From NCBI GenBank assembly GCA_903851235.1, contig CAINNR010000015.1, positions 11,327-75,326 of the forward strand: a stretch of 64,000 nucleotides of DNA. The letters run 5' to 3'. Positions 1 through 64,000 of this stretch are shown here, piece after piece (the stretch's first letter is position 1; the number at the start of each line of letters is the position of its first letter). The DNA is from an uncultured Candidatus Berkelbacteria bacterium. Its GTDB lineage: Bacteria; Patescibacteriota; UBA1384; XYA2-FULL-43-10; CAINNR01. The translations under genes were made by a program, and so were the position numbers. Under the pieces are notes generated by a model that saw only the letters and a program-made list of their open reading frames with translations, made no database searches and was not told the origin of the DNA.

Positions 1-6
1 GATATT

Positions 7-696
7 TTGTCGCTGTTAATGTTGCAAAACCAAACAAAAATGCTGTCGGACGATCTATCACAGGCAACATTCAATTTACCGGTTAAAAATACCGCCGGCG
101 CCGATGTTTATCCCGGCAAAAACGCCGTTGATTTTTACTCGAGCTATTCAAATCCGGCAGCAGCAAACTACACTTGGAACCCCTCAATGCCGAATGATGT
201 CGACGCTTTTGTCCAGAATAAGGCGGCGATGATCTTCGGCTACTCGGATTTGGCGACCTATCTGCGCCAAGTTTACCCGAACTTTCAATTTCAGCAAGCG
301 CTAATGCCGCAGGTCGGCGACATCAATAATATTGTCGATTATGCCCATTACACTTCCTACGTTGTGCCTGAAGCATCGCCAAACGCTTCAACCGCTTGGG
401 AGTTTATCACCTCGCTTTCAACCGACGAAGCTTCAACTTACAAATCGGCGACAAAGGAAATTTCTTCGAAAAAAGTTGAAACTGATGTTGTGCTGAAAAA
501 TCGTGGTGATGGCGCGCCAACGCAGGATCAGATCAAAACCGCCCAGAGTTGGAACAAGGGTCGTTATCCGGTTGATATCGATACGCAGTTAAAACAAGCG
601 ATCGATCGAGTCAATTCTCACGCCCAAACCTCGCAAGCATCGCTTGATACCGCGGCGTCAAATGTCACTGAGCTTTTACGAAAAACAACTTGGTAG
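7..696 (+). CDS. hypothetical protein, probably 5'-truncated by window edge
   Basis: ORF open to the window start and continuing to a stop at 696; no recognisable motif; followed by a 9-bp-stem hairpin at 724..744. Confidence 0.35.
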   Translation: MSLLMLQNQTKMLSDDLSQATFNLPVKNTAGADVYPGKNAVDFYSSYSNPAAANYTWNPSMPNDVDAFVQNKAAMIFGYSDLATYLRQVYPNFQFQQALMPQVGDINNIVDYAHYTSYVVPEASPNASTAWEFITSLSTDEASTYKSATKEISSKKVETDVVLKNRGDGAPTQDQIKTAQSWNKGRYPVDIDTQLKQAIDRVNSHAQTSQASLDTAASNVTELLRKTTW

Positions 697-761
697 TGCG
701 GAATTTATCCGATTAGTTTATGAATCCTGAATCAAATTCAGGATGACAAGCGGAAATAATT

Positions 762-1241
762 ATGACACTGATATTCAAAAAAATTGCTTTCACTGTTTTT
801 ACTGTGTTTTTCGTTTTTTGTTTTTTTCTGAATTTTGCTTATGCAGCCACGACACCGGCAACAACAACTACCCCTGCAACAACATCGACTACCGCCGCCG
901 GTGTCGGTGTCGGTGTCAGTTACCCCGGTGGTGCAAATTCGAATGTTATCAAAAGCGGCGGCAGTTACACTTATACCCAGTACATTTGTCTACTCTACAG
1001 TTTTGGGATGAAAGCTGCAGTCGCCCTGTCAATTTTAATGATCGTTTACGCCGGCTATAAATACCTGACCAGCCGCGGCGACTCCGGTTCGATTAATGAG
1101 GCCAAGGATATTTTAGTCAGCACTTTAATGGGCGTGGCACTTTTAATGTTGGTAGTTCTTATCGCCAACATCGCCGGACTTAAGACCGAAAATTGGCTCT
1201 TAAGTCCCAATGCAGATAAATCCTGTTCACTCGAAAACTAA
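762..1241 (+). CDS. secreted T4SS pilin-like protein (TrbC/VirB2-like two-TM pilin module)
   Basis: N-terminal signal peptide and Thr/Pro-rich linker. C-terminal TM1-YAGYKYLTSRGD-x-AK-TM2 module matches the hairpin architecture of VirB2/TrbC-type conjugative pilins. Paralogous to 3516..3860 and to the two C-terminal modules of 1251..3335. Confidence 0.4.
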   Translation: MTLIFKKIAFTVFTVFFVFCFFLNFAYAATTPATTTTPATTSTTAAGVGVGVSYPGGANSNVIKSGGSYTYTQYICLLYSFGMKAAVALSILMIVYAGYKYLTSRGDSGSINEAKDILVSTLMGVALLMLVVLIANIAGLKTENWLLSPNADKSCSLEN

Positions 1242-1250
1242 ATAATTATT

Positions 1251-3335
1251 ATGTCAGAAAAAAAACCTATTTCAACTCGAATGATAACAAATGTCTTAAT
1301 TTCATTGTTCGGTTTTGTTATTCTGGGAGCGACAATTTTAATAAGCTGGCAAATTTGGCTCGCATCGGCCGACAACCTTTATGTCACCGACCCGAGCTTT
1401 ACCGTTTCTTATCCGCAACCAAAATTTAATTTGGCCAGTGATATTCCCAAAACTTATGTGATTAGAAAAAATGTTCCTGACATCAACGGCGTAATGCGCG
1501 ACTTTTTGGAGGTTTATGACAAGACAACTGTCGATGCGGCATTAGGTAACAACACAAAACAGCCACCAACTTATGCCATCAATTTCCAAGTAGGTGGCAC
1601 GACACATCGGATGGCGATTTTGCCTTTGACTAGTTATGATTATTCAAAAAACGGGGGCGCCAGCCTTGATTCAGCAACTTACAAGCTTCTGACTTATGCC
1701 GAATCAGTTGCAACAACCGATCAAGCCAGCGAAATTGATACCGCCAGAACTAAATATGGCGATGCCGCCAGCCCGACAACTTTGACTAACGCCTCTGTTT
1801 ATGTCAGGCCGTCAGTCAACAGCGTTCCCGCTGACGGCAAAACCGTCGTGCCAATAAAAATTTCAATCAATCCGTCACGAATTGATTCAAAACTGATAAA
1901 TCATGTTTCGGTTTTCGCCACCACATCCGCCACCACATTTACACCAACCGTTGATGATGCCGGAAAACAGGCAATTTGCACCGATGCCAATACCAAGCCG
2001 CCAACCGCACCACTATCGAACCTTTTGGGCGAAACAACTTGCGACGCCAGTGGAAATTGCGGCAGTGTTAATTTCACTGCGCCAAGCTCCACCGGCGCCC
2101 ATCAAATTTTTGCCGTTGCGATGAAATCGAATACAAAAACCGCTTGCGCTTCGGCAAATGTTTTAGGCTGGTCAGTTCTTGACGGATCGCAGTTAATCAA
2201 TGTTTATAAAGGTGTGGTTGAGTCCGGTGCCGATTTGACAGTTTCTTTTAACAACCCAGTCACCGTCGGTACACAATTTTTGGTTCGAGTACAAAGCACA
2301 AATCCGAAAATCGACCACGTTTCGCTTTTTGTCGCTAAAACCGGCGATGGCGGTTATGATTCAATTGATAACGCCGGGATTTGCAAAGCTGCCAATGCCA
2401 ATGACGCAACCACTAGTTGCACACTTTGTCTCCATGGCATAGCCGATTTCTCCGCCGGTGTTCGCGACCAAGCAATTCCGGTAACATTGGACCAGAGCGG
2501 CGAACACCGAATTATCGCTGTCGGTGTCTCCGATAAAAATCCTTGCTCCGCTGCTGATCCGGCAAGCAGTGTTGTCGGTAATTTGGTCACGGTTAACAAG
2601 GAAGGTGTCGTCTCCGCCGTCTCCGCCACTGATATCACCGGCACCGGTAAAACCGATGCAACCGGAAATGCAGGGAGTGGTGGTGGCTCCGGAACTTCAG
2701 TTGACACCGGTAGTGGGTATGTTAAGCCAGGTTGGGCTACAAGTCTCGCCAAATCGGTATCCATCACGAACATCGAGACTCTACTTAAGAAGCTCGGGCC
2801 GTTCACCCTTTATATCCTCGGTTTTCTCGCCGTACTGGCAATAATTATTGCTGGAATGAAATATATTTCCTCCTCCGGCGATCAGAAAAAATCCGAATCG
2901 GGCAAAAAAGCCCTGCTCTATTCGGTCTACGGGATTATCGCAACCGTTCTTTGCGTCGAGTTGGTCCAACTGACCATTTCCGAAGTTCAAAAAATCGTTG
3001 GTAACAAATTGGACACTAGCGCGTTGAATCCTAACAGCGGGACGGGGTTGTTATCGGGTATGGGTGGCGGGCCGAACGCCAGCGTTATGGACATTATCGG
3101 TCACAAAGATCCCCCATATGGATTTATTTGGCAGGTAATTACTCTAGCGGTTTATTACGCCGAATTCGTTGCCGTCTTTTACATTTTGTATGCCAGCTTT
3201 TTGTACATCACTTCATTTGGTGATGACAGCAAGGCCGAGAGCGCCAAAAAAACCATCATTTGGGCGGTTATCGGCATGGCTTTCATAATTTCCGCCAATG
3301 TCTTGCTCGGCATTTTCGGCAATGTACTGTCATAA
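1251..3335 (+). CDS. large membrane-anchored Cys-containing extracellular protein with two tandem C-terminal pilin-like modules
   Basis: N-terminal TM helix, about 500-aa extracellular region with many Cys. C-terminus carries two copies of the TM-Y(I/L)(S/T)S.GD..K.ES.KK-TM module (IIAGMKYISSSGDQKKSESGKK; LYASFLYITSFGDDSKAESAKK) seen in the neighbouring small pilin-like proteins. Confidence 0.5.
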   Translation: MSEKKPISTRMITNVLISLFGFVILGATILISWQIWLASADNLYVTDPSFTVSYPQPKFNLASDIPKTYVIRKNVPDINGVMRDFLEVYDKTTVDAALGNNTKQPPTYAINFQVGGTTHRMAILPLTSYDYSKNGGASLDSATYKLLTYAESVATTDQASEIDTARTKYGDAASPTTLTNASVYVRPSVNSVPADGKTVVPIKISINPSRIDSKLINHVSVFATTSATTFTPTVDDAGKQAICTDANTKPPTAPLSNLLGETTCDASGNCGSVNFTAPSSTGAHQIFAVAMKSNTKTACASANVLGWSVLDGSQLINVYKGVVESGADLTVSFNNPVTVGTQFLVRVQSTNPKIDHVSLFVAKTGDGGYDSIDNAGICKAANANDATTSCTLCLHGIADFSAGVRDQAIPVTLDQSGEHRIIAVGVSDKNPCSAADPASSVVGNLVTVNKEGVVSAVSATDITGTGKTDATGNAGSGGGSGTSVDTGSGYVKPGWATSLAKSVSITNIETLLKKLGPFTLYILGFLAVLAIIIAGMKYISSSGDQKKSESGKKALLYSVYGIIATVLCVELVQLTISEVQKIVGNKLDTSALNPNSGTGLLSGMGGGPNASVMDIIGHKDPPYGFIWQVITLAVYYAEFVAVFYILYASFLYITSFGDDSKAESAKKTIIWAVIGMAFIISANVLLGIFGNVLS

Positions 3336-3382
3336 TTTTTTGGCTGATTTTGTCCGTACTTTCGAGATTCATTGGCCCGCAA

Positions 3383-3412
3383 GATCACCTTCGGTAGACT
3401 CCGGAAGATGAT
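3383..3412 (+). repeat. 30-nt conserved upstream motif (copy 1), shared with 44371..44400
   Basis: gatcaccttcggtagactccggaagatgat; 27/30 identical to the reverse complement of 44371..44400; contains an imperfect hairpin cttcgg-uagacu-ccggaag. Confidence 0.5.
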
Positions 3413-3448
3413 TAAGTAGGAGGAAGTTTTCACGAAATTCCAAAAAAC

Positions 3449-3478
3449 TTGACAACCTTTTAGCAATGATACTAGAAT
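3449..3478 (+). promoter_or_regulatory. sigma70-like promoter for pilin-like gene 3516..3860
   Basis: TTGACA (3449-3454), 18-nt spacer, TAGAAT (3473-3478), 38 nt upstream of a GAGGAGG RBS and the ATG. Confidence 0.4.
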
Positions 3479-3515
3479 ATAATTAAGCAATAAATTAAAT
3501 AAAATTTGAGGAGGA

Positions 3516-3860
3516 ATGATGATTTCGACGATTATGAATTGGTTGGTTCCAAAAGCACATGCGGCGATGACATGGAATTTTCTTACGGTTAGCGAGACCG
3601 CCGGGGGAACTGGTACAACTGGACTCACGAGCATTGCTGACAAAATAATTACTTGGGCATCACTTATCGCGGGTATATTAGCTGTTCTATTTCTTATTTA
3701 TTCCGGCATCCTCTATATCACAGCCGGGGGGAATCCAGATTCCGCCAAAAAAGGTCAACAAGGTATTATCAATGCCATTATCGGAATTGTCATTATCACT
3801 ATAGCCTACTTTCTGGCCACAACAATCGCTCACTTCGCTGGCACTGCAACAACTCCTTAG
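3516..3860 (+). CDS. T4SS pilin-like protein (TrbC/VirB2-like)
   Basis: Strong RBS GAGGAGG. TM-LIYSGILYITAGGNPDSAKKGQQ-TM hairpin module, same family as 762..1241. Confidence 0.45.
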   Translation: MMISTIMNWLVPKAHAAMTWNFLTVSETAGGTGTTGLTSIADKIITWASLIAGILAVLFLIYSGILYITAGGNPDSAKKGQQGIINAIIGIVIITIAYFLATTIAHFAGTATTP

Positions 3861-3965
3861 TAGTGCTTCCAGTACTCGTCCAAAAAACAATCAAAAACCG
3901 TCTTGACTTGTTGGAACTATCCAATAAATCGAGGCGGTTTTTTGTTTAGATCAATTAGATTTTAT

Positions 3966-5090
3966 TCAGGAGATAAAGTCCAAATAGTTTTCTCTGTTAA
4001 TAATTTTAAATGTCGCATTTTTGTAAGCAGACCAATCGCTCGGCGGCAAAACTTTTTTTAACGGAGACCATTTGCATTCAAAACCAAAAAGCCGACCGTC
4101 GCGCTCTTCAACCAAATCAATCTCTTGCCCGCCATAAGTTCGCCAAAAATAGGAATTACCATAAATACCCAAGTAAGTTCTCTTTTTCAATCGTTCGGCA
4201 ATTACAAAATTTTCCCACAATTGCCCGACATCATTTCTGTCATTAAGCGAATTAAATTGTGATATCACTGCGTTGCGAATACCGTTGTCAAGAAAAAAAT
4301 ATTTGCTTTTACTCGTCACTTCAGACCGAAGATTGCCACTGTAACCATTGAGTCGAAATATTACAAATGATTTTTCCAATAAATCCAGATAACGAGCAAC
4401 GGTTTTGACATCAATTGATAGTTGATTAGAAAGTTCATTTAAAGACACCTCTTTACCAATTTGAAAGGCCAAAAGTTTCAAAAGATCAAACAGCATTTTA
4501 GGGTTTTTGATTTTATCAAAGGCTAAAATATCCTTAAAAAGATAAGAGTTGGTTGTTTCTTCCAATATATTAATCTTTTCCGCTTTACTTTTTGCAAGCA
4601 AAACTTCCGGATAACTGCCAAAAATCATCAATTCAGTTAATTCTTCTTTTAATTCAAAAGTGTTTTTTGAATCCGATAGTTCGGTCTCTGCGATCGGAAA
4701 AAGTTTCAAAGTGGTTTTGCGACCGGTTAACGGCTCGCCAACTTGGTTTGCCAAATCAAAAGATGATGATCCGGTGGCGATAATTCGAAGTCCAGGTAGT
4801 TGGTCAACAAGAATTTTTAATCCTTGCCCGATTCCAGGAATCCGTTGCGCCTCGTCGATGGCTAAAAGTTCATATCCTTTAATATATTCTAAAATTTGTT
4901 TAAAATCTTCTGAGCCGAGAATTTGTTGGGTTCGAATGTTGTCACCGGAATCAAGTTTGTATTTTAATTTGCTTTTGTCCAAATAATTTTGCAAAAGTGT
5001 GGTTTTGCCTACGCGACGAGGACCCAAAATAATTAGGGCTTTACCTTGCTTTAAATATTTGTCCAAGTTGTCATAATATCTTTTTATCAT
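3966..5090 (-). CDS. AAA+ ATPase, DUF4143-family ATP-binding protein
   Basis: Walker A GPRRVGKTT near the N-terminus, Walker B LLAIDEAQ, length and layout typical of the AAA_14+DUF4143 family. Confidence 0.65.
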   Translation of the reverse strand: MIKRYYDNLDKYLKQGKALIILGPRRVGKTTLLQNYLDKSKLKYKLDSGDNIRTQQILGSEDFKQILEYIKGYELLAIDEAQRIPGIGQGLKILVDQLPGLRIIATGSSSFDLANQVGEPLTGRKTTLKLFPIAETELSDSKNTFELKEELTELMIFGSYPEVLLAKSKAEKINILEETTNSYLFKDILAFDKIKNPKMLFDLLKLLAFQIGKEVSLNELSNQLSIDVKTVARYLDLLEKSFVIFRLNGYSGNLRSEVTSKSKYFFLDNGIRNAVISQFNSLNDRNDVGQLWENFVIAERLKKRTYLGIYGNSYFWRTYGGQEIDLVEERDGRLFGFECKWSPLKKVLPPSDWSAYKNATFKIINRENYLDFIS

Positions 5091-5278
5091 AAATCAATGA
5101 TATCACACTCCATAAATTAAGTCAAATTTATGGAGTACCACTCCATAAATTATGACCAAAAACAAGCATTTTAATACTAATCTTTCGTTACGCGCCAGAC
5201 TTCGGTTGTGGTGGTCACACCCTTTGGAACTTGAATCAATTAAAATAATTAGATTGAATTGGAAATTGGCTTCGAACT

Positions 5279-5611
5279 ATTTGGCCAAAATCTTTTTTAC
5301 TTGTTTTTTCAGAACCGGTAAATCAATTTTTGCTACATCCCAAACTATTTTTAGGTCGATATCGTTATAGCCATGAATTAAGCGGTTTCTCATACCGGTA
5401 ACTTTGTGGGTTTCCAGTTCCGGATATTTTTCAATAAAATCATCTGACAGTTTTTTGTCGCTTCTCCAATTACCTCAATGTTTCGAAAAACCGCATCTTG
5501 AGTTTTGCCATCGTTGTCAAATTGATTAAAACTTATCTTTGAAGTATATTCTTCAATTTTTTAAATGCATTCAATTATGTCGTTCAGATATGGTTTATTT
5601 AGTTTTTTCAT
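5279..5611 (-). pseudogene. hepT: HepT (DUF86/HEPN) toxin pseudogene: in-frame TAA plus frameshift
   Basis: Minus-strand translation gives MKKLNKPYLNDIIECI*KIEEYTSK..NIEVIGEATKN then, in another frame, KLSDDFIEKYPELETHKVTGMRNRLIHGYNDIDLKIVWDV (HEPN R-x4-HxY motif). In-frame TAA at complement 5561..5563; frame change in the T6 run 5451..5456. Start overlaps the MNT stop by 17 nt. Confidence 0.6.
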
Positions 5612-5918
5612 AAAAAATTTTTAAATCTTTTAAAATATATGGCTTAAATTCTTTGCGCAACATTTTCCCATCAGCCAAATCAATTTTCTTGCCGATTTTT
5701 TCTTCTAAGTCAGAATAAAGTCCGCCCATATCGAACAATGATGTGCCATCGGGATAAATAACATAAAAATCAATGTCGCTTTTTTCCGTTGCTTCTCCGC
5801 GGGCAAAGGAACCAAAAACTCCGGCACGGATGACACCATACTTTTTTAAAATTGGCGTTACAGAGATTTTTAATTGTTCCAACTCTTTGTCGTTCATGTT
5901 GAGCATATTATAACACAA
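5595..5918 (-). CDS. mntA: MNT-type nucleotidyltransferase antitoxin (HepT/MNT module)
   Basis: GVFGSFARGEATEKSDIDF minimal nucleotidyltransferase motif; directly upstream of and overlapping the hepT remnant. Confidence 0.7.
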   Translation of the reverse strand: MCYNMLNMNDKELEQLKISVTPILKKYGVIRAGVFGSFARGEATEKSDIDFYVIYPDGTSLFDMGGLYSDLEEKIGKKIDLADGKMLRKEFKPYILKDLKIFYEKTK

Positions 5919-5993
5919 AAATCATCCGTTTCGTCATTGCGAGGCAATCTATCTAATTGAAGATTGCCACGGCACGAATCCTCGCAATGACAA

Positions 5994-7646
5994 TTAGTCT
6001 TTTGTTACACGCCAAACTTCGGTTGTTGTTGTCACACCTTTTAGAACTTGAATCAAACCATCCTGCTCCATTGTGATCATTCCCTCTGAGAGGGCGGTTT
6101 TTGTAAACTCGGCGATGGTTGCTTGCCGGCCGATAAGCGCTTCCATCTCCGCCGACGGCACCAAAACTTCGGCGATAACTTGGCGGCCGGAGTAACCGGA
6201 TTTGTTGCAAACCGTGCAACCGGCACCGCGCTTGAGTTTTATTTGATTGATCGGCAAATCGAGCATTGCGGCAATTTGCGGTTCAATCCGCTCCTTAATC
6301 GGAGAGAGAATATTCTTTATTTCTTCCCAAACCGGTTCGGTCGGCGAAAACTCCTCGGCACATTTGGGACAAACTTTTCGCACCAGCCGCTGGCCCATAA
6401 TTAAATTGATTGAACCGGCCAAAAGAAACGGCCGAACACCGATTTCCAAAAGTCGCGGTAGCGCGGCGGCAGCGGTGTTTGAGTGAAGTGTGGATAATAA
6501 GAGATGGCCCGTCAGCGCCGCCTGGACGCCGATTTCCGCTGTTTCCTTGTCGCGTATCTCACCAACCATTAAAATGTCCGGATCCTGGCGCAGTGCGGCT
6601 CGCAGACCATCGGCAAAAGTATAGTTGGCCTCCGGATCAACCTGGCTTTGTTCGACGCCGGAAATTCGGTATTCAATCGGGTCCTCAAGCGAGATAATTT
6701 TAATTCCAGGTTTTTTAAGCTCCATTATCATCGCATAAAGCGTCGTCGATTTTCCCGAGCCGGTCGGGCCGGTATTTAGTATCATACCGTGCGGTTTGGA
6801 AATCGCCGACTCGATTATTTTTACTGCATCCGGTCGGAAACCCAAATCGGCCAGCTTTTGAATCGACATCTCCTGACCCAGGAGCCGAAGGACGAGGCTT
6901 TCGCCGTAGGCCGAAGGCAAGGTTGAGACACGGAGGTCGATTCCGTTTGATCCGCGCTTAATCGAAAAACGTCCATCTTGCGGTTCAGCTGTGACATCCA
7001 TCTTTAATTTTGCCAGAAATTTTATCCGGGATAATAGAAATTTGTAAGTCTGGGTGTTCATTCGCAAAACATCCTGTAAGACACCATCAATTCGATATCG
7101 GGCCAAAAAATCGTCGGCACCGGGCTCGATGTGAATGTCGGAGGCATCCATTTTCGCTGCCGCAAATAATATCAAGTCAAGAAGTTCCGTCGTTGTCACC
7201 TTTTTCGCCGCCTCGGTGATGTCGGCAATCGTCTTGACCTGATCAATCAAATCCTCCTGCCGCTGAGAAACATTTAGGGCTTTCTTTTGCTGGCGTTCCT
7301 GTAGCTGGCGGAAAGAGTCAATGGCAAAAAGCAGGCCGGTTTTCGAAACCAACGAGAAGATGAACTTTGAATTATTCGTCCGCGAATACTCTTCAAGGTA
7401 ATTTTGTAACCGATCATTAACGGAACTGATGACCGCAAGCTTAATTTCCTTACCGATTTTCAAATACGGCACAAAGTTGAATTCCGACATTTTTTCCGCC
7501 GGAAACAGTAAATAAAGCTCGGAAGCAAATGGATAGCCGACCAAATCGATGTACGGCATGCCGAGCTTCCCGGCTAAACTTTGCGTCAGTTCCTCTTCAT
7601 CCTGCCGACGCAAATTAAACAATTTTTGATCAATATCAACCATCAA
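5994..7646 (-). CDS. pilB: GspE/PilB-family secretion/pilus assembly ATPase
   Basis: Walker A GPTGSGKSTT, Asp/His boxes, C-terminal CPKC...CTVC tetracysteine, N-terminal GSPII_E_N-like region. Confidence 0.8.
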   Translation of the reverse strand: MMVDIDQKLFNLRRQDEEELTQSLAGKLGMPYIDLVGYPFASELYLLFPAEKMSEFNFVPYLKIGKEIKLAVISSVNDRLQNYLEEYSRTNNSKFIFSLVSKTGLLFAIDSFRQLQERQQKKALNVSQRQEDLIDQVKTIADITEAAKKVTTTELLDLILFAAAKMDASDIHIEPGADDFLARYRIDGVLQDVLRMNTQTYKFLLSRIKFLAKLKMDVTAEPQDGRFSIKRGSNGIDLRVSTLPSAYGESLVLRLLGQEMSIQKLADLGFRPDAVKIIESAISKPHGMILNTGPTGSGKSTTLYAMIMELKKPGIKIISLEDPIEYRISGVEQSQVDPEANYTFADGLRAALRQDPDILMVGEIRDKETAEIGVQAALTGHLLLSTLHSNTAAAALPRLLEIGVRPFLLAGSINLIMGQRLVRKVCPKCAEEFSPTEPVWEEIKNILSPIKERIEPQIAAMLDLPINQIKLKRGAGCTVCNKSGYSGRQVIAEVLVPSAEMEALIGRQATIAEFTKTALSEGMITMEQDGLIQVLKGVTTTTEVWRVTKD

Positions 7647-7707
7647 CCCTCCGGGAAGTTATAAGACAAGAGATACAAATGTTTGCAATTTCTAATTCGA
7701 TTATCGG

Positions 7708-8625
7708 TTATTGATTTGCCAGTTTGTTGTAAATCAGTGTCCAGTAAGTCGAAAAATAGGCGTTGATTATGCCGCTGATCAGTAATATCAGCGCAATGTA
7801 TGCCAAAGCGGCTGGCGCGCCAAAGGCGATAACGGCAGCGAAACCGCCGGCGAAATAAATTCCGACACCAATGGCAAATAACACTCCGCCGACGATTAAA
7901 GCGATGAGTGCTAACCCGATTCCGGCCGCTAAACTCAGCGCCGCTTGAATCAACCAGGCAAGAATCACATTGGCGAAGTGGTGATGAACCAACTCTCTGG
8001 CGGCCGAAAACGCCGCGATAATTTTTTTGTTTTTGATCACAATTTCCCGATAACCGAATTGCAGTATCCAGCTAAGATATGCCGCCATAACGATGATTCC
8101 CAAAATCAACAATAGTCCGACCGGAATGACGATGATTAAAAACCAAAGACTGACTGACGCAACCAAGATGATTAAAGTTGCAACCAGCCCGGCAAGAACG
8201 AACACAATTGCAAAAATCATCAGCGCTACAAGTAATGTTAATCCGACGAAGCGCCAAAAATAGTTTTGGCCGGTGTGAAACGCGCTGTGAAATTCCGGTT
8301 TTTCATCCTCCGATTCAGCTTTGCCGATACTATAAATCAAGCCGGCTTTGGCCGAATATGAAACAAAAAGTAGAATTAACGAGATGATAAAAATCGCCAG
8401 GACAATTACCGTAAATTCCGCTCGATTACCGGAGACCCAATCAGCCAGCTTGTTCATCGATGATTGCATTGTATTCGAAGTGTTGGAAAAACTGCTGCTG
8501 GAATTATAGTAATTACCGACACCGCCTCCACCCTCGGCCAAGGCGGCCAAAATTCCCAAATACCAAAGCGCGCGGTATTTTTTAATATAGCCGAATGTTT
8601 TCCTTAAAATTTCAGCCCATTTCAT
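7708..8625 (-). CDS. polytopic membrane protein, unknown function
   Basis: Gly/Ser-rich stretch near N-terminus followed by at least 6 predicted TM helices; no recognised catalytic motif. Confidence 0.4.
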   Translation of the reverse strand: MKWAEILRKTFGYIKKYRALWYLGILAALAEGGGGVGNYYNSSSSFSNTSNTMQSSMNKLADWVSGNRAEFTVIVLAIFIISLILLFVSYSAKAGLIYSIGKAESEDEKPEFHSAFHTGQNYFWRFVGLTLLVALMIFAIVFVLAGLVATLIILVASVSLWFLIIVIPVGLLLILGIIVMAAYLSWILQFGYREIVIKNKKIIAAFSAARELVHHHFANVILAWLIQAALSLAAGIGLALIALIVGGVLFAIGVGIYFAGGFAAVIAFGAPAALAYIALILLISGIINAYFSTYWTLIYNKLANQ

Positions 8626-8752
8626 AGTTTCTCCTTCAAATATTAATCTTGTATATATTTTACCACAAAAATCATTTTTCTTGATTTGTCCGATGATTGA
8701 TGATATAAAGATTGTGCTCTAGACAAATACAATCCGGCGAAGGGACGACGAG

Positions 8753-10120
8753 ATGAGACCGAGAGCGCTGTTACAGGCATTGTTGGTTTCCGGTGACGTT
8801 CAAGCCGCGGTCAGATTAGCACAACAGGAAATGGGACGCAACTTAACAAATCGCGAGCTGTTTCTGACGGCTAATCGCTTAATTCGCTGGGCGATAAAAA
8901 ACGGCTCTGATGATTTAATGCCGACCGAACCCAGCGGCACAATCGTTAATGGGCTGATATCCGACGTAGCCAATCTACTCGGGTCGCAGGCAAATGAGTT
9001 GTATGAGAAAATCTGCAATGCATTTTGCGACACCTGCGAACAAATGTTTGGGATTGATTCAGCGGGTCGATATCTGTCGGATGCGATTTATTGGTGTCAT
9101 ATGATTACCGACGTTCGACGGAGAAAACGGATCGGGTGCCGGATCTTGTCATTGGCAATCAACGGCGGTTATCTCAGCTCGGCGGACGATATCGCAAGTT
9201 TTTTGAGAGTAACGATCAGCCCGATCCACCGACTTTACTGTTTGATACTGTGTAGCGACCGAAATCTTTGGGAGAAAGAAGTTTTCCAGCATGAATATCG
9301 TCGCTGTTTCTGCGGCGAAAAAGCCGAAGTGCAAGAGCAGATAATCTCTTTGGTTGTTGATCGATTGGCAACCAACGGTCACATTCGAGTAGCGCTGAAA
9401 ACTGCCATTCCGCTTCTACCGGCAGAAAAGCGCCGTGGATCGTTGGAAAAAGCGGTGGAGGAAATTGTCTCAGGCGGCGCTTGGTACGAAGACATCGTAA
9501 ACGACCTAAGTGAACTTGGTCGGCCTCTGACAAAAAAAGAGATTTTGGTCTGGATTCCCAATCACATGCAGACCAGAGCATCCGGAAGCTTTATTAACGC
9601 TCGCAGAATGATTTTTACTCTTCGGAAATCGGAAATGGAACAAGCAAAGGCGACACTTTACCAACTCCGATACCTAAATTCCGATGAAATTTTAAAAGCC
9701 ACACGACACATCGGCAGTAAGCGTATTCGCCACCAAATTCTTGAATCACTGTTTTTCTCATTATTGGAACATGACATGTATCTGGAAGAAAACCAGCGAA
9801 TAGACTATACCTATCAGAAGATTAACGATTTCAGCGCCGATCTTGGTTGGGTTCGTGATCAAAGACGGCTTCACCGGCTCTTCCGCGAAGCCTGTAACAA
9901 ACGCCAGCAAATAGATTATGCCCATTCTATGTTGCCGGTATTCCGACCGTCGGATAAGATTTGGGCTACTGAGATGTTGATTGCCTCTCATATTTGCTTC
10001 CGCGACGCTTCAGATGGGCGGACTCTTGCGCTTGAACTTGCCACAACGCTTCCACCCGAACTGGCGACAAAATATCAACAAATTCTCTCCAAGCCGGTAA
10101 AAGTTGAAGTTGCCGAATAG
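8753..10120 (+). CDS. hypothetical cytoplasmic protein (455 aa, Cys-rich)
   Basis: Long ORF with AAGGGA RBS, own promoter-like TTGATT/TATAAA upstream and a terminator downstream; no recognisable domain. Confidence 0.4.
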   Translation: MRPRALLQALLVSGDVQAAVRLAQQEMGRNLTNRELFLTANRLIRWAIKNGSDDLMPTEPSGTIVNGLISDVANLLGSQANELYEKICNAFCDTCEQMFGIDSAGRYLSDAIYWCHMITDVRRRKRIGCRILSLAINGGYLSSADDIASFLRVTISPIHRLYCLILCSDRNLWEKEVFQHEYRRCFCGEKAEVQEQIISLVVDRLATNGHIRVALKTAIPLLPAEKRRGSLEKAVEEIVSGGAWYEDIVNDLSELGRPLTKKEILVWIPNHMQTRASGSFINARRMIFTLRKSEMEQAKATLYQLRYLNSDEILKATRHIGSKRIRHQILESLFFSLLEHDMYLEENQRIDYTYQKINDFSADLGWVRDQRRLHRLFREACNKRQQIDYAHSMLPVFRPSDKIWATEMLIASHICFRDASDGRTLALELATTLPPELATKYQQILSKPVKVEVAE

Positions 10121-10132
10121 CATAAACACGCT

Positions 10133-10161
10133 GCCCCGATACCGCATCGGGGCGTTTTTTT
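10133..10161 (+). terminator. rho-independent terminator
   Basis: gccccgat-accgc-atcggggc hairpin followed by TTTTTTT, 13 nt after the stop. Confidence 0.65.
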
Positions 10162-10240
10162 CTGTCGGCTATTGTATTATCGGAAAAAATCGGTAATAAT
10201 CAAGTCACCTCGTAGACACCCGACGATTGGAGGGTAACAG

Positions 10241-10777
10241 ATGACCATCAAAGATGTTGTCAAGCAGCGGAACAACATTAGGAAAGCCTGCTGGGGAGTT
10301 CTGTCCAGATATCCATCAGCAATTGAAGATCTGGTCGAAGATATCATTTTCCACATCGCCGGTAGGTTGGATAAATTCAGAGCTGAGAGTTCATTTGAGA
10401 CTTGGGTCCATCGAATCGCTACCAACCAAGCGATCAACAAGCTGAAAAAGCTGAAAAAAGAGGAGTGTTTGTCGCTTGATGCCTCAATTGGTGGCACAAC
10501 AGAGGATATCGATTTTGTCGACGTTTTGCTCGGCGACGGTCATTACGACCCTATGCCATCAATAGGGAGATTTCACGATTTGGAAACAATTCGCAATTCA
10601 CTCGCTTGGCTAAGGGAACACCACAATACGAATTATCGAGCGCTTTCGTTAGTTGTAGTTTACGGTTTTAGTAATCAATTTGCAGCGGAATATCTGGGTA
10701 TTTCACCGACATCAGTCCGGACAAGAATATTCCGAGCTAGAGAATCATTACGAAAAAGATTGGTTACTGAGAGATAG
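10241..10777 (+). CDS. ECF-type sigma-70 family RNA polymerase sigma factor
   Basis: Region 2-like WVHRIATNQAINKLKK and region 4 HTH YLGISPTSVRTRIFRARESLRKRL; GGAGGG RBS. Confidence 0.65.
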   Translation: MTIKDVVKQRNNIRKACWGVLSRYPSAIEDLVEDIIFHIAGRLDKFRAESSFETWVHRIATNQAINKLKKLKKEECLSLDASIGGTTEDIDFVDVLLGDGHYDPMPSIGRFHDLETIRNSLAWLREHHNTNYRALSLVVVYGFSNQFAAEYLGISPTSVRTRIFRARESLRKRLVTER

Positions 10778-10809
10778 AACCTATGGTCTCGCCCAGTGCG
10801 CGACCTTTT

Positions 10810-11937
10810 TTATTTGCTATTTTCTTCGATTATTTTCTTATAAACCTTGGCGCTTTTGCGCGGCTGGCGATTAATATCATGCAGACCGAATTTCATTGTG
10901 TACCCACTCGACCATTCAAAATTGTCAATCAGAGACCAGTAAAAGTAGCCTCGAAGATCGGTGCCATCGGCGATGGCACGAGATAATTGCGAAAGATTGC
11001 CTTGAATAAATTTTTGGCGATCGACGTCAGCGGCCGGCGTGCCGTTTTCTGTTAGGTAGATCGGTAATCTCCAGCGCTTGGCCTCGATTAGCAGCTGATA
11101 TAGACTGTCGGCAATTTTTCCGCTTAGAATCGGCTTTTTCGCTTGAACTTTGTATGAGGCGTAGGAGTTAATACCGAGAAAATCAAGTTGCTTTCGGATT
11201 CGGCCGATAAAATATTCATTGACTATCCATCTTGCCAATCGGCTCAAGATTCGATCAAAAATATTTCGTCCGGCCGGTAAAAACGCGGTCATATTCATCG
11301 CAATTCCTACCTTGACCCTTGGATTGGCCTTTTTCATACTAATGTATGCTTGTTTATGAGCGGAAATTTGGTTAAAAAATGCCTTGACCCCAAGGATATA
11401 ACTCTTCTTTCCTGGGCACCAATCAGCAATAAAATAGCCTTTGTTGATATAGACATTCGGCTCATTTAATACCGACCATAATTCAACCGATCGCCCGAAC
11501 TCCTGCGCCATCCGGCCGGCAAAGCGAGCAAAATAGTCGATGGTTTTTCTGTTGGTAAATCCACCGATGTCGGCGACCCAAAGTGGAAGAGTGAAGTGAA
11601 ATAACGTCACCATCGGCGTGATATTATTTTTATTCAGTTCGTCGATCATTTCCCGATAGCGACCGATAACTTTTTTGTCAAAAAAACCTGGCGTTGGCTC
11701 GATTCGCGACCATTCGATGGAAAATCGATAGGCGTTTTGCGAAGTATTTTTCAGTAGTCGGATGTCTTGGCGCCATTTGTTCCAACTATCGGCTGAAATT
11801 TCTGATGTTCTGTGATCTGAAACATTGCCGGGAATTTTTTCCCAGCGCGCCCAATCGTTATTTAAATGACCTTCTATTTGGTGTGCCGCAGTCGCGGCAC
11901 CAAATAGGAAGTTTTTTGGAAATTTGAGTTTATGCAT
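10810..11937 (-). CDS. glycoside hydrolase family 1 beta-glucosidase
   Basis: FLFGAATAAHQIEG N-terminal signature, acid/base LNEP and nucleophile YLTENG motifs. Start moved to the Met preceding KLKFPKNFLFGAA (complement 11935..11937). Confidence 0.8.
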   Translation of the reverse strand: MHKLKFPKNFLFGAATAAHQIEGHLNNDWARWEKIPGNVSDHRTSEISADSWNKWRQDIRLLKNTSQNAYRFSIEWSRIEPTPGFFDKKVIGRYREMIDELNKNNITPMVTLFHFTLPLWVADIGGFTNRKTIDYFARFAGRMAQEFGRSVELWSVLNEPNVYINKGYFIADWCPGKKSYILGVKAFFNQISAHKQAYISMKKANPRVKVGIAMNMTAFLPAGRNIFDRILSRLARWIVNEYFIGRIRKQLDFLGINSYASYKVQAKKPILSGKIADSLYQLLIEAKRWRLPIYLTENGTPAADVDRQKFIQGNLSQLSRAIADGTDLRGYFYWSLIDNFEWSSGYTMKFGLHDINRQPRKSAKVYKKIIEENSK

Positions 11938-11980
11938 TTGATTTTTATATTGCCGGGATGACAGGATTGTTGACTGGGAA

Positions 11981-12289
11981 TTATATGTTATCGCTATCAA
12001 TGCTTTCTTGCATATAACGATAAACGATTGAAATAATTTCGCGGATATCGCCGTTGACATTTTTATATATTAAATTGTCAAAAGCAATATTTTTAAATTC
12101 ACGAATTGGGTCACTGATTAGGGCATGAATGAAAGATTGCGTTGCCCCATTTACACCACCAAAATCGATAATGACTTCATTTTGCTTCAATAATGCCGGC
12201 ATAAGCTGTTCTATCCTTATTCTTTTGGCAATGTCCTTGTTTTCAGCAAAATCTCCGGCCATTCTTTTAATTTTAATAAGATTTTTCAT
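11981..12289 (-). CDS. STAS-like DUF4325 protein (partner of GHKL ATPase)
   Basis: VIIDFGGVNGATQSFIHALI matches the DUF4325 core; start overlaps the upstream ATPase gene by 4 nt (operon). Confidence 0.5.
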   Translation of the reverse strand: MKNLIKIKRMAGDFAENKDIAKRIRIEQLMPALLKQNEVIIDFGGVNGATQSFIHALISDPIREFKNIAFDNLIYKNVNGDIREIISIVYRYMQESIDSDNI

Positions 12290-13254
12290 ATAAATCTTGG
12301 TCTCCTGTATTTCTCGCGTTTGCGTTCACGGATAGCTTTGTCATAAACTACACCGATGCCAGTCAATAATTCATTAAATTCTGGAGTTTCGTCAAGCGAA
12401 ATATCCACCGCTACCAATGTTCCCTGAAAACTTGGCGCATTATTTATTTCGCCATGCGGATCTCTACTTGGGTCGGCATATAATCTTGGCACCCCCTTGA
12501 TTCGTTTGTTATGCTTATGAAGAGTATATTCGGCACTACCACTATAAATAGCAAAGTAATTACGGGTAATTTTCGCTATCGACTTAACAAAGAACAATCC
12601 GGCGCCGGCATTTTCAGCAGTACCTCCTTCGCGTCTCGTTGTGCCCGTAATTCCTGGTGTTAAAGCCAATTTTATGGCTTCGATATGTGTTTTGGGATGC
12701 CAGTGAGTTTGTAAACTTTTCCAAATACCGATACCGGTATCGCAAATTCCGATACTGACCCGATTGGTTTTTTTGTAATATTGAGCAGCGACGACGGCGC
12801 CGCTCTTTGCAAAAGAGTGTTCCAGAACGTTTCTTACTAACTCACCAAAAATATATTTAATCACTGTCGCGTTTTTTTCTGATAGATGTAGAAGTGGAAT
12901 CATATCGGTAATAAAATGAGATTGTTCTTCAGCTGTTTTAATAATTTTAATAGGCAGGAATCGTCCGGATTCTTCTTTTTTATGATAATGAAATGGTGAA
13001 GATGTTTTTACAAAGTTAAAAAGCCCCATTCTGTCTAAATATCGTCCTGTGTCAGGAATGTCGCCAATAATTTCTGTGTTTTTCATACCAACTTTGATCG
13101 CCAGTGCAACTACCAAAACAAGATTAGCTGGATGAACAGTAATCCATTTATTATGAGTTGTTATCTCTAGTTTTCTTGGGTTTGAAAGGTCAAGAGATTC
13201 TACAAATTGTCGAAAATTTCGCAGATTCCCTTGATTTGATAAAAATATTCTCAT
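12286..13254 (-). CDS. GHKL-superfamily (histidine-kinase-like) ATPase, anti-sigma/serine-kinase-like
   Basis: N-box GELVRNVLEHS, G1 DTGIGI, G2 GAGLFF in the C-terminal half; about 150-aa N-terminal extension of unknown function. Confidence 0.6.
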   Translation of the reverse strand: MRIFLSNQGNLRNFRQFVESLDLSNPRKLEITTHNKWITVHPANLVLVVALAIKVGMKNTEIIGDIPDTGRYLDRMGLFNFVKTSSPFHYHKKEESGRFLPIKIIKTAEEQSHFITDMIPLLHLSEKNATVIKYIFGELVRNVLEHSFAKSGAVVAAQYYKKTNRVSIGICDTGIGIWKSLQTHWHPKTHIEAIKLALTPGITGTTRREGGTAENAGAGLFFVKSIAKITRNYFAIYSGSAEYTLHKHNKRIKGVPRLYADPSRDPHGEINNAPSFQGTLVAVDISLDETPEFNELLTGIGVVYDKAIRERKREKYRRPRFI

Positions 13255-13534
13255 AAGTATACTTTACCCGTCAGATGATTTTGTGTCAATAGGCACTCTA
13301 CGGGTAATTACTCCATAGGAGATCAGAATGTGAAATTGGATTTAGGCTAAATATGGCATAGTCAGGGTATCTCAATGCAATCACCAGCAAACCCCAGCAC
13401 AAATACTTATTGTACAAATCACTCGAATAAGGAATTCTCGGCAGAAAAGATAGTCGCTGTCCCCAAAAGAAAGTATTTGGGAAATTTGAGTTTGTCCATT
13501 TGGTTGTATTTTCTGGCGGACTGGATGCACTTCA

Positions 13535-13570
13535 CTTCGAATACCTTTTTGTCTGGCTTGACCAGTTAAG
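13535..13570. repeat. left copy of imperfect direct repeat flanking the AbiE cassette
   Basis: cttcgaatacctttttgtctggcttgaccagttaag; 33/36 identical to 15259..15294. Weaker similarity extends about 35 nt further on the left (tgtccatttgg..ggcggactg vs tgtctcatttggcgggctg). Confidence 0.6.
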
Positions 13571-13633
13571 GAAGACATACGATTCCGATAACATTTGCTA
13601 AATCACACCACAGATAATTTTGTCTGCGTCAAA

Positions 13634-14350
13634 TTAATTACTTTCGTTTATTAACCCTGGTTTGTCAGCATAAAGCTTTAAGCGAAAAAGCAGGTCGGAA
13701 ATCATTTTTGTTTTAACGTAGTTTTTTTGCTTGATATCTAGAATTTCACCTAAACCTTGTAGAATATTTAGCGTCCCTTTATTTTTTTCGAGGTAACCGG
13801 CCATCTTACTGAAGTATGCCGGTAATTCCATCCCTGTTCGACTTAAAATGATTTCTTTTTTAATCGGCCAATCATTGTTGAGAAAAAACCAACAGTCGAA
13901 CCAGTCACGATTCACCATTATTTTACGATCAAAGATAGCAACTAATTTATTGGCCGCAAGACAGTCTTTGTCCATGACTATAATCGGCAGACCATAATAT
14001 TCTTGAATGTTATAGGTATTTTCCGTATTTACCCTTTTTGAAATTTCGATTTTTATGCTGTGATCACCGTTTTTGTATGAGAGGCGGAAAAAGATCGTAT
14101 TTTGTTTGATCATTTCATCTTTGATATCCCCATACTTTATGGCAATAGATTTAACTTGATCGAAGATTTGTTGGTTATTGTCTTGAGATAAAAGATCAAA
14201 GTCCAAATCTGTCGAGAATCTTGGCAGATTGTAAAAAAGATAAGCCGCCGTGCCACCTTTAAACCCGAGCTTTTGGCTTAAACTCGGTTCACTGTAAATA
14301 TCAAATAGTATTTTTGTCATAAAATTTTCATGCACGGCTCGATCAAGCAT
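13634..14350 (-). CDS. abiEii: AbiEii/AbiGii-family nucleotidyltransferase toxin (type IV TA / abortive infection)
   Basis: LGFKGGTAAYLFYNLPRFSTDLDFDL matches the DUF1814/AbiEii signature; overlaps upstream abiEi by 8 nt. Confidence 0.7.
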   Translation of the reverse strand: MLDRAVHENFMTKILFDIYSEPSLSQKLGFKGGTAAYLFYNLPRFSTDLDFDLLSQDNNQQIFDQVKSIAIKYGDIKDEMIKQNTIFFRLSYKNGDHSIKIEISKRVNTENTYNIQEYYGLPIIVMDKDCLAANKLVAIFDRKIMVNRDWFDCWFFLNNDWPIKKEIILSRTGMELPAYFSKMAGYLEKNKGTLNILQGLGEILDIKQKNYVKTKMISDLLFRLKLYADKPGLINESN

Positions 14351-14927
14351 AATTTTCCTTTAGTCTTTTAATTTGTGATAAAAGTCGTTTATTAGAATAA
14401 GCCCGTGCGATCCGAAGACACAAATCCCAGTCGATATCGGTCAATTGATCAAAAACAAAATCTGGCGAGAGATAGAGAGTGTCGACAATCGACCTTTCCT
14501 TGGAAGCCACGGTTTTATTGCCAAGAAAGTGTATTCCAGCCGGATTGAGAAGGATTGGACCTTTAATTTTTTTATATACATATTCCGTATTTCCAACTGT
14601 AATCGACCGGCTTTGGTTTGAAACCGAATATATCCTTGAATCATATTGAAAATTGATTCCATTTTGCGCTAGAGCAGAATACAGGCCGAAATAAGACGGG
14701 GTAATCATTTTATTGGCCAGTTCAATCTTGTCATAGTTTTTACCAAGAGCGTAAAATCCCTTGCGAATGAGGAAGAGTTTTTGCGATTTGATCAAGCGGT
14801 TAATCTTTGTTTTAAGATAGTCATCTTTGTCAATCCGCCAAATTAAACTTAGGTCTTTAATCGAAAAGACGGTTTTTTGGCTTCGATAAAGCAAAACAAT
14901 TGGGTCTATTTTATTAGCTGATGTCAT
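14343..14927 (-). CDS. abiEi: AbiEi-family antitoxin/transcriptional regulator
   Basis: Length and IKDLSLIWRIDKDDYLKTKINRLIKSQKLFLIRKGFYAL winged-helix-like N-terminus typical of AbiEi; operon with abiEii. Confidence 0.6.
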   Translation of the reverse strand: MTSANKIDPIVLLYRSQKTVFSIKDLSLIWRIDKDDYLKTKINRLIKSQKLFLIRKGFYALGKNYDKIELANKMITPSYFGLYSALAQNGINFQYDSRIYSVSNQSRSITVGNTEYVYKKIKGPILLNPAGIHFLGNKTVASKERSIVDTLYLSPDFVFDQLTDIDWDLCLRIARAYSNKRLLSQIKRLKENYA

Positions 14928-15258
14928 ATATAAGTTATCAATAATGATTACCTATATTGTATATTATCAAATTAAATTTGTCAATAGTCACCGGCTCTTT
15001 GTCTCAATTTTGGCATAATATCAAATTCGGGGGGCTAAATTACCGGGTTTTGATGCATCAGTAGTAGATAATTGATCATTTATTTGCAGAAACTTGTAAT
15101 TAAATGGCTTAGAAGGATTTACAGGACTTACTAAACAGCCATTTTCAGACCCCATATTTTGCTATTAAGCCTTATTTTTAGTCCATTTTACAGAGCAATT
15201 TTGGACTTGCAGCCGATGAAACCTGGTCTTGTCTCATTTGGCGGGCTGAAACAATTTC

Positions 15259-15294
15259 CTTCGAATACCTTTTAGTCTGGTTTGACCAATTAAG
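15259..15294. repeat. right copy of imperfect direct repeat flanking the AbiE cassette
   Basis: cttcgaataccttttagtctggtttgaccaattaag; see 13535..13570. Confidence 0.6.
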
Positions 15295-15365
15295 ACAGAT
15301 TTTCAACATTCTCTGAATTTGCTGTCCTGCGTCCTTCAGTCTTTAATTGTTCCGATTATTTTGGT

Positions 15366-15662
15366 TCATTGTTCACGAATGACGAAAGATCGTTTATTGA
15401 TCTCTTGTAGAATCTTTAATGTTGCCTGTACCGACATGTTATCGCTTGGTAATAATACTAATTTATCTCCAAGTTGCTCAAATAAGGGGCCTAAAAATTC
15501 GTCCCCCCAAGAAGGGGAAAAAGTCAAAACGCCGGAGAAATCAATTTCCAAATTTTCATTTGGCTTAATGCCTTTGAATGCCGGTTGAAAAGCCTTGAAA
15601 GCTTCAAGTCCGGCTTGGCGAGAAATAAGTGTTGTCCCAAATTTTTTTAGTTCTATTAACAT
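15366..15662 (-). CDS. STAS-like DUF4325 protein (second copy)
   Basis: LEIDFSGVLTFSPSWGDEFLGPL core; immediately downstream of the HTH-GHKL ATPase gene. Confidence 0.5.
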   Translation of the reverse strand: MLIELKKFGTTLISRQAGLEAFKAFQPAFKGIKPNENLEIDFSGVLTFSPSWGDEFLGPLFEQLGDKLVLLPSDNMSVQATLKILQEINKRSFVIREQ

Positions 15663-15693
15663 AGATTTGTCCTTAATTATTTTATGATTAATA

Positions 15694-16413
15694 TTAGAAT
15701 TGGATTATAGCGGAACAACCCCTGAACATCTCTTGCCCGCGGGTAAGACGAAACTCCCTACCAGGCGACTTAATTCGAACTTCGGCATCTCCACTCTCAA
15801 AGAATAGGTCAATTGGCTGAGTTGTGGTAACTTCTCGAACAAACTTTAATCCATTTCCGCGTTTTTCCGGAGATCGTCCCGAGAGGATCTCTGTAAAGGC
15901 AACCTTAACTGCTTCAGTGTGATTTTTTAATGTAGGGCGTACCTGACGAAGTGTCTCCAAAATACCAAGACCACGGTCAGCAAGCACAATCTGCTTTTTG
16001 TTAATATCATATCCGAAAAAAATACCCGGCACATCCGGCCACTTCCCAAGATTGTGATCAAAGGAATTGTTTCCTATTTCACCAGTAATAGCAATGATAA
16101 CTGAAAACAATTTCTCAAAACCAGGTTGCTCCATCAACAATAATTCCAGCCTTGATAGCCTAACTTGAAAAACTGCGCTATTACTACAGTAAAATGCGGA
16201 AGGGAATTCCGAGCCCTCTTTCGCCCAATTATGAGCAAGCTTAACATTGTCACTTGAAAATATTTCAAGATCATTTTCTCTATAAAATCTGTGTACTCCC
16301 CCTTGTTTTCTGATCGCGACAAGCTTTCCACTACTGTCCCAGCGGCGGAGTGTGTCAATTGAAACACCAAGTATTTTTGATGCTTGAGAAATTGTAAGTA
16401 GTTGTTCTTCCAT
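15694..16413 (-). CDS. MerR/excisionase-type HTH fused to GHKL-family ATPase
   Basis: N-terminal ISQASKILGVSIDTLRRWDSSGKL HTH; C-terminal N-box GEIGNNSFDH, G1 DRGLGI, G2 GNGLKF. Confidence 0.55.
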   Translation of the reverse strand: MEEQLLTISQASKILGVSIDTLRRWDSSGKLVAIRKQGGVHRFYRENDLEIFSSDNVKLAHNWAKEGSEFPSAFYCSNSAVFQVRLSRLELLLMEQPGFEKLFSVIIAITGEIGNNSFDHNLGKWPDVPGIFFGYDINKKQIVLADRGLGILETLRQVRPTLKNHTEAVKVAFTEILSGRSPEKRGNGLKFVREVTTTQPIDLFFESGDAEVRIKSPGREFRLTRGQEMFRGCSAIIQF

Positions 16414-16446
16414 AATTTACCTCTGTAAATATATTAACACGAGATG

Positions 16447-16499
16447 TTAAACTATGCAAGTTTGTCATAAAACTATGCAAGTAATAGTTAAACTATGGA
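16447..16499. repeat. three 21-nt-spaced direct repeats (candidate operator) upstream of HTH-GHKL gene
   Basis: ttaaactatgcaagt (16447-16461), taaaactatgcaagt (16468-16482), ttaaactatgga (16488-16499); 34-86 nt upstream of the start at 16413. Confidence 0.4.
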
Positions 16500-16679
16500 T
16501 TTACACAACAACCTGAGATAGTTAACATCAATTGAAGCTTAATTTTCACTAACTAGAATTGTTAATTTTTGTTTGACGACAAGATTCGAACACATCCAAC
16601 CTGTAGTATTATTTTACATAAACAAGAAAAACTGTAAAAAAGACTCTTTTTTCATTACTCAAACATGGTGTTTATCTCA

Positions 16680-16757
<78 letters not shown>

Positions 16758-16772
<15 letters not shown>

Positions 16773-17015
16773 AAACTTTTTTATTATCTCCAATTTTTCT
16801 TTCCGCCCAGCCGAATGTTTTAAATACCACTCTCTTTTGCAAGCTTCCGATCGGGAATCGAACGATTCGGAATAAATCAACTTCCATGGTCTAAACGGTT
16901 TGGTTGATTTCGCTCCACCATGGTTATGTTCAGCCAATCTGCGATTCTGGTCGGTTGTTATTCCAACATAATGACGTCGTTTGGAGTTTTCTATCATGTA
17001 GACAAAATATTTCAT
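16758..17015 (-). CDS. GIY-YIG nuclease-superfamily protein (UPF0213/YhbQ-like)
   Basis: YFVYMIENSKRRHYVGITTDQNRRLAEHNHG matches GIY-x10-YVG...R..EH; the last 15 nt overlap the tRNA 3' region, so the true stop may differ. Confidence 0.55.
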
Positions 17016-17123
17016 ATAATTTCTTGATCGATTTAACTTGGCTACGCTTGGATTATAGCTGATAGTTTGATAAGTTTCAATAAAAAAAATCCTCAGATTA
17101 ATGCGGATTTTTTAATAAAAATT

Positions 17124-17360
17124 CTATTTGTAAGTGTTTTCATTTCTTCGTGAAATTGTCAACACAGTAATTTTCCCCTCGTCAATACGATATATAATAC
17201 GCTGGTCACCCAGTCGAAGGCGAAAAACATCGCCCCTGTTCTTAAGTTTTTTAATGTCCAGTCCTACAAGATTATTTGAAAAAAGTTTTGATAACACACT
17301 CTTGATATTCTTTCGCTCTTTCTCCGATAATTTTGCCAGTGCCTTTTCAATTTTATCCAT
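17124..17360 (-). CDS. RelE/ParE-family type II toxin
   Basis: RLRLGDQRIIYRIDEGKITVLTISRRNE C-terminal pattern typical of RelE/ParE. Confidence 0.65.
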   Translation of the reverse strand: MDKIEKALAKLSEKERKNIKSVLSKLFSNNLVGLDIKKLKNRGDVFRLRLGDQRIIYRIDEGKITVLTISRRNENTYK

Positions 17361-17369
17361 TTTTTTTTC

Positions 17370-17597
17370 CTATAATCGGCTCAGCAAATCCTCGATTGCA
17401 ACTCCGCCTTTTTGAATTTTAGTAAAGTCAATCACTTCTTCCCATAATTCTTCCTCGTCGTGGTTAATGGGACAGATACGAAAAACCGGTTTGGATTTTT
17501 TTACCACCAAAAAACAATCGCCGGCAGCAATTTTCTTTTCGTAAGCAGGCAAATTTTCTCTTAATTCTTTTAGACCGATTATTTTTTCCATACACAA
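17370..17597 (-). CDS. putative Phd/YefM-like antitoxin
   Basis: 75-aa acidic protein immediately upstream of the RelE-like gene with a 9-nt gap; classical antitoxin position. Confidence 0.45.
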   Translation of the reverse strand: MCMEKIIGLKELRENLPAYEKKIAAGDCFLVVKKSKPVFRICPINHDEEELWEEVIDFTKIQKGGVAIEDLLSRL

Positions 17598-17668
17598 AGT
17601 TTAACTTAAGATAAACTTTGTGTCAATAACTATAAATACAGTGTGATAGTTCAGTAATCTGACAATGA

Positions 17669-18541
17669 TTATTTTCTCTTTCTCACCGTGATTTCCACCC
17701 CTTTAGCTCGTTCGCGCTTTTCGTCTGACTCGATCATTTTTTGATGCTCCGGGTGAAGCTCGGTTCCATCATCAGCGGCTGAATTATCAATTGTGTACTC
17801 CGGAAGTTCGGAAATCGGCACATCGGGAAATTTGCCCCAAAAGCCAAGTTTGTAATGCCAGTTGATATACCACTGCTGAAGAATCATCACCAGCGATGTG
17901 ATCACCCAGTATATTGCCAGGCCGGAGGGAAGCTGTCGGGCGATAAAAATTGTGATTAATGGGAAAAAGTAGATTATCTGCTTGTTCATCATCGCCATCG
18001 GATCGTTCGTGCCCTTCGATTGCGGTGGTTGCGGCATCATCTTAGTTTGGACAAATTGCAGAGCGCCGGCAACAATCGGCAAAATCCAAAGATCCGGTTT
18101 GGAAACATTAATTCCGAGAAAATTCAGATTAATTCCCGACGGTTTTGGAATGAAATGATAAAGAAGATTTAGGTGATCAAGATTGAAACCGATCAAAATC
18201 ACTCGGTAAAAAACAATTAAGACCACCATTTGAACGATCAGTGGCAAACAACTGCCGTAGGGCGAAACTTTGTGTTCTTTAAATAATCTTTGCATCTCCT
18301 GCGACATTTTCAACTGATCGGTTTTGTATTTCGCTCGAACTTGATTTAACAACGGTTGAATTTTTTGCATTTCGATTGTCGATTTTGAGGCTTTAAGTGA
18401 CGTCGGCAACAAAATTATCCGTATAATTATAGTCAAAAGAATAATCGCCAAGGCGACCTGATGCCCGGGAATAACGGCAACGAAATACATCAGCATGTTA
18501 TAAAACGGAATATAGAGAATTGTGGTAAAAAAATGAGCCAT
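17669..18541 (-). CDS. yidC: membrane protein insertase YidC/Oxa1 (short Gram-positive type)
   Basis: Five TM helices, conserved C-terminal basic tail, synteny with yidD-rnpA-rpmH. Confidence 0.85.
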   Translation of the reverse strand: MAHFFTTILYIPFYNMLMYFVAVIPGHQVALAIILLTIIIRIILLPTSLKASKSTIEMQKIQPLLNQVRAKYKTDQLKMSQEMQRLFKEHKVSPYGSCLPLIVQMVVLIVFYRVILIGFNLDHLNLLYHFIPKPSGINLNFLGINVSKPDLWILPIVAGALQFVQTKMMPQPPQSKGTNDPMAMMNKQIIYFFPLITIFIARQLPSGLAIYWVITSLVMILQQWYINWHYKLGFWGKFPDVPISELPEYTIDNSAADDGTELHPEHQKMIESDEKRERAKGVEITVRKRK

Positions 18542-18691
18542 AAACTCCTTAAGTTAAAATCAAAATGTCAAAATCCAAATTTCAAATGAAATACTTGCGA
18601 CAAATGTTCAAAAAATTCAGTTTTTTAACCTCGACTTGCCGAAGGTGAGACGGGTGAGCTTCATTTGATATTTGAGCTTTGAGTTTTGGGC

Positions 18692-18925
18692 TTATTCCAG
18701 CGGGTCACATCCCCCATGACTCCATGGATTACATCGTAGCACACGCCAAGCCCCAAGCGCAATGCCCCTGATTACTCCCCGCTTCTCAATTGCTAACTTG
18801 CAATATTCGGAGCAATCCGGCTGATACTTACAGTAACCAGCAGGATAACGGCTGGAAAACCAGCCGTGGTCAGGCGACAGGGTTTTTTGATATAGTTCGA
18901 TAATTTTTATAAGAAATTTTTTCAT
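18692..18925 (-). CDS. yidD: membrane protein insertion efficiency factor YidD
   Basis: CKYQPDCSEYCKLAIEKRGVIRGIALGAWRVLRCNPWSHGGCDPLE signature. Confidence 0.8.
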   Translation of the reverse strand: MKKFLIKIIELYQKTLSPDHGWFSSRYPAGYCKYQPDCSEYCKLAIEKRGVIRGIALGAWRVLRCNPWSHGGCDPLE

Positions 18926-18990
18926 GAATTTTCATAGTCATTTCAAACAATAACATTGAAATGACTAAACTATTTGAGAGTATTGGATAT

Positions 18991-19326
18991 TTACCCGATC
19001 TTTTTTAATAAATCGGATAATTCTGTCTGGACGTCGGCAAGTTTTAACGGCCAATTTGGCAATTTGTGGGCGGTCAGAACAGCATCAAAGCCTTTCGGCA
19101 AAGTTTGTAACTCTAGGCGAATAACTTCTCGCAGGCGGCGTTTTAAGGCGTTTCTTCGAGTCGCCCTTTTATCAACCTTGGTACCGACAACGACAGCGAA
19201 ACGGATAGCGCCCAGGCGATTTGGCGCATAACGTATAGAAAAATTGACCGACCGAATCGATTTGCCGAATTTGAAAACTCTTTGAATCTCATTTGATTTT
19301 CTAAGCCGATTGATATTATTCAGCAT
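18991..19326 (-). CDS. rnpA: ribonuclease P protein component
   Basis: Basic 111-aa protein with RLRKSNEIQRVFK N-terminus, position upstream of yidD. Confidence 0.8.
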   Translation of the reverse strand: MLNNINRLRKSNEIQRVFKFGKSIRSVNFSIRYAPNRLGAIRFAVVVGTKVDKRATRRNALKRRLREVIRLELQTLPKGFDAVLTAHKLPNWPLKLADVQTELSDLLKKIG

Positions 19327-19354
19327 TGAACTGATGATAGCACTATTTTACGAA

Positions 19355-19387
19355 CAAAAAAAGGCGCCTGACCCGAAGGCCAGACGC
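19355..19387 (-). terminator. rho-independent terminator of the high-GC cassette (UUCG tetraloop)
   Basis: On minus strand gcgucuggcc-UUCG-ggucaggcgc (10-bp stem with 2 GU) followed by UUUUUUU. Confidence 0.65.
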
Positions 19388-19412
19388 TTGTTACATTTGT
19401 GAATGTCGGAAT

Positions 19413-20033
19413 CTAGAAGTTGATCTTGAGGCTGCCCTCGATACGGGCGGTGTCAGTAGTCTTATTGTTCACCCCCCACAGGTAGCGGAGCGACAACGAG
19501 CTACCACCGGGGCCGCTGATCTCGACTTTCGGACCGACGCCCAGTGTATTCCCGGTCCCTTCCTGCCAACAGTTCGAGACGGCAACGCCGACTCGGACAT
19601 TGTGGCGGACCGGATGACTGACGGCCACCTGGTTCGTGTACAGCACCCAGGGGCCGTTGTTGAGGGGAATATAGGCACCACCTGCGGACTCAAACTTCCA
19701 GTCCGATCCCAGCTCGTGGTTGTACACCCAGAACGGCTCCGCGAAGAGCTGGGACGACTTGTCCCACCATGAGACATAGCCACCCAGCAGCAGTGTGTCA
19801 CTCTTGCCGGCCTTCACAGGCCAAAGGCGGCCTGCTTCGTAGACCGGGAAGTCCGGCTGAGAGAAAGACCACAGCTCCCAGCCGCTGGCATCGAGCCAAG
19901 CGCTGGTCAGACCAGCGTGCCCACCTCGGGGCATGTCCACACGCCCAAGGAGCGTGCCATCTGCGTGGGCGACGGCGGACGACAGAACCAACATCATCAA
20001 GGCGACGAACAGAACAGCGGTGCGTTGCATCAT
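19413..20033 (-). CDS. high-GC ORFan: secreted protein with signal peptide, C-terminal Phe (beta-barrel-like)
   Basis: Roughly 60% GC versus roughly 40-50% in flanks. Start at MMQRTAVLFVALMMLVLSSAVAHA with AGGGAGG RBS. Alternating hydrophobic pattern, ends ...IEGSLKINF. Inserted between rpmH and rnpA. Confidence 0.5.
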   Translation of the reverse strand: MMQRTAVLFVALMMLVLSSAVAHADGTLLGRVDMPRGGHAGLTSAWLDASGWELWSFSQPDFPVYEAGRLWPVKAGKSDTLLLGGYVSWWDKSSQLFAEPFWVYNHELGSDWKFESAGGAYIPLNNGPWVLYTNQVAVSHPVRHNVRVGVAVSNCWQEGTGNTLGVGPKVEISGPGGSSLSLRYLWGVNNKTTDTARIEGSLKINF

Positions 20034-20098
20034 ACTGGAAACGCCTCCCTCTGCTTGGTTTTTTGGTACCAAGCGACCGGATATGACTGTGTATGGGC

Positions 20099-20127
20099 AT
20101 TATAGCAAAAGTATATACTTTTGTCAA
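20099..20127 (-). promoter_or_regulatory. consensus sigma70 promoter driving the high-GC ORF
   Basis: Minus strand TTGACA (20122-20127), 17 nt spacer, TATAAT (20099-20104). Confidence 0.5.
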
Positions 20128-20128
20128 C

Positions 20129-20159
20129 TAAAAAAGAGCCTCTTGGACTCTATTTTTTT
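20129..20159. terminator. bidirectional hairpin, likely rpmH terminator
   Basis: agagcc-tcttg-gactct hairpin flanked by AAAAAA upstream and TTTTTTT downstream on the plus strand. Confidence 0.4.
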
Positions 20160-20175
20160 ATTGGATGATAAAAAT

Positions 20176-20313
20176 CTAGGCGACGGAAAGTAGTTTGCGA
20201 CCTTTTTTTCGTCGTCGGGCAATAACAGCAACACCATCGGCTGTTTTCATCCTGGTCAGAAAACCGTGGTTTTTATGTCGTCTTCGATTGTTCGGCTGAT
20301 AGGTTCTTTTCAT
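20176..20313 (-). CDS. rpmH: 50S ribosomal protein L34
   Basis: Minus-strand translation [45 protein letters not shown] (45 aa), below the ORF-track length cutoff; divergent from dnaA. Confidence 0.85.
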
Positions 20314-20434
20314 AACAATGAGATATTATCAAAAACGAAGATAAAAAGCAAGACTTTAATTTTAAAATAGCTATTCCAATGTTTGCAAATTGAAAAAAGA
20401 GAATTGAAAATTGTGGCCACCGCTTGCATAGCCT

Positions 20435-20443
20435 GTGGATAAC
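20435..20443. promoter_or_regulatory. DnaA box (TGTGGATAA) in rpmH-dnaA intergenic region
   Basis: Perfect match to the TTATCCACA consensus, 37 nt upstream of the dnaA start. Confidence 0.5.
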
Positions 20444-20479
20444 TTGCTATGTTTTGTGTAGATTAAATTTAAGGAAAAA

Positions 20480-21865
20480 ATGGACAAAGATTTGGAGAAA
20501 ATCTGGAAAACGGCACTTGGTGAATTGGAAGTTGTTTTGTCGAAACCGAACTTCACCACCTGGTTTAAAGACACATTTATTATCGACTACAAAAATGCTG
20601 TTTTTACAATTGGGGTGCGATCTTTTTTCTTTGAAGACACCTTAAAAAAACGCTTTACAAAAGAGATTCGGGCAGCGTTGCAAAAACAGGTTGACAAACC
20701 GATTGAGGAGATAAAATTTAAGACCGCCTCCCCCGCCAATCAAACAGAAACTCCGGCTAAAATTCCGGTAGTTATCCACAGGCCTGTGGATAACTCTGAC
20801 AGTTATTCACAGGTTGAAAACCCTGTTAATAACTCAGGAAATGATTCTTTAAAAGAAACTTACACTTTTGAAAATTTTATTGTCGGCTCATCAAATCAAT
20901 TAGCCAATGCCGCAGCCCGAGCATCGGCGCAAAAACCGGGCAAGAGCTATAATCCACTGTTTATCTACGGTGATCCGGGACTTGGTAAAACTCATTTGGC
21001 ACAAGCAATTGGAAATTTTGCCATCAGTCAAAAACCTAAAACCAAGGTTGTTTATGCTTCTTGTGAAACCTTTACCAATGAATACATCGACTCGGTTCGT
21101 GGCGGTAAAGCCAAAGATTTTAAAGATCATTATCGAAATGTTGATATTTTAATTATTGATGATGTCCAATTTCTTGGTAACAAGGAGGGAACCAAAGAGG
21201 AGTTTTTCCACACCTTCAATCACCTACATCAGAAAAATAAGCAGATAGTCCTAACTTCCGATCGACCGCCAAAGGAGATAAAGGGTTTGGAGAAACGCTT
21301 GATCAGTCGTTTTGAGTGGGGGATGGTGGCTGATATTCAAACACCGGATTACGAAATGCGCTTGGCAATTCTGAAAAACAAGTGTCATGAACATAAAAAG
21401 CTGGTAAGTGATGATATCCTTGAATTTATCGCCAAAAATATCGATTCGAATATTCGCGAGCTTGAGGGCGCGCTCAACAAGCTTTTCGCTCATATTGAAT
21501 TAATCAATAAGGAACCATCTTTGGTTATGGCCCAGGATATTTTATCTGATTCAATTTCCCAAAATACAAAGAGACAGGTGGTTTCGGCTGAAAAAGTATT
21601 AAAAGCGGTCCAGAAATTTTACAATGTTTCGATTGATGATATTGTTTCTCAAAAAAGAAATAAAGAGATCATCCGGCCGCGTCACGTAGCAATGTATATA
21701 CTGTATAATATCGTCGGTTTATCATATCCAGAGGTTGGTCGCGAACTTGGCGGTAAAAACCACTCGACAGTTATGCATGGTTGTAAGACGGTTAATAAGG
21801 ATATGAATAATTCAAAACAGTTTAAAGATGAGGTTGAAATGTTGAAGGAGATAATTTTTGAATAG
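20480..21865 (+). CDS. dnaA: chromosomal replication initiator protein DnaA
   Basis: N-terminal W..L..L motif, AAA+ Walker A GDPGLGKTHL, Walker B LIIDDVQF, C-terminal DnaA-box binding HTH; synteny with dnaN/recF. Confidence 0.95.
   Translation: MDKDLEKIWKTALGELEVVLSKPNFTTWFKDTFIIDYKNAVFTIGVRSFFFEDTLKKRFTKEIRAALQKQVDKPIEEIKFKTASPANQTETPAKIPVVIHRPVDNSDSYSQVENPVNNSGNDSLKETYTFENFIVGSSNQLANAAARASAQKPGKSYNPLFIYGDPGLGKTHLAQAIGNFAISQKPKTKVVYASCETFTNEYIDSVRGGKAKDFKDHYRNVDILIIDDVQFLGNKEGTKEEFFHTFNHLHQKNKQIVLTSDRPPKEIKGLEKRLISRFEWGMVADIQTPDYEMRLAILKNKCHEHKKLVSDDILEFIAKNIDSNIRELEGALNKLFAHIELINKEPSLVMAQDILSDSISQNTKRQVVSAEKVLKAVQKFYNVSIDDIVSQKRNKEIIRPRHVAMYILYNIVGLSYPEVGRELGGKNHSTVMHGCKTVNKDMNNSKQFKDEVEMLKEIIFE
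20771..20811. promoter_or_regulatory. intragenic cluster of three DnaA boxes inside dnaA
   Basis: TTATCCACA (20772-20780) ggcc TGTGGATAA (20786-20794) form a perfect 23-bp palindrome; TTATTCACA at 20803-20811. Confidence 0.45.
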
Positions 21866-22307
21866 TTATTCACATGGCTTTTTAAACTATTAGTCTTTAA
21901 ATATACAATAATCATAATAATAAGGGCTGTTGATAACTGGATAACAGTAAATTTAATCCCAAATAACTAGTGTCTGTGGTTGATAAACTGTTAATAAAAC
22001 GGTTAACAAAGCTGTTAATTACCCGGTAGGTTGTTAATAACTTTTAAAATAAATAGTTAAATTGATGGTAGTATAGTATAGACTGTGGATAACTACCAAA
22101 GTTATCAACAGGGCTGTTAATAACTCTGTGGATAACTACACTATTTGATTAGGGAATCAGTGGTAATTTATTGCAAAAGTTATCAACAAGATAATAAATT
22201 ATAGATTGTAAAATATTAAATTATAATAGCGGAAATAATTATTAACAAATCATTTAATCATTGCTATTTAATATTTTAACTTCATTATTTATCTAAAAAG
22301 GAGAATT
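21866..22307. promoter_or_regulatory. candidate oriC (dnaA-dnaN intergenic region with DnaA boxes and AT-rich unwinding element)
   Basis: Perfect TGTGGATAA at 22084-22092 and 22127-22135, one-mismatch boxes at 21928-21936, 22103-22111, 22180-22188, gggctgtt(g/a)ataac repeats, very AT-rich 22190-22300. Confidence 0.6.
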
Positions 22308-23414
22308 ATGAAAATATCATGCACGCAGGCAAAGCTAAATAAGGGTCTGTCAATCGTCTCAAGAATCGTCGGAACCAGGACAACATTACCGGTTTTATCA
22401 AATATATATTTGGAGGCCAAGGATGGCCAACTGAAACTATCGGCCACCGACCTTGAAATCGGTGTTACAACTTCAATCGGTGCCAAGGTTGACGAAGAAG
22501 GCTCATTAACGGTTCCGGCTCGGCTAATCTCAGATTTTATCGCTGCCAACTCAGATGAAAATCTGGAATTGGAGTCAAAAGCGACGACACTTCATCTTAA
22601 AAGCCAAAGGTACGAAGCGAATATAAAGGGAATCGACTCCTCTGAATATCCGGTTTTGCCCGAGGTGTCAAAGGACTCACTTGTTGAACTGGCGGTTGCT
22701 GACTTTACCGGAGCGATTTCCGAGGTTGTTGTCGCTTGCGCCACCGATGATACTCGCCCGGTTCTGGCCGGCATCTACTTTAAATTTGACACCGACACAC
22801 TATATCTTGTCGCCACCGACAGTTATCGTTTGGCGGAGAAAAAAATCGATGTTCCCGGCTTAAATATTAACAAGGAATTTATCGTCCCAGCCAGGACTAT
22901 GCAAGAGATTCTCCGTATATCATCTTCAGTTGAAAACCCGGAGAAGATTGCAATATCGGCGACTGAAAATCAGGTCTCTTTTAATATCGCCGGCACACAA
23001 GTGGTGTCAAGGCTGATCGAAGGCGCGTTTCCAAACTATAAACAAATAATTCCTTCAGCCTACAAATCATCGGCGGAAATCGATCTTCATGATTTTTCCT
23101 CCGCAATCAAAATGGCCTCACTTTTTGCCAGGCAGGGTGGAAACAACGTCAAAATTAAATTTATCGCTGCCGAAGCCATTATCACCAGTGTTGCCGACCA
23201 AGTTGGTGACAATATCTCCAAAGTACCGGCAAAATCGTCCGCCGATTCCGAGGAGATCACCTTCAATGCCAAATACATCGCTGATATTTTGCAAGTTTTG
23301 CCGGACAAAAAACTCCTATTTGAGGTCAATGACAAGTTTTCCGCCGGCGCAATCCGACCGGAAAAAGCTAAGGATTTTGTTTACATCATCATGCCACTTA
23401 GAGTGGAAGAGTAA
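22308..23414 (+). CDS. dnaN: DNA polymerase III beta sliding clamp
   Basis: 368 aa, three-domain clamp pattern, position after dnaA, AAAGGAG RBS. Confidence 0.9.
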   Translation: MKISCTQAKLNKGLSIVSRIVGTRTTLPVLSNIYLEAKDGQLKLSATDLEIGVTTSIGAKVDEEGSLTVPARLISDFIAANSDENLELESKATTLHLKSQRYEANIKGIDSSEYPVLPEVSKDSLVELAVADFTGAISEVVVACATDDTRPVLAGIYFKFDTDTLYLVATDSYRLAEKKIDVPGLNINKEFIVPARTMQEILRISSSVENPEKIAISATENQVSFNIAGTQVVSRLIEGAFPNYKQIIPSAYKSSAEIDLHDFSSAIKMASLFARQGGNNVKIKFIAAEAIITSVADQVGDNISKVPAKSSADSEEITFNAKYIADILQVLPDKKLLFEVNDKFSAGAIRPEKAKDFVYIIMPLRVEE

Positions 23415-23506
23415 CTTAATAAACAGGAGAGTTCAAATGTCAAACGAAGCTTATAATATAAAAATTTTAAATATTTGTCATTTGAATTTCATTCAGCATT
23501 CGATTT

Positions 23507-24550
23507 TTGAAATTTGAACTTATGCTTCATCATTTGACTCTCATCAACTATCGCAATCACTCAAAATTTGATCTCGATTTGTCCGAGATTACTGTTTTAG
23601 TCGGCAAAAATGGAATAGGCAAGACAAATATCTTGGAATCGATCGGCTTGCTTTCATCATGTCGATCTTTTCGCGGCGACAATCGGCTGGAGTTGATTAA
23701 ATTTGATAATGATTACACCAGGGTTGTCGCTGATGATCTGGAAATCTTTATTCAGCGAACACCGCGCTTGATTTTTCAGGTCAAAGACAGGGGAATCAAG
23801 CGCAAGGTCGCCGATTTTGTCGGCACTCTACCATCGGTGGTTTTTTCACCGGAGAGTTTGGCAATTATTACCGGCGAACCAAAGGAACGACGACGATTTT
23901 TGGATATCGTGATCTGTCAAAAGGATCACAAATATCTTCGTGGACTACAGGATTATAAAAAAGTCTTGTCTCAGCGAAACAATCTGCTTAAATTGATCTC
24001 CGACGGGCGAGCGAGTGCTGACCAACTCGATTTTTGGGACAAAGAATTGGTTGCGGCGGCAAAAATTATTACCGACGGCAGAGATCAAGCAATCAGCGAT
24101 TTTTCACAGCACTTAGTTCGGTTCTATCGAACAATTTCCGGCCAAAAAAAAGCCTCAATTGAAATTATTTATTTTGCCAAAGCCGGTGCTGATTTCGCGG
24201 CCAAATTAAAGACAAAAAGGGGAATTGATATCGCCGCCGGGCTGACAACATCGGGCCCGCACCGTGATGACCTGCAATTTATCTTAAATAATCTGGAAGC
24301 GGAAAAATATGCCTCGAGAGGGGAATTAAGAAGCATTGTTTTATCGCTGAAAATGGCCGAGCTGAAATATTTGGAACATGGTGTTAAACCGATACTGCTT
24401 TTAGATGACATTTTTTCTGAATTTGATGGCGATCACCGCCGACATTTGTACCAGTTGATTAAAAATTATCAAACCGTTCTGACTACTACCGACCGTGAAC
24501 ACTTGTCGCCCCTGCTCTTGACAAATGCCACTGTCGTAGAAGTGAAATAA
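23507..24550 (+). CDS. recF: DNA replication and repair protein RecF
   Basis: LTLINYRNH start, Walker A GKNGIGKTNILE, SMC-like signature and Walker B LLLDDIFSEFD. Confidence 0.9.
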   Translation: MKFELMLHHLTLINYRNHSKFDLDLSEITVLVGKNGIGKTNILESIGLLSSCRSFRGDNRLELIKFDNDYTRVVADDLEIFIQRTPRLIFQVKDRGIKRKVADFVGTLPSVVFSPESLAIITGEPKERRRFLDIVICQKDHKYLRGLQDYKKVLSQRNNLLKLISDGRASADQLDFWDKELVAAAKIITDGRDQAISDFSQHLVRFYRTISGQKKASIEIIYFAKAGADFAAKLKTKRGIDIAAGLTTSGPHRDDLQFILNNLEAEKYASRGELRSIVLSLKMAELKYLEHGVKPILLLDDIFSEFDGDHRRHLYQLIKNYQTVLTTTDREHLSPLLLTNATVVEVK

Positions 24551-24649
24551 TGGATTATGGCACTGGACAAAGAATTTTTTTTCTGCTATAATTAAATAAG
24601 CAACTTAACAAAGCCCCGCAGTGTAATATTGCGGGACAAAGGAGCGGAA

Positions 24650-24802
24650 ATGACTGAAAAAGAGCCAGAAGCTCAAGTTATTGCCGATGAGAGTAGGGTC
24701 AAGCGCAAGCCGGATCTTACGCTCGTTCAAGCAATTACAATGAGTGTTGTCGCCATTTTAGCAGTTGCGGTAGGCACCGTTTACGGAACCATCCTCTTTT
24801 AA
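24650..24802 (+). CDS. small membrane protein (50 aa), hypothetical
   Basis: AAAGGAGCGGAAATG RBS; MTEKEPEAQVIADESRVKRKPDLTLVQAITMSVVAILAVAVGTVYGTILF with one TM helix; TATAAT at 24587-24592 and a 6-bp-stem hairpin 24615-24635 in the leader; terminator follows. Confidence 0.35.
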   Translation: MTEKEPEAQVIADESRVKRKPDLTLVQAITMSVVAILAVAVGTVYGTILF

Positions 24803-24829
24803 AAAATATGGAGGGATAAGTTCTAAAAA

Positions 24830-24862
24830 ATCACCTGAGATTATATCAATGGTGATTTTTTG
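24830..24862 (+). terminator. rho-independent terminator
   Basis: atcacc-tgagattatatcaatg-ggtgat hairpin followed by TTTTTTG. Confidence 0.5.
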
Positions 24863-24887
24863 TTGCCCAAAGTGCTATTATCAGGAT

Positions 24888-25160
24888 ATGGACAGAATTG
24901 ACAAAATATTGATGCCGGTAATGGCCAAGAAGGGGCTCGGTGGGGCGGCGGTAGCGGCTCAGATTTGCTTTTATGCCTCTGAATATGGCAAAGGTAGTTT
25001 TGTTGCAACTTCGTTTTCTAAGGGCGTTCTAAAGCTTTCCTGTGCTGATTCAATTGACGCCGGCGAGGTGCAAATGATGAGTGAGGAAATAATTACTCAT
25101 GTTAATGAAAAAATCGGGAGAGAAATAGTTTCAAGGATAAGAATAGTGAACTCATCGTAG
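24888..25160 (+). CDS. hypothetical protein (90 aa)
   Basis: Start placed at MDRIDKIL after the terminator; Gly/Ala-rich small protein, no confident family assignment. Confidence 0.35.
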   Translation: MDRIDKILMPVMAKKGLGGAAVAAQICFYASEYGKGSFVATSFSKGVLKLSCADSIDAGEVQMMSEEIITHVNEKIGREIVSRIRIVNSS

Positions 25161-25219
25161 CTAAGTCTTCTCTAATCGAATAATGCGTCCAATGAAGCTT
25201 GTGTCTACTATCAAGCTAT

Positions 25220-25249
25220 TGACTTTTTAGTTCTCATATGCTATAATTG
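25220..25249 (+). promoter_or_regulatory. near-consensus sigma70 promoter for second high-GC ORF
   Basis: TTGACT (25220-25225), 18 nt spacer, TATAAT (25244-25249). Confidence 0.45.
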
Positions 25250-25314
25250 GGCGTTATGGTGAAGTTGCGCGAGGCAATCACCAAACAGTACGATTGAAAA
25301 GGACTGATCGAATA

Positions 25315-25914
25315 ATGAAAAAGACTTTGGTTGTTATACTGGTTCTTGCCGTACTGGCCGTTCCAGCGCTCGCGAAGGATCGCGGGCACAACGGAGGAGG
25401 GGACAAACGCGGCGGTGGAGAGCACCATGGACGTCCGGCGATCACGCTGGGCAGTGTCCTGGGCGCGGCAGCGGGTTTGTACCTGCTGTCGCGTATTGAT
25501 CGCTGCGTGCCGGAGTATATGCCGGCACCGTGCCTGCCTGTCTACCAGACGCCGGTGTACGGACCGGTGTTGCAGGATCCCGTTTGCCAGTTGCCGGGGT
25601 ACGGCGGTATTGGTCACACCGGTCGTTACGACGTGCCCTGCGTTGTCGAGTCGCAGGGCAACCGCATGATCGTCAACCGGCCCTATCGGCCGGGGACCCA
25701 GCTGACGGTGGAGGGCGAGTGGGTGACGGACCCGAACACTTTGCAGCCGCTGTATAGGAGGGAGCAGGGGTCGTTGGTTGTTGTTACATCCAACGGAGCC
25801 ACCTCTCTCTGCGACGTATTGCGTGGTGGCGCAAATCGCGGAGACGATATCATTGTCGTCGCCACCCCCTCTCCTGTGCCAGCACCGGCCACGGCACCGG
25901 TATATCAGCCGTAA
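25315..25914 (+). CDS. high-GC ORFan: secreted Cys-containing protein
   Basis: Roughly 60% GC. Signal peptide MKKTLVVILVLAVLAVPALA. Gly/His-rich segment, six Cys, Pro-rich C-terminus. Confidence 0.5.
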   Translation: MKKTLVVILVLAVLAVPALAKDRGHNGGGDKRGGGEHHGRPAITLGSVLGAAAGLYLLSRIDRCVPEYMPAPCLPVYQTPVYGPVLQDPVCQLPGYGGIGHTGRYDVPCVVESQGNRMIVNRPYRPGTQLTVEGEWVTDPNTLQPLYRREQGSLVVVTSNGATSLCDVLRGGANRGDDIIVVATPSPVPAPATAPVYQP

Positions 25915-25922
25915 GAACACAA

Positions 25923-25960
25923 GCGCTCCCCGACAGATCATGTCCGGGAGCGCTTTTTTC
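25923..25960 (+). terminator. rho-independent terminator
   Basis: gcgctccc-cgacagatcatgtcc-gggagcgc followed by TTTTTT. Confidence 0.65.
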
Positions 25961-26001
25961 ATTTCAATTAAACACACTAAGGTGTGGTATACATTGCTGT
26001 G

Positions 26002-29000
26002 TTAGAATCCGATATGGGTATAATTTGTTGTTTGCGGATTGACCCAGAGTCCGGCGCGGGAGCCACTGCAACCGCCGACTTTGGAACAGATAACATCATC
26101 CACCTTATATTGCCAGTAATCAACATCCTCTTGGCGGCCGGTCATAATTTGCGACGGAATCGCCAAGGCGTCGCCGGTTCGTTCCGATAATGCCAACACA
26201 TCACCGGCCAAAGTTTTCGCCTTGTACTGGGCGGCGGTAATATAGCCGGACTTTTTCGCCGTCGGATCCAAGCCATTAAAGGTGCCGAGATTCCCGTTGT
26301 CGGAAACAGAAGGATCGGGTTTGGCATCAACCCCGGGATAGTAACCGTCGGCGGTACAGGTGACCTCGGTCTTGTAAACACCGAATAAATTCATTAGGAC
26401 AAAGATTGCGACCGAAATCGGATTAAAGCCGGTGATAAGCATTGAAACCAACATCGAACCGGTGCCGGGAACCAAGCCGACAGCGGTTTCAAATTGGCCG
26501 ATCTGTTTTGAGAAAACCAAATTGACGACGAAAGCGATGCCGGCGGATTCAACATTTGACAGGTTCCCCTTGGCGTCAGCTAATTGTTTATTTGCTGTCA
26601 CGAGGTTTTTCGCTTCTGCAGCGCCCCCGGTTGCAGCATCTGCGGCACCGGCTACAGCCATATTGGCACTGGAGATAGCGGCGTTGGCGGCAACAATTTC
26701 TCGGTAGGTCGTATAAATAGTGAATGCTGTGCCCGATGGCAGACCGAGCGCTTTATCGGCCCAACCGGTGATCTTGCTGATGCCCCAATCTTTGTAAATA
26801 TTTTCCAGGCTTTTTATCGGCGTGCCGACTCCCGGGATGGTGATATCGGCGGTGAAATTGCCGTTTTTCAAGCCGTAAGCCAGGGCGGTGAAAGTTCCCG
26901 GTTGGAGCTGAAACCCGAGTAAATTGCCGAGTTTGCCATCGATCCAACTGTCAAGATTCGCCATTTTGCCGTTTTTGACCATTGTATCGAGATCAAAACC
27001 CTTTGGATTCTGGAAAAATGATGTCAGTGAGTTATACAGATCAATTCCAAGATCAAGCTTATTGTAACTGACACCGTTAAACGATAGAGTGCCGAGAGCA
27101 TTTTTTGCGTAACTCATCAACATTGCTGTTCGCTGGACACCGTTGCCGGAGTACATGGTTTTAACGAAGCCGGCGGGGATATTTTGATCAACTTGGTAAA
27201 GTTTGGCATCAGCCATTCGCCAGAGCAGATTGTTTTTTGTTACAGTGTCGGCCTGTTTTCGAGCCGCTTCCTGTACGCTGTTTAAATCCTCAATTGATTG
27301 AGAATTTTTTTGTACCGCCGCCATCATCGCCACCGGATCAACCGTCGGATTCGCCGGATAGTCTTGGGCAAAGCCGGTGCTTGCAGCATCGTAGGCAGCA
27401 TAAGTCGAATAACTCGAAGCTGTTGGGTTGGTCGGGTCATAACAAGTATTCCCCATTGCCGTTGATCCGGGGGCGCACTGACTGGCATATAAGGTTGTCG
27501 CCGGTGAACCGGCCATCTCTGCCGTCTCGGTTACCGACGCGATCGGGTTCGCTTTGTTCAAATTTGTCAGATAGTTGTTGGTTGCGCTGTCAACGTAAGA
27601 TTTTTCTAACGTCGGGTTACCCATGATCGAATAATAGATATCTTCATATGTAATGCGAAAATATGCCGGTAGATTGGCGGTGGTTGAACCGTTGTAAATG
27701 TGCAGGGCTTCCGCCGATTTAACCGCAGCCGTGATCTCCAAAACTCGCAAATCGCCATGAACCAACATGTTGGTGCTTTGCAAAATCAAGTCCTGTGTTT
27801 TCGGCATACCGGCGTAATTTCCACTGCCCGGACTTGGGGTGGCGATGATACCGATTTTCGACAGGTAATCGCCGACCAATTGCTCGCCGATCTGTTGCCC
27901 ATAATACTCCCAGCGGTCGGCACTAGAGCTTATTGATATGGCACCAAAATGACCGGTGGTCGGTATTGAGTCACTAGCGCGAAAAGTTGTCAGGCCGGTT
28001 TTCCAACCGTCGGAATATGGAAGAGGCCCACCGAGGCCGATGTAGGCGGCGGTAAATGAGGCGCCGGCGGTTGGATCAAGACCGAGTGAATTATCGAGTT
28101 TCTCAATACCGGAGAGCAACAACGATGCGGCAGCTTGCTCCGGATTGGTAATAATTCGGCCGATTGTGCCGGCGGAAAGCCCGAGTTTGCTGTCAAGATC
28201 AATGCCAAAAACTTGGGAGAAGTTATTAAAGATTGCGCCGTAATCACATGAAGTGGCGGCCGAAGTCCCAATTATTGTCTTGCTGCCGCAGGCTTTGATT
28301 CGCTGGAAGGTGTTTGTAAAACCATCAATCTTGCCCAGCGTTGCGGAATCGATTCCCAGTAGTTTGCCCCACGTATCGATGCCTGTCGGTGTTAAGCCGA
28401 TCACGGTGTTGGCGACATCGTGGCGGTAGTCGTCGGGAGTTATTTTTGAAGTCAGAAGTTGCTGAGTCGTTCCGGCCGGAAGTCCGAGCTGGGAGTCGAT
28501 GCCACTGACCTGATTTAAAAAGTTGGTCGTTTGATAGAGAGTAATACTTTGTGTCGGGTTTGAGGTGGAAAATGCGTCGGCTGAACTACCGTTAAAAGCT
28601 AAATTTAGTGTTGAAGTGATATTTTTTTCAAGCGCCGGATTCGTCAGGGCGATCGGGGCGATATTAGCGGTGCTGGCGGGATAGTTAACGTGACTTTCGG
28701 CCAGTTGATATTGGCTGGCGATTGATTGCTCGGCGATTGAAGCGGCCAACGATAAATTTGTAATCGCATCCGGGGTCAGAATTTCCGACGGTGGCAATTG
28801 GAATGCCCGAGCGAAGGCCACCGGGCCAATATTATCCATCAACTCCTGCAAGGTTGAGCCGCGGAAGGAGTTTGACGGCAAGTTGAGAACCTTCTCGATT
28901 TTCGCCCCACCGATATTTTCATAAATGTTTCCTGAGAGAGAAACAGTGCCGAGACCGAGCATACCGCCGACAAAATTGGCACCCAAATTCGCCAGCGAAC

Positions 29001-32000
29001 AGTTACGAATAATTGACGACGTTGATTGAATTATATTAATAACCTGATTCGAGCCGACTCCAAGTTGACTCTCGAGATATTTTGAGCCGATTTTATCAAC
29101 CGCTAGGGTGCCGTTTCCGGAGAGCAGATCGAAAATATCGCTAGCATCAATTTTCATTCCGGCAACGGTGACACCCATGCCGGCGAAGACTGCAGTCGTA
29201 ATTCGGCTTTCAGCCGTTCGCTTGCCGATTGTCTCCAAATACGGATTGATCGGTTTCTGACTCAAATTGGCGAGTAGATCTTTGCGGTTGAAAAGGTTTT
29301 GCAGCGTAGTGACGGGGATGTTTAATTTGTTGCTGATATTTGCTAGTTCATCACTTGAAAACGCCGCCGCTTTTGATGGAGTGGAGAGAAAACTGTTCAA
29401 CTCGCTCTGATAAGTTGCGGCTGTTGCGGCATCAAAAGAGTTTGGAACGGCCGGGTTGGAAGCCAAACCCTGGGACAAGGCTTTGACAAAGTCGACTTGC
29501 GAGCTCGCGTTGCTTTCGGCGTAACTTCTGGCTTCATTGATGCTCGGAAATGCGTGAGTGCCACTGGCGTCGGCATAAACATAGGAGTTATCGACTATCT
29601 GACTGCTGACAGAGAAAGTAATACCGTTTTGTTTTGTATAACTGAAACCGACCGGGCAACTGCCGGTAGTCGTCGGGCTGGCGATCTGCGAAGTGAAGCC
29701 GTTATGGGCGTTATATGTTATCAGGTTAGCGTAATTTTGATTCAAGCCATTAGTCAAACTTTGAGCGCTGGTTTTGACCCGAGTGAAAGTGTCGATGACA
29801 TTTTGGGGTAAATTTAATCGTCCGGCGATCAGCTCGGCGTCGGAGCTGCCCAAAGTATCGGTTGAAACTGACTGTCCGGAGAGAAATTTCAAACTTGTTC
29901 CGGCCGGTAGTGCCAATGAAGTATCTAGATTGCCGGCGGCCAGCGCCACCTGCGAACCGCTAGCGAATGAGCTGGCACCGGTGATTGAAGAAATATCAGC
30001 CGGCAAATTAAGCGCTCTCATAACTTGGGCCCCGGCTTCGGCCGAGGAGATGCCCCAAACCTTGCTTACATGATCGCGAACGTCGGAAAGTGTTGCCAGT
30101 GTGCCCGGAGTGCCACCCTGAAAGAAGTTTGGCGGCAGATGTAAGGTTTCCTCCAGTTGGGCTTGACCGATAGATTGGAAGAAGGCGTCTTGCCCATCAA
30201 TATTTGACGAGTCGGTTTTATTTTTAATAAAAGTGGCGTAATAGTAAATTGAATTTTTCGGCAGGTCGAGTGAACTTTCAATTTTGTTGGCACCGATCGA
30301 AATTAGAAAATTCTCCGGTGTCATCTTGCCGGCCAGCATCAGAGCTAAAGAGGCGGCTGAGATCTGGGTGCCGGAGCTGGCCGAGGTTGAATCGTTGGTA
30401 TTTTGAACGCCGATGCTGCCGAGATCGGAGAGTTGGAGCGATGAAATAGAGGATTGCGGTTTACCGGTCAAAATTTCCTCGACTGCCTGGGCAATATCGG
30501 CAAAATCAAGCGCGGTGGTGTTGGCTTTATCTTTTAAACTTTGGTTGGCGGCGACAGAGTTTTTCAGAGCGCCTGAGGCCTGGTCGAAATTAACCGCCGA
30601 GTTTCTAGTGACACTAATTGCTTGAATCCCGGATGATAGGCCATTGGTGTCAGCTTTTTCCACCTCTGATTTGGCACTAGCGATGTTGGTTTTGAAAATC
30701 CCGATATTGGCATCGCTGCTGGTAACACCGGCCCAATCACTTTGAATTTTTGCTGTTTTTGTCTGAATCAACTGGATTCTGGTTTTGTAAAAATCGACAG
30801 TTTTCAGAGCTGAGGTAATCTCCGGGTGCTGGGCCAAATAAGAGGCTTCAGCTTGTTTTACCGCCGAAGAATTTGCGATTCCGTTGTAGAGCGCGGTCTG
30901 GCCAAGACTTTTCAGCACCGGTTGCGGATTGACATTCGAGCAGCCGAATAGGCGGAAAAAATCACCACGTGAAAGACCGTAAGTTGTCATGAATTGACTT
31001 TCCGGCAAAGTCACGACTTTCGTCGTTGTCGTTCCGGCGATGGTGATGGTTACTGTTGCCACTGATGGAACGGCGCAATCGCTACTGGTAAGTTTGTTAT
31101 TAAACCACTGTACTAATGCGGCCCGAACATCACTGTCGCCATTGAAAGCTTGGGCCAAGGTGTCGGCGCCGATCTGTTGAAAGTTCGATGCCAAGTTTGT
31201 GCCGGCCAAAATGTCGGTCATTCGGGCGTTGGCGCTGGCGGTGGTGATACTGTTTGATGTACTATCGACTGATAGTCTGGCGGCATTGGCGGCGGCGGTT
31301 GATGAGGCGAAAGAGTAAACACTATCAGCCAAAATCTTGTTGGCAACCAGCGTCGCATAGGCATCCGGTGGTAGAGCGCCGGATTTGTACTGAGCGGAGT
31401 AATTATTTAACCCCAGTCCAAGTTTTTCATCAACACTGGTCGGATTTTGATAAACCAAATCAATTTTTCGCTGACCGGCGACGGTTTCAAGTTTTTTAAA
31501 ATTAGTATCGGTGCCGAACGCTCCTGCCGGCAAAGCCAAATCATTTTCAATCGTTCGCCGTCCAATTACCAACCTCAAACTCGTCGGATCAGTGATTGAA
31601 GATGACAGCGTGTTGGTCGGCAGATTGAGCGCCGACTCGACATGGCGTTCGCCGGTATTAATCAAAATTTCATTCAAATTATTGCCCTGAATTGAGCCCC
31701 AAGGCAGATTTAACTTCTTCTCCAGTTGGGCTTCGCCGATTTTGGCTTCCAAGTCATTTACGTCGGCCAAATTGGCATTGATAAAAGCTTGCCGCGGTAA
31801 ATTCAAATCATCGGCCAGCGCCATGCCGCCGATTTTTTTGATTGTGTCGGCAAAGTCCGTGCCGGAAATCGCCATATTCGGAGAATTTAACATTTCGCCG
31901 ATCAGCGATTTTCCGATTAAACCGACGATGTCGGAGAAGCCGGCTTTCGATAAATCGGTCGTCGAATCAACGGATATTCCCAACTGATCGAGTAAATCGA

Positions 32001-33246
32001 TGTAATTTCCACTTGCCAGTTGTCGAAGATTGGCATTTAGGCTGGAATAGTCTGGTGGTGGCGAGGTATCATAGCCGGAGGAGGTTTGCCAGGCAAGACT
32101 TATTGGTGTCGCCGGTAATTTTGTTTTATCATCAGAGCCGATTCGTTTCTTCTTTATCAGTGTGCACTTAATATTGTCTACGGCGGAAATGTCAACCGCT
32201 TCACCCTTATAATGAGCGGAGAGATTACTGGCGGTTTCGGCGTCGGAGAAAACCAAATCGCCCTGACTGGCTCCGGCGGAATCGATAACCTCGGCTTGTC
32301 CGGTCGCTGAAGCGATTGTTGGATCGGCGCTGAGAGCATTCTTATCTGCGCTGGAGACATCGCTAACTGTGGTCAGCGAGGATTTACTTGAGCTGGTGTT
32401 CTGAGCGATCTGTTGATAAATTGCCGTTGATTCTCTTGAAGTTTGTTTGGCATCGCGGTTGTAACCGTTACGAATTCGCAAAACCTTGATCAATTCGTGA
32501 CCGGCGCCACCTTGATCCTTTGGTGTAACCAGATTAACCAAAAGTTCCAGAACACGGCGATCAATTACAACTTTATTTTGGGCGTTATCAATTATCGCAT
32601 TGACTGAAGTTTGGTCGTATTTCAGCATGTCGGCGGCTTGATTTTGATCGACACCGGCGATGCAGGCGAAATTCGGCAGATCATTTTTCAGATTCGAAAC
32701 GATGTTGGTTCGCGCAGTATTCTGGGCCGTGGTTATCAAATTTTGGTAGCCGGTCGGGTCGGCGGTTTTCATTGTTGCAATATCAGCAATCGTTTTACCG
32801 CTCGCCGCTGCCAGTGAATCATCATGATTGGCAAAGTCAGGAATAACATTTCCTAAACAGGATAATGTTCGAATATCCTGCAAATCCGAGGGGTTGAAAA
32901 CCAGTTTAGGTGAGGAGGAAATGTTTTCTGTCGCCCAGAGAAACCCACCGATGCCACCATTTTCGCCCTCCAGGTAGTTGTTGCTGGTAAATTGCATTAG
33001 TGACTTAACCGATGCTGGCAAATTATCATTGATCGTTGGTACATTTATTCCAACATCAATCCCACCAACTTGGTCACCTTCACTATCAATTGCTTCTATC
33101 GGGTTTTGGTCTTGATTATCATTGGACACGGCGGGAGAATCAACCGGATCGGCGTGAGCACTTTGAATATACACAATTAAATTCAGCGGCAAAATAATCG
33201 CCAAAATGTTGAAGATGACTAAACTTTTTTTCAGAAAAGGTTTCAT
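26002..33246 (-). CDS. giant (2414 aa) secreted, C-terminally membrane-anchored surface protein with degenerate xLxLP repeats
   Basis: Signal peptide MKPFLKKSLVIFNILAIILPLNLIVYIQSAHA; about 15 instances of (L/A)(N/G/A/H/D)LP(x)(N/G/S) repeats (DLNLPRQ, KLNLPWG, ALNLPTN, SLALPAG, RLNLPQN, VLNLPSN, LGLPAGT, ALGLPSG ...); hydrophobic segment near C-terminus; start overlaps the M23 gene stop by 1 nt. Confidence 0.7.
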   Translation of the reverse strand: MKPFLKKSLVIFNILAIILPLNLIVYIQSAHADPVDSPAVSNDNQDQNPIEAIDSEGDQVGGIDVGINVPTINDNLPASVKSLMQFTSNNYLEGENGGIGGFLWATENISSSPKLVFNPSDLQDIRTLSCLGNVIPDFANHDDSLAAASGKTIADIATMKTADPTGYQNLITTAQNTARTNIVSNLKNDLPNFACIAGVDQNQAADMLKYDQTSVNAIIDNAQNKVVIDRRVLELLVNLVTPKDQGGAGHELIKVLRIRNGYNRDAKQTSRESTAIYQQIAQNTSSSKSSLTTVSDVSSADKNALSADPTIASATGQAEVIDSAGASQGDLVFSDAETASNLSAHYKGEAVDISAVDNIKCTLIKKKRIGSDDKTKLPATPISLAWQTSSGYDTSPPPDYSSLNANLRQLASGNYIDLLDQLGISVDSTTDLSKAGFSDIVGLIGKSLIGEMLNSPNMAISGTDFADTIKKIGGMALADDLNLPRQAFINANLADVNDLEAKIGEAQLEKKLNLPWGSIQGNNLNEILINTGERHVESALNLPTNTLSSSITDPTSLRLVIGRRTIENDLALPAGAFGTDTNFKKLETVAGQRKIDLVYQNPTSVDEKLGLGLNNYSAQYKSGALPPDAYATLVANKILADSVYSFASSTAAANAARLSVDSTSNSITTASANARMTDILAGTNLASNFQQIGADTLAQAFNGDSDVRAALVQWFNNKLTSSDCAVPSVATVTITIAGTTTTKVVTLPESQFMTTYGLSRGDFFRLFGCSNVNPQPVLKSLGQTALYNGIANSSAVKQAEASYLAQHPEITSALKTVDFYKTRIQLIQTKTAKIQSDWAGVTSSDANIGIFKTNIASAKSEVEKADTNGLSSGIQAISVTRNSAVNFDQASGALKNSVAANQSLKDKANTTALDFADIAQAVEEILTGKPQSSISSLQLSDLGSIGVQNTNDSTSASSGTQISAASLALMLAGKMTPENFLISIGANKIESSLDLPKNSIYYYATFIKNKTDSSNIDGQDAFFQSIGQAQLEETLHLPPNFFQGGTPGTLATLSDVRDHVSKVWGISSAEAGAQVMRALNLPADISSITGASSFASGSQVALAAGNLDTSLALPAGTSLKFLSGQSVSTDTLGSSDAELIAGRLNLPQNVIDTFTRVKTSAQSLTNGLNQNYANLITYNAHNGFTSQIASPTTTGSCPVGFSYTKQNGITFSVSSQIVDNSYVYADASGTHAFPSINEARSYAESNASSQVDFVKALSQGLASNPAVPNSFDAATAATYQSELNSFLSTPSKAAAFSSDELANISNKLNIPVTTLQNLFNRKDLLANLSQKPINPYLETIGKRTAESRITTAVFAGMGVTVAGMKIDASDIFDLLSGNGTLAVDKIGSKYLESQLGVGSNQVINIIQSTSSIIRNCSLANLGANFVGGMLGLGTVSLSGNIYENIGGAKIEKVLNLPSNSFRGSTLQELMDNIGPVAFARAFQLPPSEILTPDAITNLSLAASIAEQSIASQYQLAESHVNYPASTANIAPIALTNPALEKNITSTLNLAFNGSSADAFSTSNPTQSITLYQTTNFLNQVSGIDSQLGLPAGTTQQLLTSKITPDDYRHDVANTVIGLTPTGIDTWGKLLGIDSATLGKIDGFTNTFQRIKACGSKTIIGTSAATSCDYGAIFNNFSQVFGIDLDSKLGLSAGTIGRIITNPEQAAASLLLSGIEKLDNSLGLDPTAGASFTAAYIGLGGPLPYSDGWKTGLTTFRASDSIPTTGHFGAISISSSADRWEYYGQQIGEQLVGDYLSKIGIIATPSPGSGNYAGMPKTQDLILQSTNMLVHGDLRVLEITAAVKSAEALHIYNGSTTANLPAYFRITYEDIYYSIMGNPTLEKSYVDSATNNYLTNLNKANPIASVTETAEMAGSPATTLYASQCAPGSTAMGNTCYDPTNPTASSYSTYAAYDAASTGFAQDYPANPTVDPVAMMAAVQKNSQSIEDLNSVQEAARKQADTVTKNNLLWRMADAKLYQVDQNIPAGFVKTMYSGNGVQRTAMLMSYAKNALGTLSFNGVSYNKLDLGIDLYNSLTSFFQNPKGFDLDTMVKNGKMANLDSWIDGKLGNLLGFQLQPGTFTALAYGLKNGNFTADITIPGVGTPIKSLENIYKDWGISKITGWADKALGLPSGTAFTIYTTYREIVAANAAISSANMAVAGAADAATGGAAEAKNLVTANKQLADAKGNLSNVESAGIAFVVNLVFSKQIGQFETAVGLVPGTGSMLVSMLITGFNPISVAIFVLMNLFGVYKTEVTCTADGYYPGVDAKPDPSVSDNGNLGTFNGLDPTAKKSGYITAAQYKAKTLAGDVLALSERTGDALAIPSQIMTGRQEDVDYWQYKVDDVICSKVGGCSGSRAGLWVNPQTTNYTHIGF

Positions 33247-33248
33247 AA

Positions 33249-34673
33249 TTACGGAGTTTTATTTAAAACGCTCAAATCACGGACGTATAAATACTCGCCG
33301 ATAACATTGTATTTTTTATTACTGCTGTGAAAATTGGCTACGTCTTCGGCGGTTGTGGTAACGGCGTGATTATCACAAAGAAGTTCGAAGTGAAGGTGAG
33401 GGTGATTCAGACCGGTCCAACTTGCGCCAATTTTTTGACCGACGGTTACATCGTCACTGCTGGTTACACTTTGCATATGGGCGTACACCGCTCTAAAGGT
33501 TTTACCGACGCTGTCTTTGCCTTCAATATATATGTAGTCGCCGGAGTGGTTCCCGCGCTTTGTAATATGACCGGAGAAGGCGGCGTAAACCGGTGTGCCA
33601 CCCGAATCGCCAATATCAGTGGCGTCATTGGTGCATTTGTTATTGTTGATGAATGTGCCATGTCCGGGAACCGATTCGCATCTCATAAACGATCCACCAT
33701 GCAATGTGCTGTTAAATCCCTTTACATCTTTTGGACTGATTGGATAGGCGGTTTCTCCGCTGAAGTGAAAAGGAACCGTGGCGAAGATATCCAAAAGTTG
33801 CCCGACGGCGGTGACGATTTTCAGGCCGGCGGCATTTTCTTTCGCATCGCCTTGCGGCAGCGTTTGAAAAGCTTTGACTAGTCCGACAATTTCATCAATC
33901 TTTGCTGAAATTTTTGCTTTGGTTGTAGAGTCATAGTTGCTTAGAGGCGGCGAATTCAGATCATTTTTCATTGCCGCCAAGTCACCTTGCAATCCGGAGA
34001 GGACATCGGCTGTTAATGACTTGGTGACATCGCTGTTTCCGCTCAATGCCAAAATTTTGGAAATCCATGGGCGATCATGCAAGATATCGGTGGCTTCTAC
34101 TGGGCTTGAACCGTTGACGTTCGGTGTTTGGAGGGCGCGAATAAGGAAAACCAGTGCGACGACAATGATAACTATTCCGACGATGGCGAGCAAAATCGGT
34201 AACCAATATCCGGCCGTTGTGGCGGCGATTTTAGTTCCGATTTGAGCCGCCCATTTTGTTGCTGATCCAACGGCTTTTTTCACCGCATCGCCAGCGACAT
34301 CGGCTAGCGGTTTTGCGGCGCGTTTAGTCGCTGTTTTTTTCTCATCTTCGGCTTGTTCTTTGGCTTTTTCTTGCGCCGTTTCGCGCGGCTGTACCGCCGG
34401 ACCACCGGGTTGAGCCTCCTTGACCGCTGCTGGCGTAAAAACATCATCCGATTTAAATTCCGGCACCTCGGCTTGCTGAATTTGCTCCTCAGGCGTGCCC
34501 GATTTTACCTTTGCTGTTTCATTTGCATTATCATCGGTTTTCGGTTGATGAGCATCTTCGATTTCTTCTTCATCAATATCAAAATCGGCCGAAGTTTCCG
34601 TCGGAACATTAATTTGAGCCCGTTTAATATCGTCGGCGACCCTCCGTTTGTACTGATCTGGCGACTCAGCCAC
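33249..34673 (-). CDS. membrane-anchored M23 (LytM-type) metallopeptidase
   Basis: Acidic disordered cytoplasmic N-terminus, one TM, C-terminal HxxxD (HGGSFMRCESVPGHGTFINNNKCTND), DIGDSGGTPVYAAFSG and HLHFEL motifs. Confidence 0.7.
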   Translation of the reverse strand: MAESPDQYKRRVADDIKRAQINVPTETSADFDIDEEEIEDAHQPKTDDNANETAKVKSGTPEEQIQQAEVPEFKSDDVFTPAAVKEAQPGGPAVQPRETAQEKAKEQAEDEKKTATKRAAKPLADVAGDAVKKAVGSATKWAAQIGTKIAATTAGYWLPILLAIVGIVIIVVALVFLIRALQTPNVNGSSPVEATDILHDRPWISKILALSGNSDVTKSLTADVLSGLQGDLAAMKNDLNSPPLSNYDSTTKAKISAKIDEIVGLVKAFQTLPQGDAKENAAGLKIVTAVGQLLDIFATVPFHFSGETAYPISPKDVKGFNSTLHGGSFMRCESVPGHGTFINNNKCTNDATDIGDSGGTPVYAAFSGHITKRGNHSGDYIYIEGKDSVGKTFRAVYAHMQSVTSSDDVTVGQKIGASWTGLNHPHLHFELLCDNHAVTTTAEDVANFHSSNKKYNVIGEYLYVRDLSVLNKTP

Positions 34674-34723
34674 TGATCCCTCCGTTTCAAATTAGTCGAA
34701 TGAGTCTAATCGGACCAATTGGA

Positions 34724-36049
34724 CTAATTTGAAATTAATTTAACAAAATACAATTTTCCGGCCGAAGTGAAAACCGCTCCAGATTTGTCATCACTCAAAG
34801 AAACTTCGCTGACCGTTGAATTGCCTTGACCGGCAAAGTAAAAATCGGAAGTTTTCCCATCAATTAAACCTACAACTATCATTTTACTCTCCGCGGAATC
34901 GATTGGCAAGAAAATTTGATCCGGATTTTTCCATAATTTGACATCCGAAGCGCGAGCGGCGATTCCCAAATCACGATTATTACTGCCATCTGAGTTTATT
35001 ACCGAAAGAGTTTGTCTCAGCGGATTTTGCGGATTGTTGGAAAATGTCGAGTAAATAATTTTTTTGCTGTCAGAGCTAAAAACCGCTTCTTTTTGGTTGC
35101 CGGCTGTGTTTAGTGGCGTGACTACTTTGGTATAGACATCCATCAGATAAATTTTGTTTTGATTGAAATCAGCGTTTCTTGGAATAATCAGCAGATATTG
35201 TGAATCGGGTGAAAAGGCGAGGTAGGGGTTCTCGATGTTAAGCTCGGCCAAATTTGCCGCTCGGTAAATGTTTTGATTACTGGCATCGGAAAAAATCAGT
35301 GATCGCTCACCACCGGGCGGGGCGTAATAATAGGCGAGGCGCGAACCATCGGGGGCCCAAACTATGTCGCCGACATTGTTACTGAAAAGCGTCTCGCTTT
35401 GATTGATAAAATCGTACTTTTTGAAATCCAATAAATTAACTGTTGTGCCGGTTTTTACCAAAATCAAATTTTTGTCCGGCGACCAGATTATCTTTGATTT
35501 CGGGTCGATCGGTGTCGAGGTGATTTGCTGGTTAGTAGCAACTGTCGCACCGCCGGAATTATCAATATCCAGAGTTGATAAATAGAATAAATTATTGCTA
35601 AGGCTCTGATAAAAAACCTTGTTATCGGAAATCGCGATGTGAGCGGCTGAGTCAGCGATTTTATTCGGCTCCGGCGCTTTGACTAAATCAATTTTTTTTG
35701 AATAATTTTGTCCGCGTGATAATGTGATTTCCTCTTTGAAGCCGACGTAATTATCGGCGTCGACGCGCAAAGTGTGTTTACCCAAACCGGTGACGAAACT
35801 GGCCGAGCCGTTCAACAGCTGGGCCGGTGAATTGTCCAGTGTGACGATGGCGTTTGTCGGTGCGACTTCAACCGAGACTTTGGCGTGGATGAAAAAGAGA
35901 AAATAAATCAGCGCAGCAAGGAAAATAAAAAATCCGATCAAAACCATCCGGAATATTAGAGTTTGTTGTTTTTGTTTTATCTTTCCCATAATATTTACTT
36001 CGGGCATCCGGGAGTTGTATCTGCTGGTAATAATTTGAAATCTGGCCAA
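34724..36049 (-). CDS. membrane-anchored PEGA-domain plus TolB-like (PD40/WD40-like) beta-propeller protein
   Basis: N-terminal TM; PEGA-like VEVAPTNAIVTLDNSPAQLLNG..GKHTLRVDADNYVGF; repeated SPD/APDG blades (IIWSPDKN, IVWAPDGS, LAFSPDSQ, VFSSDSKK). True start probably a downstream Met (complement 36007 or 35989), since the listed start overlaps the upstream gene. Confidence 0.5.
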   Translation of the reverse strand: MARFQIITSRYNSRMPEVNIMGKIKQKQQTLIFRMVLIGFFIFLAALIYFLFFIHAKVSVEVAPTNAIVTLDNSPAQLLNGSASFVTGLGKHTLRVDADNYVGFKEEITLSRGQNYSKKIDLVKAPEPNKIADSAAHIAISDNKVFYQSLSNNLFYLSTLDIDNSGGATVATNQQITSTPIDPKSKIIWSPDKNLILVKTGTTVNLLDFKKYDFINQSETLFSNNVGDIVWAPDGSRLAYYYAPPGGERSLIFSDASNQNIYRAANLAELNIENPYLAFSPDSQYLLIIPRNADFNQNKIYLMDVYTKVVTPLNTAGNQKEAVFSSDSKKIIYSTFSNNPQNPLRQTLSVINSDGSNNRDLGIAARASDVKLWKNPDQIFLPIDSAESKMIVVGLIDGKTSDFYFAGQGNSTVSEVSLSDDKSGAVFTSAGKLYFVKLISN

Positions 36050-37413
36050 GATATCTGACTGGTATCATAATTTCCACCGTATTGGAAGTGCATTGTGTCG
36101 CAAGTGCAGAAAAATTTTCCACCCCAAAAGAAACCGTCTTTTTGGAAAATATCACTAACAGTTTTTGGTATATTAGTCGAGCAGCTAGAACTATCCCTTG
36201 CTTGACCGCCGGAGATTGAACTTCGTTTATTGTTTGGGTTTTGGTTAGGGTTTATATCAATTGCTGTCCCGAATCCATGTGGGCTGATTGTGCCTTTGCG
36301 ATTGGTATTTTCTCTAACACTAGTTCCTTGAACGTCGCTAAAATTGTAAGTTACACCAGCGGCTTTCAAATCGGCCTGAACTTTATCAAGCGCCGAGGTT
36401 ATTGCTTTGTTGACTCCACCGGAGATGTTGTGACCCATGAACGAGTAAGAAACAATATTTTTTCCCGGGGTGCCGACGGCATTCTGAACATCTGTAATAT
36501 TTTTCCAAATTCCAACTTGGTCATATTGCCCCAAACTGGTTCCGACGGTACGAAAATCCATTGAGGAGTTGGAGCCGGAGGTGGCACCACAATTATCAGA
36601 CCCTCCGGTTGCACCGGAACCGGCGGCTGTAGTAAATCGCCATCTCGTTTTTGCGTCGCTCTCGGCGCCCAAACTTGTCATTGCGATTTGCGATATGTCA
36701 AGACCAACCCTATTAGCCGGTCGTGCATTATTCAAGACATATCCCGAGTCAGTATAGACATATGGTCCGGAGTCGATGACTGCCAGCACCACAGTTTTCC
36801 CGTTATATTCAACTTCAATTCTTGGGCACTGGTTAACATTTCCATGGCAGGCGACTGGTATGCTTGTTAGGGGAAGCGCAGCAAAGTATTCGGTCGGTCG
36901 ACTACAGCCGGTTGGAAGACCGCTTCTGCCGACGCAGTTGTCGACATCATCGGTGCATGTCATACACTCCTCCATGTCTTTAGCTGATGATAATGCCGTT
37001 GAGTCTTTATGGCACCATTTATACTTCATATCTCGGTTATGTTGGGATTTATCACATTTGCCGCCAAAGGTTGTTGTCACTATGTTTTCATGCCAATCGG
37101 TTGTAGCGCCAGCGGGAATTGCAACTGTTCCGGACAAACCACTGTTCATGCAAGCTTGGGCGCTGTTGCCATTTGGATCGCCGATTGAGCGAACGTAAAA
37201 AGCGATTGCAGAACCCCAAGCGGCGGCTGCCGACAGACCCATAAAAAGAACAACAAGAATCGAGACGATTATTGCTTTTCGCCACTTATTCTTATCACCA
37301 CCTATGGTGAAAAAGTTTTTGACTTTATCAATTGGGTTCGAGGATTGGCCACCAGTGGTGGCATTTGGCGTTTCGTTTTGTTCTGTTGTTTCATCAGGCA
37401 TAAAATTTACCAA
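35995..37413 (-). CDS. bifunctional cell-wall hydrolase: RlpA-like DPBB domain + M15 (LAS-family) peptidase domain
   Basis: TM anchor; PTEYFAALP...CPRIEVEYNGKTVVLAVIDSGPYV...GLDISQIAMTSLG matches the RlpA/DPBB core (V.V.N..NGKSVVVRVNDRGP); C-terminal HGFGTAIDIN and WGGKFFCTCDTMHFQY match M15 peptidase metal-binding motifs. Confidence 0.6.
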   Translation of the reverse strand: MVNFMPDETTEQNETPNATTGGQSSNPIDKVKNFFTIGGDKNKWRKAIIVSILVVLFMGLSAAAAWGSAIAFYVRSIGDPNGNSAQACMNSGLSGTVAIPAGATTDWHENIVTTTFGGKCDKSQHNRDMKYKWCHKDSTALSSAKDMEECMTCTDDVDNCVGRSGLPTGCSRPTEYFAALPLTSIPVACHGNVNQCPRIEVEYNGKTVVLAVIDSGPYVYTDSGYVLNNARPANRVGLDISQIAMTSLGAESDAKTRWRFTTAAGSGATGGSDNCGATSGSNSSMDFRTVGTSLGQYDQVGIWKNITDVQNAVGTPGKNIVSYSFMGHNISGGVNKAITSALDKVQADLKAAGVTYNFSDVQGTSVRENTNRKGTISPHGFGTAIDINPNQNPNNKRSSISGGQARDSSSCSTNIPKTVSDIFQKDGFFWGGKFFCTCDTMHFQYGGNYDTSQISWPDFKLLPADTTPGCPK

Positions 37414-37480
37414 TTACTTTCAATCAAAATATAAAATATATATGATAGATTTCTGATAATCTCGAAATGATTTTGAAAAA

Positions 37481-39274
37481 TTAATTATTCGGGTAAAGCG
37501 AATCACATTTGGCTTTTTGCTGGGTTAACGAATTGGTCTGCGTTCTTGCCACCAAATCCCAGATAGGAATTTTGGAAAGATCCGGTTTTTGATTGGTGTA
37601 ATTTGTCCAAATTATCTGGCATTGCTCAAGCGTCGGGTTACCGGTTGAGCCAAACCATGTGAGAGGGTTATACCAAACTGTTTGGCTGGTTGACGATGGA
37701 GTTGTTGTGGCCGCTTGGCTGGTTGACGACTGGACCAAAGTTGTCCCAGTCGCTGATGGCGACAAAGTGCTACCGGAGGTTGGAGAACTGGGATCCATCA
37801 GCCCAGGTTGAGCAACCGGCGACGTTGTCGTGGTTGAGACGCTGGCGGTGGTTTTTGCTGCCCCACTCTTAATATTGACCAGTCCAATGTAGTCGTTATA
37901 ACCGTGACCAATTGCTCTTTTTTTGTAAATCGACACACCCCATTTGTAAAGTCTGGCTTTGTCGTCGTCGGTCAGACCGGCGGTATTTAGCGGGATGGAT
38001 AGAGTTTTTGGTAGATTGTCATAATCAATAATAAACGAACCAACTTCCTTGAATGTCAGCGGCGACTTAAAATAACCGCCGTAACCCAGGTCGTGCCACG
38101 GAGTGGCATTGATAACGACACCGAATTCAGTTTTGGCATTGACCTTTGGTGTTGCCCCATTCACTTTGGACAAACCTTTTGGACTCGGGTAGGCATCGCC
38201 GATCGTAATATTCAGTGTATTGCCACTTACGGTCATCGAAGTTTTATCATAACCGCTGGCGCGAAAATATCCCAAATAACCATCTTTGTAAAAAGTGTTG
38301 TTCATGTAAGTCGAATTCATCGCCATCATTACTTTGTCCAGCGCCAAGATACAGGTCATTTCGGTGTAAAGTTGCGTGCTTTGTCCGTTAACCGCGGTTA
38401 CTTTATGGTCGGCGCCACGGGTGATATCAATAGAATTTACATTGGTTTTGTAACCGGAAGCGCTAGAACTTACGGTATATTTTCCGTTCGGTGCGGCAAC
38501 TTCAGCCACCCAATAATTGCCGAAATTATAAGTTTTCTTTACAGCTGATATGCCGCCAGTTGCGTTGCTGGCGGAAATAAAATGTCCTTTGTCAATTTTG
38601 TTAGGGTTTTTAAAATTGGCGTCGTAACTTTCCGGGTCGACTGGAGCGACCGTGCCGCGAACCGCATAATCGGTGACAATTACTTTTATGCCGGAGTTAT
38701 CGGGAACAGCGTCTTTTAACTGCGTGCATTTCCCTGACATTGGGATGCCAATACAACCGTGAGTAGCGCCAGAAGAAAAATGAATACCTAAATGGCGACA
38801 CTTTTTCCCGTCCTTAGTTTCTTGATTAGCGGGGCAAACCGGATCACCGCCAAAAGTTGGGTTGCCGTCTAAGTTTAAGAACCATTCTCCACTTAAAGCT
38901 CCGGTCAGAGGTTTGGTCCAATCCGCGGCGCTGTAGACACCCAACGATGTCATACAAGTGGCATCAGTAGGAGCTCCTGATGTTCCGCATCCGGCAATAC
39001 TTGGTTGATAAATACTTTCTTTAATTTTTGTTGGCGAAGTGCCGACATTAACCGGAGTGATAATAATGGGACCGCTGCTATTATAGCCAGTTAGCGCACC
39101 CTCGCCTGTTTGAGGATTTATGGCCACAACAATCAACTGAATGTTTCCGGCATTTGTACTTGGGGACAATGTATCGGCGGCGATTTTATTGAGATAAATG
39201 TATATTCCCAGAGCAATTAATCCCAAAAAAACTACCGACAAACCGACAAACAAGAAAACTTTTGATCGTTTCAT
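37481..39274 (-). CDS. membrane-anchored L,D-transpeptidase (YkuD)-like domain protein with Ser/Thr-rich C-terminal region
   Basis: TM anchor; RHLGIHFSSGATHGCIGIP resembles the YkuD catalytic H...S.GC(I/V) motif; C-terminal low-complexity S/T-rich tail. Confidence 0.4.
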   Translation of the reverse strand: MKRSKVFLFVGLSVVFLGLIALGIYIYLNKIAADTLSPSTNAGNIQLIVVAINPQTGEGALTGYNSSGPIIITPVNVGTSPTKIKESIYQPSIAGCGTSGAPTDATCMTSLGVYSAADWTKPLTGALSGEWFLNLDGNPTFGGDPVCPANQETKDGKKCRHLGIHFSSGATHGCIGIPMSGKCTQLKDAVPDNSGIKVIVTDYAVRGTVAPVDPESYDANFKNPNKIDKGHFISASNATGGISAVKKTYNFGNYWVAEVAAPNGKYTVSSSASGYKTNVNSIDITRGADHKVTAVNGQSTQLYTEMTCILALDKVMMAMNSTYMNNTFYKDGYLGYFRASGYDKTSMTVSGNTLNITIGDAYPSPKGLSKVNGATPKVNAKTEFGVVINATPWHDLGYGGYFKSPLTFKEVGSFIIDYDNLPKTLSIPLNTAGLTDDDKARLYKWGVSIYKKRAIGHGYNDYIGLVNIKSGAAKTTASVSTTTTSPVAQPGLMDPSSPTSGSTLSPSATGTTLVQSSTSQAATTTPSSTSQTVWYNPLTWFGSTGNPTLEQCQIIWTNYTNQKPDLSKIPIWDLVARTQTNSLTQQKAKCDSLYPNN

Positions 39275-39312
39275 AATCTCCCCAAAATTAATTTAATTTA
39301 TTCATAATAATA

Positions 39313-40815
39313 TTATCGAACCGGTCCAACCGTTGTACCGCTGACAAATTGCCAATTAAATCTATCAATGATTTTGGGATCGCCGCCCAAATATGTCATC
39401 GCGGTCGGACTGATGTCCAAGCCGGCCGGATTGCTTTTTTGTGGTGAACAGCCGCCGACATTTATCCCACTTTCGACCGATGGTCGATCCGGTCCACAAA
39501 TATAACTCTTATCGACGGTATTGCACGGACCGCTGTCAACAACCGCCAGGATCACCGATTTTCCATTTGCCGGGTTTGTAACTTTAATCCGCATACATTT
39601 ATTTATATCGCCGTTGCACTGTTGTGCGACTGCTCCGTATGGCAAAGAGGCGAAATATTGGGTTGGACCATCGCAACCGGTAGAAATGTGACTGCCACCG
39701 GCGTAGCACGGATCACCATTGTCAGCGCACTTTCCATCTTTGCCACAACCACCGAACTGAGTTGTCCGAATATTTGTTCGAATTAAGTCTTGGCAAGCGC
39801 AGACAAAAGTTGCTGGGAAACTTTTGAGCCCGGAATAAGTAATTGGGGAGACAACATTATAACTTCGATCTTCGCTTCGTGGTACCAGAATATCCGGGTT
39901 TAGATCACCTCGCCCTGGAATGAGCGGAACGATACGGGTTTTCACAGCGAAACCGTTGATCCAACTTTGGTATTTGGCATCATCAGACAAACCGGATAAA
40001 TCCGGATCGAATTTTAACGAAGTTGTCTTGATGACCGATTCAAGTGGAAGTTTAATAGTCTGCAAACTTTTGCCTGAAGATGCAATCTGTTTGGCGCCGG
40101 ACCAATTTTCGGACACGGCATAAACATCAAAATAGACATCGGCTTTTGGCACTGCGCTGGTTCCACCGCTAATTATCCAACTATTTCCAAGTTTTATCGG
40201 CACGGTAAAAGTTGCGGTTGACGGGATTTGTTTATTTTGTACTTGGCTTAATGAAATATAATTGCGCAGATAATGGACGTCATTTTTGCTCAAATGATAA
40301 AAACCTTGGTAGCCGGCAGCGTAAGCGCCCCAATTATAAAGACTGTACATCAAATCAGTTTCGCGATCGACAAAATAATTATTTTGCACGCTTCCGCCGT
40401 TTGTCAGTAAGGTTGAAATTACCGCTGTTCCGGTTGGGCTCTTAAGGTGAACATCGGCGGCTCTTTTTGCGTTGTATTTTCCACCGGAGAGATAGACGGC
40501 GTAACTGCATGAGTTGGGGCTCGGAACGCTAATACTGTAATTACCGGATGAATCAGTTGTTGCCGAATAACTTTTATCGCTACAATCTACCAGTGTGACG
40601 GTAACTCCGATCGCAACTTTGCCATAGATGGCGCTTTCCAAACTATAGTTGACGGCATCCAAACTCTCAAAAACTTTTCCTTTAAAGACTGCGCTGTTAA
40701 GTTGATCGGCTTTAATAAAAGCGAGAAAAAATATCGCGATTACGAATAATACGCAGGCAACCACAATTAAGGATACTGTTGTCGAAACCCTGACATTTTT
40801 TATTTTCATAATCAT
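39313..40815 (-). CDS. membrane-anchored carboxypeptidase-regulatory-like domain + RlpA-like DPBB domain protein
   Basis: TM anchor; GKVAIGVTVTLVDCSDKSYSATTDSSGNYSISVP (CarbopepD_reg-like); C-terminal PTQYFASLP...CMRIKVTNPANGKSVILAVVDSGP...AGLDISPTAMTYLGG DPBB core. Confidence 0.55.
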   Translation of the reverse strand: MIMKIKNVRVSTTVSLIVVACVLFVIAIFFLAFIKADQLNSAVFKGKVFESLDAVNYSLESAIYGKVAIGVTVTLVDCSDKSYSATTDSSGNYSISVPSPNSCSYAVYLSGGKYNAKRAADVHLKSPTGTAVISTLLTNGGSVQNNYFVDRETDLMYSLYNWGAYAAGYQGFYHLSKNDVHYLRNYISLSQVQNKQIPSTATFTVPIKLGNSWIISGGTSAVPKADVYFDVYAVSENWSGAKQIASSGKSLQTIKLPLESVIKTTSLKFDPDLSGLSDDAKYQSWINGFAVKTRIVPLIPGRGDLNPDILVPRSEDRSYNVVSPITYSGLKSFPATFVCACQDLIRTNIRTTQFGGCGKDGKCADNGDPCYAGGSHISTGCDGPTQYFASLPYGAVAQQCNGDINKCMRIKVTNPANGKSVILAVVDSGPCNTVDKSYICGPDRPSVESGINVGGCSPQKSNPAGLDISPTAMTYLGGDPKIIDRFNWQFVSGTTVGPVR

Positions 40816-40821
40816 ATTTTT

Positions 40822-42969
40822 CTACATACTTTCTTGGTCGCCGGGGGTTTGGCCGGATTGGGCCAGAAGTTGCTCCGGATTGGTGGTGATTACCTGATCC
40901 TCGGAGTAGGAAGCTATGACTTTGATCGCCACATGATTCAAGCCGGCAAAAAACAAGCCTTCGCCGACATCGCTTTCCAGGAGAAGATATTTTTCACCCT
41001 CGGTTAAGCCGAAAGTTTCGGCGATGATATCAACTGACGCCGTCGATTGTTTCAAAAGAATTTGCATTGATGAGTTGGAAACAATTGATTTTCCATATCG
41101 TGATGAGAGGAAATCCTCGACATCTTGGCTGATGATCGTTAATCCCAAATAGTATTTTCTGGCGCGTTTCGCCAAGCCGTGGAGGAATTTGGCCGAGTCT
41201 TCGTACTGCATCATCCACCAAGCTTCATCAATAATCATCAACCGGCGACGCATATCCATCCGAATTTTGGTCCAAATATAATTTAGAATCGTGTACATTG
41301 CCACCGGTCGGAGTGCTTCCTCCAAATCACGGACGGAGAAGACGACAAAACCGGGTTTTAGTTCAAAGTTGGTCGGAGCATTGAACAGTCCGGCAAATGT
41401 TCCCTCAACGTACTTTGACAGCCTCCTGGTGATACTTTCGGTGCCGTTCATGTTGGAGAGAACGTTGTAAAAATCCTGCATAATCGGCGGTTCGTTTTTC
41501 TGGCTCTCCGGATCGGTGGTTATATCCTTTAGGGCATATGCTTCGTACAGACCTTTTTCAACCAATGAATCCTCCTCCGGTGTTAAACCGGCAACCATCA
41601 AATTGATCAAACCGTGAACCGAAGAGATATTCGATCGCAGAACATCCTCGCCTGACTCTTTCTCTGGATCGAGTCCGCGCGGCAAATCAAAGGGATTAAT
41701 TCGCTGCTGGGAATTTAGCGAATAGCGTAAATAACTGCCACCGACGGCATCGCAAAGATTTTTGTACTCCGATTCCGGATCGACAATAATAATATCGGTG
41801 CCGAACATCAAACTTCGCAAGGCTTCCAATTTGATCATGTAAGATTTACCCGAACCGGACTTGGCAAAGACGACCGAGTTGGCATTTTCCAGCGAGAAGC
41901 GGTCGAAAATGATCAATGAATTATTGTGGCGATTAATACCGTATAAAATTCCATCCTCCTGGGTCAACTCCGATGAGGTGAAGGGGAAGATTGATGAGAC
42001 TGAGCCGGTGTCCAAATTTCGCAGAACGGAAATTGAGTCGCGCATCATCGGTGCGGTGGAGATAAATCCCTCTGACATTTGTAACAGCGTTTCTTTGGTG
42101 TAAATTAACATTCCACCCAAAGTTGATTCTAACTGTTTAGTTACAGTGTTTAACTCCTCGAGTGTGTGAGCGTAAATCGTAAAGTATAATCCCAATTGGA
42201 AGAGTCGAACCTCACCGCGTTGCAAGACATCACGCAATGATTCAACATCACCAAGCGCAGTTTCCAACTCCGGGTCGCGCGGTTGGCCCTTTTCTTGGGC
42301 AATCATAAGTGATGACTGAATTTTGCCCACTTGGCTTTTCAGATCTTTCATAACATTAGTGGTTTCCAGCGGATGGATGTGCATGCCGATGTCCATTGTA
42401 ATGTCATAATTAATTAGCGGTGAAAGCCAATTGGCGTCAAGATAACGCGGATAGGTGTAGACGAAAAGTGTTTTACAAAATGTGTCACCGAGTTGCAAAT
42501 AATTTGGATTAAGGACGAAGGCCGCCGGCGCAATAATGTCTCGAACAGTTAACATTCCCTCCTGGAAGATTTTTTGCGCTTCCCTGACCTCAAGATTCTC
42601 TTGAGCAATGGTGCGAGGATCGGTGCTGATCGCAGTTGGCTGATCGGTCAAATTGGGTTTACTTGTGGCGAGCGGAGTCGAACCATTGGTCTCACTGGAC
42701 AAATCTGGTTTGGGCGTCAGCGACTGGACCGGAATGGCGACTTGTGGCGGCAATTTGAATTTTGTCGTCACATTCGCCTGATCCGAAAGACCGGTTTTGT
42801 TACCTGTCTTTTTCACTTGATCGGCTTGCCAAAAATCAGCCGAGTCGTTAGTCGGCTGTACCGGATTTGCCGAATTCACCGGCGCGCCAAAAGTAGCAGC
42901 AGGTGTTGCGTTGATTGGAGTACTTGCTGGCGGAGTATCGGGAATTAAATTTTGGTTTGTTTGGGCCAT
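40822..42969 (-). CDS. virB4: VirB4/TraE/PrgJ-family T4SS ATPase (C-terminal ATPase part)
   Basis: Disordered 130-aa N-terminus, then DUF87-like region; Walker A AKSGSGKSYMIK, Walker B MIIDEAWWMM, C-terminal motifs typical of VirB4/CagE. Confidence 0.85.
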   Translation of the reverse strand: MAQTNQNLIPDTPPASTPINATPAATFGAPVNSANPVQPTNDSADFWQADQVKKTGNKTGLSDQANVTTKFKLPPQVAIPVQSLTPKPDLSSETNGSTPLATSKPNLTDQPTAISTDPRTIAQENLEVREAQKIFQEGMLTVRDIIAPAAFVLNPNYLQLGDTFCKTLFVYTYPRYLDANWLSPLINYDITMDIGMHIHPLETTNVMKDLKSQVGKIQSSLMIAQEKGQPRDPELETALGDVESLRDVLQRGEVRLFQLGLYFTIYAHTLEELNTVTKQLESTLGGMLIYTKETLLQMSEGFISTAPMMRDSISVLRNLDTGSVSSIFPFTSSELTQEDGILYGINRHNNSLIIFDRFSLENANSVVFAKSGSGKSYMIKLEALRSLMFGTDIIIVDPESEYKNLCDAVGGSYLRYSLNSQQRINPFDLPRGLDPEKESGEDVLRSNISSVHGLINLMVAGLTPEEDSLVEKGLYEAYALKDITTDPESQKNEPPIMQDFYNVLSNMNGTESITRRLSKYVEGTFAGLFNAPTNFELKPGFVVFSVRDLEEALRPVAMYTILNYIWTKIRMDMRRRLMIIDEAWWMMQYEDSAKFLHGLAKRARKYYLGLTIISQDVEDFLSSRYGKSIVSNSSMQILLKQSTASVDIIAETFGLTEGEKYLLLESDVGEGLFFAGLNHVAIKVIASYSEDQVITTNPEQLLAQSGQTPGDQESM

Positions 42970-42980
42970 TTCAAGTTGAT

Positions 42981-43769
42981 CTAATTAGTCAAATTTGTTT
43001 TATCAACGGGTGGACTTGCTACAGTTGCCGTTACAGCCCCCGTTTTATTATCAGCATTTGTGGCCGGTGTTTCCGCTGTCGTTGTCGGCGCGATTGCCTT
43101 CTCGGCCGCTTCGGCCTGTTTTTTCATTTTGTCCTGTTCGCGAACGTATTCGGTATTATCAATCACCGGTGTTTCGTCAACAGTGTTGACCGGCTTTTCA
43201 ATATCCAGTTCAGTTGGTGTTTCCCTACGGCTGACAATATTCGCCTGAAGCGTTTCCAAATCACCCAGCCGTTCTTTGTCGGCGATGCCGGGATTATAAA
43301 AATTGTAAAAAAGTTCAATCAATTCGCCGGTTGTTAACTGTTTGCAGTGAAGGCCGATTGATCCGAGTCCGGAGGCGATGACACCGGCTCGCTCTCGCAG
43401 TTCGTTGCCGTGAGTTGTGAAAACCTTCTCGGAAATTTTCAGCAGCGAAACCGAATTACCGCGATTTAGCAATTTATCGACAAAAGACAGATTTTGAAGC
43501 TCAATATTCTCCCAGCCAATGACAACATAAAAACGTTTTTTCATAATATTCGCCATGTTGATCAGCTCGGAAATAAAGTCAACATAGTCAGCTGTTTGGG
43601 CTTTTAAAAGTTCGATGGTCTGTTCCGCCGCTCTTTTTCGAAGTTTGGCCAGATACGGGGTCAGGTCAAGTTTTCGCGACTGAACCAAAATTTGGATCGG
43701 GAAGTGGAGTGAATTTAAGAAACCTTGAAATTGAAAAATTATTGAGTTCTGTTCCCGCTCGCTTTTCAA
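42981..43769 (-). CDS. VirB4/Tn916-Orf16 N-terminal-domain-like protein (split from ATPase part)
   Basis: IIFQFQGFLNSLHFPIQILVQSRKLDLTPYL...RFYVVIGWE resembles the conserved N-terminal region of Gram-positive VirB4 homologues (Tn916 Orf16 / TcpF); ends in a Thr/Ala-rich disordered tail 11 nt before the ATPase ORF, in a different frame. Confidence 0.4.
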   Translation of the reverse strand: MKSEREQNSIIFQFQGFLNSLHFPIQILVQSRKLDLTPYLAKLRKRAAEQTIELLKAQTADYVDFISELINMANIMKKRFYVVIGWENIELQNLSFVDKLLNRGNSVSLLKISEKVFTTHGNELRERAGVIASGLGSIGLHCKQLTTGELIELFYNFYNPGIADKERLGDLETLQANIVSRRETPTELDIEKPVNTVDETPVIDNTEYVREQDKMKKQAEAAEKAIAPTTTAETPATNADNKTGAVTATVASPPVDKTNLTN

Positions 43770-43932
43770 GCCGAAATTGATCGCGGTGACATCAAGAATC
43801 AGGCGGTACGAACCGTCCTTTAGGATGACAATTCCGTCCTCAACGCCGGCAATCTCCAGATTCTCCTGCGTCGATGCGGCAAGTTTTGTTTTGCTTGAAG
43901 CCAGAATCCCCTCCTTAGCTAATCAAATCAGT

Positions 43933-44349
43933 CTAATTTGGACTAGTCCGTCCGCGTTTATCTATTACACTTGCCAGCTTTTCAATATCGGCACGCGAAT
44001 ATCGTTTGTTGGCGTACGGATCGGCAACTCTCTCAACTTTCGGCTGATAAATCTCAACCCGGACATTATTTTCGCTTTTATGCCAAAGTCTGGTTTTCGG
44101 GTTGGCGGCATAGGCCATGGCGTTTTTCAGAAACTGACCAAAGGAGCGACCATTGACTTTAACGAAACAGATGCAAAATGTCAGGATAAAAATCGGCAAA
44201 GCCAGAACCCAGTTGATCGGGGATGGAAGTGAACTAATGGCGATATAACCGGCGCCGCCACCGAGAACGGCATAGACAAACTGGACCATCGAAAGTGGTC
44301 CCAAAATTTTATCCTCGATATCGATTTTTTGTGGCACTTTGAACTGCAT
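43933..44349 (-). CDS. PrgI/VirB3-like small two-TM T4SS protein
   Basis: 138 aa, conserved MQFKVPQKIDIEDKILGPLSMVQFVYAVLGG start and two adjacent TM helices as in the PrgI family; position upstream of VirB4. Confidence 0.4.
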   Translation of the reverse strand: MQFKVPQKIDIEDKILGPLSMVQFVYAVLGGGAGYIAISSLPSPINWVLALPIFILTFCICFVKVNGRSFGQFLKNAMAYAANPKTRLWHKSENNVRVEIYQPKVERVADPYANKRYSRADIEKLASVIDKRGRTSPN

Positions 44350-44370
44350 TGTTTTACGGTTCCTTGCTAA

Positions 44371-44400
44371 ATGATCTTTCGGAGTCTACCGAAGGTGACC
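44371..44400 (-). repeat. 30-nt conserved upstream motif (copy 2)
   Basis: Reverse complement ggtcaccttcggtagactccgaaagatcat; 27/30 identical to 3383..3412; 22 nt upstream of the PrgI-like start. Confidence 0.5.
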
Positions 44401-44601
44401 CCACAGGCGAATAATTTCCCGAAATTACGAATAAAATTCAATTGAGACACAAGAAACAAGATACAAACAAATCCCAAATTATTAAATCCAATATCCAAAC
44501 GGTTTAATATCTTGAAAATTGGAATTTGAATATTGTTTGGTTATTGCCGCTTGTAACTTGTATCTTCAACTATTGTATCAAATTTTTCCGCAATAGATAA
44601 A

Positions 44602-45831
44602 TTAGGCGGCTTTATTAATTGCTTCAACCGGTGAAACAGCGGCGATCTCCGGATCCGCAGCTTTATAAATATCAACTATACTATTCAGAATGCCCCACAA
44701 ACTTTCACCATTTCCATCGGTAGATTTTGAATTATCCGGCATCGCCGGTTCACCAATACCGTCTTGGAGGAGGGAATCCCAATTGTTTTCATCATCGGAA
44801 TCCCTCGCGCTCAAATTGGTGGTTGCGGTGGCTGTCGATATCAAAACCCTTTCTTTTAGCGCTGTTTTGTTCGCCATTTGGCTCTTAATTTGATCAAAAA
44901 AGAAATGACTTTCTTCAATCCAAGCGTTCAGAGCCGATTTATTCTTCATCAGATTTCGCTGATTTTCCGCTGGCATTACCCGCCAAATTGAATTTAAAAA
45001 ACCATTAAATTCACCGCCGGATTGCAGATAAGCGGCGATTTTCTCGGCCAAAATTTCCTCCGAAAGCCAGACCATTTTTTCCGCCTTATCTTCATCGGTT
45101 GCTTCCGGACGACTTATTGCCGCTGAATATTGATTGAGGGCGTTAACCGATCGATATGATTCTCTCAGACTGAGATCTCCGCCGTCAGTCACTAAGCCGC
45201 CGATTTTTGCTCGCATTTCACCGCTCTGACCGACTCCGTTGCGCGAAAGCCCGTGGGCGATTTCGTGCTTTAAAATGTGGACGATATTTTGTGGCACGCC
45301 ATCAACCTTTTGAAACAATTCATCATAAATTATAATCACCGGATAGTTTTTATCATACTCGCAAACCTTATCCACTCCGCCGCCGGATTCGCGGCGAACA
45401 ATGCGAAATGCCAGCGCCTGCAAAGTTTCGGCGTCCAAAGTTCCGTTGGCGACCAATTCAGCCAAAGCACAGGTGACCTCGACTTTCTCCTCGGGCGAAA
45501 AATTTCCGTAAAGTATTGGCTCCACCATCTCAAAATATTTTAACGTCTCAGATAAATTTTTCTCACTCAGATCGACGCCCTCGGCCCAACCTTTCGTACA
45601 ATTAACAATTTCCTCATCACTTAAGACTCCGGTTTGTTTTATTCGCAAAAAAGACTCGATTCCGGATCGTTGTTCAAGTCGTCGATTTTCTTTGTCGATA
45701 AGTGTTTTAATTTGAGCTTCCTTTTGCGGGTCCGGTTTGGCTTCGGGCTTGGCCTCGTCAGTCTTCGGCAACTCAACCGGAGTGGGAGTTTCGGCGCTAG
45801 AATCAATTAAATCCGATGGTAATTTGGGCAT
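44602..45831 (-). CDS. cytoplasmic HExxH zinc-metallopeptidase-like protein (candidate T4SS-associated effector/processing enzyme)
   Basis: NIVHILKHEIAHGL contains an HEIAH motif; no signal peptide or TM; Pro/Glu-rich N-terminus. Confidence 0.4.
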   Translation of the reverse strand: MPKLPSDLIDSSAETPTPVELPKTDEAKPEAKPDPQKEAQIKTLIDKENRRLEQRSGIESFLRIKQTGVLSDEEIVNCTKGWAEGVDLSEKNLSETLKYFEMVEPILYGNFSPEEKVEVTCALAELVANGTLDAETLQALAFRIVRRESGGGVDKVCEYDKNYPVIIIYDELFQKVDGVPQNIVHILKHEIAHGLSRNGVGQSGEMRAKIGGLVTDGGDLSLRESYRSVNALNQYSAAISRPEATDEDKAEKMVWLSEEILAEKIAAYLQSGGEFNGFLNSIWRVMPAENQRNLMKNKSALNAWIEESHFFFDQIKSQMANKTALKERVLISTATATTNLSARDSDDENNWDSLLQDGIGEPAMPDNSKSTDGNGESLWGILNSIVDIYKAADPEIAAVSPVEAINKAA

Positions 45832-45885
45832 AATTTCAATCTTTCTATTGACAAATTATAGGCGTTTGCTAAAATATAGTTAACG

Positions 45886-45948
45886 ATCGGGTGGGTCGCC
45901 GACCTGCAAGACTGTAAATTGCACTTAAGCGATCATTAAACACCCGAT
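45886..45948. ncRNA. candidate structured cis-element, copy A (43-nt conserved core in a variable closing stem)
   Basis: atcgggtg | tgggtcgccgacctgcaagactgtaaattgcacttaagcgatc | attaaa cacccgat; core 41/43 identical to copy B; outer stem differs from B by a compensatory G:C to C:G change; 55 nt upstream of the 409-aa gene start. Confidence 0.45.
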
Positions 45949-46196
45949 TTTGTTTTTGCTAAGAATTCCAGAATTTCAGCATCTTTAATTTTTATATCAG
46001 CTTTTTTAATGCGATAAGATCCTATGGCGTAAATATGAGCTGAAGATTGTTTGCCGATGCGGCGAAAATGTTTTTGCAGTTTTTGTTTTTCACCTGCGAA
46101 AATTATCAACGACTTATTTTTATCACCAGTAAACGCAATAACCTTTGGTTTATTGGTGTTTTCGATTTTACCACTCTGATCAATTTCAATTCTCAT
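45936..46196 (-). CDS. hypothetical protein (86 aa)
   Basis: Basic small ORF within the T4SS cluster, no motif recognised. Confidence 0.3.
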   Translation of the reverse strand: MRIEIDQSGKIENTNKPKVIAFTGDKNKSLIIFAGEKQKLQKHFRRIGKQSSAHIYAIGSYRIKKADIKIKDAEILEFLAKTKSGV

Positions 46197-46211
46197 ATTT
46201 CCGCATAATTA

Positions 46212-46655
46212 TTAAAATTGATTTAATATGCTGGCGATTTTCTTTGTCACATTTATAGTTAACTCTTCGGTGATGGTACTTTGGTCAAGCTTTTTGCCCT
46301 TTAAATTTTCAAAATAGGAAACCAAATCGGCCAAAATAAGGTTATAAATTTTCTCGGCTGTCGCCGTCTTGTCGGCAACTGACAATCCAACAAACGCTGT
46401 CTCGATTCGCGGATCGGAAAGTACAATTCGCTTGGCGGCGGCATCAGCCAAAGTTTTTAAATCGCCTTTTTGGTGCAAAACGTTATATACAAAAAGCCCG
46501 ACGTGATTTCCCGCCACAACATGAGCAGTGATATTTAAATTAACGGTCTTTTTTATCTGCTCAAAACTTTGACCGGGATGATTTCTGATAATCGTCACCG
46601 CCTTTTCAGCGTCGTCAAAGATTTTTTTTAATTTGTTTTTCAGTTCGTCAGCCAT
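46212..46655 (-). CDS. hypothetical cytoplasmic protein (147 aa)
   Basis: Acidic, predicted helical; directly downstream of the VirB6-like gene. Confidence 0.35.
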   Translation of the reverse strand: MADELKNKLKKIFDDAEKAVTIIRNHPGQSFEQIKKTVNLNITAHVVAGNHVGLFVYNVLHQKGDLKTLADAAAKRIVLSDPRIETAFVGLSVADKTATAEKIYNLILADLVSYFENLKGKKLDQSTITEELTINVTKKIASILNQF

Positions 46656-48947
46656 TTATTTTTCCTCCGTTTCAAATTTAGCAGATGGGTCAATTTTCAA
46701 AGCAATCTCTCTGGCAGTGAGTAAATCGTCACGAGCAACACTTTCTTGACCGGCTTTGGCTAATCGCTCAAGTTCATTTGGGTCGCCGCCGTTTTTTAGC
46801 TCCTGAGCGACGAATTGAAGTGTGGCTTCCTGTCTTTCAGCCATCCTGATTGCTTGCACACCGGTAGATCTTGCAACACGAGTCTGGAGGATTTTGAGTT
46901 GTTCAGCAGCTGCTGGAGTAATTCCTTTTATTTGAACATCGAGTTCTGGAACATGCCCTATTCCAAAGCCAACACTGGTTGGCTTAAACATGTCGGCCAT
47001 GGTTTTTGCACTATCGATACCTCCCTCACCTTTGTTTTTCAATGTTTCATTGATATCATCCAGGCGACTTTCAATCCCGGCCATATCTACTGGGACTGCG
47101 GAAGATGCCCGGCTTTCCTCCTCTTCCTCCTCGGCGTCATAATCATCACCCGCACCAGCGGGTTGTCGTTCTGCTCGTTGTCGAGCCCTTTGTGCTGCTT
47201 GACGTTCTGCATTAGATTGAGGAACTCTTGCGCCTCTATCAACACTTACGTCACGATGGTCTGTCACCATATAGCCACCTTCGCCCGGTTTGCGAAAAAA
47301 TTCCTCAATTGTTTTAACTTCACCTTCCGGCATACTTCCGTCTTCCAGTTCTGCCAATCGTTTGTTATTTACTCTTCTTCTGGCTTCCTGAGTTGATGCA
47401 ATGTAGGCGGCAATTTCGTCTCCTCTTTTTTCTGGATCATTTAGGTTGACGCCCTTGCCACCCTGATCCTTTGATTTCATTAAATTTACCTTGAAATAAT
47501 CCTCAATACCTTTTCTATATTCAGGTTCGGTTGAAACTCTATAAACATCTGCCCGTTCTCTGGTTCCATCGGCGTTCCTGTGATACAACTGTCTTTCGGC
47601 AAGATCTTTAAGTTTAAACTGGTCTTTGTAATTTGGACCGGATTCTTCTGCGCCAAGATCGCCAAACACAGCTTTTAGCCGTCCCTTGGTGACTGGGTCT
47701 TTAGCCCGGACATCTTCCAACCACTTTGGCCCTTTGTCTTCCAAGAAGTTCATGATATTAATTTTTTTCCTGATTTCTTCTTGTTTTTTTATCTTTCTAG
47801 CGTACAGATCTCTTGTGACCGTGCCCTTACCAATTGCCCGGTCTATTGATCGCACGACAGGCAATTTTCTCGCGCCTTCTCTTGCCCAGTTTTTTCCAAC
47901 GCCGTATTGAAAACTGACATAATCTTTTGCGGCTTTAACTCCGACTCCTCCAGTTGCGTTCCAAGCTGCTCCGCCGGTTTTGGACCAGGCTTTTTTGCCG
48001 AAGTTTGCCCAAGCGCCGACGGCGGCACCACCGGCTTTAAACGGCGAAGTGATCGCCATATACAAGCAAAGACCGGCAAAACCCATTTGCAAAACCCATG
48101 ATCCATCAGGTCCGATAGTATTTAGAAACTCGCCTGCCAGCCAGAGCCAGAAAACGGAAATTACCGGCATAAAAACCCATTTTAAGAATTGACTCCACCA
48201 CTGTTGAAAGTATTTTTTGGTAATCGGCAAAATCATTGCCATAAAAGCCGCCGGAGAAATGCAAATTAGAAAATACAGGAAATAATTTCGGATTAAAAAG
48301 ATGAAGGCCAAAATTGCGACTAAAACGGCGCCGACTGCGACGAAAATTTGTTTTAGAATGTAGACGAGAATGTATCCTGGGTAATTGCCGGTAAAACCGG
48401 CCGGACCTGTTGGCGATTGTTTTATCAAACCATTAAATGCTCCGGTGACATTGCCGGCGTTGTCACCGGTTAAGAAGGCGGAGATTGCTACATTGCCAAT
48501 ATCCAACAACATTCTAGCGATTAAGAAGCTGAAATTTGCCAGAATTATAGCGATAATAAATGTTGGTAGGAATTTTTTGACCGCGTACGAATCCAGCTGA
48601 ATTCGCAAGATATTCATAAAGGCGACCCAAATCAGAACGGCAAGAACCAAGGAATCCACAACTTTCATGATTGTGTACCAAATTGTGACCGTGGTCGCGC
48701 CCATGCCGGTAAAGCACAACGAAGCGTCTTTGACAGTGCCGGTTGCGGCTTTGACAGTCGAATCGCAACCATCTTTTGGCATCATAACTTGATAAATCGG
48801 TTCGACCGTTGGCAATGCGGCTTGAGCTTTGAGCGGAGAAAAGAAAACAAAAAAGCTGAATAGAAAAATCGTTACTGAAAAAATTAGCGTTTTGTGAAGA
48901 AAAATTAGGTTTTTGATTTTTTTATTCATATTTGCAACCGATTTCAT
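46656..48947 (-). CDS. VirB6/TrbL-like polytopic membrane protein with extended hydrophilic C-terminal domain
   Basis: N-terminal signal/TM, at least 7 TM helices in the first 330 aa, then about 400-aa charged C-terminal region (extended VirB6 type); position in the T4SS cluster. Confidence 0.55.
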   Translation of the reverse strand: MKSVANMNKKIKNLIFLHKTLIFSVTIFLFSFFVFFSPLKAQAALPTVEPIYQVMMPKDGCDSTVKAATGTVKDASLCFTGMGATTVTIWYTIMKVVDSLVLAVLIWVAFMNILRIQLDSYAVKKFLPTFIIAIILANFSFLIARMLLDIGNVAISAFLTGDNAGNVTGAFNGLIKQSPTGPAGFTGNYPGYILVYILKQIFVAVGAVLVAILAFIFLIRNYFLYFLICISPAAFMAMILPITKKYFQQWWSQFLKWVFMPVISVFWLWLAGEFLNTIGPDGSWVLQMGFAGLCLYMAITSPFKAGGAAVGAWANFGKKAWSKTGGAAWNATGGVGVKAAKDYVSFQYGVGKNWAREGARKLPVVRSIDRAIGKGTVTRDLYARKIKKQEEIRKKINIMNFLEDKGPKWLEDVRAKDPVTKGRLKAVFGDLGAEESGPNYKDQFKLKDLAERQLYHRNADGTRERADVYRVSTEPEYRKGIEDYFKVNLMKSKDQGGKGVNLNDPEKRGDEIAAYIASTQEARRRVNNKRLAELEDGSMPEGEVKTIEEFFRKPGEGGYMVTDHRDVSVDRGARVPQSNAERQAAQRARQRAERQPAGAGDDYDAEEEEEESRASSAVPVDMAGIESRLDDINETLKNKGEGGIDSAKTMADMFKPTSVGFGIGHVPELDVQIKGITPAAAEQLKILQTRVARSTGVQAIRMAERQEATLQFVAQELKNGGDPNELERLAKAGQESVARDDLLTAREIALKIDPSAKFETEEK

Positions 48948-50797
48948 AATATTTTCTTGACAGAAAAATTAGGCGGACTGCCGGTGGCACTCCATTTGGC
49001 TGTTAGGTTTGCCTTTGTAACTACAATTGTAATTACTGTTTCATTGTCAAAAACTTCAATTTCCGGAGAGCTATTTTTACTGATTTTAGCGAGGTAAGCG
49101 CTGTCTGAACAAGTGACTTTCACTTTGATTTTTTTATTGGTTGAGTCCGGTTCGTAGAACACTATTTTTTCTGGATAACTTTGCTGATTTCCACTTCCGC
49201 CGTTTGTTGTTGAGTCCCAGACAAAAATGTTGCCATCCAATGGTTTGTTAACCAGTGAGTTTGCCTTACTGAAGTCACTGGCAGAAAGTGTCAGAACGCC
49301 GCGAAATTCACTTGGCGAATTGCTGGTTGCCGATGCGACAGCTGTGGAAGTGTCTGTGCCACCTGCTGGCGTTGTTGCCGCTGGCGTTGTTGCCGGTGCC
49401 GTTCCGGTGTTGGCTGGACTGACAGTTGTTGTATCAACGTTGGCAAAGTTGATTTTCAACCCGATAAAACTTGTTAGCAAAAGCCGAGCTTCGGTCATGC
49501 CCCAAGCCGCCGCGTCGTGAATTAGTTGTGCCAACCCACAACCCATGCTGTTCATAATACCAACGATGTTTGTACCGGCGCTACCCAAACCGCCACAGGA
49601 GCTTTCCTTGTCCGGTCCGACAACCGTTGGGGTTTCAATAATTCCTTTGATTTTCTCAAAATTTTTGACGGTTTCATTTACAGCACTAGAAAAAGCATCG
49701 AGTGACAGGTAAACTTCAGCATCAGGTTTATCTTCAAGCGCTTTATCGTATTTAAAAATTTTCATTTTATCTGTGCAAGGCCATTTGCCACCATTGGTTC
49801 CATCGTTGAGTTGAGCGATATCTTTTTGTAATTGTTGGGCGTCGGAATACAAAGTGCCCATTACTTGGTTTCCAGCATCATTTAGGACCCATTTGACGCT
49901 AGAGGTTGTATCACCACCCCATTTTGTCTCAAAAGCGGTCAATGATGCTCCGGCTATGAGACCGATGCCGGCTCCAACTAAACCGCCGACTTTTGCGCCG
50001 GCAGTTCCACCGAGTGCTAAATTCAGGGCTGCTAAATTAACGACTCCTGTGAGTGCTGAAGTTCCATTATCTTTCCAGTATGTCCCTGATTGTGGTGCAA
50101 TAGTTAGCAATGTTCGAACATCACCTTTCAGTGATTCCCATTTAGTTGACATATCAGTACAAACCGCAGTTTTATCGCTAGTATTTAGGGTATAAAAAAC
50201 TTTTGTTCCATTCCAAGTGCCGGAGCTTATGGCTTTGACCATAGTTGCCAAATCAGGATTTGATGTGTTTAATCCGGCACATAGACTATTGTCTGCTGCA
50301 GTAAAATCTCCAGGGGTAATCTTTCTGTAAGAATTTGAATTGTTCAGGTCTGTAGTATATGCGTTACCCACAACCCAGAGTCCGGTTCCTGCCGGATTCC
50401 AAACTATCAGATAAATTGGAGAAGACCAACTGGAGATTAGTGATGTTTTAGCGCTGCAAACCGCGCTGCTCGGATTTACCAATTTCTGGAGATAAATTTG
50501 ATCGAATGAAGTAGCTTTTGTACCGTCTGATGTGGTAGGGATATCATCTGCATTTATTTGATCTGGAGTTATAGGGCCCACATCATCGAAAAGGTATTGA
50601 ACGGACGTGTCTCCTTGCTTCATTGTTACACTTGTTTCTGTGATGTCACTGCTGGTGAATTGAAACGAAAGTGATACCGAACCGGGCGCTGGTGGGCTGA
50701 CTGCCCTGGCTTTTTGGACAACAAAAATCTGGCCGAACGAATTAAAAACAATTCCGGCGATTATGACTGCGACCAAGAAGATCTTCGTCAGCCGCAC
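48944..50797 (-). CDS. secreted Ser/Thr-rich surface protein (617 aa)
   Basis: Signal peptide MRLTKIFLVAVIIAGIVFNSFGQIFVVQKARA; Thr/Ala/Pro-rich linker ATTPAATTPAGGTDTSTAVA; stop overlaps the VirB6-like start by 4 nt. Confidence 0.45.
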   Translation of the reverse strand: MRLTKIFLVAVIIAGIVFNSFGQIFVVQKARAVSPPAPGSVSLSFQFTSSDITETSVTMKQGDTSVQYLFDDVGPITPDQINADDIPTTSDGTKATSFDQIYLQKLVNPSSAVCSAKTSLISSWSSPIYLIVWNPAGTGLWVVGNAYTTDLNNSNSYRKITPGDFTAADNSLCAGLNTSNPDLATMVKAISSGTWNGTKVFYTLNTSDKTAVCTDMSTKWESLKGDVRTLLTIAPQSGTYWKDNGTSALTGVVNLAALNLALGGTAGAKVGGLVGAGIGLIAGASLTAFETKWGGDTTSSVKWVLNDAGNQVMGTLYSDAQQLQKDIAQLNDGTNGGKWPCTDKMKIFKYDKALEDKPDAEVYLSLDAFSSAVNETVKNFEKIKGIIETPTVVGPDKESSCGGLGSAGTNIVGIMNSMGCGLAQLIHDAAAWGMTEARLLLTSFIGLKINFANVDTTTVSPANTGTAPATTPAATTPAGGTDTSTAVASATSNSPSEFRGVLTLSASDFSKANSLVNKPLDGNIFVWDSTTNGGSGNQQSYPEKIVFYEPDSTNKKIKVKVTCSDSAYLAKISKNSSPEIEVFDNETVITIVVTKANLTAKWSATGSPPNFSVKKIL

Positions 50798-50813
50798 TGT
50801 GACCCTCCTAAGG

Positions 50814-51485
50814 TTATTTCGATATCCTATTAAGATTATCTAACAATTTCTGCCAATAATCAACTTTTTCTTTATCGCCAATTAATTTTTCGATCGAAAT
50901 TGAGTCCTCGATCGCCGTTTTATTTATTGGATCAACGGTATAGGCTTTGGCGAAAGCGTCGGCTGCTTTCTGCCGGAAGCCTGGTTTTAATTCACTAAAC
51001 ACCTGGTCGTTGTCGGCCAATTTTGCGTTTGCCAATCCGAGAAAAACCCAGCTTTGATAATCCCCTGGACCATTGTTGGCACAAAATTCGAGGTTGACGA
51101 CGGCGACATCCGACATACTGTTTTCAATTAGATTTTTATCAAAGTCCAGATCACAAATTTTGGAATCGGCACGATCAATGATCTTAAGTAAATCATTATT
51201 TTTCTCGTCAAGCAAAAAACTTCGCAGCACCAAAATGTTCGCCGCTGAATCACGGGTGGTTTTTTCCAGATTTTTTGCATCGGTATTTTGTGGCTCAAGT
51301 GTTTGGGCTTTTTGAAATTTTACCAATGCCAGAGTGTAATTTCGCTCGGCAAGTAAATTTTTACCATCGGAGAGATTTTTTTTGTAGACATAATTTCGCC
51401 AGGGAATGGCGAGAGCAAAAAATAGGATCAGCCCGATGATAATCCAAAATACAGTTTTTAGGTTTTTGTTTTCAGTAACTTTCAT
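50814..51485 (-). CDS. membrane-anchored hypothetical protein (possible TPR-like helical repeats)
   Basis: Start placed at MKVTENKNLKTVFWIIIGLILFFALAI (TM anchor); helical C-terminal region; the longer upstream extension would overlap element B. Confidence 0.4.
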   Translation of the reverse strand: MKVTENKNLKTVFWIIIGLILFFALAIPWRNYVYKKNLSDGKNLLAERNYTLALVKFQKAQTLEPQNTDAKNLEKTTRDSAANILVLRSFLLDEKNNDLLKIIDRADSKICDLDFDKNLIENSMSDVAVVNLEFCANNGPGDYQSWVFLGLANAKLADNDQVFSELKPGFRQKAADAFAKAYTVDPINKTAIEDSISIEKLIGDKEKVDYWQKLLDNLNRISK

Positions 51486-51519
51486 AAAGTCTGTCGCTAT
51501 TGCCAAAATTATTGGTAAT

Positions 51520-51576
51520 AATCGGCTGGGTCGCCGACCTGCAAGACTGTGCATTGCACTTAAGCGATCGCCGATT
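51520..51576. ncRNA. candidate structured cis-element, copy B
   Basis: aatcggc | tgggtcgccgacctgcaagactgtgcattgcacttaagcgatc | gccgatt; 35 nt upstream of the 50814..51485 gene start and 32 nt after the uppP stop. Confidence 0.45.
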
Positions 51577-51608
51577 CTTTGTTTTTAACAATAGAGCTGT
51601 TTAGGCAT

Positions 51609-52403
51609 TTATCTCGTAAAATATATTATTGCTACAATTGCGGCGATGATTAGGCGATAAATGGCAAAAAGTGAGTAGCCGTGTTTTTCAATGTAGCGGA
51701 GCAGAAATTTAATGGCGAAGAATCCGGTTATGGCGCTGACCAAAATGGCGATGAAAAACGCTAAATTGAATGATGACCAAGAGTAATCTTTTAGCGTCAA
51801 AAGAAAGGCACCGAGCAGCGTCGGGGTTGCTAGCAGGAAACTGAAACGAGTTGCCGACTGGCGATCCATGTTCAAAAACAAGCCGGCGGTAGTTGTGATG
51901 CCGCTTCTGGAAACGCCGGGAACGATGGCCAAAATTTGAGCGACACCGACGATAAAACCTTTGAGATAACCGATATCTTTAATTTGATCCTTGCCGTTGG
52001 TGATTGAATCCGCCAGCCACAGAAGCAGACCGAAGAACGCCAGTGTGATGGCGATTAGAAGCTCATTTCGGAATGCTGTTTGGGCCAATTTATCAAGAAA
52101 GTAGCCGCCGAGTGCCGCCGGAATTGTCGAGACGACAATAATCCAGAAAAGGTTGTGAGGATATTTGGTTTGTGGCTTGCCGTGCGGGTTTAACCCATCG
52201 CCGATTATTGAAATCCAATCGTGCCAAAAGAAAGCGATAATTGCGATCGCCGTGCCGAAGTGAAGAGCGACATCAAAATCCAGCCCCTGATAATGCCAGT
52301 TAAAAATATAGGGAATAACTACCAAGTGACCGGAAGAGGAAATCGGTAAAAATTCACTGATTCCTTGAATGATGCCGAGAATGATGGCGTGTAAAATTGT
52401 CAT
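51609..52403 (-). CDS. uppP: undecaprenyl-diphosphate phosphatase
   Basis: N-terminal GIIQGISEFLPISSSGHL motif and 8-TM BacA topology. Confidence 0.85.
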   Translation of the reverse strand: MTILHAIILGIIQGISEFLPISSSGHLVVIPYIFNWHYQGLDFDVALHFGTAIAIIAFFWHDWISIIGDGLNPHGKPQTKYPHNLFWIIVVSTIPAALGGYFLDKLAQTAFRNELLIAITLAFFGLLLWLADSITNGKDQIKDIGYLKGFIVGVAQILAIVPGVSRSGITTTAGLFLNMDRQSATRFSFLLATPTLLGAFLLTLKDYSWSSFNLAFFIAILVSAITGFFAIKFLLRYIEKHGYSLFAIYRLIIAAIVAIIYFTR

Positions 52404-52418
52404 AGAATCCTTTTGGTA

Positions 52419-52958
52419 TTACTCTGCTGAATTATTTGCCCAGAAATCCTCAAAGTGTTCCATAAACCAATATGCCAGTGTTCCGGCAAAAATGCCAATA
52501 ACCGCTCCGAATAAAATTGCCGACGGATAATGGAAGCCATTAGCGACGCGGGCGACGGAGATACAGAGCGCGACAAACAACGTCGCCAAACCGATTTTTT
52601 TGTTGCCGTAGAGAATTAGCGTTGTGGCGATAGCGAAAGATAAATATATCTGGATTGAGGGAAAACTGTTGGCAATAATTGGTCCCGTAGAGTAGCCGGT
52701 TGCCGACTGTGAATACCAGAAAAGCCAGAGAATAAAACCAAGCGCAACAGAAAAAATTGATGACAGGACGGCGGCAAAGAGAGCGTTTATTCGCTCGCAG
52801 ACAATCAGATAAATCAAACCGACGATTATCAAAACGATTCCGTAGTCGGCGAACCAAAAAATCAGATTCGACCAAAAACTTGACTGTTTGGCGAAATCAT
52901 TCAAATAAAAAAAACTGCTGTAGTTCAATTGTCGCAAGTTGTCAAAAATTTGGTCCAT
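52419..52958 (-). CDS. PAP2-family membrane phosphatase
   Basis: Six TM helices; SFPS and SVARVANGFHYPSAILFGAVIG resemble PAP2 motifs 2 and 3. Confidence 0.5.
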   Translation of the reverse strand: MDQIFDNLRQLNYSSFFYLNDFAKQSSFWSNLIFWFADYGIVLIIVGLIYLIVCERINALFAAVLSSIFSVALGFILWLFWYSQSATGYSTGPIIANSFPSIQIYLSFAIATTLILYGNKKIGLATLFVALCISVARVANGFHYPSAILFGAVIGIFAGTLAYWFMEHFEDFWANNSAE

Positions 52959-53003
52959 TTCAAATAAAATTTTAGTCTAATTAGGCGCATTTGTCCAATC
53001 GGG

Positions 53004-53942
53004 CTAACTGGATTTTTCCTCGGTTCGTTTCCCATGAAAGGCTTTGTGAACATCGCGCAAGTGTTGGTCGGTGACATGAGTGTAAATTTGGGTTGTTGAG
53101 ACGTTGGCGTGGCCGAGAAGTGATTGGACGCTTCTCAGATCGGCGCCATTGATTAAAAGATCGGTGGCGAATGTGTGGCGCAGTGTGTGCGGTGAAACTT
53201 TTTTGCTGATTCCGGCGGCCTTGGCGTATTTGGCTACGATTCGTTCAATTGACCTGACGGTTAATCTACTGCCGGCAATTTTGTTTAGTATCAACTCTTC
53301 ACTGTCACCGATCAATTTGATATAGGTTTCCAAAATTTGGTGAGCGGAATCAGACAAAAAAACCACTCGGACTTTGCCACCTTTACCGCGGACGGGAATT
53401 TCGTTGCGCTCCAAATTGATATCGCCGATGTTCAAGTTTGCCAGTTCGGAAACCCGAAGTCCGGTCGAAAACAAAAGTTCCAAAATTAAACGATCTCTTA
53501 GCCCTTTGAAACTGGCAATATTTGGCATTTTTATCAGCAGGACGATATCCTTGGCCTCTAAAAATTCAACTTTCCGCTCCTGACTTTTTGCCAAGGCAAC
53601 TTTCTGCGGTGCAAGCGAGACGATCCCGCGACCGGCAAGAAACCCCAAAAATGCCCGGAGAGTAATAATATGATAATTTTGTGTCGAACGTTTAAGCGGC
53701 CGTCCCATTTTATCGGACAAGCGATTTAAATACAGACGATACTCTTTGACAGCATCGGAAGTGATTGCGTCGGCAGTCAATGGTTCTTTATCGGCGGGAT
53801 TATTCTGTCGTTTGAAATCGTCGAACCAAGTAATAAATTTTGTCAGGTAACGATCATAATTTGAAATGGTTAAAAGCGACTGGCCTTTTTCCAGTTCGCA
53901 ATATTCGAGAAACTCGCGTTTTAGACTCCAAAGATCTTTCAT
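53004..53942 (-). CDS. tyrosine site-specific recombinase, XerC/XerD family
   Basis: C-terminal HTLRHTFATDLL...GHANVSTTQIYTHV (R-H-R-Y catalytic residues), N-terminal SAM-like core-binding domain. Confidence 0.8.
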   Translation of the reverse strand: MKDLWSLKREFLEYCELEKGQSLLTISNYDRYLTKFITWFDDFKRQNNPADKEPLTADAITSDAVKEYRLYLNRLSDKMGRPLKRSTQNYHIITLRAFLGFLAGRGIVSLAPQKVALAKSQERKVEFLEAKDIVLLIKMPNIASFKGLRDRLILELLFSTGLRVSELANLNIGDINLERNEIPVRGKGGKVRVVFLSDSAHQILETYIKLIGDSEELILNKIAGSRLTVRSIERIVAKYAKAAGISKKVSPHTLRHTFATDLLINGADLRSVQSLLGHANVSTTQIYTHVTDQHLRDVHKAFHGKRTEEKSS

Positions 53943-53992
53943 GTCGCATAATATTATAGCAAATCATTTGCATCGCCAACAAAAAATCGGCG

Positions 53993-54178
53993 CTAGTTGC
54001 GCCGAGCGACTTTCGTTGCTGACTCCGACCATGGCTGGCCGGTAACCAGTTTGTATTTTGCGCGGAACGCCATTCCGTCAGCATCTTTTATTGCCGCGCG
54101 GAGCTGGGCGTCAGCGGTTCCGTCCGGGTCGTAGGCCTCCAACTGCTCGGGGTTCATACTCTTCCGTTCAGATCTCAT
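53993..54178 (-). CDS. small high-GC ORFan (61 aa)
   Basis: Roughly 55% GC; AAGGGGG RBS; followed on the minus strand by cggcgc-aacta-gcgccg hairpin + TTTTTTG terminator (53975-54003). Confidence 0.3.
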   Translation of the reverse strand: MRSERKSMNPEQLEAYDPDGTADAQLRAAIKDADGMAFRAKYKLVTGQPWSESATKVARRN

Positions 54179-54261
54179 CTTTGGCCCCCTTAGTTTTCTT
54201 TACACTACGAGATTATCAAAATAACATCTAAAAATCAATTTTAGCTTGGTTACCAGAGGTC

Positions 54262-55617
54262 TTATTCTTCTGAGATTGACATTTTGAAACGTTTTGCCAG
54301 TTCGTATTTAACAACCCGTCGATCGGAGAACGGTTCGAACTTATTTTCGCCAACCGCCATTACTTCCTCTGCGCCTTTACCGGTAATAATGACGATATCA
54401 CTTCGCGTTGCCATACTGATCGCTTTGGCGATTGCTTCGTGACGATCGAGAATTTTCCAATAATTAGTGTTTAAGCGCCACTTGCCTTTTTTGCCCTTAA
54501 GCACGCCGGCGGCAACAACGTCAATTATCTCGCTTGGGTCTTCGTCATACGGATCCTCGTTCGTGACGATAACAAAATCAGCGAACTTTCCCGCCAAGGC
54601 GCCCATAATCGGCCGCTTGGTTTTATCGCGTCGGCCGGTGGCGCCGAGGACAGCGATGATTTTCCCGCCGCGTTTTGCCATCGATTGCCGAATCGTTTCA
54701 TAAACATTTTTCAACGAATCGGCGTTGTGGGCGTAGTCAACTATAACCTCAAAATCCTGTTTTGCCGAAACTATTATTCGCTCCATTCGACCGGGTACGC
54801 CGGAAACTTTTTCCAGTCCGGTTTTAATCTTATCGAAAGGAATTTCGCAGGCGATGCCGACAGCGACCGCCGCCAGCGCGTTCGAAATATTGAACATCCC
54901 GGGGATTTGCAGGTCAATCGTCGTTTGATTACCGGCGTAGACGGCGGTGAAAATTGAACCGGTCGGACTTTCCAAGATTTTTCTGGCGACCAAACCGTTT
55001 TCAACCGGCTTTTTGACTGAAAAGAAAATCTGGCGTTTGTTTTTCGCTTCAATAAATGTTTGTGCCACACTGTCATCGATGTTGATTATTGCCGTCGCGT
55101 TGGGGTTATCCTTGAAAACTTTGAGTTTGGCGTCGATATATTTTTCGCGCGATCCGTGGTATTCAATGTGGTCGTGTGAAATGTTGGAGAAGACCAAAAT
55201 ATCAAAGTTGATGCCCCAAACGCGGTGTTGATCGATCGCCTGAGATGTGACTTCCAAAACGGCGTATTTGCAACCGGCGCTGATGGCTTTTTTAAGAAAA
55301 CTATTGATCACAGCCGTTGGCGGTGTCGTTACCCAACGGGATTTATCACTGTGCATAGTGACTTTGTCGCCGATTTTAGTATTGATTGTTGTTTCCATCG
55401 CCGATTTTTCGCCCGTAGCATCCAAAACCGCCGCCACTAAATTTGCGATTGTGGTTTTGCCCTTGGTACCGGTGACGCCGATAATTTTTATCTTTTTTGA
55501 CGGATTGCCGGCGGAAAAATTCGACCAATTGGCTTGAAGCTTATGGTATTTGTTTTTACTAGACTGAGAGATAAGTTTTGAAATGTAACGCTTCATAATA
55601 TTGTTTGTTAAACCCAA
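54262..55617 (-). CDS. Mur ligase family protein, MurE-like
   Basis: IIGVTGTKGKTT P-loop, DHIEYHGSREKYIDAK Mur-ligase signature, DYAHNADSL C-terminal motif; shorter than canonical MurE. Confidence 0.55.
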   Translation of the reverse strand: MGLTNNIMKRYISKLISQSSKNKYHKLQANWSNFSAGNPSKKIKIIGVTGTKGKTTIANLVAAVLDATGEKSAMETTINTKIGDKVTMHSDKSRWVTTPPTAVINSFLKKAISAGCKYAVLEVTSQAIDQHRVWGINFDILVFSNISHDHIEYHGSREKYIDAKLKVFKDNPNATAIINIDDSVAQTFIEAKNKRQIFFSVKKPVENGLVARKILESPTGSIFTAVYAGNQTTIDLQIPGMFNISNALAAVAVGIACEIPFDKIKTGLEKVSGVPGRMERIIVSAKQDFEVIVDYAHNADSLKNVYETIRQSMAKRGGKIIAVLGATGRRDKTKRPIMGALAGKFADFVIVTNEDPYDEDPSEIIDVVAAGVLKGKKGKWRLNTNYWKILDRHEAIAKAISMATRSDIVIITGKGAEEVMAVGENKFEPFSDRRVVKYELAKRFKMSISEE

Positions 55618-55658
55618 ATGATAAAATGCTTAAATAATTTTGGCTTTGAACTTTGGAT

Positions 55659-56621
55659 TTATTTTCGTCTCATCTTTTCCACTGTCTTAAACAATTTGTA
55701 TTTTGCCGTTGAAAATACCAGATCCCAACTTCCAAGCGATTGAAATTCTTCACCGCCAAACTGTTTTTTGAATCTGGTTATGCCGGCCCATGGATGTTTT
55801 TCATCATCGGTCGGCGCAATTCCGAACATATCATAGAATTTGCAACCGCGGCGTTTTGCCTCGCGCATCACCTCCCAATGAAGTTTGTAGGGTGCCATTT
55901 TCTCTCTCTGCTCATCGCTCGATCCGCCAAAAAGATAAATACAACTGTCTTTGTAAAAAATGATAATTGCCGAGGCTAAAACTGAATCATGCTGGACTAC
56001 AGTGTTGTTGTTTGGTTCGTAATTTCGGGATTCATCGGTAATTTGGTCGCGAGCTTTAGCCGTGAACACCTGAACATAATCCTTTGGCGACAGGTTGTCA
56101 ATAAGCGCCTGAAAATAGCTCAGACTTCGATAGGAAATTTTCTGTCGTTTTGCCATCTGCTGATATAACTGATAAAAATCCTCAACACTGCCTTTCTCAA
56201 TCGCAAGCTGATTTTTCTCGGCAATTTTAATATTATATCGGCCCTTCTGTTTCATCTCTTTCAATATGTCATCTTCGGATTTTGTCAAATTTATCAGCAA
56301 TGTGTGCTCCGGTTGCATTTCCTCAAAAGCTTTGGCAAATCCCGATTTTCCCGGCAAGATGTCACCGGCGACTTCATCGTTCGATTCCATCCGATAAAAA
56401 AGTGATTTTTCCTCGATAGCGATTTTTTTGATTTGATCAAGAAAAATTTTTTGCATTGCCAATTTTGTTTGGTCGCGGCTCATCATTGGCGAGTAAAGCA
56501 TCGAGCCCAGTAGTGGAATTTTCCTTTCCAGGACAAGAATGTCAAAAACCCGCCAGCTTTTTTGCCAACCGGTTTTTAATTTGAATTTCTCCCATTCGGC
56601 TGTTTGGAAAATTGTCGCCAT
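55659..56621 (-). CDS. FemAB-family peptidoglycan interpeptide-bridge aminoacyltransferase-like protein
   Basis: FQTAEWEKFKLKTGW N-terminus and overall length typical of the FemABX family; adjacent to the MurE-like gene. Confidence 0.5.
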   Translation of the reverse strand: MATIFQTAEWEKFKLKTGWQKSWRVFDILVLERKIPLLGSMLYSPMMSRDQTKLAMQKIFLDQIKKIAIEEKSLFYRMESNDEVAGDILPGKSGFAKAFEEMQPEHTLLINLTKSEDDILKEMKQKGRYNIKIAEKNQLAIEKGSVEDFYQLYQQMAKRQKISYRSLSYFQALIDNLSPKDYVQVFTAKARDQITDESRNYEPNNNTVVQHDSVLASAIIIFYKDSCIYLFGGSSDEQREKMAPYKLHWEVMREAKRRGCKFYDMFGIAPTDDEKHPWAGITRFKKQFGGEEFQSLGSWDLVFSTAKYKLFKTVEKMRRK

Positions 56622-56724
56622 CAGACAAATTTTATATATTTAAATCATTGAATCATTTGGAATCCATTTTAAATTGAGGACTGGAAATTCTTGTTCCTCA
56701 TTTAATCTAGCAAATTTGTTGAAT

Positions 56725-56751
56725 AAAAAAAAGCGGCACTCTTGGTACCGC
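56725..56751 (-). terminator. terminator-like hairpin (member of duplicated gene-end module)
   Basis: Minus strand: hairpin gcggtaccaagagtgccgc followed by TTTTTTTT; about 50 nt homologous to 57380..57430. Confidence 0.4.
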
Positions 56752-56758
56752 TGTAAAA

Positions 56759-57298
56759 TCACTGAGTTCGTTGCAAAACTACCCGCCGGGTCAGTCGACC
56801 CTTGCCGAGTGGGTCGAGAAGATAAAGCGGAATTCGGGCGAGCCGACCGGGAATTTCCCGAATTGGCAACTGATAATCGGAACATTGGACTTTAACGAAC
56901 TTTCTGCGAAGTCGAAAGAACAATGTCTTGATGCCAAGTAGGTGCCAGCGTTCGCTCACAATGGTGATTCCAATCAAGTCAAAATTCAAGCAGTTTTTCT
57001 CGATGATTCTGATAACATTAATCACATTCTGGCGAGTGATCAATGACATGGTTTCAGTGAAGATTCTGCCGTTCCACTCCGGGCAGTTATCTCCCCACCA
57101 TTTTTCCATCAGTTTTGCTACCGGGGTAGTCTGACCCGGCGCGAAAACACCACCGGAAAAGATGACGGCGCCGTGATCATTACTGACAGCTTTTGCAGTT
57201 TTGAGGTTGGCAATGGTGTCGACGCCCAATTGATTACCGCTTACTCCCATACCAAAGACAACTAGGATCTTCGGCACCGGCACTGGCATTCCTCTCAC
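56759..57298 (-). CDS. DUF218/YdcF-family protein
   Basis: ILVVFGMGVSGNQ...GAVIFSGG...NT..N...SERWHL pattern typical of DUF218. Confidence 0.5.
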   Translation of the reverse strand: MRGMPVPVPKILVVFGMGVSGNQLGVDTIANLKTAKAVSNDHGAVIFSGGVFAPGQTTPVAKLMEKWWGDNCPEWNGRIFTETMSLITRQNVINVIRIIEKNCLNFDLIGITIVSERWHLLGIKTLFFRLRRKFVKVQCSDYQLPIREIPGRLARIPLYLLDPLGKGRLTRRVVLQRTQ

Positions 57299-57391
57299 CC
57301 TTTCGGAGTGGCAGAATAATCAGAATCTACCACCAAATGATAAAAATATCAATCCAGCGCTGAAAAAAATTGATTAAAAGTTCTATTGAAT

Positions 57392-57418
57392 AAAAAAAGC
57401 GGTGCTTTTGACACCGCT
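57392..57418 (-). terminator. rho-independent terminator
   Basis: Minus strand agcggtg-tcaaaag-caccgct followed by TTTTTTT. Confidence 0.6.
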
Positions 57419-57424
57419 ATGGAA

Positions 57425-57610
57425 TCACTGTTTTCGTCGTCGGGCGAGCTGTTTGTTGACCAGATCAGGACATCTGGGATCGCGGGTAATTCCCGTGTTG
57501 GTGATGGTGATTACTTCAATCTCCGGCTTTGACCCGTTCGTGACCTGAGCGGCAAGCTCTGCGAAATCATTCGCCGCTCGGCGGAGTGTATCCGAATCGT
57601 TGGCAGTCAT
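57425..57610 (-). CDS. small ORFan (61 aa) in own expression cassette
   Basis: About 52% GC; minus-strand TTGACT-17-TATTAT promoter and AGGAGG RBS in 57611..57688; terminator downstream. Confidence 0.35.
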   Translation of the reverse strand: MTANDSDTLRRAANDFAELAAQVTNGSKPEIEVITITNTGITRDPRCPDLVNKQLARRRKQ

Positions 57611-57688
57611 TTCACACCTCCTATCAAGAAAAATAATAATTTAAGTTGTATGGAAAGTCAACGGATTTTCTGCTAAAATCAATCAGAA

Positions 57689-58864
57689 ATGAAAAAAGAT
57701 GAAATTATAATTTTGGCGATTGAAACCAGTTGTGATGAAACGGCGGCGGCAGTTATTGTCGCTCCTTACGAATTTACAAATAAAACCGAGAGCGAAATTA
57801 CCAATAATGCGCCGTTAATTCTGTCGAATGTTATCAGTTCGTCGGCAGATTTGCACGCCAAAACCGCTGGAATCGTGCCGGAAGTTGCCAGTCGAGCACA
57901 GATGGAAGCGATATTGCCCGTAGTTGAGCAAGCTCTTCAACAAGCAAATTCAAAATTGCGGAGTGGGGATTTGTTGGAAGGTATAACCCACATTGCTGTC
58001 ACAAATGGGCCGGGACTTATTGGTTCGTTGTTGGTCGGTTTTAATGCGGCGAAAACTATCGCCTATGCCAGAAATTTGCCATTCATTTCGATCAACCATA
58101 TTGAAGGACACATTTACTCCGCCTTTGCGGGAACAAATAGGGAAAAACTGATGACGAATAACTTTGGTATCGAATTTCCGATCTTGGCGTTGACCGTTTC
58201 CGGCGGACACACATCTTTAACTTTGATGTCTGACCATGGCAAGTATCAAACTCAAGGCGAAACAATTGATGACGCCGCCGGTGAAGCTTTCGACAAGGTG
58301 GCAAAGCTGCTTGGGCTGGGGTATCCGGGTGGACCGGAAGTTTCGAAATTAGCGGAACAATATCGAAATAAAGTTCAAAAATCAAAATCCAAGAATCAAA
58401 ACGAAGAAATCGAATTTCCCCGGCCGTTGATCAACCAGCCGAATTTTAACTTTTCGTTTTCCGGCTTAAAAACTGCGGTACTGACTCAAGTTAAAAAACT
58501 TATGACTTTCGATTTACAACTTACGACTGAGCAAAAAGAGCAGATCTGCTGGGCTTTTGAGGAAGCGGCAGTTGATGTCCTTTGCACCAAAGCGATCAAG
58601 GCGGCACGAAAGTGTCGACCAAAAGCAATAATTCTTGCCGGTGGCGTTGCGGCGAACCGTCGATTGCAGCAAGAACTCAGAAATCGAATTGAAAAATATA
58701 ATTTGGAAGTCGAAGAAAAACATCAATTAAATTTTTTTACTCCCGGGGTTGGTATGACCGGCGACAATGCGGCGATGATCGGAATTGCCGCTTACTATCG
58801 GATTGTCAAGAATAACATTCCCGAACTTTTTGGCACGACTGTTGACTCAAACCTGAGTCTATAA
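57689..58864 (+). CDS. tsaD: tRNA N6-adenosine threonylcarbamoyltransferase
   Basis: LAIETSCDETAAAV N-terminal motif, GGVAANRRL C-terminal motif; contains a Lys-rich insertion. Confidence 0.85.
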   Translation: MKKDEIIILAIETSCDETAAAVIVAPYEFTNKTESEITNNAPLILSNVISSSADLHAKTAGIVPEVASRAQMEAILPVVEQALQQANSKLRSGDLLEGITHIAVTNGPGLIGSLLVGFNAAKTIAYARNLPFISINHIEGHIYSAFAGTNREKLMTNNFGIEFPILALTVSGGHTSLTLMSDHGKYQTQGETIDDAAGEAFDKVAKLLGLGYPGGPEVSKLAEQYRNKVQKSKSKNQNEEIEFPRPLINQPNFNFSFSGLKTAVLTQVKKLMTFDLQLTTEQKEQICWAFEEAAVDVLCTKAIKAARKCRPKAIILAGGVAANRRLQQELRNRIEKYNLEVEEKHQLNFFTPGVGMTGDNAAMIGIAAYYRIVKNNIPELFGTTVDSNLSL

Positions 58865-58890
58865 AAAAAACCGGATGAAACATCATCCGG
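58863..58890. terminator. bidirectional hairpin terminator
   Basis: AAAAAAAA ccggatg-aaacat-catccgg; on the minus strand the hairpin is followed by the T-run. Confidence 0.5.
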
Positions 58891-59140
58891 TGTCGGTTGG
58901 AGCTCCTCGCTTCTGTTGCCCGATTGCGACAACGGTTGCCCGATCTGCTTGCAGATCGGCGATGGCTTCGGTCACTGACTTGCCACCGCCCCGACTTGGC
59001 ACCACAACGATGCCATCACCGTCGTGCTCCAGGGTGCTTTCCTCCTGGTGGTAGCCTTGGTCATAGGACTCGCCAGCCAAATCGAGAATTGTTTTCCGAT
59101 CTTTACTGTCGAAAAGTTGCCTTTTGGCCATAATTATCAC
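58883..59140 (-). CDS. small high-GC ORFan (85 aa)
   Basis: About 58% GC; minus-strand TTGAAC-17-TATATT promoter-like sequence upstream; no motif. Confidence 0.3.
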   Translation of the reverse strand: MIIMAKRQLFDSKDRKTILDLAGESYDQGYHQEESTLEHDGDGIVVVPSRGGGKSVTEAIADLQADRATVVAIGQQKRGAPTDTG

Positions 59141-59228
59141 CTTCTTCGCGCGGAGTTAGGCCATCGACAAAAATATATCACAATCACAATCATCGTTCAA
59201 ACTAATTTCATTATAAAAATCCGCCGGG

Positions 59229-59669
59229 CTACGGCGGATCGGCGAGAATTTGTTGCAAGTATCCTACGGTTCCTGTCGATGGAGCTGTTAAGATCCATTG
59301 GAAACCGGCCTGTTCTAGCTCCTCTTTGTGCTGACCGAAATCTTCGATGACAATGCGATTTTTCAACTGAGTCGGAAGCTCGGCCAAGGCGGATAACCAC
59401 TCCGGACCGATGCCGGATTCTCGTGGCGCGACTTCGGTTAATACCAGTCGGTGGTTCTTCAGCCCATTAATAATCGCTTGAATTGATTTTTCAAATGTGT
59501 TTGAAAATATGCCTGAGACTTCAACCGACAATCCTTGCGCCCTTGCATGTCTAACTAAAGATTCCTTGCCACCCATTCGGAATGGAAAAATGATCAAGAC
59601 GTCAGCCACAGTAATCCCTCCCGAAGTTTGTCGTAAACTGTTTATAACAAAAATTGTGAAAAAAAGCAA
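59229..59669 (-). CDS. hypothetical protein
   Basis: 146-aa ORF (true start may be the internal MGGKESL); hairpin ccgccg-ggcta-cggcgg + T-run terminator on minus strand after the stop. Confidence 0.35.
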   Translation of the reverse strand: MLFFTIFVINSLRQTSGGITVADVLIIFPFRMGGKESLVRHARAQGLSVEVSGIFSNTFEKSIQAIINGLKNHRLVLTEVAPRESGIGPEWLSALAELPTQLKNRIVIEDFGQHKEELEQAGFQWILTAPSTGTVGYLQQILADPP

Positions 59670-59772
59670 CTAAGCGGACATTGCTAAAAAATTTCTACTC
59701 CACTGGAAAAGGTGGCTGGTCTTTGCTACACTAGCTATGGTAATGTTCAGCTTCTTATTAATCTTGCAAGCG

Positions 59773-61962
59773 ATGAAAAAAACCTTCAATAAAAATTGGC
59801 AACACTTGGAAATCGAATCCAAACTTTACAATAACTGGGAGCAATCCGGCTATTTTAAGCCGGAAATTTCGCAAAAGCTATCAGCCGGTAGCGATCAGCT
59901 GTCAGCTAATAAACCGTTCGTTATTGCCATTCCGCCGCCGAATGTTACCGGCAAATTGCACATCGGTCACGCCTATGGAACGACTTTACAGGATTTAATG
60001 ATTCGTTATCATCGTTTGCTCGGTGACGCCTCACTTTATATTCCCGGTATGGATCACGCCGGCATTGCGACCCAGGCTGTCGTTGATAAAAAATTGCGCA
60101 AAGAGGGCATTAACAAAAATGACATCGGTCGAGAGAAATTCGTCGAAGAAGTTTGGAAGTGGAAAGAGGAGTCGGGTGGAAAAATTTTGCAACAGTTGCG
60201 AGCGATCGGCGCGTCCTGTGATTGGGATCGTGAACGCTTCACATTGGATGCTGGATTATCGGACGCCGTTCGCCAAGCATTCATTCATCTTTATGAAAAA
60301 GATTTGATCTATCGAGGTTTGCGAACGGTAAACTGGTGCCCGAAATGTCACACGGCGATCGCCGATGACGAAGTCGAATACAAAAAGGAGATCGGAAAAT
60401 TTTATTGGATTAAATACGGTCCTTTTATATTGGCGACTTCGCGTCCGGAAACCAAGCTCGGCGATACCGCTGTTGCCGTCCATCCGGGTGACAAGAGATA
60501 CAAAGATATGGTCGGCAAAAAATATATGATTCCCGGAGTTCTGGGCGATTTTGAAGTTGAGGTTGTCGCTGACAACGCCGTCGATCCGAATTTCGGTAGC
60601 GGCGCAGTCAAGGTGACACCGGCGCACTCGATAATCGATTTTGAAATTTCCCAGCGACATAATATCCCGATCAAACAGGTGATCGACGATCGTGGCCGAA
60701 TGATGGAAAACAGCGGCAAATACGCCGGCATGACAACCAAGGAAGCGCGCGAGGAGATTGTCGCCGATATGATGAAGCTTGGACTGATCGATCACGTCGA
60801 TGAAAATTATGAACACAATATTGCGGTTTGTTATCGCTGTGGCGGCCAAATCGAGCCGATTCCTTCAAAACAGTGGTTTGTGAAAATGAAACCGTTGGCG
60901 GAGAAAGCCCGGCAGGCCGTCGAGTCCGGCGAAATCGAAATTATCCCGAAAAGATTTGAAAAAGTCTATTTTCATTGGCTCGATAACATTCGCGACTGGT
61001 GCGTCTCTCGCCAGCTTTGGTGGGGACATCAGATACCGGTATGGTATTCGGACTCAGAATTGTCGGAGGAGAAAATTTATGTTGGAGAAAATCCGCCGGA
61101 GGGCTACATTCAAGATGAAGACGTCTTGGATACCTGGTTTTCCTCGGCGCTGTGGCCGTTTTCAACTTTGGGCTGGCCCAATGGATCATCAGAAGATTAT
61201 CAGCGGTTTTACCCGACAACAGTGATGGAAACCGGCTACGACATCCTATTTTTCTGGGTTGCCAGAATGATTATGATGGGGCAAGAACTTACGGGGAAAA
61301 TTCCCTTCAAAACGGTCTATTTGCACGGTTTGGTTCGCGATGAGCATAATCGAAAGATGTCAAAATCGCTTGGCAACGCTTTGGATCCGCTAGATCTGAT
61401 CGCCAAATACGGCACCGATGCACTGCGAATGGGCCTGATTATCGGTTCAACACCGGGTCAAGATGTTGCCATCGGCGAAAGTAAAATTAGGGGTTATCGC
61501 AACTTTACCAATAAAATTTGGAATGCTTCGCGTTTTGTCTCACTGCGGGTGACCGATGGTGATTTACAAAGCGGGGAGCAGGGAGAAAGTAAAATTTCCG
61601 ATCTGAATATTGATGAAAAATTGTTGACCAAAGACGACCGTGAGATTCTGGTTTTGTACAAAACTGCTAAAGATCAAGTCACAAAGCATTTAAACAAATT
61701 CGAATTTTCATTAGCTGGAGAGTCTCTTTACAATTTTTTCTGGCATACTTTTTGTGACCAATATATCGAAAAATCAAAGTTACAGTTAGATGACGAAAAA
61801 ATTAAAGACAACACCAAAAAAATTCTGATAAAAATACTCTCGGAAAGTTTGATCATGCTTCATCCGTTCGCGCCGTTTGTGACCGAGGCCGTTTGGCAGG
61901 AGTTGCGAGAATTTACGCCCAATTTGGCCGAATCAATCATGATTTCAACTTGGCCCAAGTAA
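59773..61962 (+). CDS. valS: valine--tRNA ligase (compact form lacking C-terminal coiled coil)
   Basis: PPNVTGKLHIGHAYG class-I HIGH motif in ValRS form, KMSKSLGN motif, editing domain present; start moved to the Met preceding KKTFNKNWQHLE. Confidence 0.8.
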   Translation: MKKTFNKNWQHLEIESKLYNNWEQSGYFKPEISQKLSAGSDQLSANKPFVIAIPPPNVTGKLHIGHAYGTTLQDLMIRYHRLLGDASLYIPGMDHAGIATQAVVDKKLRKEGINKNDIGREKFVEEVWKWKEESGGKILQQLRAIGASCDWDRERFTLDAGLSDAVRQAFIHLYEKDLIYRGLRTVNWCPKCHTAIADDEVEYKKEIGKFYWIKYGPFILATSRPETKLGDTAVAVHPGDKRYKDMVGKKYMIPGVLGDFEVEVVADNAVDPNFGSGAVKVTPAHSIIDFEISQRHNIPIKQVIDDRGRMMENSGKYAGMTTKEAREEIVADMMKLGLIDHVDENYEHNIAVCYRCGGQIEPIPSKQWFVKMKPLAEKARQAVESGEIEIIPKRFEKVYFHWLDNIRDWCVSRQLWWGHQIPVWYSDSELSEEKIYVGENPPEGYIQDEDVLDTWFSSALWPFSTLGWPNGSSEDYQRFYPTTVMETGYDILFFWVARMIMMGQELTGKIPFKTVYLHGLVRDEHNRKMSKSLGNALDPLDLIAKYGTDALRMGLIIGSTPGQDVAIGESKIRGYRNFTNKIWNASRFVSLRVTDGDLQSGEQGESKISDLNIDEKLLTKDDREILVLYKTAKDQVTKHLNKFEFSLAGESLYNFFWHTFCDQYIEKSKLQLDDEKIKDNTKKILIKILSESLIMLHPFAPFVTEAVWQELREFTPNLAESIMISTWPK

Positions 61963-62058
61963 ATATTGGCATTAAAAATCCATTATGAAAAACGAAATTG
62001 AAATCTACTCCGGAAAGAGAGGAGTAGAGATAAAAGTTAAGTTTGAAAAGGAAACGTT

Positions 62059-62952
62059 TTGGCTGACACAAAACAGTTGGTAGAGCTTTTTAATACCTCT
62101 CAATCTGTTATCAGCCGTCATCTCAATAATATTTTTAATTCCGCTGAGTTGGATAAAAAAAGCAATATGCAAAAAATGCATAATGCTTTTTCAGACAAAC
62201 CTGTGACATCATACAGTCTCGATGCAGTAATTTCTGTCGGTTATCGTGTCAATTCAAAAAAAGCGACTGATTTTCGGATTTGGGCAACTGAAAAATTAGG
62301 AAATTATTTGCTTAGTGGTTATATTTTAGACCGGAAAAAACTTTCGGTTGCCTATGATAAATTTCAGGAGATTAAAGATACTTTACTTTTGATCGAGGAA
62401 AAATCAAAGTTTGCCGAACTTAGTGGGCAGGAAAAAAATCTTCTGGATATCATTGGCGAATATGCAAAAACTTTTGATTTGTTGGAAAAATACGATCAAG
62501 GTAAATTGGAGATCGGTCGAGTTAACAAATATTTAAAATTCAGCCTGGAATCTGACGATTGTTTAAGGATAATAGAAAGTTTGCGCCAAAGTTTGGTCAA
62601 AAAGAAGATGATTTCCGACCTTTTCGGTCAAAGTGCCGGCGATAAAATCACAGGTGTCATCTGATTAATAAATCAAACCTTTGACGGTGCTGACCTGTAT
62701 CCGAGCATTGAAGAAAAAGCCGCTAATTTGCTTTACTTTGTGATCAAAGATCACCCGTTTCTCGATGGTAACAAGCGTATTGGCTCGATTTTGTTCTTAT
62801 ATTTCTTGGAGAAAAATGGTTATCTTTACAAATCAAGCGGTGAGCAAAAAATCAATGATAATACCTTGACAGCTCTTTCACTTTTGGTTGCTGTCAGCGA
62901 TCCGAGAGACAAGGAAAATTTGGTTAAACTGGTGATAAATTTAATCAGGTAG
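62059..62952 (+). pseudogene. RhuM-family / Doc (Fic-fold) protein interrupted by in-frame TGA (62662..62664)
   Basis: N-terminal RhuM-like region (VISVGYRVNSKKATDFRIWATEKL) ends ...KITGVI-TGA, then continues in the same frame LINQTFDGADLYPSIEEKAANLLYFVIKDHPFLDGNKRIGS (Doc/Fic HPFxDGNKR motif) into ORF 62728..62952. Confidence 0.55.
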
Positions 62953-63063
62953 GAGTCTTTTCTACTAATTGAATAATGCCTCTAACGGATCCCATAGGTT
63001 GACAAAATCATGATCTTAGAGTTATAATTTCACTAGCTAATAATTAATTTGATAAGGAGAGAT

Positions 63064-63210
63064 ATGGGATCAGATTGTTCCAGTTGCACCCATTGTGACG
63101 ATTGCGGTGTTGCCGAGCCAAAAGTTAAGGAAACCGAAGCTTGCGAATGTTCGAAGTGTCATTGCAATCCGTGCAAATGCGGTGAGGAAAAAAAAGAAGA
63201 AAAGAAATAA
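63064..63210 (+). CDS. 48-aa Cys-rich peptide (metallothionein-like)
   Basis: TAAGGAGAGATATG RBS; MGSDCSSCTHCDDCGVAEPKVKETEACECSKCHCNPCKCGEEKKEEKK (10 Cys, CxxC and CxC arrays); terminator immediately downstream; not in ORF track (<60 aa). Confidence 0.5.
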   Translation: MGSDCSSCTHCDDCGVAEPKVKETEACECSKCHCNPCKCGEEKKEEKK

Positions 63211-63232
63211 TTTTTCTGAAATAATCAAAATT

Positions 63233-63257
63233 CCCGTGCAAATGCGCGGGTTTTTTG
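63233..63257 (+). terminator. rho-independent terminator
   Basis: cccgtgc-aaat-gcgcggg followed by TTTTTTG. Confidence 0.55.
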
Positions 63258-63314
63258 ATACTATCAAATAGTTAGACTTCTTGGTTTACCCGTTATCAGT
63301 TATCAGTTAAAATT

Positions 63315-63923
63315 ATGATTATTGACGCTTTGGCAAATTTTGCGACGACTGTAATTTCTCACCTTGGTTACCTGGGTATTTTTTTCTTGATGGGGCTTGA
63401 ATCGGCTTGCATTCCGATCCCATCGGAGGTGATCATGCCGTTTGCCGGTTTCTTGGTCATCAGCGGTCAATTTGGATTTATCGGCGTGGTGATTATCGGA
63501 TCGCTGGGGAATTTAGCCGGTTCACTTTTTTCCTATTGGGTTGGATATCGTGGTGGTCGGCCACTGATCGAAAAATACGGCAAATTTATCTTGCTTTCTC
63601 ATCGCGATTTGGATTCATCGGACCGCTTCTTTAAAAAATACGGTGATAGCACGGTATTTTTTTCACGTCTTCTTCCGGTTATTAGGACATTTATCTCCTT
63701 GCCGGCTGGAATATCGAGAATGGAAATAAAAAAATTTATTCTTTATACCTTGGCTGGCGTCATCCCGTTCACGGCTTTTTTGGCTTATGCCGGCGTAATA
63801 CTAAACAACAACTGGGACAGGCTTCGACCGTATTTTCATAAGTTCGATTTGGCGATTGTCATTGTTATTGTTTTGGCCATTGCGTGGTTTATTGTCAGAC
63901 ACTTGAAACACCGATCAAATTAG
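63315..63923 (+). CDS. DedA/VTT-family membrane protein
   Basis: FFLMGLESACIPIPSEVIMPFAGFLV and RLLPVIRTFISLPAGISRM conserved DedA segments. Confidence 0.8.
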   Translation: MIIDALANFATTVISHLGYLGIFFLMGLESACIPIPSEVIMPFAGFLVISGQFGFIGVVIIGSLGNLAGSLFSYWVGYRGGRPLIEKYGKFILLSHRDLDSSDRFFKKYGDSTVFFSRLLPVIRTFISLPAGISRMEIKKFILYTLAGVIPFTAFLAYAGVILNNNWDRLRPYFHKFDLAIVIVIVLAIAWFIVRHLKHRSN

Positions 63924-64000
63924 ACTGCTATGTTTTATATGTTTATACTTCCTCGCTTAGATCCCCAACCAAAAGATCATCAGAAGTTTATATCTCACCC

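Follow-up and report, generated by a model that had tools for sequence, protein, structure and literature searches.

KdgM-family porins are substrate inducible, and OmpG, FapF, Tsx, and the barrels of phages act in a BAM-assembled diderm envelope. A C-terminal Phe is a signature of membrane-inserted outer-membrane proteins. The KdgM/NanC porins (PDB 4pr7, 4fqe, 2wjq, and 8xua) are antiparallel barrels of 12 strands, with approximately 180 to 210 residues following a Sec signal peptide. Patescibacteria are described as monoderm (PMC11665869; 10.1101/2025.01.22.634366). Archaeal members of the TrmB regulators are sugar responsive, and the archaeal site is TACT-N3-AGTA (PMC4158304). Nothing relevant on beta-barrels, porins, or TrmB in Patescibacteria or Saccharibacteria was found in the literature library that we searched.

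We analyzed a 64-kb stretch of DNA (64,000 nucleotides; hereafter, the window) from an uncultured "Candidatus Berkelbacteria" bacterium, in which a GC-rich expression cassette lies between rpmH and rnpA. Our main conclusion, to which we assign a probability of roughly 0.62, is that this cassette is an accessory gene of a Berkelbacteria lineage, inherited vertically and conserved across the clade, and that it encodes an outer-membrane-type barrel.

The barrel gene runs from position 20033 to position 19413 on the minus strand and specifies 206 amino acids (aa) from its ATG (207 codons including the stop). An earlier inspection of the letters alone (the sequence-only reading) had described a 207-aa protein; the gene stands as described, and the length is 207 only when the stop codon is counted. 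Two other coding interpretations were rejected. A 219-aa form extended to a TTG begins 5' of the ribosome-binding site and has no support from homologs, and long antisense or off-frame open reading frames (ORFs) inside the cassette (105 to 110 aa) are by-products of the high GC content, with homologs found only for the 206-aa frame. On the same strand, the upstream neighbor is rpmH (ribosomal protein L34; positions 20176 to 20313; Pfam PF00468, E = 1.8e-21), which is 91% identical to its ortholog in L009, and the downstream neighbor is rnpA (RNase P protein; positions 18991 to 19326; Pfam PF00825, E = 1.6e-22). Located 3' of rnpA are yidD and then yidC (both confirmed by Pfam), and the presumed origin, in the AT-rich DNA between dnaA and dnaN, is approximately 2 kb from the cassette. 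A single tRNA-Ser is present in the whole 64 kb.

Signals for separate expression of the barrel gene, all read on the minus strand, begin immediately after rpmH. A terminator scan located an intrinsic terminator of rpmH (AGAGUCC-AAGA-GGCUCU followed by a U-run; positions 20135 to 20151; -7.6 kcal/mol, z = -2.5), and a hairpin with a T-run likewise stands directly upstream of the cassette promoter in relatives. This promoter (positions 20099 to 20127) is of the sigma-70 type, TTGACA-17-TATAAT, with the -35 element at 20122 to 20127, the -10 element at 20099 to 20104, a TG extension of the -10, and a match to the consensus at 12 of 12 positions. It is nearly invariant across four ortholog lineages; sites of the form TTGAC-N17-19-TATAAT number three in the window, versus 0.09 expected. 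RNA folding placed a 5'-untranslated region (UTR) hairpin, CUUGGU-ACCAAAAA-ACCAAG (positions 20054 to 20073), just 5' of the ribosome-binding site. The leaders of the window, L003, and L012 each fold a hairpin at the equivalent position, and the differences between the stems (CUUGGU/ACCAAG versus CUGGG/CCCAG) are compensatory. Known RNA elements were sought across the cassette, including its 5' UTR, and rejected, with Rfam giving only one subthreshold chance match (E = 0.97). The Shine-Dalgarno sequence AGGGAGG (positions 20044 to 20050) lies 10 nt before the ATG. The cassette ends in an intrinsic terminator (positions 19356 to 19387; terminator scan) with a 10-bp stem, a C(UUCG)G tetraloop, and a U-run (GCGUCUGGCC-UUCG-GGUCAGGCGC plus the U-run; -20.1 kcal/mol, z = -4.2), whose minus-strand specificity comes from two G-U pairs. 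Hairpins equivalent to it, with altered stems, occur in L003, L009, and L012.

The sequence-only reading had called the cassette fully equipped, and its promoter, AGGGAGG motif, UUCG terminator, signal peptide, and ...KINF end are all present. Its view that the segment between rpmH and rnpA is complete and self-sufficient for expression, with a promoter, ribosome-binding site, and terminator of its own, also held. Judging from these signals, the barrel gene would be a monocistronic unit in which a near-perfect sigma-70 promoter is followed by a 5'-UTR hairpin, a strong ribosome-binding site, and a UUCG terminator.

The promoter also contains a putative operator. A perfect 18-bp palindrome, CAAAAGTATATACTTTTG (positions 20106 to 20123, on either strand), spans the spacer between the -35 and -10 elements. 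Its core, AAGTATATACTT, has one exact occurrence in the 64-kb window and occurs once per locus in 12 of the 12 ortholog loci examined, always at the cassette promoter; the palindrome is invariant in alignment A4. Within each locus, this promoter and its palindrome are confined to the barrel gene. Such a spacer palindrome is probably the operator of a dimeric repressor.

The boundaries of the cassette coincide exactly with the rpmH terminator, the promoter, the cassette terminator, and a -10 element of rnpA. This last element, recognized by its conservation, is an extended -10, TGCTATCAT (positions 19334 to 19342, minus strand), 7 nt before the rnpA ATG. It is kept as TGCTATCAT, TGCTATTAT, and TGCTAAACT in the window, L003, and L018, respectively, at the same distance from the ATG and with different genes upstream. 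No Shine-Dalgarno sequence is present upstream of rnpA. Transcription of rnpA would be separate, from its own extended -10, and its mRNA is probably leaderless. The suggestion that the cassette terminator should affect expression of the RNase P protein was not borne out, given that rnpA has this conserved element whatever gene lies 5' of it. At the Berkelbacteria slot, rnpA would be transcriptionally independent of rpmH.

The barrel protein starts with a signal peptide of 24 aa (positions 19962 to 20033, minus strand), MMQRTAVLFVALMMLVLSSAVAHA|DG, with a signal peptidase I site of the Sec pathway, and residues 2 to 22 are modeled as a helix. Its C terminus is L-K-I-N-F; the closest orthologs, in L003 and L009, end in ...IKLD rather than in Phe. 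With a 71-sequence alignment, AlphaFold returned a model of 12 strands (pLDDT, 95.1; pTM, 0.83), which we used in place of a model from a 4-sequence alignment (pLDDT, 51). The best Foldseek match in the PDB was KdgM (4pr7_A; E = 8.7e-7; TM score, 0.61 by query and 0.71 by target; root mean square deviation, 4.1; 182 columns), followed by OmpG, FapF, NanC, COG4313, and Tsx. The best 50 PDB matches listed were outer-membrane barrels plus one designed transmembrane barrel. Among matches in a viral structure library at E <= 0.001, all of the named ones were porins or outer-membrane barrels, and the remainder were uncharacterized. A dyad hydrophobic/polar pattern was found in 9 of the 12 strands, and strands S2, S3, and S5 are hydrophobic on both faces. 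No sequence match of the protein was found in Pfam (E <= 1), NCBIfam, or the PDB. On the basis of the ORF list, homologs, and model, the product is confidently predicted to be a Sec-exported 206-aa protein that forms a 12-stranded amphipathic barrel with a C-terminal Phe. The model agrees with the earlier proposal of an outer-membrane-type beta-barrel (pLDDT, 95; Foldseek matches to KdgM, NanC, and OmpG), and the predicted architecture is that of small monomeric outer-membrane channels, such as KdgM/NanC and COG4313.

A profile search among 1.84 billion representatives resulted in 101 at E < 1e-3, in approximately 100 clusters (185 to 210 aa), and every cluster that we looked up was tiny. The window protein has four close homologs. 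Signal peptides were detected by a heuristic in 66 of 71 members, and the C-terminal residue was Phe in 54 of 71 (76%) and Trp in 2 of 71. Four of the 71 relatives matched the Pfam model Phenol_MetA_deg (PF13557; best E = 7.9e-6, ranked by E value), which the window protein did not match; the KdgM model was matched by none of the 71 relatives, nor by the window protein. The barrel proteins form an uncharacterized family, with no Pfam or NCBIfam model. Three members have taxon-like labels ("Ca. Berkelbacteria," Patescibacteria group bacterium, and a BH11PAT4 bin), and no diderm, actinobacterial, or other named non-Patescibacteria homolog was found among the labeled relatives. As far as labels go, the family appears to be restricted to Patescibacteria, a statement that rests on the labeled members because most are unlabeled metagenome contigs.

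Orthologs with 61 to 65% identity lie between rpmH and rnpA in L002 to L011, L018, and L029 to L031, with L012 representing a fourth lineage; three other Berkelbacteria lineages thus have the gene in the same slot, with a near-identical promoter. At this junction in relatives, which the sequence-only reading had proposed to check, the gene is indeed at the same site, and its GC content is the same (approximately 60%) rather than normal. The rpmH-rnpA gap contains one gene here and 6 to 8 kb in relatives, showing that, in the Berkelbacteria clade, an island of variable content occupies this fixed slot. Insertion of a mobile element was considered and rejected: only short, chance-level direct or inverted repeats flank the cassette, and inspection of the ORFs that lie between yidC and dnaN revealed neither an integrase nor a transposase. 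The identities between the window and L003/L009 were 0.80/0.78 for DnaA, 0.87/0.85 for DnaN, and 0.62/0.61 for the barrel, and those between L003 and L009 were 0.82 for the barrel and 0.86 to 0.90 for housekeeping genes. Divergence of the barrel therefore parallels that of DnaA, DnaN, and RecF across the three lineages that could be compared, with the same topology and a faster-evolving barrel. Near the presumed origin, the rpmH-rnpA junction is a fixed slot for accessory surface and transport genes in Berkelbacteria.

The GC content of the barrel gene is 0.61 (0.612), versus a window mean of 0.437, and its GC content at third codon positions (GC3) is 0.74, versus 0.44 +/- 0.06 for 45 other ORFs (z of approximately 4.9). 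Its codon usage correlates poorly with that of the rest of the window (r = 0.21), and the compositional boundary is sharp on both sides of the cassette. These values confirm the anomaly noted earlier (a gene of roughly 60% GC in roughly 40 to 50% GC DNA), with 61% for the gene and 44% for the DNA around it. The amino acid sequence predicts a GC content of 0.513; amino acid composition accounts for approximately 7.5 of the 17.5 points of excess and was rejected as its whole cause, with approximately 10 points due to codon choice. In 621-nt segments, values above 57% GC occur only in the barrel gene and at positions 25150 to 26180 of the 64 kb. The latter region holds a separate gene in a second cassette of similar style (TTGACT-17-TATAAT, coding sequence, and terminator; positions 25219 to 25959, plus strand), which encodes a 199-aa secreted protein at 62% GC (positions 25315 to 25914, plus strand). 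This second gene is unrelated yet shows the same compositional behavior in another Berkelbacteria genome, and the codon usages of the two GC-rich genes correlate with each other (r = 0.50).

Orthologs of the barrel gene are 59 to 62% GC (GC3, 0.73 to 0.80) within genomic DNA of approximately 40 to 45% GC; ortholog loci average 44.5 to 48% and housekeeping genes 36 to 43%. At conserved residues, the identity of fourfold sites is 38%, versus a chance expectation of 32% (i.e., near saturation), and fourfold-site usage in each lineage is approximately 0.44 C, 0.30 G, and 0.06 A. The bias is therefore maintained and is not the scar of a recent transfer. Distant family members in L014, L016, and L017 also have GC3 values raised over those of their neighbors. 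Taken together, the high GC content is shown to be a steady-state property, maintained in the barrel family and in other cargo genes, and not a relic of transfer. Its cause would be either GC-biased gene conversion, with the locus acting as a hotspot of exchange, or selection, in a strongly expressed gene, on properties of the codons or the mRNA. Pronounced anomalies of GC content and codon usage can thus last for long evolutionary times at a single locus, and composition alone would have miscalled the barrel gene as a recent horizontal transfer.

The sequence-only reading had proposed a recent acquisition, with contig chimerism as an alternative. The sharp compositional boundary at both ends is consistent with a fragment of a GC-rich organism having been joined into a CPR contig; however, contig L001, from another assembly and seen in five samples, is 100% identical to the window from 17448 to 20199 (2,752 nt), across both junctions, and the cassette is therefore not a chimera. 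In a further ENA contig, the same gene precedes a 106-aa ORF that, judged by position, would correspond to rnpA, the boundaries match functional signals exactly, and synteny is conserved in relatives, which leaves a chimera with practically no chance of being correct. Recent transfer of the cassette from a foreign, GC-rich source (for instance, an actinobacterial host) is in keeping with the GC content, GC3, and poor codon-usage correlation and with a self-contained unit bearing its own promoter and terminator, but three other lineages have the gene at the same site and under the same promoter, with divergence parallel to that of housekeeping genes. Moreover, synonymous sites are near saturation yet GC-rich in every lineage, flanking repeats and mobility genes are absent, no relative carries an actinobacterial label or any other name outside Patescibacteria among the 1.84 billion representatives, and the second, unrelated GC-rich gene behaves alike in another Berkelbacteria genome. 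We consider recent acquisition very improbable. A different history would be the ancient capture of a diderm outer-membrane gene by Patescibacteria and its spread via TrmB-linked cargo islands, in which case GC-biased gene conversion or repeated replacement from GC-richer Patescibacteria, and not selection on expression, would have kept the GC content high. The fold does belong to diderm outer-membrane families, cargo genes beside TrmB regulators have raised GC3 while the regulators are at native GC, the content of the rpmH-rnpA slot varies between lineages, and the two GC-rich genes share codon usage. The fit of ortholog divergence to the housekeeping topology (three lineages comparable) and the conservation of the promoter in place argue against this history, which seems unlikely to us and which partly overlaps, and does not exclude, our preferred explanation of a vertically inherited, clade-conserved gene.

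As to function, the amphipathic dyad pattern is by itself silent on which face points out, both faces are hydrophobic in three strands, the organism is regarded as lacking an outer membrane (PMC11665869), and the one weak link to Pfam leads to COG4313/Phenol_MetA_deg, which has been connected with hydrophobic substrates. These points are compatible with a soluble, secreted beta-barrel whose interior is hydrophobic, e.g., a carrier of lipids or hydrophobic ligands that scavenges host lipids. Against such a carrier, the best 50 PDB matches listed and the named significant viral-library matches were all transmembrane barrels and none was soluble, 12 strands are too wide for a packed hydrophobic core, and the membrane-insertion signature of a C-terminal Phe is found in 76% of members; we regard a soluble protein as unlikely. 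From the model and its matches, we infer that the barrel would most likely serve as a channel for small solutes across a lipid barrier that lies beyond the cytoplasmic membrane of the symbiont. Because the phylum is regarded as monoderm, this barrier could be the host membrane or an unrecognized outer layer. The earlier remark that a barrel would be odd in a monoderm-like CPR lineage is in line with the published description of the phylum (PMC11665869; 10.1101/2025.01.22.634366).

TrmB genes adjoin family members in L009, L012, L014, L016, L017, and L027, and the 197/198-aa island genes are paralogs divergent from TrmB. Because TrmB-type regulators and an MFS transporter accompany barrel paralogs in these related islands, the barrel may be linked to nutrient uptake. 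A bolder proposal, that Patescibacteria keep and strongly express a private family of 12-stranded barrels with a BAM-style C-terminal Phe and export them as feeding channels in the host membrane, or else have an unrecognized outer lipid layer, is in our estimate quite unlikely; if true, it would mean a new mechanism of nutrient acquisition by episymbionts or a revised view of the CPR cell envelope. The locus bears on how CPR/Patescibacteria feed on their hosts and offers a candidate host-interface channel that is clonable. Furthermore, the predicted porin-type family bears every sequence hallmark of a BAM substrate, and its presence in a phylum presumed to be monoderm provides a direct test of the monoderm assumption.

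Compared with described systems, the predicted barrel is closest in architecture to the KdgM/NanC porins, and, in related Patescibacteria genomes, family members adjoin TrmB-type regulators, which are sugar responsive in archaea (PMC4158304). It differs from these porins in sequence (13% identity; no Pfam or PDB sequence match) and in its host, a presumed monoderm CPR bacterium and not a proteobacterium. The COG4313/PF13557 Phenol_MetA_deg channels (PDB 4rl8) are also 12-stranded barrels and likewise appear among the structural matches; no other curated family gave any signal at the sequence level (4 of 71 relatives matched this one). The window protein has approximately 180 mature residues, versus approximately 270 in the solved COG4313 chain, implying much shorter loops. 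OmpG, FapF, and Tsx (monomeric channels of 12 to 14 strands) and phage outer-membrane barrels share the overall barrel fold, and the phage-encoded ones are also small autonomous genes; strand number or plug domains differ, and there is no sequence relationship.

At the level of regulation, the locus resembles TrmB (PF01978) repressor/operator systems in having a palindrome in the core promoter whose half-sites, AGTA and TACT, are the archaeal tetranucleotides (PMC4158304), and TrmB genes flank barrel family members in relatives. Unlike in those systems, the half-sites of the window are in reverse order (AGTA-TA-TACT), and tblastn found no TrmB homolog in the 64-kb window; the palindrome also differs from the TGTCAA...TTGACA palindromes beside the TrmB genes of relatives. 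We treat the half-sites as only a lead to TrmB as the regulator of the putative operator. Finally, like genomic islands at conserved slots, the locus has variable content of atypical composition between core genes, here rpmH and rnpA. It differs from such islands in having no integrase, tRNA target, or flanking repeats, and the barrel cassette is instead the stable, vertically inherited core of the slot.

A complete monocistronic unit lies on the minus strand (19355-20159) between rpmH (20176-20313, minus strand) and rnpA (18991-19326, minus strand), both identified by Pfam. Pfam also confirmed yidD and yidC on the downstream side and, on the opposite strand, dnaA and dnaN on the upstream side. 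The features that the sequence-only reading had described for this cassette (i.e., an ORF, high GC content, a promoter, an AGGGAGG ribosome-binding site, and a UUCG terminator) were all present. The ORF list gave a CDS of 206 aa (20033 to 19413, minus strand; here referred to as the barrel gene), with the ribosome-binding site 10 nt 5' of the ATG. An extended TTG start (219 aa) was rejected because it begins 5' of the ribosome-binding site and homologs do not match the extension. The promoter (TTGACA-17-TATAAT; 20127..20099, minus strand) matches the consensus at 12/12 positions and has an extended -10 TG; three TTGAC-N17-19-TATAAT sites were present in 64 kb (0.09 expected). The cassette terminator (19387..19356, minus strand) combines a 10-bp stem with a C(UUCG)G loop (fold, -20.1 kcal/mol; z = -4.2). 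A terminator scan and folding revealed a smaller terminator belonging to rpmH itself (20151..20135, minus strand).

The exact barrel protein was also encoded on contigs of other assemblies. An independent contig (L001; 5 samples) was 100% identical to window positions 17448-20199, a stretch that begins within yidC and ends within rpmH, and covered both junctions; thus, the contig chimerism raised by the sequence-only reading was rejected. Only three other close homologs (61 to 65% identity) were detected among 5.8 billion proteins, one of which was labelled Candidatus Berkelbacteria, and a close ortholog was present in only one (Ca. Berkelbacteria ELA134) of 185,579 GTDB species representatives. 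The neighborhood in the homolog contigs matches that in the window, with dnaN, dnaA, and rpmH flanking one end and rnpA, yidD, and yidC the opposite end. The rpmH-rnpA gap of the relatives consists of 6 to 8 kb of genes (L003, 4507-11640; L009/L018, 4366-12082) for a small acidic protein, a ~200-aa membrane protein, the barrel ortholog, one or two TrmB-family regulators, a 197/198-aa protein that is a barrel-family paralog (E about 1e-21), an MFS transporter, and other lineage-specific products. In a fourth lineage (L012), the same TrmB gene comes after the barrel ortholog. Only the barrel cassette is common to all four lineages, and the window genome shows this clade-wide island slot in its minimal form. 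No flanking repeats or mobility genes were found at the cassette. The island cargo has 51 to 62% GC in L003 (small acidic protein, ~200-aa membrane protein, two barrel paralogs, and MFS transporter) and 48 to 62% GC in L009, which additionally encodes an RpoA-CTD-like protein; the TrmB regulators interleaved with this cargo are at native GC (38 to 43%).

The barrel gene has a GC content of 0.61 (window, 0.437) and a GC at third codon positions (GC3) of 0.74 (45 other ORFs, 0.44 ± 0.06). Of the 17.5 points of excess GC, ~7.5 come from amino acid composition and ~10 from codon choice. The sequence-only reading had suggested a recent horizontal acquisition. Between the window and the Berkelbacteria relatives L003 and L009, housekeeping proteins were 78 to 87% identical and the barrel 61 to 62%, and between L003 and L009 these values were 86 to 90% and 82%, respectively; given these parallel identities, the barrel has the same topology as the housekeeping proteins and evolves ~2 times as fast. 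The orthologs all have 59 to 62% GC (GC3, 0.73 to 0.80) in genomic DNA of ~40 to 45% GC. Fourfold sites at conserved residues of the barrel were 38% identical between the window and L003, versus 32% expected from composition (dnaN, 34% versus 26%), and this proximity to expectation indicates that synonymous sites have largely turned over. The fourfold sites of each lineage's barrel gene are nevertheless, independently, ~C 0.44, G 0.30, T 0.20, and A 0.06, compared with an A+T of 0.5 to 0.7 in housekeeping genes. With the same slot occupied in relatives, a housekeeping-like topology, and turned-over yet GC-rich synonymous sites, a recent acquisition is rejected, and the GC richness is a maintained steady state rather than an unameliorated import. 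Two causes could keep up the codon bias: selection acting on a gene with very strong expression, or gene conversion biased toward GC at a hotspot of exchange. Strong expression would fit the consensus promoter, the strong ribosome-binding site, and the location near the presumed origin. The dnaA-dnaN intergenic region (21866-22307) is very AT-rich (22 to 30% GC), and the DNA separating rpmH from dnaA has a DnaA-box-like site, TGTGGATAA, at about 20436. The origin of replication probably lies in this dnaA region, which would place the cassette ~2 kb from oriC.

GC-rich behavior is not unique to the barrel gene. A second monocistronic cassette (25219-25959, plus strand; 62% GC) has a TTGACT-17-TATAAT promoter, a secreted 199-aa protein (25315-25914) that matched nothing in Pfam or NCBIfam, and a terminator. 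Several assemblies carry it in the same context, and only contigs that were unlabelled or labelled Berkelbacteria yielded homologs; the homolog in Berkelbacteria GCA_002779135.1 (65% GC in a 44% GC contig) is syntenic, flanked by a DciA-like gene and the gene for a giant protein. Codon preference correlated at r = 0.50 between the two GC-rich genes, versus r = 0.21 and 0.14 with the rest of the window. The one remaining consensus promoter of the three (TTGACA-18-TATAAT) belongs to a unit at 62999-63250 (plus strand) and precedes a 48-aa ORF (63065-63211; MGSDCSSCTHCDDCG...CNPCKCGEEKKEEKK) with its own terminator downstream; this Cys-rich, Lys/Glu-tailed product looks like a metallothionein.

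The barrel protein had no sequence match in Pfam, NCBIfam, or PDB. A profile of four orthologs searched against 1.84 billion cluster representatives retrieved 101 proteins at E < 1e-3 (70 at E < 1e-10), nearly all of 185 to 210 aa. The family clusters looked up had one to four members each, mostly from metagenomes, and three had a taxon-like label (Ca. Berkelbacteria, "Patescibacteria group bacterium," and a soil bin tagged BH11PAT4). AlphaFold modeling reached a pLDDT of 51 with four sequences and 95.1 (pTM, 0.83) with a 71-sequence family alignment, predicting a signal helix together with twelve long strands that run antiparallel and are connected by short turns. The best 50 Foldseek matches in PDB were all transmembrane barrels, led by KdgM (E, 8.7e-7; TM, 0.71 on target) and including OmpG, FapF, NanC, a designed barrel, intimin, a COG4313 channel, and Tsx. 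In a viral structure library (E <= 0.001), the named matches were all phage porins or outer-membrane barrels, the remainder being uncharacterized. Across the family, 9/12 strands have one hydrophobic and one polar face, 66/71 members have a signal peptide, and 54/71 end in Phe; four members weakly matched Phenol_MetA_deg (Pfam; COG4313 outer-membrane channel family). By fold and sequence hallmarks, the protein is predicted to be an outer-membrane-type 12-stranded barrel, which upholds and sharpens the earlier beta-barrel guess, and at the sequence level it belongs to no curated family. It represents a new uncharacterized family: the fold is known but the phylum is unexpected, the codon bias is unusual and has long been maintained, and the gene occupies a conserved island slot.

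An autonomous conserved gene, Sec export of its product, and the 12-stranded fold are thus shown or strongly supported. Patescibacteria have been described as monoderm (PMC11665869; 10.1101/2025.01.22.634366), and our literature search turned up no report of outer-membrane-type barrels from this phylum; the surprising occurrence of such a protein in a lineage presumed to be monoderm rests on prediction and limited taxonomic labels. The barrel would act as a channel for small solutes in a lipid barrier that lies outside the cytoplasmic membrane; it may insert into a host membrane or an unrecognized outer layer, or may instead be a soluble ligand-binding barrel. Nutrient uptake, possibly of carbohydrate, is suggested by the accompanying TrmB-type regulators, MFS transporter, and (in L014) BNR-repeat protein. 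The window also encodes host-interface machinery (1251-3335, 5994-7646, and 26002-43769), comprising a type IV secretion ATPase (VirB4/TraG-like), a T4SS pilin-domain protein, a PilB/GspE ATPase, two peptidoglycan peptidases (M23 and M15), and a 2414-aa secreted/surface protein that lacks a Pfam domain and ends in ...THIGF, together with CarboxypepD_reg-domain proteins.

The cassette terminator does separate rnpA from rpmH, as first proposed; the expected effect on rnpA expression does not follow, given a predicted promoter element of its own conserved in three lineages. This extended -10 lies 7 nt before the rnpA ATG in the window (TGCTATCAT; 19327-19342, minus strand), L003 (TGCTATTAT; about 11615-11640), and L018 (TGCTAAACT; about 12060-12082). 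The gene upstream of rnpA differs among the three, and no Shine-Dalgarno sequence was found before rnpA in any of them. A conserved -10 near the ATG without a Shine-Dalgarno sequence predicts an independent leaderless transcript, and rnpA is predicted to be uncoupled from rpmH in this clade.

The barrel promoter region (-35 to about +10) is conserved more strongly than the coding sequence. Its spacer contains a perfect 18-bp palindrome, CAAAAGTATATACTTTTG (20106-20123), the 12-bp core of which occurred exactly once per ortholog locus, always at the barrel promoter (12/12 loci compared). We read this palindrome as a putative operator, and the barrel would then be expressed strongly but conditionally from its consensus promoter. 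A hairpin just 5' of the ribosome-binding site is kept with compensatory changes (CUUGGU/ACCAAG versus CUGGG/CCCAG) and matched no Rfam family. Elsewhere, a hairpin-forming motif, TGTGTTGTTACGAT...TCGTAA, recurs in the 5' leaders of two cargo genes that are unrelated to each other (L013, about 200-290; L009, about 10500-10597), one for a distant barrel-family protein and one of 140 aa; it starts near the predicted transcription start and may be a common leader element.

TrmB-family regulators adjoin barrel-family members in 6/7 independent contexts outside the window with enough flanking DNA; the 64-kb window itself has no TrmB gene. One contig (L017) has five TrmB genes among GC-rich cargo in 15 kb. 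Such genes are strikingly dense in Patescibacteria-like contigs (L017, 1-14837; L016, 3035-6286; L014, 7091-8600; L027, 2677-5600), where they typically form divergently oriented pairs with GC3-elevated cargo (e.g., genes for methyltransferases, a radical SAM enzyme, and barrel-family proteins). This arrangement suggests a widespread regulator-plus-cargo module, on which our literature search found nothing. TGTCAA-N-TTGACA palindromes overlap the -35 hexamers of TrmB-adjacent genes (L003, 9292-9458; L009, 7233-7405; L014, about 7844-8000); as candidate TrmB operators, they could account for the near-consensus -35 boxes in these genomes. The palindromes adjoining the relatives' TrmB genes (e.g., TGTCAAATATTTGACA) differ from that in the window. 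The archaeal TrmB site is TACT-N3-AGTA (PMC4158304), and the window palindrome has the same AGTA and TACT tetranucleotides in reversed order.

Follow-up and report, generated by a model that had tools for sequence, protein, structure and literature searches.

The locus at 25219-25959 (forward strand) of an uncultured Candidatus Berkelbacteria genome raises the question of whether a small gene that is far richer in GC than its surroundings must be a recent arrival. A preliminary description of the window, by which we mean the whole stretch of 64,000 nucleotides analysed here, had grouped this gene (c2 in the following) with four further small ORFs (c1, c3, c4 and c5) as compositionally deviant cassettes, and had offered three readings of them: recently acquired host-interaction factors, a family of mobile ORFan cassettes, or non-native insertions. 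For c2 we lean towards a different answer, namely that Berkelbacteria (CPR) carry it as a normal monocistronic gene of the chromosome, whose GC content is actively maintained and which was not recently inserted.

The predicted transcription unit of c2 comprises an extended -10 promoter, a leader, a single ORF of 199 codons and a terminator. The promoter (25219-25247) is made up of the -35 hexamer TTGACT (25219-25224), a 17-nt spacer and the extended -10 element TGcTATAAT (25239-25247), with 11 of 12 hexamer positions matching and the TG of the extended -10 present. It is followed by a leader of about 67 nt (25248-25314) with a native-like GC content of 0.46, in which AAGGA (25299-25303) lies 11 nt 5' of the ATG, and by the coding sequence (25315-25914; GC 0.622, with 0.68, 0.50 and 0.69 at the first, second and third codon positions). 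The intrinsic terminator (25921-25959) has two arms of 15 nt each, GCGCTCCCCGAC (25921-25935) and GTCCGGGAGCGC (25941-25955), which are 93% complementary and followed by T6. The unit thus has both the spacing of 16-18 nt of a sigma-70 promoter and the hairpin plus T-run of an intrinsic terminator. The GC content of roughly 60%, the near-consensus promoter and the strong terminator of the preliminary description are therefore confirmed (62.2% GC, with a GC3 of 0.69, in a window of 43.7%), while the promoter spacer measures 17 rather than 18 nt and the ribosome-binding site, which had been called strong, is modest. Elsewhere in the window no 600-nt stretch exceeds 0.535 GC, and the rise is limited to the body of the c2 ORF, as promoter, leader and spacers range from 0.29 to 0.46. 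The gene and its flanks were recovered at 100% identity, junctions included, in contigs from at least five samples, so that c2 is no assembly artefact. An antisense ORF of 247 aa covers the entire unit; dual coding was ruled out, since this ORF is disrupted in L031, one of the loci from relatives.

All five ORFs deviate towards GC. Their GC contents (0.61, 0.62, 0.58, 0.54 and 0.565 for c1 to c5) lie above those of all other ORFs in the window (0.33-0.49), and their observed minus expected GC3, the expectation being computed from each protein and native codon usage, amounts to +0.26, +0.21, +0.18, +0.12 and +0.13, compared to a native maximum of +0.08. The deviant composition claimed for the five thus holds beyond every native gene, with c4 as a weak outlier: among windows of 186 nt it lies in the 3% tail, compared to the 0.1% tail for c3 and c5. 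Amino-acid composition supplies about half of the GC excess of each ORF. Codon usage is shifted most strongly in two-fold boxes, where NNY codons ending in C gain (TTC 0.90 vs 0.33, AAC 0.78 vs 0.38, CAC 0.82 vs 0.54), and GAG, CAG and AAG are also favoured in the GC-rich ORFs.

The c1 unit (19364-20127, reverse strand) lies between rpmH (20179-20313, reverse) and rnpA (18991-19326, reverse) and combines a promoter TTGACA-17-TATAAT (20127-20099; 12/12 matches), a coding sequence (19413-20033; GC 0.612, GC3 0.76) for a Trp/Gly-rich protein of 206 aa with a putative signal peptide, and a terminator (19387-19364). A candidate reading of this product as a Phe-terminated outer-membrane-type barrel was rejected, as the terminal Phe is not conserved and two orthologues end in ...IKLD. 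The c3 unit (53987-54261, reverse) is flanked on one side by a Mur ligase gene (54262-55617) and on the other by a xerC/D-like gene (53004-53942); it encodes 61 aa lacking a signal peptide (53993-54178), preceded by the SD sequence AAGGGGG and a promoter-like site whose 15-nt spacer we read as outside the usual range, and ends in a terminator at 54005-53987. The c4 unit (57398-57661, reverse) contains the promoter TTGACT-17-TATTAT (57661-57633; 10/12), the SD sequence AGGAGG, a 61-aa coding sequence (57425-57610), the weakest GC outlier of the five, and a terminator (57418-57398). The c5 unit (58870-59200, reverse), with the promoter TTGAAC-17-TATATT (59200-59172; 9/12) and a terminator at 58891-58870, includes a possible coding sequence of 81 aa (58883-59128) of uncertain coding status, which none of the recorded assemblies annotates as a gene. 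Its transcript folds with z-scores of -3.9/-3.3 against dinucleotide shuffles and -3.1 against synonymous shuffles, and c5 may be non-coding.

As had been described, each of the five comes with a promoter-like site and a hairpin terminator of its own, sits between housekeeping genes and is free of annotated relatives; the products returned no match in Pfam, NCBIfam, PHROGs or PADLOC scans, and Rfam searches gave none at E <= 1 over the five units and only the tRNA at the gathering threshold over the window. The uniformity of design, on the other hand, was overstated. Promoter matches range from 12/12 to 9/12, only c1 and c2 being near consensus, and native genes are equally well equipped, with promoters of 11-12/12 at 3449, 14984, 17080, 24564 and 62999 and terminators as strong as that of c2 at 10132, 56752, 59240 and 63233. 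In this genome, an ORF with its own promoter and terminator is the usual form of a gene. Nor are the five a mobile family. Their products are unrelated when compared with each other, their flanks share only matches of chance length (12-17 nt) when searched for common motifs or boundary repeats, and they are accompanied by no transposase or phage matches and by no mobility gene save the housekeeping-type Xer recombinase adjoining c3. The single tRNA of the window (16682-16772) is not at any of the ORFs, and neither is an integrase boundary. Integron gene cassettes resemble them in being small single-ORF units, and a tyrosine recombinase gene adjoins c3; in contrast to such cassettes, the units here have their own promoters, carry T-run terminators instead of attC and are dispersed over 40 kb, and the recombinase is of a conserved XerC/D type, found in the same place in relatives that lack c3, unlike an intI/attI array. 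The five ORFs are neither a mobile family nor an engineered-looking set.

The age of c1 and c2 can be read from other Berkelbacteria, in which core proteins are 74-87% identical and homologous units fill the same slots. The c2 slot lies just 3' of dciA and convergent with a giant-protein/T4SS-like operon, and is filled by homologous units in at least three other lineages (L006, L009, L011, L038-L040); a c2 paralogue in L035 sits between T2SSE and a T4SS_pilin gene, convergent with the pilin operon. The c2-type units of L038, L009, L006 and L035 retain the extended -10 and the first bases of the leader, the leader start GGGYGTTATGGTGAA being common to c2 and the L038 unit, and the c2 terminator is homologous to those of the L009 and L038 units (core CCCCGACAGA). 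In the L038 unit the C-terminal module has been swapped, with promoter, N-terminal half and terminator still homologous. Orthologues of c1, 61-65% identical, occupy the same rpmH-rnpA interval in the L012 and L017 lineages. This gene is patchy, being missing from that interval in L038, and in relatives the interval forms a variable multi-gene GC-rich island with internal spacers of 0.47-0.56 GC.

In these relatives the compositional contrast is undiminished. The c2 homologues have a gene GC of 0.59-0.65 (GC3 0.66-0.75) against 0.40-0.52 in their flanks, and c2 is still an outlier (0.63) in L009, the most GC-rich background seen (flanks 0.51). The c1 orthologues reach a GC3 of 0.78-0.80, compared to 0.32-0.45 in core genes. 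Four-fold-site identity between genomes is down to saturation (0.24-0.40 for the cassettes, 0.33-0.50 for core genes), c1 and c2 having diverged further than core genes. Because both are equally GC-rich despite saturated four-fold sites, their GC content appears to be maintained rather than the fading signature of a donor; a simple F81-type calculation that applies core-gene substitution to c1 calls for an ancestral GC4 of about 1.08, a value only just above 1. From this we infer that the GC-richness of c1 and c2 is actively held against an AT-biased mutation supply, and, as far as sequence comparison can tell, both are old lineage genes and chromosomal residents rather than recent insertions. 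Among the hallmarks of a genomic island, deviant composition is present in c1-c5, absence at the same site in relatives, for the sites of c1, c2 and c3, is seen for c3 (L031/L006) and c1 (L038) only, mobility signatures at the borders are lacking, and no donor taxon was found for c1 and c2. The preliminary description had expected a refuted acquisition to come with orthologues at the same sites and with GC and codon usage in the normal range; the orthologues exist, and the composition stays outside that range. Its proposal of recent or non-native insertion accordingly fails for c1 and c2, with their GC-rich homologues in the same slots and their saturated sites, and is still plausible for c3-c5.

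These three are small ORFs, unrelated to one another and of uncertain age, which may be younger than c1 and c2, because c3 is missing at the Mur-ligase/Xer junction of a CG08-like relative (L031, L006), where the Xer gene is still found. Both c3 and c4 are known from this species only, as singleton clusters. A concatenated c3+c4+c5 homology query gave no matches, missing even the c3 and c4 self entries in the collection, and a TsaD-based scan of genome contigs for the c3-c5 neighbourhood returned only distant phyla.

The protein encoded by c2 begins with MKK-TLVVILVLAVLAV-PALA followed by KD, a Sec-type signal-peptide pattern by eye (aa 1-20, cleavage between ALA and KD) that is conserved across the family. 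A Gly/His/Arg-rich spacer leads to a conserved hydrophobic helix (ITLGxVL..LYLLSR, aa 43-60), a hypervariable Pro/Tyr/Cys-rich linker (aa 61-104), a predicted beta-barrel domain of six strands and about 80 residues (aa ~105-182, nt 25627-25860) and a Pro-rich tail. Signal peptide and topology were assigned by inspection, and the second hydrophobic helix could anchor the protein in the membrane, leaving the barrel cytoplasmic. The Pro-rich tail noted earlier stands, as by inspection does the putative signal peptide, whereas the cysteines number five and not six; Cys109 and Cys166, both in the barrel, form a pair conserved in the family alignment, which has many invariant columns among homologues about 50% identical. 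An AF2 model gave the barrel a pLDDT of 84-95 over residues ~111-180 with a 10-sequence alignment, an alignment of 4 sequences having yielded a pLDDT of 45. In Foldseek searches this model matched FlgT with an E-value of 2e-4 (8z5n and 3w1e, with an rmsd of 3.3-3.4 A across 86-88 columns) and, in BFVD, proteins carrying the annotation 'FlgT C-terminal domain' with E-values of 5e-6 to 1e-3. The predicted fold is hence nearest to the FlgT C-terminal domain and the N-terminal barrels of F1-ATPase, at weak E-values and for a generic small barrel.

FlgT is a protein of the Vibrio flagellar H-ring, with the same general fold as the N-terminal barrels of F1-ATPase and FliI. The likeness extends to the six-stranded barrel prediction and to the position of the predicted exported c2 beside genes for an envelope-spanning machine. 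The c2 protein differs in its signal peptide, low-complexity spacer, hydrophobic helix and Pro/Tyr linker; moreover, no flagellar genes are evident in the window, and no family match exists at the sequence level, as Pfam (E <= 0.1) and NCBIfam returned none for c2, the FlgT_C profile included, and PDB sequence-profile searches with the c2 and c1 families produced only noise. When 1.84 billion representatives were searched by full HMM with the c2 family, 11 matches were found, and a metagenome scan found three loci, among them L032, which equals the already known L010. Neither family was found outside Berkelbacteria in 5.8 billion clustered proteins or in the full HMM search of the 1.84 billion representatives, and no c1 or c2 relatives were found in the viral contigs searched. 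All relatives that carry a name or whose DNA was retrieved are on Berkelbacteria contigs, the three named proteins (P0003, P0007, P0012) all belonging to Candidatus Berkelbacteria bacterium. Structural modelling and these searches thus depict c2 as a Berkelbacteria-restricted, predicted exported protein with a FlgT-C-like beta-barrel of about 80 residues.

Convergent with c2, and separate from its unit, runs an operon (26002-45831, reverse) for a giant 2414-aa protein, an M23 peptidase, a PD40/PEGA protein, an M15 peptidase, two CarboxypepD_reg proteins, a TraG/VirB4-like ATPase and others. The c2 protein probably acts beyond the cytoplasmic membrane, where it would serve this neighbouring giant-protein/T4SS-like surface apparatus as an accessory or anchor. 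The type of its C-terminal module co-varies with the type of the giant protein. The allele types of the giant protein are incongruent with core gene distances.

A further property of c2 concerns its transcript. Compared to shuffles of synonymous codons, the coding sequence folds with z-scores of -5.1/-5.6 in the window, -11.7/-13.0 in L006 and -10.3 in L011, against a mean of -0.7 for native genes, and this excess folding hints at selection on the transcript. GC-richness also occurs with no marked excess folding, in the L009 c2 orthologue (-1.4), the L038 unit (+0.1), c1 (about -2) and c3/c4 (about 0). The window copy folds more stably in sense (-300.8 kcal/mol) than in antisense (-255.8 kcal/mol), while in L006 antisense folding (z -10.9) comes close to that of the sense strand, a result that palindromes at the DNA level or templated mutation would explain no less well than selection on RNA. 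A fixed-register covariation test of the AGxYLLSR hairpin on 4 sequences came out no better than shuffles. Between near-identical strains, 18 changes within c2 run from G/C to A/T (S to W) and 1 in the opposite direction (W to S), these roughly 20 changes being clustered in the low-complexity linker and possibly reflecting one complex event. The dS of c2 in such comparisons is 0.038 versus 0.005 in the flanking gene, about 7-fold higher; the other loci, with 0-21 SNPs per comparison, have too few for an estimate of either mutational direction or recombination rate.

Selection on the transcript is our preferred, tentatively held, mechanism of GC upkeep: codons ending in G or C and base pairing within the c2 mRNA would be selected for, and the outcome would be a message of high stability, degraded or translated slowly, for an exported envelope protein. 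The main alternative, which we consider unlikely, is GC-biased gene conversion, in which the c2 slot would be a recombination hot spot for a fast-evolving surface protein and repeated tracts favouring G/C would keep the gene GC-rich, with no selection on the transcript. It draws on the module swap between homologous ends in L038, the roughly 7-fold local dS, the incongruent giant-protein alleles and the patchiness of c1, and it accounts for the combination of a recent excess of G/C-to-A/T changes with long-term GC stability as well as for the GC rise in amino-acid composition and at the first, second and third codon positions alike, which a base-level fixation bias predicts. The effects of biased conversion reported in bacteria are GC3 shifts of a few points, however, whereas 25-35 points in a sharp-edged tract of 600 bp are seen here, and neither the excess of sense over antisense folding nor promoters and leaders that stay AT-rich within a few bases of the ORF would be predicted. 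Distinctly unlikely, in our judgement, is repeated import of alleles into the same slot from some GC-rich pool (another CPR clade, a host or an unseen mobile element) by homologous recombination through conserved flanks, which would make each copy young in its present genome. Module swap and allele incongruence do show allele exchange at the slot, the GC-rich spacers of the rpmH-rnpA island in relatives look like imported blocks, and the amino-acid composition resembles that of a GC-rich proteome. Such a pool is nevertheless at odds with the confinement of both families to Berkelbacteria contexts throughout the protein collections and viral contigs searched, with AT-rich, native-like promoters and leaders that are homologous across lineages, and with the outlier status of c2 even in the L009 background; c1 and c2 are also more diverged than core genes, so that the copies do not stem from recent exchange between these genomes.

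Recent acquisition of foreign or mobile ORFan cassettes whose GC has yet to ameliorate has a slim chance overall and is plausible for c3-c5 only. To its credit are the deviant composition, the absence of annotated relatives, for c3 and c4 the singleton clusters, and for c3 the gap in the CG08-like relative; it is contradicted by the syntenic homologues of c1 and c2 with saturated synonymous sites and unchanged GC3, by the lack of direct repeats, tRNA or integrase boundaries, related products or a donor, and by the typical accessory genes of the window, of toxin-antitoxin and defence type (AbiEii, nucleotidyltransferase, DUF4143 ATPase, RhuM and Fic), which deviate the opposite way, towards AT (GC 0.34-0.37). 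Very high expression, with translational selection raising GC3, is a highly improbable cause. The shift towards C-ending NNY codons and the near-consensus promoters of c1 and c2 would suit it, while genes that are usually highly expressed are AT-ending here (GC3 of 0.28-0.35 in rpmH, 0.38 in HSP20, 0.31 in a pilin gene), and neither the preference for GAG, CAG and AAG nor the altered amino-acid composition would be expected. Least credible of all is an assembly chimera, GC-rich structured RNA or shadow ORF, as might be suspected from the long antisense ORF, the strongly folded c2 transcript and the uncalled, well-folded c5. For c1 and c2 this reading is refuted by the independent assemblies that agree across the junctions, the columns conserved at about 50% identity, a dN/dS of 0.19 in c1, the confident barrel model, the broken antisense ORF and the empty Rfam search.

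Two bodies of earlier work invite comparison. Within the Lawrence-Ochman amelioration framework, compositionally atypical islets and ORFans are reportedly read as recent horizontal transfers. The ORFs described here are similarly short, of deviant GC, placed between housekeeping genes and devoid of annotated homologues; c1 and c2 differ in that they deviate towards GC, are syntenic across lineages with undiminished GC3, and come with no donor, repeats or mobility genes. Studies by Hershberg & Petrov 2010, Hildebrand et al. 2010 and Lassalle et al. 2015 are said to describe GC held above its mutational equilibrium by selection or biased conversion, the signature reportedly being recent variants from G/C to A/T in a long-term GC-rich composition. 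The c2 gene shares this signature, with recent variants mostly from G/C to A/T and GC kept in the long term. Their effects are of a few percent, genome-wide or correlated with recombination, unlike the 25-35 GC3 points of c1 and c2, which are confined to single small genes of an AT-rich genome and persist across species. In the literature on GC-rich gene classes in CPR, Patescibacteria and Berkelbacteria, we did not find the pattern described.

It is conceivable, and at present speculative, that Berkelbacteria and perhaps other CPR hold a set of small genes, accessory or envelope-related, at a GC-rich equilibrium of their own within AT-rich genomes through a gene-specific force, most likely selection for base-paired, long-lived mRNAs, or else intense local GC-biased conversion. 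What is unusual is that c2 has kept its high GC against an AT-rich genomic background for far longer than such a signal should survive neutral drift, and a force that holds single genes 25-35 GC3 points over their neighbours would need explaining. It is routine to infer, and to date, recent horizontal transfer from deviant GC and codon usage, a practice that fails for c1 and c2. If the pattern were genome-wide, calls of horizontal transfer and of contamination that rest on composition would mislead systematically when applied to CPR metagenome bins, and if such a GC-rich compartment is real, foreign-looking composition would be a regulated, heritable trait rather than a transfer clock. The system could then also be a natural test case for transcript-level selection versus biased gene conversion. 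CPR episymbionts presumably contact their hosts with a surface or T4SS-like apparatus, and a host-interaction role of the predicted exported c1 and c2 proteins is possible. To this little-understood apparatus of the CPR, the c2 family adds a conserved, predicted exported beta-barrel protein.

The window (GC 43.7%) covers the region around the replication origin of a CPR bacterium, where rnpA, rpmH, dnaA, dnaN, recF, a gene for a 50-aa membrane peptide and dciA are followed by a convergent operon encoding a 2414-aa protein (here the giant), M23 and M15 peptidases and a TraG/VirB4-like ATPase. The flagged gene, c2 (25315-25914, plus strand), has a GC content of 62.2% and a third-position GC (GC3) of 0.69; it is preceded by TTGACT-17-TGcTATAAT and followed by a hairpin with 15-nt arms and T6. 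The GC-rich, individually promoted and terminated unit of the preliminary description is thus borne out with minor corrections, among them a promoter spacer of 17. An assembly chimera is ruled out, because c2 and its junctions are 100% identical in contigs from at least five samples. Between recF and dciA, an extended -10 promoter (11/12) precedes the membrane peptide gene (24650-24802; unit 24564-24802, plus strand), which is conserved, with counterparts of 82-86% identity in the relative loci L038 and L008.

The most GC-rich ORFs within the window are c2 and four others: c1 (19413-20033), c3 (53993-54178), c4 (57425-57610) and c5 (possible CDS 58883-59128), all on the minus strand. Their GC contents, from c1 to c5, are 0.61, 0.62, 0.58, 0.54 and 0.565, and their GC3 exceeds the amino-acid expectation by 0.26, 0.21, 0.18, 0.12 and 0.13, each above every native gene (maxima 0.49 and +0.08). 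The claimed compositional deviation therefore holds for all five, c4 being a weak outlier that lies no further out than the 3% tail for windows of 186 nt. Amino-acid composition, with Gly, Pro, Arg, Val and Trp raised and Lys, Ile, Phe and Asn lowered, accounts for about half of the GC excess in each. The uniform cassette design was overstated: near-consensus promoters are limited to c1 (12/12) and c2 (11/12), and the promoters and terminators of native genes are of equal quality. Comparison of the five products with one another detected no relatedness, no flanking repeats common to the five were found, and none of the products matched in Pfam, NCBIfam, PHROG or PADLOC scans. Native codon usage is itself odd for a 44% GC genome, in that G/C endings are already preferred in the Ala, Pro and Gly boxes (GCC 0.41, CCG 0.50, GGC 0.36) and A/T endings in two-fold boxes; it is chiefly in the two-fold and the Leu/Val/Thr boxes that the GC-rich genes depart from it. 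The typical accessory DNA of the window deviates in the opposite direction (GC 0.34-0.37), in blocks at 3966-5918, 13634-14927 and 62059-62952 that carry a DUF4143 ATPase, a nucleotidyltransferase, an AbiEii-type toxin with its partner, and RhuM and Fic/Doc fragments, so that the window holds two opposed compositional classes of non-core genes.

Relatives of c2 are rare, with three among 5.8 billion clustered proteins and 11 matches, c2 itself included, when 1.84 billion representatives were searched by full HMM. All those with a name or retrieved DNA belong to Berkelbacteria. Of the homologous proteins in general, the three with a source name (3/3 Candidatus Berkelbacteria bacterium) lie on contigs of GCA_002779135.1, GCA_037142675.1 and GCA_026397235.1, where the surrounding gene order is as in the window. 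A unit homologous to that of c2 follows dciA and converges on the giant gene in the CG08-type lineage (loci L006, L011 and L031), in L009/L010 and in L038-L040; it shares homology with the window unit in the extended -10 promoter, the first leader bases and the terminator core (CCCCGACAGA). P0015, a more remote paralogue, is convergent with a T4SS-pilin operon. In one relative, a second GC-rich gene lies directly 3' of the c2 orthologue (L009 1511-1999, L010 816-1304), encoding 162 aa with a signal peptide at GC3 0.75, with its own TTGACA/TATGAT-type promoter and terminator. Orthologues of c1, 61-65% identical and with a dN/dS of 0.19, lie between dnaA/rpmH and rnpA in another two lineages. 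The relatives are about equidistant from the window, with DnaA, DnaN, DciA, Xer and Mur ligase 74-87% identical. Overall, c2 is a lineage-specific gene for a predicted exported beta-barrel protein in a conserved slot.

The usually tight rpmH-rnpA pair is separated in these Berkelbacteria by a variable interval (window 19327-20178; L012 8508-15638; L017 4504-12081; L038 121-4679). In the window it spans 0.9 kb with c1 alone, and in relatives 4.6-7.6 kb (close to 7 kb in L012, whose gene list lacks rpmH), containing GC-rich hypothetical genes, an MFS transporter, a HicAB pair and TrmB regulators of native GC. The interval looks like a hot spot for gene gain and loss adjoining oriC.

The compositional deviation is persistent. 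Every c2-family gene examined has a GC content of 59-65% and a GC3 of 0.66-0.75 between flanks of 40-52%, and c1 orthologues have a GC3 of 0.78-0.80 versus 0.32-0.45 in core genes. Four-fold sites are saturated, with identities of 0.24-0.40 in the c1 and c2 units (near chance) and 0.33-0.50 in core genes. Under a simple model of turnover based on 496 core four-fold sites, only about 42% of a GC deviation would be kept per lineage under the core process, and c1 would have required an ancestral four-fold-site GC (GC4) of about 1.08, a small margin in such a model. With saturated sites and this requirement, slow amelioration is not tenable for c1 and c2. Their reading as recent or foreign insertions is likewise rejected, given same-slot homologues in Berkelbacteria that are GC-rich despite saturation, as is a mobile cassette family, the five products being unrelated and lacking common flanking repeats; for c3-c5 these readings are undecided. 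High expression as a cause is ruled out by the GC3 of rpmH (0.28-0.35), HSP20 (0.38) and pilin (0.31). GC-rich genes are a class, as the relatives show: in L012, L017, L035 and L038, 20-40% of the genes seen have a GC content of 0.50-0.62, and the 198-aa, 201/211-aa and MFS families keep similar GC3 from lineage to lineage, with dS saturated in the latter two.

Against shuffles that exchange synonymous codons among identical amino acids, the c2 coding sequence proved over-folded, with z of -5.1/-5.6 in the window, -11.7/-13.0 in L006 and -10.3 in L011, versus a mean of -0.7 in 14 native genes; the sense strand (-300.8 kcal/mol) is more stable than the antisense (-255.8). Excess folding extends to a 316-aa gene (-6.0), a 289-aa gene (-3.6), the second GC-rich gene of L009 (-3.2) and c5 (-3.1), and is weak or absent in c1 (about -2), c3 and c4 (about 0), the L038 unit (+0.1) and L009 c2 (-1.4). 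The c2 hairpins show no positional conservation, and a fixed-register covariation test on the one spanning the AGxYLLSR codons did not reach significance. The CG08-type gene (L006 3029-3535; L011 851-1336) contains five perfect short-loop hairpins of 7-12 bp, versus 0.6 expected from synonymous shuffles, one of them a nested 10+7-bp palindrome encoding the most conserved motif, IVVNRAYQPGTQLL.

Selection on the transcript, which would favour a GC-rich, strongly paired and presumably long-lived mRNA, is weakly favoured as the explanation of c2 GC because of the strain mutations, the restriction of high GC to the ORF body (promoter, leader and spacers have 0.29-0.46) and the excess folding. Between near-identical CG08-type strains, c2 carries 18 G/C-to-A/T versus one A/T-to-G/C changes (small numbers), concentrated in the linker; the local dS of 0.038 compares with 0.005 in the adjacent gene. 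This excess fits an AT-biased mutation supply that is purged later, and also a locally variable or recombining locus. GC-biased gene conversion at a recombination-prone slot is our second choice, and re-import from an unseen GC-rich reservoir the third. The changes at L006 3159-3510 versus L011 and L031, mostly G to A and C to T and mostly within the Pro/Gly/Tyr linker, form a tight cluster with deletions of 3 nt (3211-3213) and 18 nt (3238-3255), and 1.5 kb of flanking gene holds four differences; candidate explanations for the cluster are a hypervariable linker, templated or complex mutation, and import of a tract. Literature searches found no report of persistent GC-richness together with over-folded mRNA, apparently an undescribed pattern.

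The smaller ORFs are possibly of younger origin. Both c3 and c4 are recorded only in this species, as singleton clusters, and c3 is missing from the Mur-ligase/Xer junction of a CG08-type relative. A concatenated c3+c4+c5 query had no matches in a protein collection where two of the three themselves represent clusters; negatives from very short or concatenated queries are therefore not trustworthy. The c5 unit (58870-59200, minus strand) has a promoter-like site, a Shine-Dalgarno sequence with ATG and a terminator stem containing the stop codon. All recorded assemblies leave c5 uncalled, and only on the sense strand does its transcript fold more stably than shuffles (z -2.8; antisense -0.45), so that it might be either a small RNA or an unannotated gene for a small protein.

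In the c2 family alignment, a putative signal peptide and a Gly/His/Arg-rich spacer lead into a conserved ITLGxVL..LYLLSR helix, which is hydrophobic within the c2 subfamily and degenerates in distant members. After it come a Pro/Tyr/Cys-rich linker that differs even from strain to strain, a conserved domain of about 80 residues with two invariant Cys in closer members, and a Pro-rich tail. AF2, given a 10-sequence alignment, predicts the domain as a six-stranded barrel (pLDDT 84-95), whose best structural matches are FlgT, N-terminal barrels of F1/FliI and small proteins labelled 'FlgT C-terminal domain'; the fold is generic, the scores are weak, and the likeness does not establish family membership. 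The giant (26002-33246, minus strand) has no Pfam domain in its 2414 aa, is intermediate in GC4 (0.55-0.59; core genes 0.42-0.47) and evolves fast, with 47-68% identity between genomes that share 74-87% in their core proteins. In the c2 slot of GCA_026397235.1 (L038 10001-10486), an unrelated, equally GC-rich C-terminal module is joined to a homologous promoter, leader, signal peptide, ITLG..LYLLSRID helix, N-terminal half and terminator, and that genome has a divergent giant type (47% identity) and M23 peptidase (36%). Genomes with the window-type barrel module have giants 62-68% identical to that of the window. From the co-variation of the C-terminal module with the giant type and from the constant convergent placement, we infer that c2 may be linked in function to the surface/T4SS-like apparatus.

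Follow-up and report, generated by a model that had tools for sequence, protein, structure and literature searches.

Which proteins handle the cell wall or the host surface for the T4SS of Patescibacteria? In the one species tested, epibiotic growth requires this T4SS, whose function has been called 'completely unknown' (PMC11665869), and published surveys of Patescibacteria T4SS detected no adhesin and few equivalents of VirB1 or VirB8 (PMC12102498). The window, a stretch of 64,000 nucleotides from an uncultured Candidatus Berkelbacteria bacterium, contains a minus-strand operon with T4SS and wall hydrolase genes that ends in a giant gene. A sequence-only reading had described its product as a surface protein built from repeats, with a host-attachment adhesin or a T4SS-associated surface structure as candidate roles.

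A giant, unannotated protein family at the end of a T4SS operon

The 2414-aa gene could be confirmed as one uninterrupted ORF (Table 1). It occupies about 7 kb, and the genomes of such organisms are typically under ~1 Mb. Full-length homologues (n = 43, 2350-3140 aa) were identified in Patescibacteria/Berkelbacteria and are all annotated as 'hypothetical protein'. Relatives from the ~30 loci examined belong to Berkelbacteria/Patescibacteria throughout and vary between lineages from 1.4 to 3.2 kaa with both ends retained; none of them has a name or a Pfam match above threshold. Searches of Pfam, NCBIfam and PHROGs with the whole giant protein gave nothing usable, and the Pfam scan of the window protein itself gave no match at E<=1. 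When residues 105-470, residues 222-400 or the full-length alignment were used in sequence and profile searches of the PDB, only noise or coiled-coil matches were obtained.

Table 1. Features of the giant gene and its surroundings, in positions of the window.
Feature	Residues	Positions	Strand	Basis
Giant ORF, 2414 aa, with TAA stop (26002-26004)	1-2414	26002..33246	-	ORF listing and translation
Sec-type signal peptide MKPFLKKS-LVIFNILAIILPLNLIVYI-QSAHA, followed by D	1-32	33151..33246	-	hydropathy
Acidic, poorly conserved low-complexity linker	33-105	32932..33150	-	column conservation 0.28-0.38
Helical bundle before the LAS-like domain	~115-222	32581..32904	-	AF2 model mfb039249b6c4
Predicted divergent LAS (VanY/M15/Hedgehog-like) domain	~225-395	32062..32574	-	conservation, sub-threshold profile matches
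SxHxxGxAxD motif SAHYKGEAVD	343-352	32191..32220	-	read from sequence
Repeat cluster 1, four tandem ~30-aa units (DLNLP, KLNLP, ALNLP, DLALP)	467-587	31486..31848	-	motif count, repeat HMM
Long-helix, coiled-coil-like stretch	~800-930	30457..30849	-	weak PDB profile matches
Repeat cluster 2, five units (SLDLP, TLHLP, ALNLP, SLALP, RLNLP)	979-1161	29764..30312	-	motif count, repeat HMM
Best-conserved single unit NIGGAKIEKVLNLPSNSFRG	1440-1471	28834..28929	-	repeat HMM
Single unit SQLGLPAGT	1573-1604	28435..28530	-	repeat HMM, model
Two degenerate units (SKLGLSAGT, NSLGLDP)	1683-1723	28078..28200	-	weak HMM matches, i-E 0.015-0.25
Last unit WADKALGLPSGT	2153-2184	26695..26790	-	repeat HMM
Hydrophobic region, 2-3 helices	~2231-2292	26371..26556	-	hydropathy, model helices
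Cys-containing alpha/beta tail, most conserved part	2293-2414	26005..26370	-	conservation 0.65-0.84
Upstream gene, membrane-anchored M23 (LytM-type) protein		33249..34673	-	Pfam PF01551, E 2e-13; TM residues 160-178
Operon core: PEGA/beta-propeller, M15_4 peptidase, two CarboxypepD_reg-like		34724..44349	-	Pfam, NCBIfam
Operon core: VirB4 P-loop part, TrsD-like VirB4 N-part, PrgI (VirB3-like)		34724..44349	-	Pfam, NCBIfam
GC-rich 14-bp hairpin, flanked by A-run and T-rich run		25921..25955		sequence, fold energy

At its upstream side the giant gene is separated from the M23 gene by a 2-nt spacer (TAA-TT-ATG). The overlapping stop and start that had been claimed for this junction are thus absent, although the spacing is still compatible with coupled translation, as judged from the sequence. 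Downstream, a hairpin lies 47 nt past the giant gene with a fold energy of -36.6 kcal/mol, compared to -21.7 for shuffles (z = -4.97). It is likely a bidirectional terminator, common to the convergent plus-strand gene, and its position agrees with the earlier placement of the giant gene as the last one of the minus-strand operon. The minus-strand ORF that follows at 25234-25977 was rejected as spurious because of its Arg-rich product and its overlap with the hairpin; the real gene at these positions is probably on the plus strand.

The arrangement PEGA - M23 (or C39_2, NlpC/P60) - giant, facing convergent dciA-recF-dnaN-dnaA, was found in nearly all of 27 GTDB species-level loci; the synteny sample further included the loci of the homologues P0026, P0041, P0101 and P0108. 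It is the same around a relative with 29% identity and around relatives of 3138, 1494 and 1890 aa, and the gene order of the operon core is also seen in relatives. PrgI and VirB4 themselves are in view in three relatives' loci and in the window, and wherever enough upstream sequence is available they lie in the same strand block as the giant gene, as was looked for in a VirB1-like protein. In the window, the neighbours of the giant gene are chromosomal housekeeping and T4SS genes; a location near dnaA and a TrsD and VirB4 pair have been described for Patescibacteria T4SS (PMC12102498). Together with the export signal, this strict synteny supports the suggested T4SS-associated surface structure. 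Co-location does not prove physical association, and because the operon also adjoins the replication origin, its position could reflect expression level.

Leader, helical body and C-terminus

The N-terminus shows the layout of a Sec-type leader, in which KK is followed by a 20-residue hydrophobic core and SAHA before D, with a hydropathy peak of 2.58 at residues 3-31. Cleavage would occur between SAHA and D. The same n-h-c layout is repeated in 24 homologues, so that the signal peptide noted in the first reading stands.

AF2 models were obtained for residues 105-470 and 1215-2414. In the first, the helical bundle that precedes the LAS-like domain is confident, with pLDDT values of 82-90 over model residues 20-120, and the LAS-like part is unreliable (pLDDT <50). 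The second is a moderate model and is all-alpha. Foldseek searches against the PDB gave no match for either model. With the full-length profile only coiled-coil or helical-bundle chains were hit in the PDB (E 0.02-0.8), at profile positions ~795-930. Along the protein, variable and probably exposed segments alternate with conserved ones.

The short motif that had been noticed throughout the protein is real. L[NGASDH]LP occurs 12 times, compared to a mean of 0.35 and a maximum of 4 in 2000 shuffles, and flanking positions that were not used in choosing the motif sites are enriched as well: Gly at -8 (7/12, p=1e-5), aliphatic residues at -4 (11/12, 8e-7), acidic residues at -3 (9/12, 5e-8) and N/G/S/T at +5 (10/12). 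An iterated repeat HMM, the kind of repeat detection that had been proposed as a check, found 12 clear and 3 weak copies, far above the 0.005 per shuffled sequence, and the estimate of about 15 units therefore holds. The unit is ~22 aa long with the consensus SIGGAKIEEALGLPAGSF, and the copies are arranged in two clusters and as scattered single copies. No tandem repeats were found at the DNA level in the giant gene. In the unit at 1440-1471, I1450, E1451 and L1454 are invariant in the family and the model shows a helix, an LP loop and a helix (pLDDT 83-88); D2164 and G2172 are invariant in the last unit, and the positions of the two degenerate units are kept in the family consensus. That the protein is built from these repeats is not borne out, since all units together cover 426 aa, or 17.6% of the giant protein. 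In the AlphaFold model they form helix-turn-helix connectors within an almost all-alpha protein, and the repeats are, according to this model, a minor helix-turn connector motif. In Bap/RTX/Ig-repeat giant adhesins tandem domains make up most of the length, which is not the case for these ~22-aa connectors.

The hydrophobic region near the C-terminus combines a helix (AGIAFVVNLVFSKQIGQF), either amphipathic or TM, with a tight helical hairpin on its C-terminal side (LVPGTGSMLVSMLITGF-NP-ISVAIFVLMNLFGVY); LVPG and NLFGVY are invariant, and the number of membrane spans is 2 or 3. The predicted hydrophobic C-terminal anchor was therefore correct with regard to conserved hydrophobic helices, but it is not terminal, as a conserved tail of 122 residues follows. 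This tail contains the blocks CTADGYYP ... IPSQIMTGRQEDVDYW ... C-x5-C ... NPQTTxYTHIGF-COOH. Among the giant ORFs of the loci L001-L029, 27/28 end in HIGF, HVGF or HIGY and one in HLGY. A profile search with the C-terminus returned only fragments of the giant-protein family and found the tail nowhere else. The only hydrophobic segments are the leader and the region at 2231-2292, compared to the >=5 TM helices looked for in VirB6/PrgH/TcpH proteins, and a VirB6 identity of the giant protein was rejected for this reason. A better VirB6 candidate is another protein of the window, 763 aa long (46656-48947), which has at least 6 hydrophobic segments.

A predicted divergent LAS-like domain near the N-terminus

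According to the sequence-only reading, no known catalytic motif was evident. However, residues 343-352 match SxHxxGxAxD exactly (S343-A-H345-Y-K-G348-E-A350-V-D352) and S343-x-H345-x-x-G348-x-A350-x-D352 is family-invariant. VanY/M15 (LAS) metallopeptidases are marked by SxHxxGxAxD, whose His and Asp bind zinc in LAS enzymes. Neither H345 nor D352 varies across 25 sequences of the family and 30 of the superfamily. The motif is part of a conserved domain with the blocks IDRRVLxLLVNLVTP, GGAGH250, RIRxGY262 and RES272, a variable insert of 50-60 residues (~280-335), and the later blocks NLSAH345YKGEAVD352IS ... LAW386Q387T. D229, H345, D352 and Q387 are all invariant, and H250 is invariant among the close family but not in the wider superfamily.

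This N-proximal domain is present in 185 representative proteins. Among the best 150 of these, the complete proteins are all large, about 1000-3240 aa, and the few shorter entries are apparent fragments; the start of the domain invariably falls in the first ~500 residues of full-length members. The family is unannotated, and its N-proximal domain was missed in the first reading.

The weak profile matches of the domain fall almost exclusively in the VanY/M15/Hedgehog fold class (Pfam clan Peptidase_MD), with which it shares the His and Asp of SxHxxGxAxD, a preceding strand ending in G-Y-x-R and an upstream helix. In a per-member Pfam scan VanY was matched in 3/17 members (best E 0.0074). When 30 compact-domain members were scanned, VanY was matched in 9, M15_4 and DUF5715 in 6 each, Extensin-like_C in 4, and M15_2, M15_3 and HH_signal once each; the best E values were 0.003-0.05, all under gathering scores. 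The best single E values to LAS families were 0.003-0.007, with every match below curated thresholds. In profile searches of the PDB, 17/19 matches were Hedgehog N-domains aligned on the motif. The M15_4 protein encoded in the neighbourhood ranked second when the domain HMM was run over the ORFs of the window (E 0.025), and hhalign of the domain with this neighbour resulted in P = 7e-4 and a probability of 26%, with an M15_4 profile of 2 sequences. The sequence-only reading had named strong homology to a characterised enzyme family, combined with a lack of significant repeats, as evidence against itself; the matches to the LAS fold class are consistent but sub-threshold, and the repeats are significant. 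Based on these matches, a cryptic and atypical wall-peptidase-like domain is predicted that no database annotates.

The domain differs from LAS enzymes in its insert, in its context in a giant protein and at the site of the third zinc His and the catalytic acid (ExxH, DxxH or HxH). There is no conserved His after D352 and the corresponding block reads L-A-W386-Q387-T, whereas the true M15_4 neighbour has DTMH. The replacement of the third zinc His, together with the invariance of D229, H345, D352 and Q387, would fit either an enzyme with an altered site or a module that binds the wall without catalysis.

Proposed role and alternatives

We consider it about an even call that the giant protein is an exported, lineage-specific accessory envelope component of the chromosomal, origin-proximal, MPF-FATA-like T4SS of Berkelbacteria-type Patescibacteria. 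The best reading of its putative function is that of a membrane-anchored wall-remodelling or scaffold component. The observed basis is a Sec leader, ~2200 residues that are almost entirely alpha-helical in the modelled half, a conserved hydrophobic hairpin ~120 residues from the end with the invariant tail behind it, and the fixed place of the gene at the end of the PrgI-VirB4-hydrolase operon. The protein would be translocated by Sec, and its C-terminal hairpin would keep it attached to the membrane of the producing cell. Its long helical body, stiffened by the recurrent helix-GLPxG(T/S)-helix connectors, would span or project from the wall and place the LAS-like domain at the distal end. There it could bind or cut peptidoglycan stem peptides, its predicted fold class being the one to which the D-Ala-D-Ala or L-Ala-D-Glu peptidases of VanY/M15 type and Hedgehog belong. 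Together with the neighbouring M23 and M15 proteins it may open up or organise the cell's own wall or that of the host around the T4SS, resembling the VirB1/PrgK/CwlT-type hydrolases of Gram-positive conjugation systems.

Like those hydrolases (PrgK of pCF10, TraG of pIP501, CwlT of ICEBs1, TcpG of pCW3), the giant protein is encoded in a VirB4/PrgI (MPF-FATA-like) operon, is exported and would be membrane-tethered, and a peptidoglycan-hydrolase-type domain is predicted in it. Gram-positive VirB1-type hydrolases are larger than diderm VirB1 (PMC12102498). They combine a lytic transglycosylase or muramidase with CHAP or NlpC-P60 in a few hundred to ~900 aa, whereas the giant protein has 2414 aa, a LAS-type domain without the third His, and an anchor near the C-terminus instead of the N-terminus. 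Sequence and profile searches gave no match to PrgK, TraG, CwlT or TcpG, and no transglycosylase, muramidase, CHAP or NlpC-P60 domain was detected with Pfam and NCBIfam.

A second comparison is SEML1_0007 of the saccharibacterium Southlakia epibionticum, a protein of 1113 aa that adjoins VirB4 and carries a Hedgehog/DD-peptidase-fold domain (PMC10633639). It was classed as essential by Tn-seq, being growth-defective at the first sampled time point (PMC10633639 supplementary tables). As far as published tables alone allow a comparison, both are large, unannotated Patescibacteria proteins from an origin-proximal T4SS cluster, in a block with VirB4, PEGA and other hydrolases, with a LAS-fold domain, in the giant protein a predicted one, as the only recognisable module. 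The domain of SEML1_0007 is C-terminal (951-1105) and not N-proximal, and the protein is half the size of the giant one. The giant membrane proteins of Vampirococcus lugosii and the giant genes of Omnitrophota, examples from other CPR/ultrasmall predators, likewise concern very large, exported, membrane-associated proteins of episymbionts with reduced genomes, for which a role at the host interface has been proposed. They differ by recognisable adhesion or carbohydrate-active domains or many TMs and by having no tie to a T4SS operon, and no homology of the giant protein to them was detected.

Alternatively, the protein could be a host-attachment fibre, with the helical body as tether or adhesin, a non-catalytic LAS-like head that grips host stem peptides, and a link to the T4SS by co-expression only. 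CPR giant membrane proteins are generally read as attachment factors (PMC8080830), and the adhesin role is vacant because no PrgB-type adhesin was found in Patescibacteria T4SS loci (PMC12102498). The predicted export and membrane tether, the alternating variable segments and the loss of the third canonical His, as expected of a binding-only pseudo-enzyme, also fit a fibre. However, no LPxTG (LP.TG) is present in the whole giant protein, Pfam and NCBIfam gave no match to an adhesin family, there are no adhesin-type domains or beta-rich Ig-like repeats, and the modelled half is almost all-alpha, so that the adhesin role first suggested finds no specific support. Moreover, conservation peaks at the membrane-proximal C-terminus and not at the distal head, and the invariant D229, H345, D352 and Q387 suggest a maintained metal or active site. 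A fibre is therefore held to be unlikely, if tenable.

Phage tape-measure proteins such as T5 Pb2 combine a hydrophobic hairpin and a module for wall hydrolysis with a long body of alpha-helices. A T4SS conduit or stalk of this type, which would extend towards the host, insert into its membrane and form or guide a translocation channel, agrees with the all-alpha body, hairpin and hydrolase-like domain and with a length that varies by lineage between two kept ends. An outer core complex is missing from monoderm T4SSs, and how the Patescibacteria system spans the envelope is described as not known (PMC12857230). On the other hand, tblastn against 50,697 phage records and against plasmids gave no match, which argues against a tape-measure or mobile-element origin; PHROGs gave one noise match, and the gene has no phage context. 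The cleavable Sec leader and the C-terminal stop-transfer hairpin predict anchoring in the producer's membrane, and the hydrolase of tape-measure proteins usually lies near the C-terminus. Such a conduit is considered very unlikely.

Equally low in probability is a protein of the general envelope or of wall maturation that has nothing to do with secretion, S-layer-like or a wall-organising scaffold, encoded in a highly expressed origin-proximal operon. The neighbours are mostly wall enzymes (M23, M15, NlpC/P60, Amidase_2, YkuD, C39_2), the P0101 locus shows no T4SS gene in the ~2 kb of contig upstream of the giant gene, and origin proximity has been proposed to act via gene dosage (PMC12102498), but PrgI and VirB4 share the strand block wherever upstream sequence suffices and the family occurs only in lineages that have this PrgI-VirB4-hydrolase operon type. 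Finally, an extracellular DNA-binding scaffold, whose units would act like helix-hairpin-helix and pass DNA to an uptake T4SS, a role that has been speculated (PMC11665869), was rejected as barely credible: the faint HHH_5 matches in three members (best E 0.082) do not rise above noise and map to residues 105-470 instead of to the repeat clusters as a whole, the motif spacing is unlike HhH (IG-x-A vs GIG-xxx-A), and the protein is acidic to neutral and Ser/Thr/Ala-rich.

The accessory envelope component favoured here has a bolder form, which we regard as quite unlikely: an envelope-spanning, host-contacting T4SS element, in which a Sec-delivered helical stalk would have its invariant hairpin and tail in the translocon and its LAS tip on host peptidoglycan. 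In this form, to which we give the same low credence, the stalk could reach a length of up to tens of nm, and the re-wired LAS site (H-D plus D/Q) would cut or grip. If true, the stalk would replace the VirB1 hydrolase and the adhesin/core complex in these monoderm episymbionts.

The family supplies a unit that is biochemically testable, residues ~105-400 with the invariant D229, H345, D352 and Q387. Because its position at the operon end is fixed across a CPR lineage, at a cost of ~7 kb, and predicted remains of a wall-peptidase fold are kept, the giant family can be put forward as a concrete candidate for the T4SS component that deals with the wall or with the surface of the host.

Export signal, repeats and C-terminus of the giant protein

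ORF listing and translation gave a single unbroken ORF of 2414 codons plus TAA for the giant protein, as the sequence-only reading had stated. Its gene is the highest-GC stretch of the window (G+C 0.49-0.50), and Ala, Ser, Leu, Thr, Gly and Asn are abundant in the product. The signal peptide proposed earlier could be identified by hydropathy and sequence as a typical Sec leader (MKPFLKKS, a 20-residue hydrophobic core and SAHA/D), and the same n/h/c arrangement is present in 24 aligned homologues. No matches to the protein were found by tblastn in phage and plasmid collections.

The recurring short motif could clearly be recovered: L[NGASDH]LP occurs 12 times, whereas 2000 shuffles gave 0.35 on average and never more than 4. 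Positions outside the selection are enriched as well, namely Gly at -8 (7/12, p = 1e-5), aliphatic residues at -4 (11/12, p = 8e-7), acidic residues at -3 (9/12, p = 5e-8) and N/G/S/T at +5 (10/12). A repeat HMM built by iteration over 25 homologues converged on the consensus SIGGAKIEEALGLPAGSFQGA and identified 12 clear and 3 weak copies, compared with 0.005 per shuffled sequence, so that repeat detection was significant and the proposed number of about 15 units was reproduced. The copies keep their positions in orthologues down to 25% identity (family consensus) and no DNA-level tandem repeat was found in the gene, which argues that they are old and under selection rather than a recent expansion. 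That the protein is built from these units was an overstatement, since they span 426 residues (17.6%). Residues 1215-2414 were modelled with AlphaFold, and each copy there leads from a helix end through a GLPxG(T/S) loop to the start of the next helix, with pLDDT 83-88 for the best copies. As modelled, the motif serves as a recurring helix-turn-helix connector of an all-alpha protein and not as a domain-sized building block.

This modelled C-terminal half is near-wholly helical (mean pLDDT 67.6; 605 residues at or above 70), and Foldseek found no structural neighbour of it in the PDB. The N-proximal helical bundle is confident in the AF2 model and likewise had no PDB counterpart by Foldseek, and residues ~800-930 gave only coiled-coil-type PDB profile matches at noise level.

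Of the proposed hydrophobic C-terminal anchor, the hydrophobic region exists, but it is an internal hairpin (LVPGTG...NP...NLFGVY) after which 122 residues remain. This tail contains CTADGYYP, IPSQIMTGRQEDVDYW and C-x5-C and ends in NPQTTxYTHIGF-COOH. Hairpin and tail are the most conserved parts in the family alignment, and the conservation maxima of the 25-sequence alignment lie at residues 200-400 and 2241-2414. Among 28 giant ORFs read from the loci of relatives L001-L029, the C-terminus is HIGF, HVGF or HIGY in 27 and HLGY in one; the last residue of distant relatives is likewise aromatic. No such tail was recovered outside the giant family in a C-terminal profile search. Within the superfamily, the wider set of proteins sharing the N-proximal domain, the C-termini are all aromatic (...THIGF in the close family; ...GGLY, ...GGFF, ...IFAF and ...IVTW in distant members) and are reminiscent of C-terminal sorting/assembly signatures; the source organism is a monoderm.

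Features of the window and, in residues, of the giant protein
Feature	Position	Strand	Remark
Low-G+C stretches	4001-6000, 12001-18000, 20001-22000, 62001-64000		G+C 0.35-0.38; 0.44-0.50 elsewhere
GH1 glycosidase	10810-12060
tRNA-Ser(CGA)	16682-16772
dnaA, dnaN, recF, dciA	20480-25160	+	convergent on T4SS operon
Promoter-like site	25219-25247		TTGACT-17-TATAAT with TG
247-aa ORF	25234-25977	-
206-aa ORF	25294-25914	+
14-bp GC-rich hairpin	25921-25955		47 bases downstream of giant stop; A-run before, T-rich run after
Giant ORF	26002-33246	-
M23 protein	33249-34673	-
VirB4, P-loop part	40822-42969	-	715 aa
VirB4, TraC/TrsD-like N-terminal part	42981-43769	-	262 aa
763-aa protein	46656-48947	-
Tyrosine recombinase	53004-53942
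Helical bundle	residues ~115-222
SxHxxGxAxD	residues 343-352
Four clear repeat copies	residues 467-587		repeat HMM
Five clear repeat copies	residues 979-1161		repeat HMM
Single clear repeat copies	residues 1440, 1573, 2153		repeat HMM
Weak repeat copies	near residues 1385, 1684, 1711		repeat HMM
Hydrophobic hairpin	residues ~2231-2292

The N-proximal LAS-like domain

The first conservation maximum comprises the blocks IDRRVLxLLVNLVTPKD, GGAGH250, RIRxGY262, RES272, a variable insert, NLSAH345YKGEAVD352IS and LAW386Q387T. Contrary to the earlier statement that no known catalytic motif is evident, these include S-x-H-x-x-G-x-A-x-D, by which VanY/M15 (LAS) peptidases are recognised and whose His and Asp serve these enzymes as zinc ligands. 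In the bona fide M15_4 protein encoded nearby, the motif reads SPHGFGTAID, with DTMH further on.

An exhaustive HMM search with the domain identified 185 representative proteins. Among the best 150 of these, the complete proteins are all large (~1000-3240 aa) and the handful of shorter ones appear to be fragmentary; the domain begins within the first ~500 residues of full-length members. The giant family is without annotation: its homologues and the named carriers of the domain, from Berkelbacteria or Patescibacteria, are all hypothetical proteins. Many superfamily members have a compact ~105-aa form lacking the insert. When 30 compact domains were scanned singly against Pfam, the most frequently matched families were VanY (9/30, best E 0.006), DUF5715 (6/30, 0.003), Peptidase_M15_4 (6/30, 0.054), Extensin-like_C (4/30, 0.023), and Peptidase_M15_2 (0.041), Peptidase_M15_3 (0.06) and HH_signal (0.065) with one domain each, all of which we take to lie within or close to one Hedgehog/DD-peptidase clan. 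A PDB profile search gave 19 weak matches, 17 of them Hedgehog N-domains aligned exactly on SxHxxGxAxD. The domain was aligned by hhalign with that of the neighbouring M15_4 protein over 75 columns (P = 7e-4), and the M15 gene was the second-best ORF of the window for the domain HMM (E 0.025). None of these scores is significant on its own, but their convergence on one fold class is unlikely by chance, and a LAS ancestry of the domain is therefore considered probable. The canonical third His and the catalytic acid of LAS enzymes are absent from the family and superfamily alignments; D229, H345, D352 and Q387 are invariant across the superfamily, and H250 in the close family only. Judged from these alignments, the site may be catalytic, re-wired or binding-only. 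The AF2 model is unreliable over the domain, and Foldseek with this model gave no match.

Operon position and synteny

The minus-strand operon runs from PrgI (VirB3-like) through the TrsD-like VirB4 N-terminal gene, the VirB4 P-loop gene, two CarboxypepD_reg-like proteins, a membrane-anchored M15_4 peptidase, a PEGA/beta-propeller protein and a membrane-anchored M23 protein to the giant. The terminator-like hairpin downstream of the stop (fold energy z = -4.97 versus shuffles) indicates that the giant gene is indeed the last one. The described overlap with the M23 gene was not found: this gene ends ...AAA ACT CCG TAA and is followed by a TT spacer of 2 nt and the giant ATG, a tight junction. 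Beyond the hairpin, the true gene is probably the convergent 206-aa ORF, which stops 6 nt before the shared hairpin and is preceded by a near-consensus promoter-like site. No family matched its product, and relatives carry a convergent gene of 272-292 aa at this position. The 247-aa ORF overlaps the hairpin, has an Arg-rich, nonsense-like product and is probably spurious.

The order PEGA - M23 (or C39_2) - giant with convergent dciA-recF-dnaN-dnaA was observed in nearly all of the 27 species-level genomes that the C-terminal profile had retrieved, and also in a 29%-identical and a 3138-aa relative. Shorter superfamily members are equivalently placed: for P0108 (1494 aa) the order is PrgI - VirB4 - NlpC/P60 - P0108 - Amidase_2 ... 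recF-dnaN-dnaA, and P0101 (1890 aa) adjoins a YkuD protein and recF-dnaN-dnaA. The T4SS operon abuts dnaA-dnaN-recF-dciA in nearly every relative examined (L001-L031; 25-60% protein identity). An origin-proximal T4SS was already known (PMC12102498) and is here extended to gene-for-gene convergent synteny including the giant gene.

Further observations were made on neighbouring genes. A split VirB4 also occurs at L001 and at the P0041 locus, both from distant relatives, and the P0108 genome has a fused 874-aa protein. Both of these split-VirB4 loci have small four-helix-bundle '23S_rRNA_IVP' (PF05635) genes scattered through the operon and, directly upstream of the giant gene, a Peptidase_C39_2 protein instead of M23 (29-nt overlap in L001), a candidate protease for processing of the giant. 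In the M23 protein, residues ~385-392 read T-N-D-A-T-D-I at the position of the H-x-x-x-D of LytM-type enzymes; Asn seemingly takes the place of the first zinc-binding His, YAHM and HPHLHFE are retained, and ActS and NlpD, both amidase activators, are among the weak NCBIfam matches. From this reading of its sequence, the protein is possibly a degenerate (regulatory) LytM factor. The first 275 residues of the 763-aa protein contain at least 6 hydrophobic segments, and its remaining ~490 residues form a hydrophilic C-terminal part, an architecture compatible with an 'extended VirB6'-type channel subunit; it has no Pfam or NCBIfam match, and its 617-aa, 409-aa and 147-aa neighbours are also unannotated.

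Possible role in type IV secretion

Patescibacteria T4SSs have been described as MPF-FATA-like and lying near dnaA, with a TrsD+VirB4 pair, few homologues of VirB1 or VirB8 and no adhesin (PMC12102498). The pair is matched by the split VirB4 of the window, and the giant family is not mentioned in that study. The T4SS cluster of S. epibionticum is essential, and its SEML1_0007 (1113 aa) adjoins VirB4 and has a Hedgehog/DD-peptidase-fold domain as sole recognisable part (PMC10633639 and supplementary tables). By analogy, SEML1_0007 is the closest functional precedent for the giant.

The giant combines an export signal, mostly helical modelled parts, a LAS-like motif block and a C-proximal hydrophobic hairpin with a conserved tail, and across a CPR lineage its gene keeps its place as the last one of the T4SS/hydrolase operon. 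It would be tethered to the producer's membrane and project through or beyond the wall, and its N-proximal domain may act on peptidoglycan stem peptides by cleavage or binding. Jointly with the M23 and M15 proteins encoded nearby, it could allow the T4SS to cross the wall, either its own or that of the host. The T4SS association proposed in the sequence-only reading is supported by the gene position; overall, what that reading observed is partly confirmed and its interpretation partly supported. Rival explanations would make the giant an adhesin only, a tape-measure-like conduit, an organiser of the wall with no tie to secretion, or a DNA-binding scaffold.

The giant represents a variant on a known theme, in which it would be either a monoderm T4SS accessory of wall-hydrolase type or one of the giant envelope proteins of CPR bacteria. 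Its importance would be considerably greater if it spans the envelope or contacts the host as part of this essential, functionally obscure T4SS.
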